Below, one piece after another: positions 1 to 32,000 of a stretch of 32,000 nt of DNA. The stretch's first letter is position 1; the number at the start of each line of letters is the position of its first letter. Below the pieces are notes generated by a model. The model was not told where the DNA came from. It ran no database searches and saw only the letters and a program-made list of their open reading frames with translations. This DNA is from Candidatus Saccharimonadota bacterium (GTDB taxonomy: Bacteria > Patescibacteriota > Gracilibacteria > BD1-5 > UBA2023): NCBI GenBank assembly GCA_046350815.1, contig JAXLZO010000001.1, forward strand, positions 990,001 to 1,022,000, in the 5' to 3' direction. The position numbers and the translations under genes were made by a program.

Positions 1-621
1 CATATTTTTGGAAATAAACCCTGCTCAGAGTTCTTCCGTAAGCTTCTTGGTTATATAAGTCTTTCCTGTTCCTGGAGGACCATAGAAGAGAAGTCCTGTC
101 GGGATCGATACCTTGAATTTCTCATAGAGCGAGAAGAGATCTTGGTAGAGCTTCGTATTTTTTTCATCCATTTTCAATGAGTCCTCCTTTTCTTCATCTG
201 ACTTCTCCGAGCCTTGCTTCTCGATCGCACGCATACGAAAAGCAAATTGAAGTGGACGCACAAAACTCTCGGTGAGCTCCTTTTTGAGGTCATCCATGCC
301 AGCAATTCATGCAAATCACCATGTCTGTGGATTGTCTTTCTTAAAGTGTTTCACCTCAATAGGCAAAGACGGCGTATCATCCTTTTTTTGTGATGATGAT
401 TGTGTCGTAGTGTCGATAGGATTTTTAGGGATTTGAAGCTCTGAAAAAGTATCATGGAGATGTTTGTTCGTTTCTTTGAGAGCCTTTTCAGCGGTTGTCA
501 TAGCTTCTTCGAGCGATTCAAGAGATGATTGTTTCAAATCTCCATTCGCTATTTTTGCAAATTCTGGAGAGCTCGTCACTGCATTGAAGAATGCATCAAA
601 TCATGGTTGTGGAGTGGACAT
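1..621 (-). CDS. AAA+ ATPase, partial (C-terminal part runs off the left edge)
   Basis: Track ORFs 25..297 and 316..579 share one frame. They are joined by in-frame TGA codons at 25-27, 307-309, 316-318 and 601-603, with no TAA/TAG. Walker A motif GPPGTGKT is present. ATG at 621-619 lies 9 nt after the TAA of the upstream ORF. Confidence 0.75.
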
Positions 622-630
622 AGTTGGTAT

Positions 631-951
631 TTAGATGCTATTCTCTACTTTTTGTGCTGATTGCAAGTGGAGATTAAAGTTTTTTTCGAGAAGATCTATG
701 ACTTCAGCGTTTTCACTACTCTTTTGCGAGAGAGATTGATGAATCTGATGGATTTCTTGCTGATAATTTTGAAGGTCTTTTGTATGAGATTGAATCCAAT
801 CTGTAAGAATAGATTGGAAATGCGATAAATTCGATTTCATGTCACGATCTTCATTTTGAAGCATATCCTGAAGAGGATAATTTTGATTATTCTGAAGACA
901 AAAGAAGAAGGATTTTTTATGGAGAAGATTGATGATGTGAGAAAAACTCAT
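631..951 (-). CDS. hypothetical protein, Gln/Leu-rich, probably coiled coil
   Basis: Track ORF 631..972 ends in TAA. The track start is TTG, so I prefer the in-frame ATG at 951-949. It sits directly upstream of the AAA+ ATPase gene on the same strand. Confidence 0.5.
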   Translation of the reverse strand: MSFSHIINLLHKKSFFFCLQNNQNYPLQDMLQNEDRDMKSNLSHFQSILTDWIQSHTKDLQNYQQEIHQIHQSLSQKSSENAEVIDLLEKNFNLHLQSAQKVENSI

Positions 952-1009
952 ATATGCATCTTTCCATAGCAATGTTATGCTTTGTATCTGATAAGCTATT
1001 TCTGCGATA

Positions 1010-1615
1010 TTACGTAATTAAAATCTTGTGTGATATTGTACAGGATTTTCTCAAAAAAAGCAAAATACACATACATTTGCACACAAAAAAGAGCCCGAGG
1101 GCTCAGTTAGGATATAATCATTTGAATCGCATGTAAGTACCATGCCACTCAAGATGATCACGAATCTTTTGCATCTTTTGCAACGAAACGGATTCACCGT
1201 TAATTGCAAAAAATACAGGAAGTAACGGGTTATATTTTATGACAGCCGTGTACTGTTCAAGCATGTCATCCAAAGCTTGAACAGCAGCATGACAGAAGTT
1301 ATCAGAGCGGTGCAAGATCTGATGCCAGCGCGCCCACGACGTATCATGCAGACGTTCATCAATCACAATCACCGTATCAGCCATAATCAGCTTGATGCGA
1401 AAATAGCTGTGACTCATAAGAGACGTGTAGAGTTTAAACTCAGCATATTCCGCAAAGCGTAATGTAGTTGCATTTGGCAGATGTTCTGTCGTAAAACGTT
1501 CACGACCGCCATCAAGAAACCGACGATAGAATGCATTTTTCACCCTTTCCTGCAAGGAAATCTTTGCAGGTTTTTTGCCAATGTGTGGCAAATATTGGTT
1601 AATACTCGAAGTCAT
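1010..1615 (-). CDS. hypothetical protein (closes at TGA 1118-1120 under the standard code, at TAA 1010-1012 under code 25)
   Basis: Track ORF 1118..1615 is 165 aa with no internal TGA. ATG 1615-1613 is preceded by AGGAGG (reverse complement of 1624-1629) with an 8-nt spacer. Local GC is clearly higher than in the neighbours (47-53% in two 60-nt lines counted). Read as code 25, it continues 36 codons through the terminator hairpin. Confidence 0.6.
1085..1104 (-). terminator. rho-independent terminator (minus strand)
   Basis: GAGCC-cgag-GGCTC hairpin at 1091-1104. On the minus strand it is followed by TTTTTT (plus-strand A-run 1085-1090). It lies 13 nt after the TGA at 1118-1120. Confidence 0.6.
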
Positions 1616-1697
1616 AAAGACTTCCTCCTGAAATAGATATTTGTTTTTGTGGAACCGTTATTCTATGGAAAAATGAATTTTGTCAAACAAAGCATAC

Positions 1698-2594
1698 TTA
1701 GAATATTTGCTTCTCTAGATCTTTACTTATTTTTCAGATATTCACCCCGCATCTCATAAAACAGATACCTAGAAAAGAAAGTATCAATGCAAATATAAGT
1801 TTAATAAATAAATCATTTCTATTTTCTTGCATTTTTTCTTTTAGGATATCTCAAGGGGAGAACGCATACTCACTTATGTAATCAAATTTAAAATCATGCA
1901 AATCTGTATAGGGAACAATTGTATTATTAATTTGCTTTCACAAAAGATACACCATTTTTCATCAACTGGTAATATAAAATTTTGCTCTTACATCTCATTC
2001 CTTTGGATGATTTTCATTACCTTTAATTTGGATATATACAGAACGTTGATTATTTTTTGGATTATAAATTAATGGAGATGTACCATTTTTCAGAGACACA
2101 AGAAATCATGAATGGATCATAATAGTTCCTACCATTGGGTGTGAAGCAAGGAATAATATAGATGATTGCCTTCAAGTTGAATCATACGTATAAATATCAT
2201 TTGAACCCTTAAAATCTTCATTTGCTTTCCAACGAAACGTATTGCTATGATGTGAAGAAGATGAGTCTTTTGTATAGGTTTCTACTACTCTTTTCATAAC
2301 AACTCCCGTAAAAGCTACATCAAGAACAGGATCAAGAAGTTCCTGATCTCCATGAAGAACTCACGTAATATAAATAATTTTTCATTCATTTTGTGACAAC
2401 AATTGTTCGCTAGAATTCATAACAATATTTTCTCAAGCTAAATGTTCTAATCACTTTTTCTGAGAGAGATATTGTGGAACACTAAATCACACAAGAATGA
2501 GAGCAAGAATCATGCATATATATCATATCCGCGTAAGGGATCATCGTACATATGAGAAAGGAGAAAATGATTGAAAAATCGTAATTGGATTCAT
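1698..2594 (-). CDS. membrane protein, possibly TMEM43/DUF1625-like
   Basis: Invisible in the standard-code track. The frame is open from ATG 2594-2592 to TAA 1700-1698 (298 aa) with about 15 in-frame TGA and no TAA/TAG, checked triplet by triplet. Hydrophobic segments occur near the N-terminus (IGYICMILALILVGF) and C-terminus (LFIKLIFALILSFLGICF). The family call is from memory of the overall layout only. Confidence 0.6.
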
Positions 2595-2657
2595 ACAAGC
2601 AGTGCTAATATTTGAGTCAAGACTAGCACACTCTCATGTAGAAGTCAAATAACCTCA

Positions 2658-3869
2658 TTATCTAAGTTTCTCTCGATATCATTTTAATAGAATCATTTGA
2701 TTATCTATACTTTTCACCTGCATCATAAGGCGATCGCTTGCAAGACGAATAGTAGCCTTTCCTGCATCATTATTAATATTCTGAGTAGTAGTACCCGCTT
2801 CAGACAGAGTCTTTTGTAGTGTCTCTCGGTTTTTTTCTAAAAGCGCAATAATCTCATCAATTGGCCGCATCACCTGATTCCGAATCCATGACTCAAAGAG
2901 AGAAAAGTTAAAGATCTTACTGTAGGAAGATGACTCAAGCAATCGACGCAATAGAATGATACATTGAACGCTCGTATTCGCTTGAGAGCTAACATGAATC
3001 ATATTCTCATTGAGACGCCCAATAAGATCACCCATCCACTCATTTTTCTGTGCGCTTGATAAATCAGAAACAAGAGATTTACTTGAATTTTGGAGCATGT
3101 TTGATGATGACTCGATACTCAGAAAAGTTCGATTGATACGATAGAGTTGATTATTGCGGGCACGCAGTATGAATCTATTCAAAAATGAAAAACTAAGACC
3201 AAGCACCCAAGCAAATCCAACACCGATACCATACATAACGACAATAGCAATGGAAAAGAGTGTACCAAGAAGATAAGCAAATGGTAGAATCCTCACATCA
3301 ATATCAGCTGTATGAGAAAGTTTTTCAAAAATTTGTTTTATCTTGAGAAGAAGAGAATCAAAAAAAATAATTTTCTTTTTTGCAAGATGAGATTCTCCAA
3401 GAAAAGGCTCATCAAATTCATCTTCCCAAACTTTCATTTCTTTATGCGATCAAACATCCTCAAACGATACAATTTCTTGACCGAATACAAGAGCCTTATC
3501 AGTAAAAACCACATTTGCAACATGATTAAAAAGAAAAGACCGTCGAGTTGATCGGAGAATCAAAATAAGGAAAATGATTGGATAGACAAGTGCTATTGAG
3601 AGAAGTAATCCACTAAAAGCTCCTGAAGTACCACCAATAACCATACCAATTGTGGCGAAGATGCTTGAAAACACCGCCATTGGGAAAAGATATCGATCCA
3701 TTATTGAGAGATAATCTCTCTGAATCGTGATCATAAATTCAGACGGAGATATCCATTCATAGAGATGAAATCCTCGAGTTGAGATATCTGACTGTATTTC
3801 CTGAGGAATGTTTAGATTGCTAGCAAAATTATCATCCTGAGATAACTCATCGAGAGTAAGTACTGACAT
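2658..3869 (-). CDS. membrane protein (N-terminal and central hydrophobic segments, C-terminal helical region)
   Basis: Track ORFs 3450..3875 and 2679..3437 share a frame and are joined by TGA 3450-3452. TGA 2679-2681 is read through to TAA 2658-2660. ATG at 3869-3867 is preferred over the track TTG. Hydrophobic stretches include FPMAVFSSIFATIGMVIGG, LLLSIALVYPIIFLILIL and LLGTLFSIAIVVMYGIGVGFAWVLGL. Confidence 0.65.
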
Positions 3870-3923
3870 ATTCAAGGAAAACTATGAGAATCAAAGCATA
3901 TGAGTATTTGACGTATTTGTCCA

Positions 3924-3953
3924 ATTAAAATCTCGCTTTCGCGAGATTTTAAT
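3924..3953 (-). terminator. strong hairpin immediately after the TelA-like stop codon
   Basis: ATTAAAATCTCGC-tttc-GCGAGATTTTAAT is a perfect 13-bp stem. A T-rich run follows on the minus strand. Confidence 0.55.
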
Positions 3954-5098
3954 TATTGACTGAGCTCCTTGGCGAACTCTTCTTGTTCTTTCGCGCCAAG
4001 TACCTTCACACTTGCAAGCTTCACACTCGCTTCATCGAAGAGTTTTCGTTGAGCATCTGCCTCGATCTTCACCTGAGCACGATATGACTCAATGGTATCA
4101 AAGTGGTTCTTGAGCTTCGTCACATTTTCAATAAATACCGTCGAAGAGAGTACTGGCTTTGCTGAGAGCTCCTCACTTTTACGAGATGATTCGATTGCTT
4201 TATCTGTGAGCTCAGAGGACATCTTATCAATCGTCTCCCCCATCACAGAGATTGCTTTCATTGATGCATCAAGAGCTTTTTGAGAACTTGTCTCAATGAG
4301 AGCAGTCGAAAGAAGTGTCTTGAAAATAGGGCGACTTGAACTCATAGAAAGTGAGAGTTTAGCAGCGCTATCAAGACGCATGAGGAGTCTCTTGCGAGCC
4401 ATATCAAGATTCCCAATAAGCACTACGAGATTCGCTTGAAAATATTCTACATGACGAATGAACATTTCATACTTAAGTTTTTGATTCTCATCTGTCTCAG
4501 TCGATGCTCTCGTTCGGAACTCCTCGATCTTTACTGTCAAATAGTCTTTGTACGCAACAACCTTACCAAGATTTGCATCAATTCCATCAATAAATTTTTT
4601 CTGCATATCAACACTCGTATTGAGCGAACTATATGCTTGATCAAATCCTGAGAAAATTACTTGGATTTTTCCTTCGAGCGACTTGATATTGAATGATGCT
4701 TCATCCCACTTACTATCAAGTGTTTTTGCAAGAGATCCAATGAGCGGAATCGACTTAGCGATTTTCATGACCGTGCCATCATTATCGATAATCTCTTTAT
4801 AAACCGTTTGCACATCACCATTCATTTTTGCAAGCGTATCAGATACTTGCATGATCGGATCATGATCAATTATAGCTGCTGTTTCAGAGATAATAGAGTC
4901 AATTGGAGCAGTAATTTTTTCACCGAGAGAGCGAAAATCTTTAGCTTCCGCAAATGTCTTCTCCACATCAGCCTGTTCGAGTGCCGTGAGTGGACGAGAT
5001 GGTAATTCAACAATTGTTTGGGTTGATGATGTAGTTTTATCATCGGTTTGAACCTGAAAATCGGACATATCTAAAAAATAATAAGTAAGCGGTTCCAT
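3953..5098 (-). CDS. TelA-like (toxic anion resistance family) protein
   Basis: Intact 381-aa track ORF ending in TAA with no TGA at all. It is long, helical and Lys/Glu/Ser-rich, with size and layout reminiscent of TelA/YceH-type proteins. The call is from memory. The start may instead be the second ATG (MSDFQ...). Confidence 0.5.
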   Translation of the reverse strand: MEPLTYYFLDMSDFQVQTDDKTTSSTQTIVELPSRPLTALEQADVEKTFAEAKDFRSLGEKITAPIDSIISETAAIIDHDPIMQVSDTLAKMNGDVQTVYKEIIDNDGTVMKIAKSIPLIGSLAKTLDSKWDEASFNIKSLEGKIQVIFSGFDQAYSSLNTSVDMQKKFIDGIDANLGKVVAYKDYLTVKIEEFRTRASTETDENQKLKYEMFIRHVEYFQANLVVLIGNLDMARKRLLMRLDSAAKLSLSMSSSRPIFKTLLSTALIETSSQKALDASMKAISVMGETIDKMSSELTDKAIESSRKSEELSAKPVLSSTVFIENVTKLKNHFDTIESYRAQVKIEADAQRKLFDEASVKLASVKVLGAKEQEEFAKELSQ

Positions 5099-5205
5099 TC
5101 TATAACAAACAAGGAGTATTTACAAAAAAATGAATAAAGAAGATACAAAAATAAATTGACAGAAGTTTACTTATGTATTTAATAATTTTCTAAAAAGACT
5201 TCTTT

Positions 5206-5294
5206 ATGAAAAAAATCGATCAAATCTTCGATGAAATACATGACTATGTATGTGATAAAAATGCGACTGCACTCGATCCACAACAAAAAAAGAA
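5206..5294 (+). pseudogene. 5' fragment of a small membrane-protein gene split by IS insertion
   Basis: ATG 5206 gives MKKIDQIFDEIHDYVCDKNATALDPQQKK. The frame then runs into the IS and stops after GLNQLRVILTK. Removing the IS plus one copy of AAAAGAA joins it in frame to 6055..6517. Confidence 0.6.
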
Positions 5295-6047
5295 GGGTCT
5301 AAACCAGTTACGGGTTATATTGACGAAGTAACTTTAGCACTTCCTTATAAATATCTTTTCATTGAATACGACAATTATATCTGAATTCAGATTCTTTCAA
5401 AAAATAGTAGAAGTAGACTTTCTTGATTCCATTGAATTGAGAGAGTCTTCTTTTGGTATAACTCCAAAATGACTCTATTCAATTAATGTGTTGAGTTCAT
5501 CTTGCAAATTCATTTGCTCCGTGATGAACACGGTAGTGTTTCTCATATCCAATATCTACAAGCCCATCATAAGCTCACCATCCATCACTGTTAATCTCAG
5601 ACTCTTCTATACGAAGTTTTCATCGAATGATTGGCACGAGAGTCCTTGCTTTTACATCAGGAACTATCTCAGTATATACTTTTCAGTTTCTTTTGAGTAA
5701 ACCAAAGACTATTGTCTTCATACCAGCTCACCTTCCTCTCTTTCATCGGACTCTTGTTGGTCAGAAGTAACTCTCATCTATCTCAACATTTCCAGTCCAT
5801 ATTTCATTCTTTTCTCTCTCACAGAGAAAGGCTATCGCCTTTCTGATATATCTATACCAATCCTGTGTTGTTTTTGGATTGAGACCTGTTAATACCGCTG
5901 TTTTATCTGAAGTAAAATCCAGAGAAAAATATTTCACAATTTCTCTTATTTTTGCATCTCAAATTCGTGATTTTTTCCTATAGGTAGTTTTACTGATCAT
6001 AGAGCCAAGTTTATGGGATAATTTATCCTGTCAACTGGTTTAGACCC
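5295..6047 (-). mobile_element. IS1595-family insertion sequence, copy 1 (753 bp)
   Basis: Terminal inverted repeats GGGTCTAAACCAGTT (5295-5309) and AACTGGTTTAGACCC (6033-6047). Flanked by the direct repeat AAAAGAA (5288-5294 and 6048-6054). Appears base-for-base identical to 29360..30112. Confidence 0.9.
5308..6000 (-). CDS. IS1595-family (ISXO2-like DDE) transposase, 230 aa
   Basis: Code-25 translation reads MISKTTYRKKSRIGDAKIREIV...VEIDESYFGPTRVRGKRGRGAGMKTIVFGLLKRNGKVYTEIVPDV...SDGWGAYDGLVDIGYEKHYRVHHGANEFARGTQHINGIESFW. These are typical IS1595 transposase motifs. Ten in-frame TGA codons are present. Confidence 0.9.
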
Positions 6048-6517
6048 AAAAGAAAACCTTCTATATAAAAGATATACAATATCGAAGTGCAAAAAATATT
6101 GAAGATATACGTCAAAATACTCTTCTAAAAATATCAACTCTTGGTGGAGTATGATTATTATTCGATACAACTCCCACTATCGATAGTATTGCAAAAGGGA
6201 TAATTGCCACGGGATATGCCTTTTATCCATTCCTTCGAGACAAGATAACAAACGATAAAGGTATGCGAGATTTTTATACTATTCTTGGGACATGACTCAT
6301 GCTTTCATCTCTGACATATATTGCAGAAACTTCAGATATAGATGTGGGTGTGCTGACTAATTTTTTGTCATGATTCTACATTATATATTGGATCAACTCA
6401 AGTGATCAGCCAAAAAAGCGAAAACGATGATTACAAGATGAAAGCCTCAAACAAAAACTTCTTGACCTGATAAAACCACTACCAATTGCAACAAAAGCAA
6501 AGACCTCTGAGATATAA
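6048..6517 (+). pseudogene. 3' fragment of the IS-split small membrane-protein gene
   Basis: The frame starting at 6056 is open to TAA 6515-6517 with 5 TGA and no TAA/TAG. Hydrophobic segments include LGGVGLLF, IIATGYAFYPF, LGTGLMLSSLTYIA and FLSGFYIIYWI. Confidence 0.55.
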
Positions 6518-6530
6518 TTTCAGAGGTCTT
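6500..6530. terminator. bidirectional hairpin terminator between convergent genes
   Basis: AAGACCTCTGA-gatataatt-TCAGAGGTCTT is an 11-bp stem. A T-run follows on the plus strand. It lies between the stop of the plus-strand gene (in the loop) and the trxB stop at 6536-6538. Confidence 0.6.
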
Positions 6531-6535
6531 ATAGA

Positions 6536-7471
6536 TTATTTTTTCAAAATATACTCGTGAACACTATGTGCTGCGAGACATCATTCAGCGGCACTCATGA
6601 TAGTTTGTTGAAATTTATTGGAATTGGTAGTAACATCTCCAGCAGCATAAAGACCATCTATATTGGTTGCCTGTGCAGCATTAACGATAATATATCATTC
6701 ATGATCAAGATGTACTCAAAGATCTCGAACAAGACTCACATCTGGAGTTGAGCCGATCGCTACAAATATGCCATCTACTTTCAGAGTATTTCCATCCTGA
6801 AGCACGAGATGATCAACATTGAAATCACCCTCAATCGAGGCAACGCTAGTAGAATAATGAACGATAATATTTTTTGTTTCTTTGAGTTTTTCCTGCCATA
6901 TTTGCTCCGCCTTCATACTATCACCTCGAACTAATAAATGTACTTCTCGGGCAATATGCGAGAGATAAAGTGCTTCTGTGACAGCAGAATCTCAACCCCC
7001 TACCATGGCAATCACCTGGTTCTTGAAGAAATTTCCATCACATGTTGCACAATATGATACACCCATTCCTATTAATCGATCTTCACCTGAAACATCAAGC
7101 TTCTTATACTTGTTCCCAGTTGCCAATATCACGCTTTGTGTTAATTTAACTCATCCAGAAGATGTATGAATAGAAAATATATCACCCTCTTTTTCTATTT
7201 TGATAACTTCATCTATGAGAATATCAGCTCATGATACTTTCGTATGTTCCGCAAAGTGATTCATGATTTCCTTTCCAGATGCAGAAAGAGTCCCTGGATA
7301 ATTCTCCACTTGATGAGATTGTGCAAGTGCTCCACCAGGAATACCACCAATAACTAAAGTATCAAGCTTATACCGAGCAGCATACATACCAGCAGGAAGA
7401 CCAGCAGAACCAGTACCAACAACAATAACATCATAAATCTTACTAGTTTCGATCGAAGGAGTGCTATCCAT
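6536..7471 (-). CDS. trxB: thioredoxin-disulfide reductase
   Basis: 311 aa in code 25. Motifs seen: N-terminal FAD site [15 protein letters not shown], redox centre CATCDG, NADPH site GGGDSA (third Gly is TGA 6992-6994), and C-terminal GLYAAGDV. Track ORFs 7229..7471 and 6716..6916 are same-frame pieces. All gaps were checked for TAA/TAG. Confidence 0.92.
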
Positions 7472-7608
7472 AAAAAGTTTATAAAGTTGATGATTATAGA
7501 GATTTTTTTATTTTTTTCAAGAGATGAATTTTTAGCAGAGATCATAAGTTTTATGAATATTGACAGAATATATTTCTATAATAGTATGAAAAAAATAATA
7601 CCTGTGCT

Positions 7609-8391
7609 ATGACATGAAAAACTCCTGGCGAGCACAAATGAGATGAATCAAAAGTCATCGATATCACCTCACGCCTTCCCATACTTACACCTGAACAAGA
7701 GCGTAGAAAACCAGACGAATGATGACCTATAAATATCGTCCAGTTTACCAAAAAAATGATACAAGATACAATGACACCAAATGAACGAGAGGAATCAAAG
7801 AAATTGGAGAAAAAGCTGAACACACTCTATCTCAGGTTGCATGAAAACATTCAAACCTTTGATACGATCTACAATCAGCTTGGATATATACCAACTGATC
7901 TGAGCGCTTGGGAGAATAACAATCATCAGATATTCACCGAAGTAGCAAGTCTCAAAGGGTATAGGGGATGAATTTGCTCCGAGACACGCTCCATATGTGA
8001 AACAACAGGAGATTATCTCTATACCAGAGGCATTCTTCAGGCAAATTCTGATACAACACCACAGGAACGCATAAGCATACTCACCATTGAAACGTACAAA
8101 GGCATAGAGACAAAAAAAATGAAAGATAATGATATCCCTGATATCCCTGATATACGTTATAAAGGGGTCAACAAATTTACCATTACACTGACACACTACA
8201 AACAACAATCATTGAGCAAAACACGGATTCTCGTACATCTTGGACTCTATGATGAAATGGGTAACCTTCAAGAAATTCTCAATCTGACGAATATTTCGGA
8301 GAAAAAAATTATAGAACTATGCTATATGCAAGCGATTGAAACGGTGCAAGTATTGATACATCAACTCACATCATACATCAATCAAAAGTAA
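7609..8391 (+). CDS. hypothetical protein
   Basis: Track ORFs 7756..7971 and 8119..8391 share a frame and are joined through TGA 7969-7971. The frame is open back to 7585, and the first ATG is at 7609 (ATG 7756 is an alternative start). It ends in TAA and is followed by a hairpin. It contains a DIPDIPDI mini-repeat. Confidence 0.55.
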
Positions 8392-8392
8392 A

Positions 8393-8419
8393 AAAGACCC
8401 TCGCGAATGCCGGGTCTTT
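8393..8419. terminator. bidirectional hairpin terminator
   Basis: AAAGACCC-tcgcgaatgcc-GGGTCTTT, flanked by an A-run and a T-run. It lies between convergent genes ending at 8391 and 8444. Confidence 0.55.
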
Positions 8420-8443
8420 TCTATTCTTATCCTCCTTTGATAT

Positions 8444-8806
8444 TTATTCTTTATAAATTTTATCAAGTGATTGATGAGCATGATGTCGCATCAATCTACA
8501 AACCGGATTATCCACAGCAAGCGTTTGACCACTCACATCGATGCAACGGAAGTAAATCGTCGATACATCTCCCTTGAGTGGTCCATACATCGAACGAAAT
8601 TCCGGCTGATGGACACCAGTAATTATAATAAAATCATCCGTGTCGATATTGGGTATCCATACACTACACTTGCCATCACCAAGCCTGAATTTTGCGTTAA
8701 GAATCACAAGAGAATATTCACTTGTCCAATCGGGCAAATAAATAACTTGAATCACTCTAGATGAGGATTCATCGAACTCTCCAAAGAACGACGCTGAAAT
8801 TGTCAT
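8444..8806 (-). CDS. hypothetical protein, 120 aa
   Basis: Track ORF 8444..8815 begins at GTG. The in-frame ATG 8806-8804 is preceded by AAGGAG (reverse complement of 8815-8820) with an 8-nt spacer. TAA stop and no internal TGA. Confidence 0.65.
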   Translation of the reverse strand: MTISASFFGEFDESSSRVIQVIYLPDWTSEYSLVILNAKFRLGDGKCSVWIPNIDTDDFIIITGVHQPEFRSMYGPLKGDVSTIYFRCIDVSGQTLAVDNPVCRLMRHHAHQSLDKIYKE

Positions 8807-8869
8807 TTCTCTCACTCCTTCATAAATGGTTCTGATACTCTAGTCAAAAATTATCTTTGTCAATATTTT

Positions 8870-9337
8870 CTATTGCTTTTGTTCGAGTGAAGAAGCTTGA
8901 TAGCATTTTTCTGCCAATAAAAGTGGTGATGTCATGTATGGGACATTGATAATACGACCATCTGTTATAGCAAACTCAATTTGCCCCATATCTAAGATAC
9001 TATCGAGTGGCGACTTCTTTCGAGAGGTAATAGATGCAATATGATCATTATTTATTTTTTCAATTCTGTATTCAAATGGAGCACGAAATCGAACAATAGT
9101 TATGTTATTTTCATCAATTTTTAATCCAGTCAGGTAGTACGATGCGAGTTGGAGTCCAAAAAAGAGTACCACAAAAACAAGAAAGGCTATTGAAAGCATG
9201 ACCATTAATTCACTCGGAAATGATACGATACTCTCACGGGAATAAAAAAGCAAAAAAGAAACGATACTTCAAAAAAAAAGGGTTCAAACTGGAAGTACAA
9301 GAAGAATAGGATGAGAACGATAGAATAATATAGACAT
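8870..9337 (-). CDS. membrane protein with C-terminal bacterial PH-like (YdbS/DUF304-type) domain
   Basis: Track ORF 8870..9253 extends upstream through TGA 9269-9271 and 9284-9286 to ATG 9337-9335. Two hydrophobic helices are followed by a roughly 80-aa beta-rich domain. TAG stop. The family call is from memory. Confidence 0.55.
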
Positions 9338-9338
9338 A

Positions 9339-9932
9339 CTAGAGGGGAGCATCAAGAGATAAAGGAGCCGTATGTGCATTCGAGAAAGTGATATGAGGCT
9401 TTTTGATATAGAGTGGCTTGAGAGGAAATTCTTCTTTTCCAAGAGGAAGAACACAATCTTGAAAGAAATTCATGATATTCTCTGACGAAAAAAAATTATC
9501 CCTATCATCATCGATATGATAAATAGAATCAGAATATTCCACTTCAGGTATAAGACTCCAACCATGACTGTCAAACGCAACTGCTCTCTCTGCTTTATTT
9601 GCCTGCAATGACAGAGGGAATGGAACGCCGAGCATATGTGCATAGGCAAAGCGATCAATAGAAAAGAGTGCAATATTATCAGTGATATGGAGAGTGGAAA
9701 GCATTAAAGTAATCACTCGAGTTGCTGTGAATCCTCCAGGTCATGTCACTATTGTGATGGTGCGGATACTCCCCCATTCATATCATAATCAAGAAAGAAA
9801 CTCAGAAAGCTTCTCAAAGAACATATCATATTCCTTACCGCGTATATCAATAAATTCGATTCACACAATATCCTGGTCTGATTTGAGAACAAAACAAGGA
9901 CTGTGATCAAATATATTTATAAATACATTCAT
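9339..9932 (-). CDS. tsaB: tRNA threonylcarbamoyladenosine biosynthesis protein TsaB (YeaZ family)
   Basis: 197 aa in code 25. Track ORF 9339..9716 is extended through five in-frame TGA to ATG 9932-9930. The motif IVTGPGGFTATRVITLMLSTL matches the GPGSFTGLRIG core of TsaB. Confidence 0.7.
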
Positions 9933-9937
9933 AATAT

Positions 9938-12900
9938 TTAGTAAAGACGTGAATAAAGCTTATCTGGAAAATGAATTCTTAAAATAGCCTTGCTACCATC
10001 CATAAGCACAATCACAAGATGCCCAGTATTTGTCACAACTCGATAGGTTAAGCTCGAGTCAAGTCGTGCAAATTGAAGACTCGGTGAAAGTACAAAGAGT
10101 GGAGCTCATTCTTTGGTACGCAGAATATAACCTCCTGGCATATACGGACTGGAAAGTGGGATTTGTTCGAGAACAATCTTTGTGCTATTATCAGCTCGTT
10201 TGTTCGAAAGGAGTTCCATACTGATAGTTCCACTCAACACGGATTGACCTGGCGCAAGGAGTGTAATAGGACGACTTTCAAAAAACGGATCACGTCTAAT
10301 GGCCAGTCTCATAAGTGGCGTATCACCATAAGATACATCGAGTGTAGCAGGACCTTCTGTTGTTGAATCAGTTACAGAAGTGCGTACATTTGGGTTTTTC
10401 GGGGTAACTATTCCACTCATCTCATCAAGAGACGCAATGAGAGATCCTGAGAGAGAAATTTCGAGTGTATTATCTCGTTTTGGAGAATAGTTATATAAAA
10501 ATGACCCGGAAGAAGTAGTGAAAATCGATACTCATTTACTAAGATGTTTGATACCAGATCAGCGCTTACGCATAATATCAATAGGAATATTTGATTTTTG
10601 AACATCTATTGCACCAAGAATCTGTGGTGGATTATACACAATAGTATCAATGGACGGCACTGGAGCGCGGACCGTCACAGATAGATCAATAGGTAGAAGA
10701 AGACCATCTTCCAATGCAAGATTTATTTTTGCACTATACGTACCGAGCGTATCAAAAGGAGCAATCAAAAGCTTTTGACCCGTCGCATCCAAACTCAGGC
10801 GTGAGCTAAGTCCGCTATCCCCTATTACATCAAGTATTTGCGCTGCTTTACTTGGAAGCAAAATATCACTCGGAAAGGCAATATTACTTGCATCATTCAA
10901 TACCATATTGCGTTGATAAGCAAGTCCTGAGAGCGCATCATACCGAGAAGATTTTGCATCGGAAATAAGCATTGGAAATGCCTCCACCGTACGAGTATCG
11001 CTCATATCACTGATACGTGCGTAGGTAAGATTTGGTGGATTTTTGATTGTAACCTCCAAGTGTCCATCTCATCGATTCGATTTCAAAAGCTGAAATCTTG
11101 ATATTCCATTGAGATTGATAAAGGACTCGTTTCATACAAAAGCATGACGTATCTTGAGTTGCGAAGTAGTTTCCATGAGCTCAATGTCTGTATCAGGTGT
11201 GAGCACCATTCATGCTATATCACGAAGGTCCACCTCACGAGATTCAATCGTATCACCCAAGAGTGAAACCTGACCATCAAGTACACGAACCGTTACATCT
11301 TCATCAGCAGTATATGAAGATCAGCCATCGAGAGGTAGAATTGTTGGCTTACCAGTACTCAGAGGTGTGACTTGAATACGAGTTGTACGATCTGTAAAAA
11401 TTGGCTTAAGTTCACTCAGAGTAAATATCTGATCTTTTTGGAGTTGTGTAGAAGTACGAGTGGTGATTCGCACTTTTCATTTACTCGACGAATCAATAGA
11501 TAATCGAGCTGTAACAGCACCCGTTGCACTTGAGAGAGAGACGGTATTATTCACATCCGATATAAGGATAATGCCCTTGGAATTATCTGGTTTTCAGAGA
11601 GATGAAAGTGAGGTATGATACGCTCCATAATCAAGTCTATAGAGATTGTCATTGGAGGTATCAGCATCAAATCAAATCGTCAAATTTCGCCCCTTCATCG
11701 ATGACTCACCGATATAATCAGGAGTCATATGTGATGAGAATCCATCAGGAAAAAGATCTGATATTTGCTTGATATCTGGTGCTGTTTCGCCAGCAAAGAG
11801 GGAAATATACGTACCTTTTGATTTTTTTACATAAATACTATTTCCGTTGATATACAGTACATCTGCTCTGCTTGAATCATTCGTGAGAGCAAATTTCGTA
11901 ATACGAGTGGATGCTGTGAGGCCTTCTGTGGCAGTTGTAAAGAGACGTTGAGCATCACCAGATCGATAATAAAGCCCTGGGTAAGAACTCGGTGTCTGTT
12001 GTGGATTATCTCATGAAGTGAGTGGAGGTGCTGCATCAACTGGAGTTGCTACCGAATTACTGATATTCTCAAAGAGCTTTCAAACAACATCATTCATTTT
12101 TTGAGTACTACTTGACTGATAACGTTGAAGAGCCTCTTCTCGATCATTTCGCTCATGAGAAACATACCTCAAGATACTCGCATCTGAGAGAATCGATGTT
12201 TCTTTTGTTGTTTGAAGAGTATGTATTTGCTCTCGCATCTTTTGATCTTCTTTCATGCTCGCATTGAAGTAGGATCGAATTTGTTCAAATCGCTCAGCAT
12301 TCTCAGAGAGGAGTTGATCTTTGATACGTGTATCTGCTCGAGAGCTTGCAATATCGCGATCAAGTTGACTAGAAATAGTTTGAAGTTTGGATGTGATTGC
12401 TGGCTCATCTAATTCCTTTGATAACCTTTGTAAATCACGTCTTGATTGAGCAATAAAAGTATCGCTATCGAGGAATACACCAGATTGTGAGAGAACTTCA
12501 TTTTCCAATTTTGCGAGTTCACCTGATGCTGTTTGAAGCATAGGAATCATGAAATTAAACTTTTCTTGAAGATTTTTTATTTCTCCAGAATCATTGAGAT
12601 TCACATCGCGATTTATTTGGCTATTGATACGATCAATTTCTTCACGAACTTTCGGTGGAACCTGTTTATTGAGATCAATAATTCGATTTGTATTGAGTTC
12701 TGAAGCTTTTTGATTGATAGATTCTGTAGCTCGCAATCCTATAGCATTCAGAGGTTCGAGCTTTTCTCGAACAAATTTTGCAATAATATCCACTTTTGAT
12801 GTGTAATTCACATAAGATGTAACTTTGATAGCATCGATTCCTGTCATCGGAATATTAGGAATATCCAGATGGAGAAAATCAAGTGATGGAAGCATTGCTT

Positions 12901-15900
12901 GGCGATCAGTTATTTGAGCAATTCTCTCACCCGCATATGTTTCTGGAACAAATGGATTAGTCCTGAGGATACAGAGCATCTTTTTAACGACCTTAAATAT
13001 CTTGAGAACTCAACCAAGTCCAGCAAGTCACATAATATTTGGTATTTTTGGTGGTGGAGGGAGATTTGGGAGGGTAACACCAGGAAGAGAAGGGATATCT
13101 GGAAGTGATGGAAGTGTAGGTGGTGCTGGAATAATATTTGGTACTGCTGGTAATGTGAGACTCAAAGATCCAAGACCAATACTCAGATCCGGCCAGACTA
13201 CCTTTGGGGGGCGAGGAAGCATAAGTGGTTGAGGATTGAGATCAATCACCGGCATTGCAAGAGTAACCCCAAGCCGAATATTATGAATATCAAGAATAAT
13301 ATCAGGCCACTTTGGAAAGATAAAAATTGGTATTTTTGGAATCACTGCACTAATAAGCTTGACTATAAAATACTTGAGATCATAGCGCTGATTAACACAA
13401 GACGAGCACTCTGCTTCATATCACTGAAAAAGATCAACAAATACTTGCCAAGATTGAAGAATAGCCTTCAAAAGAACATACATTTCAACCCATTTCTGGA
13501 AGCGAATACCATTATCCGCAATAAATCAGCCCGTTATCTTTTCAAGTTGTTCAATATTACAAAGTATTTCATAGGCATATTTTTCTTTCCAGGTAAGATA
13601 TTTTTGAATATCTTGTGGGAGACGTTTATAAGCATCAATTGCCTTGAGATTTGCTTCGATGGATTGGCGAAATGGTCCACTATCAAACATGAATTTTTCC
13701 TCAGCACTCATCTTATCATATCAGTTTTTTGCCTTTTCAGAGAGTTGTTCAGGTGTAAGTGGAACCTTCTTGGCTACTTCTGTGACCGTATTACTCAAAT
13801 CAGTAGCAAATTTGGTCCACTCTCGATCAGCAAGTTCCAATTCACGATCTTGAATAACAGGATATGTTACTGGTACATGTTCCTCAGAAATAGTCAAAAA
13901 TGGCAGCGAACCAAGAAAACTATACGCAGCCTCGATTCATGAAAGCCCTCATTGCACCTGATTTTCAAAAGATTTCAAACCATTTGATGCACTCGTATAG
14001 GTTGTACTAAGACGAGTCGATGCAGATAAATTACCACTGAGTTTCTGAAGTGATTGCTCCCGAGATTGATTGAAGTTATTACCTGGTAATTTCTTGATCG
14101 TCTCAGGAGAAAGATCAGAAAAGAAATTCATATCAGGCAATTTAATATAGATAGTCGGGAGAGTGGTGAGCTTTGTTTGAACTTCCTCCATCTGACGATT
14201 GACCCAATCCATAAGAAAGTCAGGAAATCAAGATACACGAAAATTTTTAATCTTTACAATATCATGAAAATCAAAATCACGAATCTTATTAAGATCAAGA
14301 GAGACTTCCAAAGTATCATCACCAATACTTCCATCACCTATAGAAAGAAGTGGTCATTTTTTGGTTTTTCCAGCCGTTAAGAGGCTTTCCGGTATACTTT
14401 TTGGATCACTACTGCTCACGCTAGATATAGTATAGCCATTATTCACCACCTGTGATCTCAGCTCATTTATATCTTTTTCAGTAGGCATCTTACAAGATGA
14501 TCCGTTATAAAAACCACTACTCTGACCACCACTTGTGCTCACGCCCATATTTCGAATATCTCATGATGATCCATCTTTGCTGCAGCTTGCAAGCGGTCTT
14601 GCTGAAACAAGACAGTTTCCTGCAGGGTTAAGCGGCCAGGTAGCATTAAGTGCTATTGGTGAAATATTTGGACCAAAACAAAGTGCCATTGATTTTGCTC
14701 CACTTAATGTTGGAGAAACAAATAATCTCATCTGACTAACACCTGGTGGTCAAAAAATTCATCATGCACCAGCTGCAGAAGGTGGCCAATATGGTATAGG
14801 AGGAATGAATGATGGTATTGTCTGCATTGCAAAAATCGGAACACCCATAAATGGCGTTGGCGGATATGCAGGCATTCAACCAAGAATACGCGGTGCTCAA
14901 CCTGGCATAAGAGGAGCCCAATTCACAAATGTATTCCAACATCACTGTGCACCATATCAACAAGCAAACGTACCTATGAGATTGTCAACTGATTCAGATA
15001 TTTCATCAAATTTCTCATCAGTGAGGAACTTATCATCATTTAATGTGATAGTATTACTGCTCGTATCAAGTTTATAGAAACTTTTATCTTTTTTATCTGA
15101 TTCTGCTTGCAATTCATTTTTATAATCATCTCCCATTTTCCTCATTGTTTCAATAGTACTTGTATCGAGGTTATTTACAGCACCAGTACTACTTATGGAT
15201 ATATCCTTTACATCATTTATTACCTTGTTAATATCATCACTAAAACCGACCCCATTCCCAACTGGTACAGCTCATGGAAGGGTCGTTTTCTGGTATACCC
15301 GTGGGCTTGTTTGATCAAAGAGGATCGATGAACTACCACATACATCACTCGTGCTATAAGCAATCTCACCAAGATTATCATTATCCATATTTCCCACTTG
15401 AAGTGATTTGAGGGAAATTTTTTTGAGCGGAAGTATACTCCGAATCTCAACTTTTTCACCAGGATGAAGACTAATCTCGTGAGTGATGCGGTCATAACCC
15501 GTTACACTCACAGGAATCCAACCACGTGTCTGATACTCTGAAGTACTTCCATCCTTTGATATAACACGCCACTGGTAGGTTGCTTCACCTTGAGTAACGA
15601 TCTTTGGGAGTCGATCAAGTATTTTGACCTGACGATCCACTCAGCTCACATTCTTGACGGTTGTCATCGATGTGAGCTCACCAAGATCTTTCAGGAGTGA
15701 ACTACCTGATCCGCTCAATACCTTTGTTACCTCGAGTCACTCGACAAGTGCACGATCACCACGTACATATGGAATTCATGATTTCTCATCAGTAATAGCT
15801 CGCACATCAGTACGTTCTGGTGAAACATATGAATTTGCAGAGCTTGAACTTGCCTCAAATAAATCTACTATACCGCTGCCACTAGTTGAAACTACTGTTG

Positions 15901-18900
15901 ATGTAATTGGTCAAGCAGTTGCTTGCCTCTCCTGATTATTGGGAATTTCACCATAGAGCTCACTGCGAATACGTGCAGAGATCGGATCTCATTGCACTAT
16001 TGCAGGAAGTATGATATGACTATCAGCAATAGCAACTCAAGCAATATCAGAGCCGTCAGCAATTTTGATCACCATTCATGAATCGATATCCGTCTGATCA
16101 AAAGCAATACTATCATTGCGAAGCGAAAGAACAGATATCGTGCCACGATTATCAAGTGCAACGATATCATCGCGACCATCCTGATCCATATCGTATACCT
16201 CAAGTTGATGAACGATCATGCTGTATCTTGATTGGGTGCCTCATTGAGCTACGAGAATAGGAGTTGGTACCATACGACCACCTACATTCCCATAGAGTGC
16301 AAGATGTCCCGTATCATCAATGAATACTAAATGAGACCCCTTTCCTTTGGAAGAAATCGTTCGAATCGTTTTGAGATTTGCTTGGGGGAGTCTCGCGAAT
16401 ATTCACCTATTTCGTAGAACTCCATTTGTATTTTTAATGAGTCGTAATACTCATGATTGATGAACAGCTATGATGTCATCAAAACCATCTCCTTCCAGAT
16501 CAAGTCGAAGCGCCGAAAAAATAGTATCATTCGCTCCATCATACACTTTTTCTCCTATACTCATATCATAAGTAGCGCTGCGATCTTTTACCGGAAGAGA
16601 AAAAGTAGGATCTCCAAGATGCATCAAAAATATAGAATTCTCACCCACTAGTGCATCACCAATGCGAGTACCTCAAGCGATATCCTGAAGAAATGGTCGA
16701 GATAAATCATCATCTTGCCAAGGACGCGAGCTATTTAAGCTGAGAGAAAGATCGTCAATAGTAATACCTAAGACTGTAGTACCTGGAATAGAATTTGTCT
16801 GTGCACCAACATATCAACGACCGAGAACAATGGATCGATCTCATGGATAGACGACCACCGATTGACGCAAAGTATCTTCAGAAACTGGAGTTGTAAGATC
16901 AGCTTTTTCCAGTGTTACTCATTTATGTACAAGGATCATCTGAGCTATTTCACGATCACCATCATACACTCAAAACCTGATGAGCCCATCAGTGGAAACT
17001 GGACGAAGACTCATTCATGATGCGAGTTCATATTTTCCATCTACTGTTGCTGTCATGAGGATTGTATCATCACGAACAACGCGCATCGCTCACTGCACAG
17101 ATTGGATTTGAATATCACTACTACTTTTTGCGAGCGCAAGGATATTCTGATCAGCAAGTGGCGCGCAAGAATCAATATTTCCAGTACAAGCAATGAGAGT
17201 CCGATCCATATGCGGAAGAGACACCTTTGCAAGAAGGCGACGAGAGGTGCGATCGACAATATTATAACGGAGATATCCATTCGAAATCTCCGTAGTTATT
17301 TCATTGGAAGCTGATCAGATATTTGAGAGCTCAAGCTTACCTGTAGAGAGTACGCCAGCAACTCTCTGTGATCAACCACGAGAACTATATGATGTTACAC
17401 CGAGCACACGACTATCACGATCAAATATCATAGCATCACCCATAGTCTCACCACCATCTTGATCAGCATATGCATCACCAGTCAAAAAAGCATATGTAAA
17501 AGATGGGTTAAGGTCATGAATATCTTTTGGACTGATAACAGCACCCTTTGAAAGAAGAATAGTATTTTTAGAACTTCCATAAATGACATCTCTCAAATTC
17601 GGATCTGAAGCATTGATGATATAACTATTCGCAGAGAGATTACGTGAACTTTGAGCACGCAGAAGTGATCTCGTACCAGCAAGAGTTCCAGTAATATCGA
17701 TCATCCAAATTGCTGGTTGACCTGCAATTTCACCCAAACTCAGTTCGGAACTGACTCCTCCATTATACAAAAGCTTCGAAGCATTAGTCGAGGAGATATT
17801 GGTTGATACAAGACTCATATCAACTTTTTGACCACCCTGACCAAATACAACGTTTCCATAAATATCACGCAAAGATACCTGTACACGACTCGTATCACCT
17901 GATGTATCGAGTGCATCTAGTGCGACAAACATAGGTTGATCTGGTAGTGTCGGAACCGTAGCAGAATATGACCCTGCAAGCCCTGCTACTTGTACCTGAA
18001 TTTGTGCACTTGGATTGGATTTTGTACGAGAAGTTATTTGTACATAAGGACTTACCCCATTGGTCACCTGAAGCGTAGTACCAGAAAGAAGTAATACATC
18101 AGATGAAAGTGTGGATAAAGAGGAAAAATCAGTTGCAACTTGAGCATTTGCATTTTTTATAACCACCCTACCAGAGACCGATTTTCATCATACAACGAGA
18201 GATTGATTATTCTGTATTTCAAAAGTAATTTTGAGGTCTTTTGGGTTTTTTAAGGTTTTTTCGACACTTGATCCTTCATTTAAAGTGGCTTTGATACGAA
18301 TACTATCGATATTCTTATCTGGGATCAAAGTAAGAGCGGTTGATCATACAATAGTCAAATCTTGACGTGCCTTTCCTCATTTAAATTGAGCATTTGTCAG
18401 TTCGACCAAGATATTAGTATTTTGTGCAATATTTCATTCACTATCGAATGCTTTGATCACCACTGGGGTAGAAGATCAGGCTACAAAGTAGTCCGATGGA
18501 GCTACGATCTGGAGACGCACTGGATCAGATGGCACAACACTATATTCAACGATAGCACTCTCTCCATCCTCAGCCTTCATTACTAGTAAATAAATACCAG
18601 TTTTTTTGAGTTCATTTATGAACAATTTCTGACTCAAATCAGTGATATCTGTAGTATAAATACGATTTCCATTCGTTCGATCAAAAATCTCCAGGTGAAG
18701 TTTGGAAGGGTTTCCATCACGACCATAATAACGCAGGCTCGAAAAATCAATGGGCTCATTTGAACGTTTTGATGTTGGAAGACCAAATATATCGATACCA
18801 CTCCAGCGAACATTCATACTGATATTTGCAATCTTTACGCCATTTTGACGAAGAAGTACAAAATCATAGCGAGCATCACCTCGTTTTGGTTGAAAATCAA

Positions 18901-21900
18901 TACCTGCCTCCCCATTACGAAGAACAAAAGAATCTTCTGAATAATCAACATAAGTCTTCTTAACACTAGCATTCTCGATACCATAACGATACAGATCTTT
19001 GCCTGTTTTTGTATCAACAATTTTCATCAAGCGCACACTGTAGAGCTCATTATCAGGAGTGTTAATGATTACATCATTCGCAGCAAGATGAGTTGCAACT
19101 ATTTGATACTTGCCACGATATCATACATCGGTGAGTGGACTTGAAAGCTTGAAATAACTTCCATCCGATATTGACGGAATATCAGGGTCTGGAATGGATG
19201 GAATACTTGACACAAGATCACTCAAGGTAGGAATGCCTACTGTACGAGCCGTACAAACACCAGGAGTAAATGAAACTTTTATCTCATTTTTAATCCAACA
19301 CTGAATCGCTTGAGGCCATTTTGTAAGTTCTACTCCATCAATTTTATTATCCGGACACTCTGATGAAGGAGTTGGAAGAGATGTATTTTTAACCGCAATA
19401 TCAAATGATCAGAGAGCTTGACTCGTTGTGACGATTCTGCTAATATCTTTTTGTACAGCAATATCCTGAGGAGTAAGGTTGATAGCTTTTGCATCCGCCT
19501 TATTGAAAGTTACGGAAAAACCACCATTATTTGCTTCGCTGCGAATGAGTGCTATTTCCTGAGGTTTTCCATAGAGACCTTTTTCAAAAGTATCTCCAGC
19601 AGATGTAAGCTTGATATTACCATTGAGTAAATTGCGAAAAGCAGCATCGTATTGACTCTCAACATCCGTTCGAGTCGTCCATTCGAGAGCAGATATAAGA
19701 GTATTATAGAAATTCGCATCTTTTGTAACAATATCTACCAATTTTGGGGTATCGCTTGGGTAGGTGTCACGAAGAGTATCATAGACTCATTTTTCAGATG
19801 CAGAATAAGACAGTCATGAAATATACGCACTACCTGCGGACTGTGAATTAGGATGTGTTATATAAAAATCATTATCCGATGTGGTTCGCACTAATGTACC
19901 ATCGCTAGTAGTTCAGGTTCAAAAGCTAGCATCTGAATAACCAGCAAAGGGTATATAGCTTGAGTTGGATCGTGTACAAATATTGTCTCATGATCAACCA
20001 ACTTCCTGACATTCATAAACATAATCCTTTGGTTGCAAATTTCATGAAATAGAAGCATAACCAACATAGTCTTTTGAAGGACCAACAAAATAGAGAGAGC
20101 TTATGTTAAATTTTTTCGTTGCCACTCCTCATCATTCAGCGTTACATATAATTGTGTTATTATCAGGATCAGATGGTTGGCAATATTTTGTATTTACTCA
20201 AAAAGCAGTGACAATATCATTGTCAGTAAGACTTGGAGAATAGAAACCATCATTCCATATACTCATGGAGTATTTAGAATTGTATAACAAAGAACTGAGA
20301 CCATTACAAACAAATACAGACAATCCATCAACCGTTTCGTTTCTACAGAGATTGAGCCGTGAAGTTGTTCCAGGTATTGTTGTTGTATTAATGAGAGATA
20401 CGCCTGGTAAATAAATACTATCCCCAATAGTACGAAGTTTATTTGGATGATTCTTTGTGTACGAATCGTCCATTTCTTGCTGTTTGGTCTTGAGATATGC
20501 ACGCACTTTTGCATCAATCACTTCACGACTATCTCCTCGCTCTATATTGAGACGGAAAAAATTTGGAATCTTAAATCTCTCTGTTTTTAACGATGGGGTA
20601 AGATAAGCAAATTGCGGGTCTTTATCTACAGGTATGTTTGGCGTTGCCCCATTCGATCGTATAACAGAAAGCTCTCAAGAAGTAGGTGAATTTTGATAAA
20701 GAAGTGATGGAACGAGTTTATAATCCGCTTGGAATGCAGTTGTTGGAAAATAGGTGTCATTAATAAAACCATCGCATGATTGTCATCAATTATTGGTGTA
20801 AATCTTGATTCCTGATTTGTTCATAAGATTTACACGCCAAATTTGGCATTGATTTCGAAAAGGGATAGTTGCTCCAACAAAATCCTTGTACTGCATTTTA
20901 GAAAGAGTGTTTATATCATTAAATGTTTCTATCGGTTGATTACAAGAATATCTATCTCCGGATGTATTTGACGGATAGTATACGGTATGACTATCTCTCC
21001 AATATCACCTATTTCTCCAAGTTTTTGCTCTATTTTGCACAATATACGACGATGGTTGCTTTATAAGATCATATTGCAAACACAAGGATGGATCATTTTT
21101 ATAGATATTCGCATCAATTTTTTTTGATCCACCAATATCAAATATAGGTTTTACAAAGCCGGTAAATGCAGCTTGTTTTCCATTACGTGTAAGATTTTGT
21201 GCAGTAGAATCATATGCAAGAACCGAGTGATTTCCCCAGTATGATTTTGTTTCTGGTGATGATTCCCCTTCGCTATCATTTGGAAAGCACGAATATTTAC
21301 CTGCAGCGTTGGTAGTTTCATCAGAGAGGAGCTTCGCATCTCAGCCATTATCTCAAGCAGCATTAAATCATTTTGACATCATAACTGTTTGTGTTGATCA
21401 TCGAAAAATGGAGCAATGTTCTGCACTTATAATTTCTGAGGCTTTTTTTCAAGAAAAATAATTATCATAATCAAACCAATTTGCAGCATAATAATTCCTA
21501 CTTGCATCTCATATACCACGATTTCGGTTATTATTGACTTGACCATTTTTATATGTAACAAGCACTGGAGCATCAACCGCAAGATCCTCAAAATAAGGTT
21601 TAATTATTGATGCGAGCATATCATTTGCTCATTTAATAAGACTATTCGCAGCTTCATCCGAACGAGTGACCGATGTAGGAATAGTATCGAGAAGGAGCTT
21701 ATCATTTGTACCTAGATATCGACCCAATCGATATACAAAACCATCACGGTCAGAAACAGATTTTGAACCAAATAATTCAACAAACTGTTTGAGTGATTGC
21801 TCAATAATAGTGACTGACTGAATATCAGGAATATTCGACATAGCACGCGTCGCCGAATCAAGTATATCAGTAAGCTGAGCATTTGTAATGCTTCATGTTG

Positions 21901-22780
21901 ATACTCATTTTTCTTTCGCCAAAGCTTCCACCAAAACATCTTTATAATCGGGATCTCCATTGATAAGATCCTGATTTCCATTCAGAATGGATGAAATTTC
22001 TTGGGACCAAGATGCTGTATAGCGCTTGTATGTGAGATCTTCTCTTGATATCTGTCGGAGTCTATAGGATCTATACACATCCATCGAAAAAGATTTTGCA
22101 TCTTCGACATTGTCGACAACAAAGACACGTGGCTCTTCACTTATAAAATTAGAAAAACGATTTCGTTTATTGGTATAATCATCAAGTTTTGCAAAATAAT
22201 CGAGTATGCCTTGCCTATCAAGGGTAGAATCTCCCGTGTGTGGACGCAGTATTCCATGTCCAATCTCTGATATAGCCTGAGTATTGCTTTTATTGAGGAC
22301 AAATCTTCACTCCTTAGAATCAAAACGAAATTTTCTATCCTCAAAATCAACATAAGGGTATATCGATACTCCTATTCATTCTTCGGATTTAACAACTGGA
22401 AGTGGTACATCTCCAACGATAAGAGTATAGGCGAGTCTTGCTGAAGTTTTACCATCTCATTCATAGTAGAGTTTTTGTTGAATTTGAGCTATTTCTTGAG
22501 GTTTTGTAGTTATAGTAATTGGAACGATCAAGGTTCGTATATCAGGGTTGGTTCGCTCAACATTTTTTGCATACTGAATAACAGCTGTTTCGAGTGCACC
22601 ATTAAATATACGGTCACTCACAAGAATGGAGAGAAGATTTGGACGATCCGGTGCATCCGCAAAAGCATTATTCAAAAATGGTATAGATACCGTCTGAGTT
22701 AGCAAAAAAACAAACAACAAAAATGTTGCCACCGACATTTGCCAAGAAGCATAGGGGTGTTCATGAAACACACTCTTCAT
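9938..22780 (-). CDS. giant secreted or membrane-anchored multidomain surface protein, 4,280 aa
   Basis: Sixteen track ORFs all lie in one frame: 10106..10420, 10559..11059, 12080..12979, 13028..13345, 13526..13711, 13949..14212, 14354..14548, 14957..15145, 15272..15640, 16451..16648, 17372..18166, 18476..19036, 19409..19741, 20198..20521, 21629..21841 and 22457..22780. I read every gap triplet by triplet and found only TGA (hand count 83 in total), never TAA/TAG. The first real stop is TAA 9940-9938. ATG 22780-22778 is followed by a hydrophobic signal or anchor segment. Confidence 0.85.
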
Positions 22781-22938
22781 TTTTCATCGGACCTTTGGAA
22801 AGGTAGCAAAGAGAGATGATCAAATGGAACGAAAGCGTGAGTAATTTCTCTGGAACAAAAGACAATATTGAATTCATTCTATTTTATAGATTGTGAGATA
22901 TATGCAAACAAAAAGACAATGATAAAAATCAAAAAAGA

Positions 22939-22967
22939 TTGGACAAAATTCGAATCATTTATAGAAT
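22939..22967 (+). promoter_or_regulatory. candidate sigma70-type promoter for tRNA-Lys
   Basis: TTGGAC (22939-22944), a 17-nt spacer, then TAGAAT (22962-22967), 27 nt upstream of the tRNA 5' end. Confidence 0.3.
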
Positions 22968-22994
22968 ACCTCGCGTTCACAAATATCACCGTTT

Positions 22995-23070
22995 GGGAAT
23001 GTAGCTCAGTAGGTAGAGCAGCGCCCTTTTAAGGCGAAGGTCCCGGGTTCGAACCCCGGCATTCCCACCA
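22995..23070 (+). tRNA. tRNA-Lys, anticodon UUU, CCA encoded
   Basis: Cloverleaf folded by hand. Acceptor stem GGGAATG/CATTCCC, D arm GCTC...GAGC, anticodon loop CTTTTAA (TTT at 23028-23030), T arm CCGGG-TTCGAAC-CCCGG, then ACCA. Confidence 0.9.
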
Positions 23071-23085
23071 ATCAATCACTCAAAA

Positions 23086-23116
23086 ATCTTCCAGAGAATT
23101 CTCTGGAAGATTTTTT
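23086..23116 (+). terminator. rho-independent terminator after tRNA-Lys
   Basis: Perfect palindrome ATCTTCCAGAGAATTCTCTGGAAGAT followed by TTTTT. Confidence 0.7.
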
Positions 23117-23144
23117 GTCTTAGCGTGTTTATTTTGATTTCCAA

Positions 23145-23396
23145 ATGAATGATTATAATGAAAACATATTGAACTTTTCATATTTAAATCACATGAACCC
23201 CACAACTCTCTTTATCAGCATTATTGCTGGGGCTATTGGAACAGGATACTTTATCTATGGCAAACGTGAAAGTCTCGCCATGATGATGCTCTCAGGTGCT
23301 GGACTCTGTGTCTATCCATATTTCACTGACAATATAGCAGCACTTTGCATCATCGGAGCAATCCTTATGACAATACCATATTTTCTGAGGTTCTAA
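23145..23396 (+). CDS. small membrane protein, 83 aa
   Basis: Intact track ORF with ATG start and TAA stop. It has two hydrophobic helices (LFISIIAGAIGTGYFIY and IAALCIIGAILMTIPYF). The true start could be the internal Met (MNPTT...). Confidence 0.5.
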   Translation: MNDYNENILNFSYLNHMNPTTLFISIIAGAIGTGYFIYGKRESLAMMMLSGAGLCVYPYFTDNIAALCIIGAILMTIPYFLRF

Positions 23397-24010
23397 ATAT
23401 GCTTATTACTTATCGCAATATATCCCGGAAGAGATTTATAGGGATCTGGGTACTTGTTAATAAGAAGTATAGCTTGTTCAACAGCCTTTGAATGATCGCT
23501 TTCAATAAGATCTGCCGCTATCGCTCATCGAAAAACATCAGCCCATTGAAACTCAATGTAAGGCGTTTGTTCCTTGGAATAGATACCTTGTTCCCTCAAG
23601 AAAGTCGCCAAACTTCTATATGGATCGTTTTTCAGATTCATCACATCCTGGGGTATATCAATAAGATCTCTTTTTTCGCCATTTGGTCAGAAAGAATGAA
23701 CAAATTTCTTTGATTCCATGAGTGACCAAAACTCAGATGGCCAAACAATATGTGTCAAATCATCAACAATGATAAAATCAGCTGTCTCAACTCCAATTTC
23801 CCGAAGTGCCCGACACAAATGATGATGGTCAATAATATAATAGCGCTCTTCAGGTCATGAAACCACTGGGACATGATGATCTCGAATATGAGTATGGAGC
23901 CCACTCTTGGTCATGTGAGACAACCGTTTTATACGCTCATTCACAGCCGTCAAGCCGATAGTAACCTGTGTTGGATGAAGTTTGTGAATATGGATAGAAG
24001 TATGAGACAT
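23393..24010 (-). CDS. ParB-like nuclease domain protein (ParBc_2-like), 205 aa
   Basis: Not in the standard-code track. It is open from ATG 24010-24008 to TAG 23395-23393 with 3 in-frame TGA. Motifs LHPTQVTIG, VPVVSGPEERYYIIDHHHLCRAL and NDPYRSLATFLRE resemble the stand-alone ParB-like nuclease family as I remember it. Confidence 0.6.
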
Positions 24011-24060
24011 GCGTTTATATAAGTTAGATTATTCTATTCAAAAAGCTTTTTTATCGAGCG

Positions 24061-24096
24061 AAATTAAAAAATACCCACTCATACATGATGGGTATT
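24061..24096 (-). terminator. rho-independent terminator (minus strand)
   Basis: AATACCCA-ctcatacatga-TGGGTATT hairpin, followed on the minus strand by TTTTAATTT. It lies 12 nt after the TAA at 24109-24111. Confidence 0.55.
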
Positions 24097-24108
24097 ATTT
24101 GTTGAGGA

Positions 24109-24345
24109 TTACAACGCGATGGTTGCACCAGCTGGGATCAACACAGTGCCAATATGTCGACCTTGATCGTCACGCACCAACATACGCTGAAGCGAAGTCT
24201 GTGCAGGCACATTGCCCAAAGTAGTTAACAGATGCGTTTTTCCAGAATGTTTATCCTGATAAATTGCGCCCTTTTCAAAACCAAGAAAACGAACTACAGG
24301 GAAATAAGTTGTTGGAATTCTTGGAATAACTGCAGTGGTAGTCAT
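24109..24345 (-). CDS. hypothetical small protein, 78 aa, GC-rich relative to neighbours
   Basis: Track ORF 24109..24378 starts at TTG, so the in-frame ATG 24345-24343 is preferred (MTTTAVIPRIP...). TAA stop, no TGA, and its own terminator. Confidence 0.5.
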   Translation of the reverse strand: MTTTAVIPRIPTTYFPVVRFLGFEKGAIYQDKHSGKTHLLTTLGNVPAQTSLQRMLVRDDQGRHIGTVLIPAGATIAL

Positions 24346-24453
24346 AATGAAGTATCTCAAAACTGTAAGCTCGATCAACCAATTTAATACTGTATTAAAT
24401 GATTTCGTAATTTACGTTAGGTATTGTAAATATTTATTTTCTTGTGTCAAATA

Positions 24454-25542
24454 TTACAACCTATTCTTAGCCTCTTCCATAAGACGCGTATACGTCTTAT
24501 ACCGAAATTCCTGTATTTCTTTGCTCTTTAGTGCGGCCTTTATACCACATTCATTCTCAGTCAGATGTTTACAGTCTCGATAGCGGCATTGCCTTGATGG
24601 AATAAGAAATTCAGGAAAATACAGAGAAAGATCTTTTCATGAAAACTCAAGGAATTCCAATGATCGTATACCAGGAGTATCAATAATATACGTTTCACTA
24701 TCGAGAGGATACATATGTGAAGATGTGGTAGTATGTCTTCACTGTCACCCTTGGAGACTCACATGTGACGTACGAGTCACCTCTCATCAGAGCAGAGTAT
24801 TCACGATTGATGACTTCCCCACCCCACTCTTGCCAACAAAAACAACCGTCTTTCCATGGATTAGATCATTAAGCTCATCAATTCCAATATTTGATAGAGT
24901 GGACGTATGCACAACAGGAATATGTAGTTGATGTTCATAATAATCGAGCACCGGATCATCAATCGTTTGTAAGTCACTTTTTGTGATGCAGATAATCACA
25001 GGAATATTTGCAGAAGCTACTAAAATCATATAACGATCGATAAATCCTGGTTGAAATTTTGGATTCGAAGCAGATGCAACAATCACCACAATATCAACAT
25101 TTGCAGCAATTGACTGAAGTACTCGATTGTTAAACCGATCTGTATCTCACTTGTAACGAGCAAGCAGACTCTTTCGTTCGATAATTCATACAGAATCATC
25201 CTCTCATAGTGTGATACAATCACCTATAATACAATGTGGAAAAGCGGAGTGAGTTGAATCCAGATGAATTATACGATGATCTCACGATAAAAGAGAAATA
25301 CAAGAAATATTCTTTCATTTATGAGTTGGGGCTAGGGTGACAATACGAAAAATATCCCCTTCTGGATGGGCAACATATTCATAAACATCTATAATATTAT
25401 TCTTTTCTGACTGAGGTTGAGGTTGAGATTGATATTTCTTTTTCTTTAGAAGATATTTATGATGAGAGGTTCGTGCTGTATAATTCTTTGGAGAATCCAT
25501 GAATGGATATGATAAATATACATCAGTATATAGACTATTCAT
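24454..25542 (-). CDS. rsgA: ribosome small-subunit-dependent GTPase A
   Basis: 362 aa in code 25. Track ORFs 25315..25542 and 24787..25089 share a frame, and the gaps contain only TGA. Motifs seen: NKxD-like ITKSDL, P-loop GKSGVGKSS, G-RHTT (the Gly is TGA), DTPG, and the C-terminal zinc motif CRYRDCKHLTENEC. TAA stop at 24454-24456. Confidence 0.88.
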
Positions 25543-25684
25543 ACGAATTCGAAAGGAGAAAGAGGAAAATTTGCCTCCAAAAAAAGACTCACTATACTGA
25601 GCGAGCTTATTTGAATATTCAAAATATATGGAAAAGGAGCACGGAGAACAAGAAGAAGTTCATACAATATGAAAAAATAAAAAA

Positions 25685-26788
25685 GTGGCGATCGTCGTTG
25701 ATTGGCTATCAGATTGGGGTGGTGCCGAAATGGTCATCTCTGATTTTCTTGAGGTGTTTCCTCAGGCGGACATATTCACAAGTGTTTATATGCCAAAAGA
25801 TCACTCAAAATTCAAGAAATTTGAAAAACATACTATTCATACAAGCTTCATACAAAAAATCCCATTCTTCCGATCACGACACAAGCTTGCACTCTTTCTG
25901 CGTCCTTATGCATTTGAGGGATTTGATCTTGATGAATATGATATCGTCCTCTCCTCAAGCTCAGCTGAGAGCAAGGCAATTATTACAAAACCCGAAACTC
26001 TCCATATTTGCTACTGTCACAAACCAACACGGTATTTTTGGAGTGATACACATGAATATAAAAAAAGATTAGAATTCTGAAAAATTGGGAATTTCTTCGC
26101 TCGTATCTTCATGCCAATAATCCTTCCACGACTTCGAATAGCTGACTTTGTCGCTGCACAACGGGTGGATTATTTTCTCGCAAATAGTGAATGAACTCGC
26201 TCTGACATTATGAAATACTATCGCAGAGAAGCGGAAGTTCTCAATCCAGGTGTCGATCTTGAAACATTTCAGCTCATTGAGAAGAAAGAAGACTACTATA
26301 TTAGCATGGGACGATGCATACCGTATAAAAAATTTGATCTCCTTGTCGACACTTTTAATCATAATGGTAAACCACTTGTGCTTATTACCAATACGGACAA
26401 TGCTCTCTACCGAGAACTCCGTGACAAGTCAAAACCAAATATCACATGGCATTTTAACCCGCCACGTCAAGATATTGCAGAGCTCGTATCACATGCAAAA
26501 GCATTCCTCTTTCCACCAAAAGAGGATTTTGGGATTGTACCACTCGAAGCAATGGCAACAGGAACGCCAGTGATTGCCTATGGAAAATGAGGAGCTCTTG
26601 AGACAGTCAAAGAGGGTGTATCTGGCATCTTTTTTACCGAACAAACAGTCACATCTCTCAATGATGCTATCAAAGAATTTGAATGAATGAAGTTTGATCC
26701 GAAAAAGATCCGAAAACATTCACTCAAATGGGATAGAAAAATGTTTCGAGAGAAATTACAATCGTTTGTGGTGAGTAAAGTGAAATAG
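25685..26788 (+). CDS. glycosyltransferase family 4 (GT-B, group 1)
   Basis: 367 aa in code 25. Track ORFs 25685..26080 and 26210..26590 share a frame. N-terminal VAIVVDWLSDWGGAEMV and C-terminal [29 protein letters not shown] are present (first Gly of the GG is TGA 26588-26590). The start is assigned to GTG 25685 because no nearby in-frame ATG exists. TAG stop at 26786-26788. Confidence 0.8.
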
Positions 26789-26990
26789 AACTAAAAATAA
26801 GAAAACTATGTCTAGATTGAATAAAGAGGCATCAAATGATACAAAAGTACGTTCTTTTTTTAACAAATTGGAATAGTCACCATGGATATGACTACTACCT
26901 CTGACTGTTCTACTACTACCATTTATATCAATTTTCTGTTTCATACTTGTTTTATTAGGTTTCGATGTAACCTCTTGACTAGAAGGATCG

Positions 26991-27479
26991 ATGTTTTTCA
27001 TATGATGAATAGTGATATTTTTCGGTATTATTCAATTGAGCACCCTAGGTTTCGTTACGTTTTTATTTCACAATATTGAGAAGAGCTTTTTAGAGTTTCA
27101 TAAAAAGAAAGACACTCAGAATGTTGATGAAATTACTTCTTCCTTAGGTAGGATTCAACGGAATATGAACTATTTTCGTATGTTTCGGTATTTGTTTTAT
27201 ATTTTATTGAGTGAGAGTGGCTATGAAAAATCCACAAGAGAGTTAAAAAATAAGCTCATTTTTTCGATTGATTTCATCAGAAACATGGAATTACAATTAA
27301 GAGAAGCCATACAATCGCAAACATACATACTTGAATGAGCAAAAAATCAAATTGAACAAAATATGAACGGAGCTTCAGAGTTTAGAGCGATTTGAGATAT
27401 ACAAAAAGAGCGATTACATAAGCAATTAATAGCATTCCAAAAGCTACAAATAAAGCTTTCACAAAAGGATAGTGATTAA
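26991..27479 (+). CDS. hypothetical protein with N-terminal hydrophobic helix and helical C-terminus, 162 aa
   Basis: Track ORF 27012..27338 is extended upstream to in-frame ATG 26991 (through TGA 27003 and 27006). It is extended downstream through TGA 27336 and 27390 to TAA 27477-27479. Confidence 0.5.
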
Positions 27480-27516
27480 GTACACCATACATCCTATTAA
27501 ATAACCTTACCCTATT

Positions 27517-28920
27517 GTGTCACACACCAAACTCACCATCAAACTCCTCACACTTCAACTCTTTCTCCGTGTCGGATTATTTTTTGGGATGCTTCTCTCC
27601 CATCTCCACCATCATGAGAAAGTATCACTCAAAGATATCAAAACTATCATCATTAATCGAAGTGATAGGATAGGTGATGCCGTATTAACCCTACCACTCC
27701 TTGAGATATTTATGAGTGAATGTCGGATGCAATGATACAGTGGAAAGTTTATCATCCTCGCCTCAAAACTGAATCTCTTCGTCTTACAGCCACTCGAAAA
27801 ATACCAATGAGTCACCGTTGAACTCTCTGATATTGATTTGCCAGAATACGTCCAAGGCATTGGATCACTTTTTGCAAAAATACGAGACAGAGTTTTGAAG
27901 ACATTTTTTGTACGAACCAAAAATCCAAAAGATACTACCACACTTCTCTTGGATTTCATGGCGAATGGCGATGCTGCCATACCACTTTCATACAGAGAAA
28001 ATAGCAATCCGCTTATCTTTGGCCTCAATGCACTCACCTCTACTATTCTCTACGATCGATCTCTCCCTCGAGCACTCGTCCATCATTCGCAATTCAATCT
28101 CATTGAAACCTATGTTTCACTTCTCGAAGATGCAATTGTTGAAATGGGATCGCTACGATCCTGTGTATACAATGCCAATTTTGCAAGCTTCTATCCGACT
28201 ATCAAAGAAGTCTACCCAGAACTCTCTCAGGATGATTTTGATATCAATCATCATGCCCTCGAAGAGTGCTGCGAGTGGAGATGATACTATGAGAAGCTTA
28301 ATAAAAATGAGAAGAAAACAGCACTCGAAAAGAATGAAATATTACTCCAAGAATGGAACATAAGAGAACAAGAAAAAGAAAGTATCTTGATTTTTCTTGG
28401 TGCTTATTCCGTGCGTTCACTTCCAGTAGAGACATGGAAAAAAATGATTAGAATGATTGCGCAAGAATTTCCACACAAAACTATCATTCTCATGGATGGC
28501 CCAGAAGATATGATTCTTCGAGAAGTATGGTGTGATACTTTTCCTCACAATGTTATTCAGATCGGAGCTATTGTTCCACTCAAACTCTTCGCACTTATTG
28601 CTTCAAAATGTGGACATGTCATTGGTCTTGATGGTGGAGGTATCAACTTTGTGAGACGTTTTACTCATTCGCTCTCTATTTTCACCCTTGCTAATCCTCT
28701 TGTATGGCAGGCATTTTCTGGGAACAAGGATCGTCATGTCAGCAAAGGGCTCTATGGTTGGTCGATAGGAAGTTTTCATCCTAGAGATGATACTATGACA
28801 ATCAGTGATATGTCACGATCACACTATCTTCTTCCAACATTCAATATTTCAGAGGCAAAGCTTTTCGTAGAAAATATTGATATCCAACTTATTTGCAATT
28901 GGATCAAGACAACAAAATAA
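27517..28920 (+). CDS. glycosyltransferase family 9 (heptosyltransferase-like), unusually long at 467 aa
   Basis: Track ORFs 27517..27735, 27838..28284 and 28387..28920 share a frame and are joined by TGA only. N-terminal IIINRSDRIGDAVLTLPLLE and C-terminal LIASKCGHVIGLDGGGINF are GT9-type motifs. The start is uncertain: GTG 27517 or the internal ATG (MLLSHLHHH...). Confidence 0.65.
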
Positions 28921-29135
28921 GGAAAATCATGAAATGAATTCAAGCTGACAAAATTGTACATAACACCAAAACAACAACTTAAGCAATTCATGATTCTAAA
29001 CTTGATTCAAAAGCTTCCTTCTCTTTTCTAGAACGAACCAAGCTAGAACATATCGAGCAAAAAATTCAGGCTTTGTCAACACTTGGATTTTTCATACGAA
29101 TCGCTACAATGCCACTATAATAACAACTTCACACT

Positions 29136-29359
29136 ATGTGCGGAATATTTTGAATCGTGAGACAAAATGGTGAAGCAAATAAAGCAAAAGAGCTCGTAAA
29201 AGATTTAATTATAGGAATATCACGTCTCGAATATCGTGGATATGATAGCGCTTGAATAGCAATAATTTCACAAGGAAAGACTGATATTCTAAGAGAACGA
29301 GCACTCGGAAAAGTACACGATCTAGAATCTAAGATCGAAAGCAATACAGCAATAAAAAA
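29136..29359 (+). pseudogene. glmS: glmS 5' fragment (glutamine amidotransferase N-terminus), cut by IS insertion
   Basis: MCGIF-G-IVRQNGEA...RLEYRGYDSAGIA with catalytic Cys2. The frame runs into the IS and stops at TAA 29394-29396 after an IS-encoded tail (GLNQLRVILTK). Confidence 0.9.
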
Positions 29360-30112
29360 GGGTCTAAACCAGTTACGGGTTATATTGACGAAGTAACTTT
29401 AGCACTTCCTTATAAATATCTTTTCATTGAATACGACAATTATATCTGAATTCAGATTCTTTCAAAAAATAGTAGAAGTAGACTTTCTTGATTCCATTGA
29501 ATTGAGAGAGTCTTCTTTTGGTATAACTCCAAAATGACTCTATTCAATTAATGTGTTGAGTTCATCTTGCAAATTCATTTGCTCCGTGATGAACACGGTA
29601 GTGTTTCTCATATCCAATATCTACAAGCCCATCATAAGCTCACCATCCATCACTGTTAATCTCAGACTCTTCTATACGAAGTTTTCATCGAATGATTGGC
29701 ACGAGAGTCCTTGCTTTTACATCAGGAACTATCTCAGTATATACTTTTCAGTTTCTTTTGAGTAAACCAAAGACTATTGTCTTCATACCAGCTCACCTTC
29801 CTCTCTTTCATCGGACTCTTGTTGGTCAGAAGTAACTCTCATCTATCTCAACATTTCCAGTCCATATTTCATTCTTTTCTCTCTCACAGAGAAAGGCTAT
29901 CGCCTTTCTGATATATCTATACCAATCCTGTGTTGTTTTTGGATTGAGACCTGTTAATACCGCTGTTTTATCTGAAGTAAAATCCAGAGAAAAATATTTC
30001 ACAATTTCTCTTATTTTTGCATCTCAAATTCGTGATTTTTTCCTATAGGTAGTTTTACTGATCATAGAGCCAAGTTTATGGGATAATTTATCCTGTCAAC
30101 TGGTTTAGACCC
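29360..30112 (-). mobile_element. IS1595-family insertion sequence, copy 2 (753 bp), inserted in glmS
   Basis: Same inverted repeats as copy 1. Flanked by the direct repeat TAAAAAA (29353-29359 and 30113-30119). The sequence appears identical to 5295..6047. Confidence 0.9.
29373..30065 (-). CDS. IS1595-family transposase, 230 aa (identical to 5308..6000)
   Basis: Offset by 24,065 nt from copy 1 with the same translation. Confidence 0.9.
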
Positions 30113-31749
30113 TAAAAAATATCTCCACTGGGGTAGGTATAGCACATACACGTTGGGCAACACATGGATGAGTGGAGATAGTCAACTGCCATCCACATCT
30201 TTCACAAAATGGAAGATTTGCACTCGTGCATAACGGTATTATTGAGAACTACCAAGAATTAAAAAATACACTCACGAGTGAATGAATCATATTTGAGTGA
30301 CAAACTGATTCGGAAGTAGTTGCAAAGATGCTCGAAGGTGCACAAGGAAATACAATGGAGGAAAAGTGGCAGAATATTGCACCAAAACTTCAGTGAGCCT
30401 ATGCATTTCTCATCATCGATAGAGATCAGCCAAATGATCTTCTTGCTGTTCGCAATGGAAGTCCACTTATTTTTGGGAAGAAAAACACGAGCAAAGAATT
30501 CTATTTTACCAGTGATCAAAATGCACTCGCATGATTTGCAGATGATATTATTTTTCTTGAAGATGGGGAATATGTTTGTATCACGGGAGAGACACATAAG
30601 ATATTCTCACCAACCGATGGAGAGCGTAGAGTATTTCAGAATCTCATGACAACAACTGATCAGATATCCAAATGAGATTTTGATCATTTTATGCTCAAGG
30701 AAATATATGAACAGAGTGATGTAATCAAGAATGCTTTGATGGGTCGTATTGACTTTGATACACTCTCTGTCGATTCTCAATCACTCCGTGAGATCAAAAA
30801 TATGGAAGACATTACATCTGTCCACTTTATCGCTTGCGGAACGTCCTATCATGCTTGTCTGTACGGCGCACGACTCATCGAAGAATATGCACACATTTCA
30901 ACATATACGCACTATGGGCATGAGGCTATAGAAGAGCTTCCAGAAGTCGATAACCATTCACTCTATATTTTCGTATCACAAAGTGGTGAGACAGCAGATA
31001 CGCTCGACCCTCTCAAATATCTCAAACATCGCTGAGCAAGAACTTTCTCTATTGTGAATGTCGTTGGATCAAGTATTGCACGACTCTGCGATGCTGGTCT
31101 CTATACACGAGCATGAATCGAGATAGGAGTTGCATCTACCAAGGCATTTACTGGTCAATGTATTGCCCTTCTGCTTCTTGCAATAACGCTCGCAAATACT
31201 CATAATCAGGAAGAAAAAACCAGAGATATGATTTACGAACTAAGTGGACTATCACAAAAAATTGAGAACTCCACACGAGATATACACGCAAGCGTAAAAA
31301 CAATAGCACAAAAAATGAGTCAAAGTCATATTATCTTCTTTCTCGCGAGAGAAATAATGATCCCTATTGCACATGAGTGAGCACTCAAACTTCGTGAAAT
31401 TAGTTATCAACCAACCATACCACTCCCAGCATGAGAACTCAAGCATGGCTCACTAGCACTTATCGACACAGAAAGCGTGAGTATATGCATCATGGGAACA
31501 TGACATACTCTCGATCGTAATAAATCATCTCTCCACGAGATCAAGGCACGTGGCGGATATACTATTGCTATAGCCGATCGTATGATTGATGAAGCTGATG
31601 AGACAATCCTTATTCCATCTATTCACAAAGACCTCTCCCCTATCATAGCAAATATTGCACTCCAACTTCTCTCCTACGAGACAGCTCTTGCTCTCGGACG
31701 GGACATCGATAAACCTCGAAATCTTGCGAAGAGCGTAACAGTGAGATAA
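30113..31749 (+). pseudogene. glmS: glmS 3' fragment (rest of the amidotransferase domain plus both SIS domains)
   Basis: The frame from 30121 is open for 543 codons to TAA 31747-31749 with TGA only. Motifs seen: [34 protein letters not shown] and C-terminal DKPRNLAKSVTV. Deleting the IS plus one TAAAAAA copy restores a 617-codon glmS. Confidence 0.9.
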
Positions 31750-31750
31750 A

Positions 31751-32000
31751 GGCTCTAGACAAGAAGAATTATCTTCTTACACTAGCTCCATATGATCAAA
31801 TACAGTAAAATCAGCTCTGAGAAAATACGAGAAATTTTGAAGCTATTTTTAGGAGACTTTACTGCTACTCAAACATCAGAACTTCTCGAAATATCTCGTA
31901 ACACTATTAACAGGTACTATGCTATATTTCGAGAAGAAATTGTGAGAATATCTATTGAAGAATCATCAAAGTTTTGAAAAGAATTCTGAGAATTTGAAGT
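31751..32000 (+). mobile_element. second, related IS1595-family element, partial (runs off the right edge)
   Basis: GGCTCTAGACAAG at 31751 matches the GGGTCTAAACCAG end of the other IS at 10 of 13 positions. It sits 41 nt upstream of a transposase ATG, the same layout as in the 753-bp IS (47 nt). Confidence 0.6.
31792..32000 (+). CDS. IS1595-family transposase, N-terminal part (HTH region), partial
   Basis: MIKYSKISSEKIREILKLFLGDFTATQTSELLEISRNTINRYYAIFREEI... continues through TGA 31975 and 31987 (FGKEFGEFE). The layout parallels the N-terminus of the other transposase. Confidence 0.65.

Follow-up and report, generated by a model that had tools for sequence, protein, structure and literature searches.

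The window (the whole 32,000-nt stretch of DNA analysed here) contains a giant open reading frame that is one genuine, intact gene, readable only when TGA is translated as glycine (genetic code 25), and sequence comparisons clearly place its product in a large, collinear and unnamed family of giant proteins from Gracilibacteria and Peregrinibacteria. The frame covers 12,843 nt, from the ATG at 22780 to the TAA at 9940-9938 (Table 1), and its 4,280 sense codons include 83 in-frame TGA and not a single TAA or TAG. The original prediction of one code-25 frame of this length thus holds, and the overlooked stop codon that it had named as a possible refutation is not there. The two remaining minus-strand frames contain 96 and 177 TAA/TAG codons, and the probability of finding 4,280 open codons by chance, calculated from the TAA+TAG frequency in the window (0.024 per triplet), is about 1e-46. 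What did not hold is the description of the gene as 16 same-frame fragments: TGA codons delimit 84 pieces, 17 of which are at least 80 aa long and 14 at least 100 aa long, numbers that probably explain the earlier count.

The meaning of TGA is given by the family alignment, in which glycine stands opposite 34% of the TGA codons of the window gene, compared with 36% for GGN codons and a background of 7%; these statistics rule out code 4 (TGA as tryptophan). TGA is also the codon of the window gene at invariant glycine columns of the conserved core, and the TrxB, GlmS, GT4 and RsgA genes of the window also need TGA as a sense codon. The alignment backs Met1 (MKSVF...) as the start as well. The predicted mature product has a molecular mass of about 464 kDa and a pI of 5.4, and the GC content of the gene is that of its flanks.

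Table 1. Coordinates of the giant gene, of the regions of its product and of nearby features in the window
Feature	Position	Strand	Remarks
Giant open reading frame	9938..22780	minus	4,280 codons + TAA; 83 in-frame TGA (= Gly)
Predicted Sec-type signal peptide, aa 1-41	22658..22780	minus	n-region, h-region VATFLLFVFLLTQTV, AFA/DA site; read from the sequence
Conserved N-terminal domain, aa ~45-790	20411..22648	minus	common to 88 of 91 full-length family members
Lineage-specific Cys/Ser/Thr/Gly-rich insertion, aa ~800-1000	19781..20383	minus	missing in L091 and L093
Beta-rich region, putative Ig-like beta-sandwich modules, aa ~1200-1760	17501..19183	minus	orthologue matches; no Pfam match in the window protein
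Putative FG-GAP/VCBS-type repeats, aa ~2030-2240	16061..16693	minus	Ca-binding-type loops and orthologue matches
Family-defining conserved core, aa 2590-3345	12746..15013	minus	40-69% identity to orthologues; dN/dS 0.034
Variable segment, aa ~3350-3570	12071..12733	minus	charged, low-proline; partly helical in a low-confidence fragment model
Beta-rich C-terminal region, aa ~3600-4280	9941..11983	minus	without SLH counterpart
Divergent TsaB-like gene, 197 aa	9339..9932	minus	starts 5 nt past the stop of the giant gene; order kept in other Gracilibacteria
Membrane protein gene, 155 aa	8870..9337	minus	starts 1 nt past the stop of the tsaB-like gene
Two sigma-70-like promoter matches	22881..22946	minus	upstream of the ATG of the giant gene; consensus matches only

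The gene is also found intact elsewhere. An independent NCBI MAG (L095) carries a full-length copy of 4,281 aa that is 96.4% identical; independent Logan assemblies cover positions 11712-13905 and 14009-19220 at 99.8-100% identity, and the stretches 19220-22780 and 9938-11712 are covered by L095 and L001. The L095 copy and these overlapping assemblies contradict an assembly chimera, another refutation named beforehand. The dN/dS ratio is 0.108 for the whole gene and below 0.2 in every tenth of it. Comparison with a sister strain reveals a mosaic produced by recombination, in which blocks of 99-100% identity alternate with blocks of 88-92% between flanks that are 99.5-100% identical.

Searches of Pfam (E<=0.1), NCBIfam, PDB (phmmer) and PHROGs with the window protein returned nothing significant; in PHROGs, only the SLH region of one relative was matched. 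Relatives are nevertheless numerous: a search with the core alignment, cleared of its low-complexity parts, gave 82 fragment matches (E from 1e-138 to 1e-17), and an exhaustive search with a profile built from database fragments gave 629 cluster representatives at E<=1e-3, 340 of them at E<=1e-30. Many members, from both Gracilibacteria and Peregrinibacteria, are 3,500-6,066 aa long, and in the 91 full-length members (>=3,400 aa) the core starts at a median of 0.67 of the protein length (range 0.46-0.77; block 3 of the window protein lies at 0.71). Relatives that use the standard code, where TGA raises no issue, have the same architecture in single open reading frames of 3,700-6,066 aa, with a collinear module order (P0161, P0134, P0174 and P0202). 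The public labels of members read "hypothetical", "VCBS repeat-containing", "S-layer homology domain-containing" or "TIGR01451 repeat protein", and public calls of the giant gene are all fragments. A scan of the GTDB representatives with core peptides of the window protein found no relative, so that its species is apparently not among them, and a TrxB probe took the place of these peptides. The earlier judgement that the family is unassignable is thus to be modified: the protein belongs to a family of 629 representatives, yet this family is unnamed, and its core matches nothing in Pfam, PDB or PHROGs, so that the earlier impression of a protein outside all described families holds in this restricted sense. 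Our literature search found no paper describing it, and full-length homology to a characterised adhesin family was not found, the relatives being themselves uncharacterised.

Three members illustrate the common plan: MDD2487531.1 ("hypothetical protein", 4,224 aa), MCD5380636.1 ("VCBS repeat-containing protein") and MBI2464194.1 ("S-layer homology domain-containing protein", 4,699 aa) share with the window protein a signal peptide, an N-terminal alpha/beta domain, FG-GAP repeats and a core at about 0.67 of the length, all in the same order, and recoded-clade members additionally share the synteny with tsaB-like and trxB genes. The window clade differs from distant members in lacking their SLH, TSP3, FecR and PDZ accessory modules and in having its own Cys-rich insertion of about 200 aa at aa 800-1000, the cysteines of which are not conserved.

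As the original prediction had it, the protein starts with a hydrophobic signal or anchor: a hydrophobic stretch (aa 15-37) is followed by AFA/DA, which resembles a signal-peptidase site (cleavage site judged by eye), a layout common to every family member. The N-terminal domain comes next. It aligns to 88 of the 91 full-length members (window aa ~10-790, E<=1e-5), with columns such as LV.I.V....RYA.D.Q, G.VL.G..P.P, PY.DF and EIWHG, and its first ~230 residues are modelled as an alternating beta-alpha-beta fold. Further downstream, the adhesin-type modules announced by the original prediction can be recognised as FG-GAP repeats and Ig-like beta-sandwiches detectable in orthologues, from which the corresponding assignments in the window protein are drawn. 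Glyco_hydro2_C5 matches of orthologues fall at window aa ~1438-1500 and ~1620-1653, and FG-GAP exceeds the Pfam cutoff (26.9 bits) in L093 (39.4 bits) and P0086 (32.8 bits) at the position of window aa 2094-2220, where the window protein itself stays below the threshold and carries two Ca-binding-type loops, DLEGDGFDDI (2094) and DMDQDGRDDI (2197). When the family profile was compared with PDB, a VCBS propeller (8w20) was matched at E=1.4e-4, the match being confined to the FG-GAP/VCBS region. Self-BLAST found no internal repeats. At the C-terminal end, the ~130-aa SLH segment of P0134, P0145, P0161 and P0178 aligns to 27-33 aa in those members of the recoded clade that the alignment included.

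The core consists of a Cys/Gly/Pro-rich block (2590-2765), a KIKNxRVSxFPDFLMDW...LPTLYI block (2836-2895) and a third part (3040-3345) with long helices, a FPKWPDI/HNIR hairpin, a LPxLPPPPxIP proline tract and NPFVPE..IAQIT.R. Its signature in the family reads GCGxGxxxC ... KYLTWKE[KR]Y ... ECSxC ... FPKWPDI ... LPxLPPPPxIP ... NPFVPE..IAQIT.R. Both distant full-length orthologues retain 16 of the 28 cysteines of the protein, mostly as close pairs, and 10 of these 16 lie in the core. The structure model of the core is of medium confidence (pLDDT 66), and Foldseek found no structural analogue for it (best E 1.4 in PDB and 0.034 among viral structures). A transmembrane anchor considered at aa 3137-3156 was rejected on account of the conserved lysine and proline in this segment. 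That the core serves in anchoring or assembly is a guess on our part.

The signal-peptide layout, the conserved cysteine pairs, the Ca-type loops of the FG-GAP region and the SLH domains of relatives (4 of 11, E down to 1e-23) together point to an extracytoplasmic location, and the SLH domains of distant members suggest that the family is attached to the cell wall and exposed at the surface. In agreement with the earlier statement that the window protein has no recognisable C-terminal sorting signal, a motif search found no LPXTG, lipobox, PEP-CTERM or RTX motif: LP.[TSA]G occurs nowhere in the protein, the RTX nonapeptide GG.G.D was not found, nor was a C-terminal hydrophobic or transmembrane segment. 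The protein could therefore, judging from its sequence, be released rather than retained on the cell.

LapA and SiiE are giant adhesins of the RTX type. Like Embp (PMC9302970) and the 7,651-aa Ig-repeat adhesin of Mobiluncus (PMC10619420), the window protein is a very large, presumably secreted surface protein with Ig-like beta-sandwiches and Ca2+-binding elements; unlike such giant repeat adhesins of monoderm and diderm bacteria, it has unique, collinear domains conserved within its family instead of tandem arrays, and neither internal repeats, LPXTG nor RTX nonapeptides. With respect to LapA and SiiE, it lacks the GGxGxD repeats and has an N-terminal Sec signal instead; with respect to sortase-anchored adhesins and MSCRAMMs, it lacks LPXTG and the hydrophobic C-terminal segment; and with respect to SLH-anchored S-layer proteins, bona fide SLH domains are found in distant members, whereas the window protein has no SLH match in Pfam. 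The likeness to the propellers of integrin-alpha/FG-GAP/VCBS proteins, which lies in the DxDxDGxxD Ca-type loops, in FG-GAP_3 scores of orthologues above the Pfam cutoff and in the 8w20 match of the family profile, concerns about 200 of the 4,280 residues. A parallel is offered by Vampirococcus lugosii, a predatory Absconditabacterium with ten giant membrane-associated proteins (1,392-4,163 aa) that have been proposed to act in host recognition and attachment (PMC8080830). They come from a sister lineage that likewise uses code 25, and they resemble the window protein in size, in the types of module (integrin/FG-GAP, DUF11, Ig-like) and in the proposed surface location. The largest one (VAMP_16_20, "hypothetical", 4,163 aa) is of similar length, and PMC8080830 defines no conserved core or family.

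The locus is conserved too. The junctions are tight, as predicted (giant TAA, 5 nt, ATG at 9932; tsaB-like TAG at 9341-9339, 1 nt, ATG at 9337), and the giant gene lies directly upstream of the tsaB-like gene at at least seven other Gracilibacteria loci (L011, L014, L015, L016, L091, L093 and L099), which is a positive outcome of the synteny test suggested beforehand and agrees with the view that this syntenic, vertically conserved gene is not in an island. The longer order giant gene, tsaB-like gene, small membrane protein gene, trxB is found in L011, L012, L014, L015, L016, L025, L095 and L099; in L017, a tsaB-like gene is present and no giant-gene match was detected, and this synteny is not kept in Peregrinibacteria L098. 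The names given earlier to the two neighbours fared less well. The TsaB-like protein matches TIGR03725 over its N-terminal half only (E=1.9e-7, 31 bits for a cutoff of 69) and has no Pfam match even at E<=1, its L099 orthologue giving a weak match to PF00814; no PH-domain match was found in Pfam for the 155-aa membrane protein of the window, bPH_2 being weakly matched by the L093 orthologue only. The suggestion of a core operon comes from the tight spacing and the conserved order, which imply no functional link with tsaB. Note that sigma-70-like matches upstream of the giant ATG are no more frequent than expected from shuffled sequence.

The integrity of the gene, its genetic code, the purifying selection on it, its family membership and synteny, the order of its domains and its allelic mosaicism are established by these results. 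As to the product, we consider it reasonably probable that it is a giant fibre or adhesin which is exported via Sec and belongs to the cell envelope. The window gene is the orthologue, at this locus, of a family of 3,500-6,000-aa proteins that is inherited vertically throughout the lineage. Its 464-kDa product would leave the cell via Sec by means of a cleavable N-terminal signal peptide and remain with the envelope, forming a very large surface fibre devoid of repeats. The anchored end would be the C-terminal one: the core and the beta-rich C-terminus may form a disulfide-stabilised, envelope-proximal module acting as a wall-spanning or assembly part, to which distant relatives would have added an SLH module that supplies cell-wall binding. 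The faster-evolving N-terminal two-thirds, with the His-Gly domain, the Ig-like modules and the Ca2+-type FG-GAP repeats, would point outward and touch other cells or surfaces, in keeping with a putative role in adhesion or host contact.

It is possible, albeit rather unlikely in our estimation, that the protein is a structural envelope, S-layer or S-layer-associated protein that organises the cell surface and is no host-specific attachment factor. The gene belongs to the core genome, keeps its synteny and is conserved, at a low dN/dS, over class-level distances; relatives have SLH domains, and a gene for a CsaB-like pyruvyl-transferase lies near the L093 orthologue. S-layers have also been reported in cultivated relatives (PMC13293708, citing Yakimov 2022). 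A housekeeping role in the envelope accounts for the strong conservation, the single-locus synteny and the low dN/dS no less well than host-specific adhesion does. Typical S-layer proteins, however, are unlike this protein, of which the 464-kDa, non-repetitive multi-module layout is atypical; the window clade is devoid of SLH; and FG-GAP and Ig-like modules combined with allelic mosaicism are more typical of interaction proteins. S-layer and attachment roles are not mutually exclusive.

More speculative still, and in our opinion unlikely, is that the core is an undescribed protein machine that spans or breaches envelopes, for example a wall-spanning stalk with a membrane-active element, and that the family constitutes the organelle with which Gracilibacteria and Peregrinibacteria touch other cells or feed, a trait that would define the lineage; the disulfide-rich character of the core, its very long helices, the hydrophobic FPKWPDI hairpin and the invariant LPxLPPPPxIP tract are the features that bring this to mind. 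Were it true, the fast-recombining N-terminal modules would determine partner specificity.

We find it distinctly improbable that the protein is a surface enzyme or attack device breaching prey envelopes, be it through an N-terminal clan-CD (gingipain-like) cysteine peptidase or through a membrane-active core. The catalytic domains of gingipains K and R are among the top Foldseek matches of the N-domain model (E 0.03-0.045, probability 0.98-1.0, rmsd 4.3 Å over 167 columns), the domain has a family-invariant His-Gly pair (SEIGHG in the window) and an invariant downstream cysteine (CSIFRGS), conserved amphipathic or hydrophobic helices are found in the core, and related Absconditabacteria are predators (PMC8080830). 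However, all Foldseek matches stay above E=1e-3 and generic flavodoxin-like folds equal or outscore the gingipains, so that the fold likeness, limited to the first ~200 residues, is a weak lead and no assignment; Pfam Peptidase_C25 was detected neither in the window protein nor in any of the 13 related members scanned; and the core has no clean transmembrane helix. In clan CD, the catalytic cysteine typically follows the histidine by about 30-50 residues. Here the invariant cysteine lies about 265 residues past the histidine, and the residue at the expected position is not conserved.

That the gene is a cassette for an adhesin or polymorphic toxin which moves horizontally with nearby IS elements is very hard to defend: the window contains two IS1595 copies and the giant gene is a recombination mosaic, but the nearest copy lies about 3.9 kb downstream and is missing in sister strains that retain the gene, distant Gracilibacteria share the synteny of the locus, the GC content does not depart from that of the flanks, and no C-terminal toxin/immunity pair was detected with Pfam or NCBIfam. 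Finally, an artefact (be it a chimeric assembly, a pseudogene in decay or adjacent genes merged by ignoring TGA), which the 84 pieces obtained under table 11 and the fragmentary public gene calls might suggest, is effectively refuted by the 96%-identical copy and overlapping independent assemblies, the dN/dS of 0.11 over the whole gene, the alignment of TGA with glycine, the single collinear frames of standard-code relatives and the negligible chance of so long an open frame.

The fibre or adhesin that we favour bears on the way Gracilibacteria make contact with the cells they depend on. To our knowledge, these bacteria have no cultured representative. By our estimate, the giant gene fills about 1% of the genome, for a genome size of about 1-1.5 Mb. 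It is intact and under purifying selection, it keeps its locus throughout the clade, and its relatives are spread over a class-level radiation; few other envelope components of this lineage are as concrete and as widespread a target. A defined family also helps annotation, since the copies in public records are mostly table-11 fragments or mistranslations with TGA as tryptophan, as a result of which the family is essentially invisible in protein databases. Antibodies, cryo-ET labels, metaproteomic searches and a new profile HMM could all be built on the core, and the mosaic variable part may be what determines host or phage specificity.

The giant gene lies on the minus strand, since on the plus strand this region opens with TTA and closes with CAT. 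It runs from ATG 22780 to TAA 9940-9938 and comprises 4,280 sense codons, 83 of them in-frame TGA and none TAA or TAG, which bears out the single continuous code-25 frame of the original prediction; the two remaining frames of this strand contain 96 and 177 TAA/TAG. From the TAA and TAG frequency of the window itself, an open frame of this length has a probability of about 1e-46. The 16 standard-track fragments announced earlier proved an underestimate: table 11 gives 84 pieces, 17 of which are at least 80 aa long. Both junctions are as described, the giant's TAA being followed after 5 nt by ATG 9932 of a 197-aa gene, whose TAG is followed after 1 nt by ATG 9337 of a 155-aa membrane protein. 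The apparent in-frame continuation 'GFEPGT' ahead of the true ATG is spurious, as it comes from the tRNA-Lys(UUU) sequence.

An exact-sequence look-up with a TGA-free neighbour and two table-11 fragments identified several Logan assemblies that hold the same organism, with contigs 99.8-100% identical to the window over 11712-13905 and 14009-19220. A contig of the NCBI MAG GCA_964536125.1 (L095), a sister strain, carries an unbroken 4,281-codon orthologue with 92 in-frame TGA and 96.4% protein identity; comparison of the two genes gave a dN/dS of 0.108 (Nei-Gojobori; 463 synonymous and 186 non-synonymous differences), with values below 0.2 in each tenth of the gene and 0.034 at residues 2996-3423. 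When the protein is aligned with two distant full-length orthologues, Gly faces the window's TGA codons in 34% of cells and its GGN codons in 36%, against a background of 7%. TGA columns thus face Gly about as GGN columns do, which speaks for code 25 and excludes TGA = Trp for the giant gene. Sense TGA is also required by the window's housekeeping genes TrxB, GlmS, GT4 glycosyltransferase and RsgA; the nearest relatives of TrxB (~60% identity) come exclusively from Candidatus Gracilibacteria MAGs. Finally, in standard-code members of the family, P0161 among them, table 11 gives one ORF that is collinear with the window protein, which independently shows the architecture to be that of one polypeptide. 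The giant gene is a genuine 12.8-kb code-25 gene, single and translated.

Although the original prediction placed the protein in an unassignable family, it is no orphan: it belongs to a large, collinear and vertically inherited family, and the term holds only in that Pfam, NCBIfam, PDB and PHROGs contain no description of the family, of its N-domain or, above all, of its 750-residue core. The code-25 translation itself had no match in Pfam (E<=0.1) or NCBIfam (E<=1) and no significant match among PDB sequences. By tblastn (code 25) on loci fetched through TrxB, syntenic giant ORFs with 28-32% identity were found in four Gracilibacteria species (at least 2,871-2,927 codons, as they end at the locus edge; 16-35 in-frame TGA), and C-terminal ends of giant homologues in two further ones. 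A profile restricted to the conserved blocks retrieved 82 proteins (E 1e-138 to 1e-17), all of them 165-520-aa fragments in which no Pfam domain was detected, the named ones being called 'hypothetical protein'. Starting from three of these fragments, we recovered full-length orthologues from L091 (~4,078 aa, 50 TGA), L093 (~4,373 aa, 57% GC, 19 TGA) and L095. Exhaustive HMMER searching with the fragment profile gave 629 cluster representatives at E<=1e-3 (497 at E<=1e-10, 340 at E<=1e-30), among them dozens of full-length proteins that are 3,500-6,066 aa long. Among 91 recovered full-length members, the core begins at 0.67 of the protein length (median), and the N-terminal domain of the window protein is common to 88.

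In public records, members of the family go under few names: 'hypothetical protein' and 'VCBS repeat-containing protein' (both Ca. Gracilibacteria), 'S-layer homology domain-containing protein' (Ca. Peregrinibacteria and one Ca. Gracilibacteria cluster) and 'uncharacterized repeat protein (TIGR01451 family)'. Many full-length Logan members (P0087, P0089, P0095, P0102, P0109 and others) are translated with code 4, with ~6% Trp and W at invariant Gly positions (e.g. 'LGCWFG'); among the remaining public copies, table-11 gene calling leaves fragments. Mis-annotation of the family is therefore systematic, through translation of TGA as Trp in many members and table-11 shredding of others.

The window protein has extracytoplasmic-type features. 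The hydrophobic signal or anchor predicted at the N-terminus is present as a single segment (aa 15-37, then AFA|DA), and one further, non-canonical hydrophobic stretch occurs at aa 3137-3156. We found no internal repeats and, in agreement with the predicted lack of a recognisable C-terminal sorting signal, no LPXTG, lipobox, PEP-CTERM or RTX motif. The proposed adhesin-type modules correspond to FG-GAP/VCBS and Ig-like matches in orthologues and to two DxDxDGxxD loops in the FG-GAP/VCBS region of the window protein; FG-GAP exceeds its Pfam cutoff in L093 and in the orthologue P0086, and a PDB search with the family profile found the VCBS propeller of 8w20 (E=1.4e-4). The Pfam scan of relatives also gave an Invasin_D3 match in the first beta-rich region of one member. 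Cell-wall-binding modules occur in relatives. FecR, SLH and TSP3 modules are extra in the C-terminal third of distant members, the SLH module being a ~130-aa insertion that the recoded clade is without.

Features of the window (nt) and of the giant protein (aa)
Feature	Position	Strand	Observation
316-aa protein, 16 TGA	1698-2648	-	TMEM43-family match, E=2.7e-9
405-aa membrane protein	2658-3875	-	no match
381-aa protein, TGA-free	3953-5098	-	identical on 11 Logan contigs; no Pfam match
Overlapping code-25 ORF	7576-8271	-	
Overlapping code-25 ORF	7609-8391	+	no Pfam match
Overlapping code-25 ORF	8336-8920	+	no Pfam match
Overlapping code-25 ORF	8444-8815	-	
ORF	8870-9673		no Pfam match
tRNA-Lys(UUU)	22995-23070	+	between giant's start and ParB-like nuclease gene
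ParB-like nuclease gene	23393-24010	-	PF08857, E=5e-50
Signal-peptide-like leader	aa 1-41		found in every member
Conserved N-terminal domain	aa ~45-790		
Cys/Ser/Thr/Gly-rich insertion	aa ~800-1000		missing from L091 and L093; cysteines not conserved
Beta-rich region	aa ~1200-1760		Ig-like Glyco_hydro2_C5 matches in orthologues (5.5e-18 in P0161)
Putative FG-GAP/VCBS repeats	aa ~2030-2240		present in 7/11 members
Segment	aa ~2330-2500		position matches weak DUF7507 (DUF11-like) match in P0161
Conserved core	aa 2590-3345		
Variable segment, probably helical	aa ~3350-3570		
Beta-rich C-terminal region	aa ~3600-4280		

Identity to orthologues is very uneven along the protein: mostly 10-30%, it reaches 40-69% at residues 2600-2750, 2800-2900 and 3050-3340. 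These conserved stretches contain invariant cysteines (GCGxGxxxC, CFG, GNC, SC, LCN, ECSxC) and the motifs KYLTWKE[KR]Y, FPKWPDI, HNIR, LPxLPPPPxIP and NPFVPE..AG..IAQIT.R. Sixteen of the 28 cysteines are kept in both distant orthologues, mainly as close pairs, as would be expected of an extracytoplasmic, disulfide-bonded protein. The AlphaFold2 model of the core (fragment P0004, 82 sequences; pLDDT 66, pTM 0.47) consists of long helices (one of ~76 residues), beta-hairpins and a disordered proline tract; Foldseek returned no match for it in the PDB (best E 1.4) or among viral structures (best E 0.034), and neither Pfam nor PHROGs had anything over the core region in relatives.

The recoded clade keeps the gene order giant, tsaB-like, small membrane protein, trxB; the tsaB-like gene directly follows the giant ORF in six Gracilibacteria loci and is also present in locus L017. 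Peregrinibacteria flanks differ, with type IV pilus genes (T2SSE, T2SSF, pilin) upstream of the giant homologue: in the standard-code relative L098 (Ca. Peregrinibacteria, GCA_016188705.1; 2866-6191), genes for a T2SSE ATPase, a T2SSF platform protein and an N_methyl pilin are found, the giant homologue lying just downstream of them. Within 8 kb downstream in L093 lie genes for a pilin and for a CsaB-like polysaccharide pyruvyl transferase. Such neighbourhoods may be functional or due to chance. Directly downstream of trxB, two Gracilibacteria loci (L035 11354-17938, L038 11352-17966) carry another code-25 ORF of ~2,200 codons, for which no resemblance to the giant was detectable at E<=1e-5; it represents a second type of large, uncharacterised protein in this neighbourhood. 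In the window, the stretch from trxB to the small membrane-protein gene (7576-8920) contains code-25 ORFs that overlap on both strands.

As predicted, the giant gene lies outside any island: it resembles its flanks in GC, and the nearest IS1595 copy is missing in sister strains. The two IS1595-family (ISXO2-like) copies (5280-6055 and 29346-30119) are in the same orientation and 99.4% identical, each encoding a 230-aa transposase with 10 in-frame TGA; the first copy (~5295-6047) is a recent insertion, as it is missing in the related strains L001, L006 and L095. Flanking genes are 99.5-100% identical in nucleotide sequence between the window and L095. Within the giant gene, 99-100% blocks alternate with 88-92% blocks (at about 19400-20000, 15800-16400 and 13400-14000), and segment dS lies between 0.004 and 0.43. 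The pattern is that of an allelic recombination mosaic limited to the giant gene, with continuing purifying selection (dN/dS ~0.1), a combination that would be typical of exposed surface proteins.

We infer that the window protein is a Sec-exported, envelope-associated giant fibre, in which the conserved core and C-terminal part may form a cell-proximal or assembly module and the more variable N-terminal modules would touch other cells or surfaces. This reading agrees with what has been proposed for the ten giant membrane proteins (1,392-4,163 aa) of Vampirococcus lugosii, a predatory relative (PMC8080830), and with the large extracellular proteins that were described from a curated Gracilibacteria genome (10.1101/595074), both being compared with the window protein by description. 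The main alternative is a structural envelope or S-layer-associated role, which strong conservation and the relatives carrying SLH favour; it is compatible with a contact fibre.

The N-domain was modelled by AlphaFold2 from the orthologue P0086 (16-sequence alignment): the first ~230 residues alternate beta-alpha-beta (pLDDT 75-92), and the remainder is poorly modelled. Foldseek gave no PDB match at E<=1e-3; generic flavodoxin-like folds lead, and the catalytic domains of gingipains K and R rank near the top (E 0.03-0.045, prob 0.98-1.0). A role as protease or in membrane attack, suggested by weak fold hints of this kind, is an unlikely alternative. The family-invariant His-Gly of the N-domain is followed ~265 residues on by an invariant Cys, which is not the spacing of clan-CD peptidases such as gingipains, and no C25 profile match was found in the window protein or the scanned relatives.

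Giant surface proteins are already known as a kind from episymbiotic or predatory CPR lineages. In the literature searched, we found no description of this family, its N-domain or its core, and the public copies of the family are mostly table-11 shreds or TGA = Trp mistranslations.

Follow-up and report, generated by a model that had tools for sequence, protein, structure and literature searches.

A very recent IS1595-family insertion in the glmS gene of a Gracilibacterium that reads TGA as glycine

The split glmS gene and its genetic code

The window analysed here, a stretch of 32,000 nucleotides from the single 1,283,673-bp contig of a metagenome-assembled genome (MAG) at NCBI, contains a glmS gene in two pieces, separated by an insertion sequence (IS). 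The gene starts at position 29136 on the plus strand with ATG TGC GGA (M-C-G) and ends with a stop codon at 31747-31749. Its 5' fragment (29136-29359, plus strand) comprises codons 1-74 and two bases of codon 75, and its 3' fragment (30120-31749, plus strand) begins with the third base of codon 75 and continues to codon 617 and the stop, 543 codons in all. A preceding reading of the locus from its sequence alone (hereafter the sequence-only reading) had placed the insertion between codons 74 and 75, which is right as to location but not as to the exact boundary: the insertion point follows the second base of codon 75, where AAT (Asn), cut after AA, becomes AAG (Lys).

The frame of the 5' fragment enters the IS and, translated with code 25, meets a stop at 29394-29396, giving a product of 86 amino acids. 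Because the boundary falls inside codon 75, one hybrid codon stands between the 74 native residues and the 11 IS-derived codons (KGLNQLRVILTK); the sequence-only reading had correctly described the retained catalytic Cys2 and the 11 codons of IS origin, and had passed over the hybrid codon that precedes them. An exact-sequence look-up found the 5' product in NCBI as MFO0764209.1, hypothetical protein U0518_05150. The 3' fragment encodes the remaining glutaminase domain and both SIS (isomerase) domains and is as free of decay as had been claimed, lacking any in-frame TAA or TAG before its stop. A start codon of its own is missing from its 5' end, and the frame is closed upstream by a TAG at 30106-30108.

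In silico deletion of 29360-30119 produced an open reading frame of 1854 nt (617 codons and a stop) with zero internal TAA or TAG codons. The restored protein scored 621.5 bits against the NCBIfam equivalog TIGR01135 (cut-off 418) and 642 bits against NF001484, contained GATase_6/7 and two SIS domains according to Pfam, and could be aligned over its whole length to E. coli GlmS 4amv (residues 1-616, 398 bits). It has in common with E. coli GlmS (4amv, 1jxa, 2j6h) the N-terminal Cys, the GIAHTRWATHG and HNGIIEN segments, two SIS domains and the C-terminal NLAKSVTV. Unlike in E. coli, the gene here is split at residue 74/75, within the glutaminase domain, and in the 4amv alignment the break maps to a loop ~10 residues ahead of the GIAHTRW segment. 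A full-length equivalog match with an N-terminal Cys Ntn-glutaminase and two SIS domains was obtained for the restored ORF only; in this genome, with an IS at codon 75, there is no uninterrupted glmS frame that encodes both domains. No glmS ribozyme was found upstream of the gene with Rfam.

The product of glmS carries out the entry step of UDP-GlcNAc synthesis. In E. coli GlmS, Cys1 is the nucleophile, and Arg73, Asn98, Gly99 and Asp123 complete the glutamine site. By analogy with the structure and function of the E. coli enzyme, the 5' peptide would retain just the nucleophile, which the 3' part would lack, and the domain architecture suggests that GlmS activity is lost through the split.

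Reading of the locus depends on the genetic code. Under the standard bacterial code the region falls apart into short ORFs, and both glmS and the transposase gene of the IS are open solely under code 25, in which TGA is translated as Gly. In-frame TGA codons occur 13 times in glmS and 10 times in the transposase gene, and are found at conserved glycines of GlmS, including those of MCGIFG (ATG TGC GGA ATA TTT TGA), YDSAG and THGG and others, as well as at the motif glycines of the transposase (DESYFG and HINGIE). Translation of UGA as Gly is the code of Gracilibacteria/SR1, and the NCBI source name is indeed 'Candidatus Gracilibacteria bacterium'. The earlier claim that excision restores a 617-codon gene holds under this code, a dependence that had gone unstated.

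The insertion sequence and its copies

The IS (29360-30112, minus strand) is bounded by terminal inverted repeats at 29360-29374 (GGGTCTAAACCAGTT) and 30098-30112 (AACTGGTTTAGACCC) that are complementary at 15/15 positions. On either side lies one copy of the target-site duplication TAAAAAA (29353-29359 on the left, 30113-30119 on the right), a heptamer that is present only once in the empty-site contigs described below; the coordinates agree with the 753-bp IS and the intact 7-bp duplication of the sequence-only reading. Duplications of 8 bp are typical of the IS1595 family. The single transposase gene (29373-30065, minus strand; 230 amino acids and a stop) is intact under code 25 only, and its product matched Pfam PF12762 (DDE_Tnp_IS1595; 5.1e-27, 95 bits, cut-off 27) and NCBIfam NF033547 (160 bits, cut-off 75, profile positions 2-215 of 215). 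An identical protein is named 'IS1595 family transposase' at NCBI. With a DDE domain, short inverted repeats that bound a single ORF and a target-site duplication, the element belongs to the IS1595 family, and the matches to PF12762, NF033547 and TIGR01135 together bear out the earlier description of a recent IS1595-family insertion that cleanly splits an otherwise intact glmS.

Within this family, the IS1016 subgroup has been described as having the signature E-DESYFG(53)VYTD----Y(24)HINGIENFWSQAK(14)LFIKECEFRFN and A/T-rich direct repeats of 7-9 bp (PMC12561309). The transposase examined here carries IDESYFG at residue 74, NSDGWGAY at 137, HINGIESFWSYTK at 171 and FLKESEFRYN at 200; these motifs are spaced by 55, 26 and 15 residues, as compared to 53, 24 and 14 in the IS1016 signature. 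Judged by these motifs and its length, the element has the catalytic signature and the ~0.7 kb size of the subgroup. It resembles ISApl4/IS1016 in being a single-ORF element of ~0.7 kb (712 bp in ISApl4, 753 bp here) with perfect inverted repeats of 14-15 bp, A/T-rich repeats of 7-9 bp, a transposase signature of the form DESYFG ... D(4)Y ... HINGIExFWSxxK ... ExEFRxN, and multicopy bursts that interrupt genes. It differs from ISApl4 in its duplication, 7 bp rather than 8 bp, and from its relatives of the IS1016 subgroup in that 10 of the 20 Gly codons of its transposase are TGA. The IS is therefore translatable in a code-25 host only, and is adapted to a recoded host. The closest annotated IS1595-family transposases, in a plasmid collection, showed 51-54% amino-acid identity, pointing to a distinct and apparently unnamed IS; to judge from its sequence, it joins the IS1016 subgroup of IS1595 as a new member.

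The window also contains a second copy of the IS at 5295-6047 (minus strand), in the same orientation and identical at 753/753 positions, which is flanked by a 7-bp duplication of its own (AAAAGAA at 5288-5294 and 6048-6054). NCBI lists the identical transposase protein under at least 4 accessions on the MAG contig, together with one variant. Copies with ~90% identity and the same termini were found in other Gracilibacteria contigs (JGI, ENA and Logan); the termini are identical in 10 related copies, and clean 7-bp duplications were seen in two of the relatives' copies, TTGGTTA (L070) and TTGATAA (L073). Identical copies at two or more sites, together with the occurrence of occupied and empty alleles on an identical haplotype, imply that this IS has probably been active recently.

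Occupied and empty alleles

The junctions were examined in Logan contigs of three runs (SRR26348419, SRR26348420 and SRR26348422), which are assigned to one project or population by their neighbouring accession numbers only; contigs on the left side were reached by using the upstream gene as query. In SRR26348422, contig L081 reaches position 29384, 25 nt into the IS, and contig L064 begins 25 nt inside the right end of the IS and extends to 31778. The picture is similar in SRR26348420, where L083 also reaches 29384 (25 nt into the IS) and L063 begins 27 nt inside the right end, again extending to 31778. These four contigs, from independent short-read assemblies, match both IS junctions at 100% identity, which excludes the mis-assembly that the sequence-only reading had allowed for.

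The empty site that it had proposed to look for is present in SRR26348419. Here, contig L082 matches 25584-29359 at 3776/3776 positions and passes directly into 30113-30142, and contig L065 matches from 30113 at 1666/1666 positions, so the two flanks of the empty site (GCAATAAAAAATATCTCC) match the window at 100% identity along 3.8 kb and 1.7 kb. The 3' fragment is likewise 100% identical to the right-side contigs of all three runs (L063-L065). Of the two possibilities raised by the sequence-only reading, dependence on host-derived amino sugars or a population variant or very recent event, this isogenic empty allele favors the second. The overlap between L082 and L065 is exactly 30 nt long (k-1, with the Logan k of 31) and lies at the first bases that are common to both alleles. 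Such an overlap fits an assembly graph that holds both alleles, suggesting that a minority of occupied alleles is present in SRR26348419 as well. From the paths that the Logan assembler retained in each run, we infer that the occupied allele dominates SRR26348420 and SRR26348422 and the intact gene dominates SRR26348419.

Three further searches were negative. A protein search with the 86-aa 5' fragment returned the NCBI entry itself only, with no partial left-junction products; truncated 5' products of guessed lengths (74, 82, 83 and 84 aa) had no exact match in the protein collection; and a literature search found no papers on the run and assembly accessions.

Comparison with related strains, which had also been suggested earlier, showed the empty site in all seven contigs obtained, six of them from five run or assembly sets (L060, L061, L062, L066, L067 and L068) and one from ENA (L080). 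These contigs have ~95-99.8% nucleotide identity to the window over long aligned flanks, apart from one 281-nt stretch just upstream of the site that shows 92% identity in L062 and L080. L080 was the sole contig recovered from a scan of metagenome contigs with a 33-mer of the right flank, and it is chimeric from the conserved HTRWATHG region onward. The alignments of the relatives stop at 29359 and restart at 30113, with a 7-nt overlap that corresponds to a single TAAAAAA, and their empty-site sequence is exactly the in silico excision product. The insertion at this glmS site was absent in all other strains compared.

The gene is also intact in a sister species (L069), at 79% amino-acid identity. 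A GlmS of 472 aa from this species (P0003) was considered as a second disruption and rejected as a gene-calling artefact, the gene being intact under code 25. A protein search with the restored GlmS retrieved a cluster from the same species, in which every full-length member has 617 aa; the apparent 97% identity of this cluster results mostly from these genes having been called with TGA as Trp. In the more divergent strains, codon differences were synonymous more often than nonsynonymous (29:8, 30:8 and 42:15), which fits purifying selection on glmS. A scan of GTDB representatives with the restored GlmS returned only relatives at 41% identity or less, indicating that neither the source genome nor a close relative belongs to this set.

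Explanations for the split locus and the element beyond it

Taken together, the evidence makes it very probable that a DDE transposase inserted the IS into an A-rich heptamer very recently, and that the resulting null glmS allele still segregates in the population. According to this explanation, a multicopy and currently active IS of the IS1595 family (IS1016-like) would have transposed into TAAAAAA within codon 75 of glmS, in a Gracilibacteria host lineage that reads TGA as glycine. The transposase presumably cuts with a 7-bp stagger, with repair then duplicating the heptamer. The allele would be null in both halves, since the 86-aa peptide would carry the nucleophile Cys without the rest of the glutaminase fold, and the 543-codon 3' part would have neither its own start codon nor the nucleophile. 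The empty-site haplotype would still be circulating in what appears, from the neighbouring run accessions, to be the same population, and the loss may be tolerated through amino sugars derived from the host or prey. There are zero substitutions between the two IS copies of the window and between the occupied and empty haplotypes, which argues that the insertion is very recent. No second glmS from the MAG contig appeared among the best 120 GlmS matches listed, which is weak evidence as to its absence. A point against this explanation is that the empty allele might in principle be a revertant formed by precise excision, and not the ancestral state.

It is possible, although we consider it doubtful, that the loss is adaptive or neutral and forms part of an ongoing genome reduction, with the knockout nearing fixation in cells that take GlcN, GlcNAc or UDP-GlcNAc from their host or prey. 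The occupied allele is the sole one assembled in two of the three neighbouring runs and in the MAG, which suggests that its carriers are viable, at least transiently, and a supply of amino sugars from host or prey would plausibly explain that viability. There is also a precedent in the prediction, for another closed Gracilibacteria genome, of peptidoglycan synthesis that relies on external UDP-GlcNAc (bioRxiv 10.1101/595074). However, every related strain and the sister species keep an intact glmS with an excess of synonymous differences, an isogenic intact allele persists, and Pfam and NCBIfam searches revealed no amino-sugar salvage genes in the 32-kb window. That hexosamines taken from the cells on which this Gracilibacterium lives make the knockout tolerable, and perhaps allow it to spread, is put forward as a tentative proposal.

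Considerably less probable is a reversible switch, in which the IS would insert and excise precisely at the heptamer, glmS would be toggled, and the empty allele of SRR26348419 would be a revertant. The coexistence of occupied and empty alleles on identical haplotypes would fit such a switch, as would the break between L082 and L065 at 30113-30142, which in a k = 31 graph suggests both alleles within one run. Nevertheless, persistence of the ancestral allele accounts for the same data more simply, no other strain carries the insertion, neither an excision footprint nor a circular junction was seen, and DDE insertion sequences in general rarely excise with precision.

We attach slightly less weight still to the idea that the split locus is partly functional, for instance if translation of the 3' fragment began at an internal start and its SIS domains worked as an ammonia-dependent GlcN6P synthase or as a deaminase of the NagB-II/GlmD type. 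The SIS region does match NagB-II (NF046059, 77 bits) and GlmD (NF041128, 69 bits), but these scores are sub-threshold, far under the curated cut-offs of 430 and 580 bits, and the absence of decay in the 3' fragment is expected anyway of so recent an event. An outward promoter that would drive the 3' fragment is unsupported, promoter-like sites around the IS (consensus matches only) being no commoner than in shuffled sequence (5 as compared to 5.2). A terminator-like hairpin at 29480-29513 on the plus strand, also a consensus match, is positioned downstream of the glmS promoter and ahead of the 3' fragment, and would oppose read-through into the latter. In addition, bacterial GlmS is not known to use free ammonia.

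Finally, an assembly artefact, in which one copy of the repeat, collapsed or misplaced, would have been joined into glmS and the insertion would exist in no real cell, is refuted, for although a multicopy IS with identical copies is a classic source of mis-joins, both junctions were recovered at 100% in k-mer assemblies of two separate runs, and perfect duplication of exactly the heptamer that every empty site contains once marks true transposition and not a mis-join.

A recent insertion that still segregates shares some features with IS inactivation in reducing, host-dependent bacteria: an active IS expansion hits a biosynthetic gene and leaves its two halves pristine, in a lineage thought to depend on other cells. 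It differs from such inactivation in being still polymorphic, with an isogenic intact allele present. Given this polymorphism at the strain level, the glmS gap in the MAG is no basis for assigning a metabolic trait to the lineage in pathway reconstruction. The phenomenon is an ordinary IS knockout of modest, local interest; the mechanism is textbook IS biology, so no concept is changed and its value is local. Part of that value lies in the occupied and empty haplotypes, whose coexistence offers a natural marker to find out if a host-dependent Gracilibacterium can dispense with making amino sugars de novo. If hexosamines are indeed taken up, the locus would show reductive evolution under way in a CPR bacterium, in which a code-25-adapted IS removes the entry step to UDP-GlcNAc while both alleles coexist, and the two alleles would form a natural isogenic pair (glmS+/glmS-) with which host dependence could be tested.

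The activity of an IS whose transposase needs TGA to be read as Gly suggests that mobile elements proliferate inside recoded CPR genomes. A different element begins one base past the glmS stop (31751-32000, plus strand) and is cut by the end of the window, so that its start only is visible, with the terminus GGCTCTAGAC and a transposase N-terminus from 31792. Both resemble those of the IS in glmS, and the element therefore appears to be IS1595-like, while its 69-aa transposase fragment gave no Pfam match and no meaningful NCBIfam match. The Logan contigs L063-L065 all break 28-30 nt into this element, as expected of a repeat.

Recoding of the IS and its copies

Genetic code 25, in which TGA is read as glycine, is used across the entire window (1-32000; for example, TGA at 29151-29153), including the IS1595-family element that splits glmS. 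Half of the glycine codons in the transposase gene of this IS (10 of 20; 29373-30065, minus strand) are TGA, some of them within the motifs DESYFG and HINGIE. Only a host with this recoding can therefore translate the element. On the plus strand, antisense to its transposase gene, the IS carries a terminator-like hairpin of 15 pairs followed by a T-run (29480-29513), which may keep glmS transcription from running on into the element.

A second copy, identical to the glmS IS at 753/753 positions, lies at 5295-6047 between target-site duplications at 5288-5294 and 6048-6054. This copy may also interrupt a gene: its in silico excision brings MKKIDQIF...DPQQKKK and TFYIKDIQ...KTSEI into one frame, yielding a joined ORF of about 190 aa. 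Among related copies on other contigs, that in L073 (around 3954-4706) is three bases short at its left end, where the initial GGG is missing, and is nevertheless flanked by a clean 7-bp duplication, TTGATAA. No matching duplication was found around several others (L071, L072, L074-L079), which could reflect recombination between copies or assembly mis-joins.

The site immediately 3' of glmS

Comparison with contigs of related strains that carry an uninterrupted glmS revealed three different strain states at the base or two directly after the glmS stop codon. In the window, a second, IS1595-like element follows (31750-32000; GGCTCTAGAC...); two of the related contigs (L060 and L061) instead continue into another repeat, TGTTAAATTGCAGCG..., and both end 30 nt into it; in four more (L062 and L066-L068) the gene is followed by plain unique sequence. 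From these three states, the position looks like an insertion hot spot, reminiscent by analogy of the Tn7 attachment site. A further empty-site contig, L080 (ERZ650309 NODE_3651), is chimeric: beyond the conserved stretch coding for HTRWATHG, its sequence is that of glmS from an unrelated bacterium using the standard code, and this foreign part makes up roughly the final 690 nt when read in the direction of glmS.

The glmS neighbourhood and a giant ORF

Two genes upstream of the intact glmS of the sister species (L069), a glycosyltransferase (5431-7953) carries a fused UDP-GlcNAc 2-epimerase domain (PF02350); its homologue in the window (25484-26788) has GT4 domains only. This hints at a role of the neighbourhood in surface polymers containing amino sugars.

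Further upstream, a minus-strand ORF of about 4,390 codons from stop to stop fills 13 kb (9938-23119). At its 5' extremity the ORF runs across a tRNA-Lys(UUU) gene on the opposite, plus strand (22995-23070), so that the real start must lie further inside the ORF.
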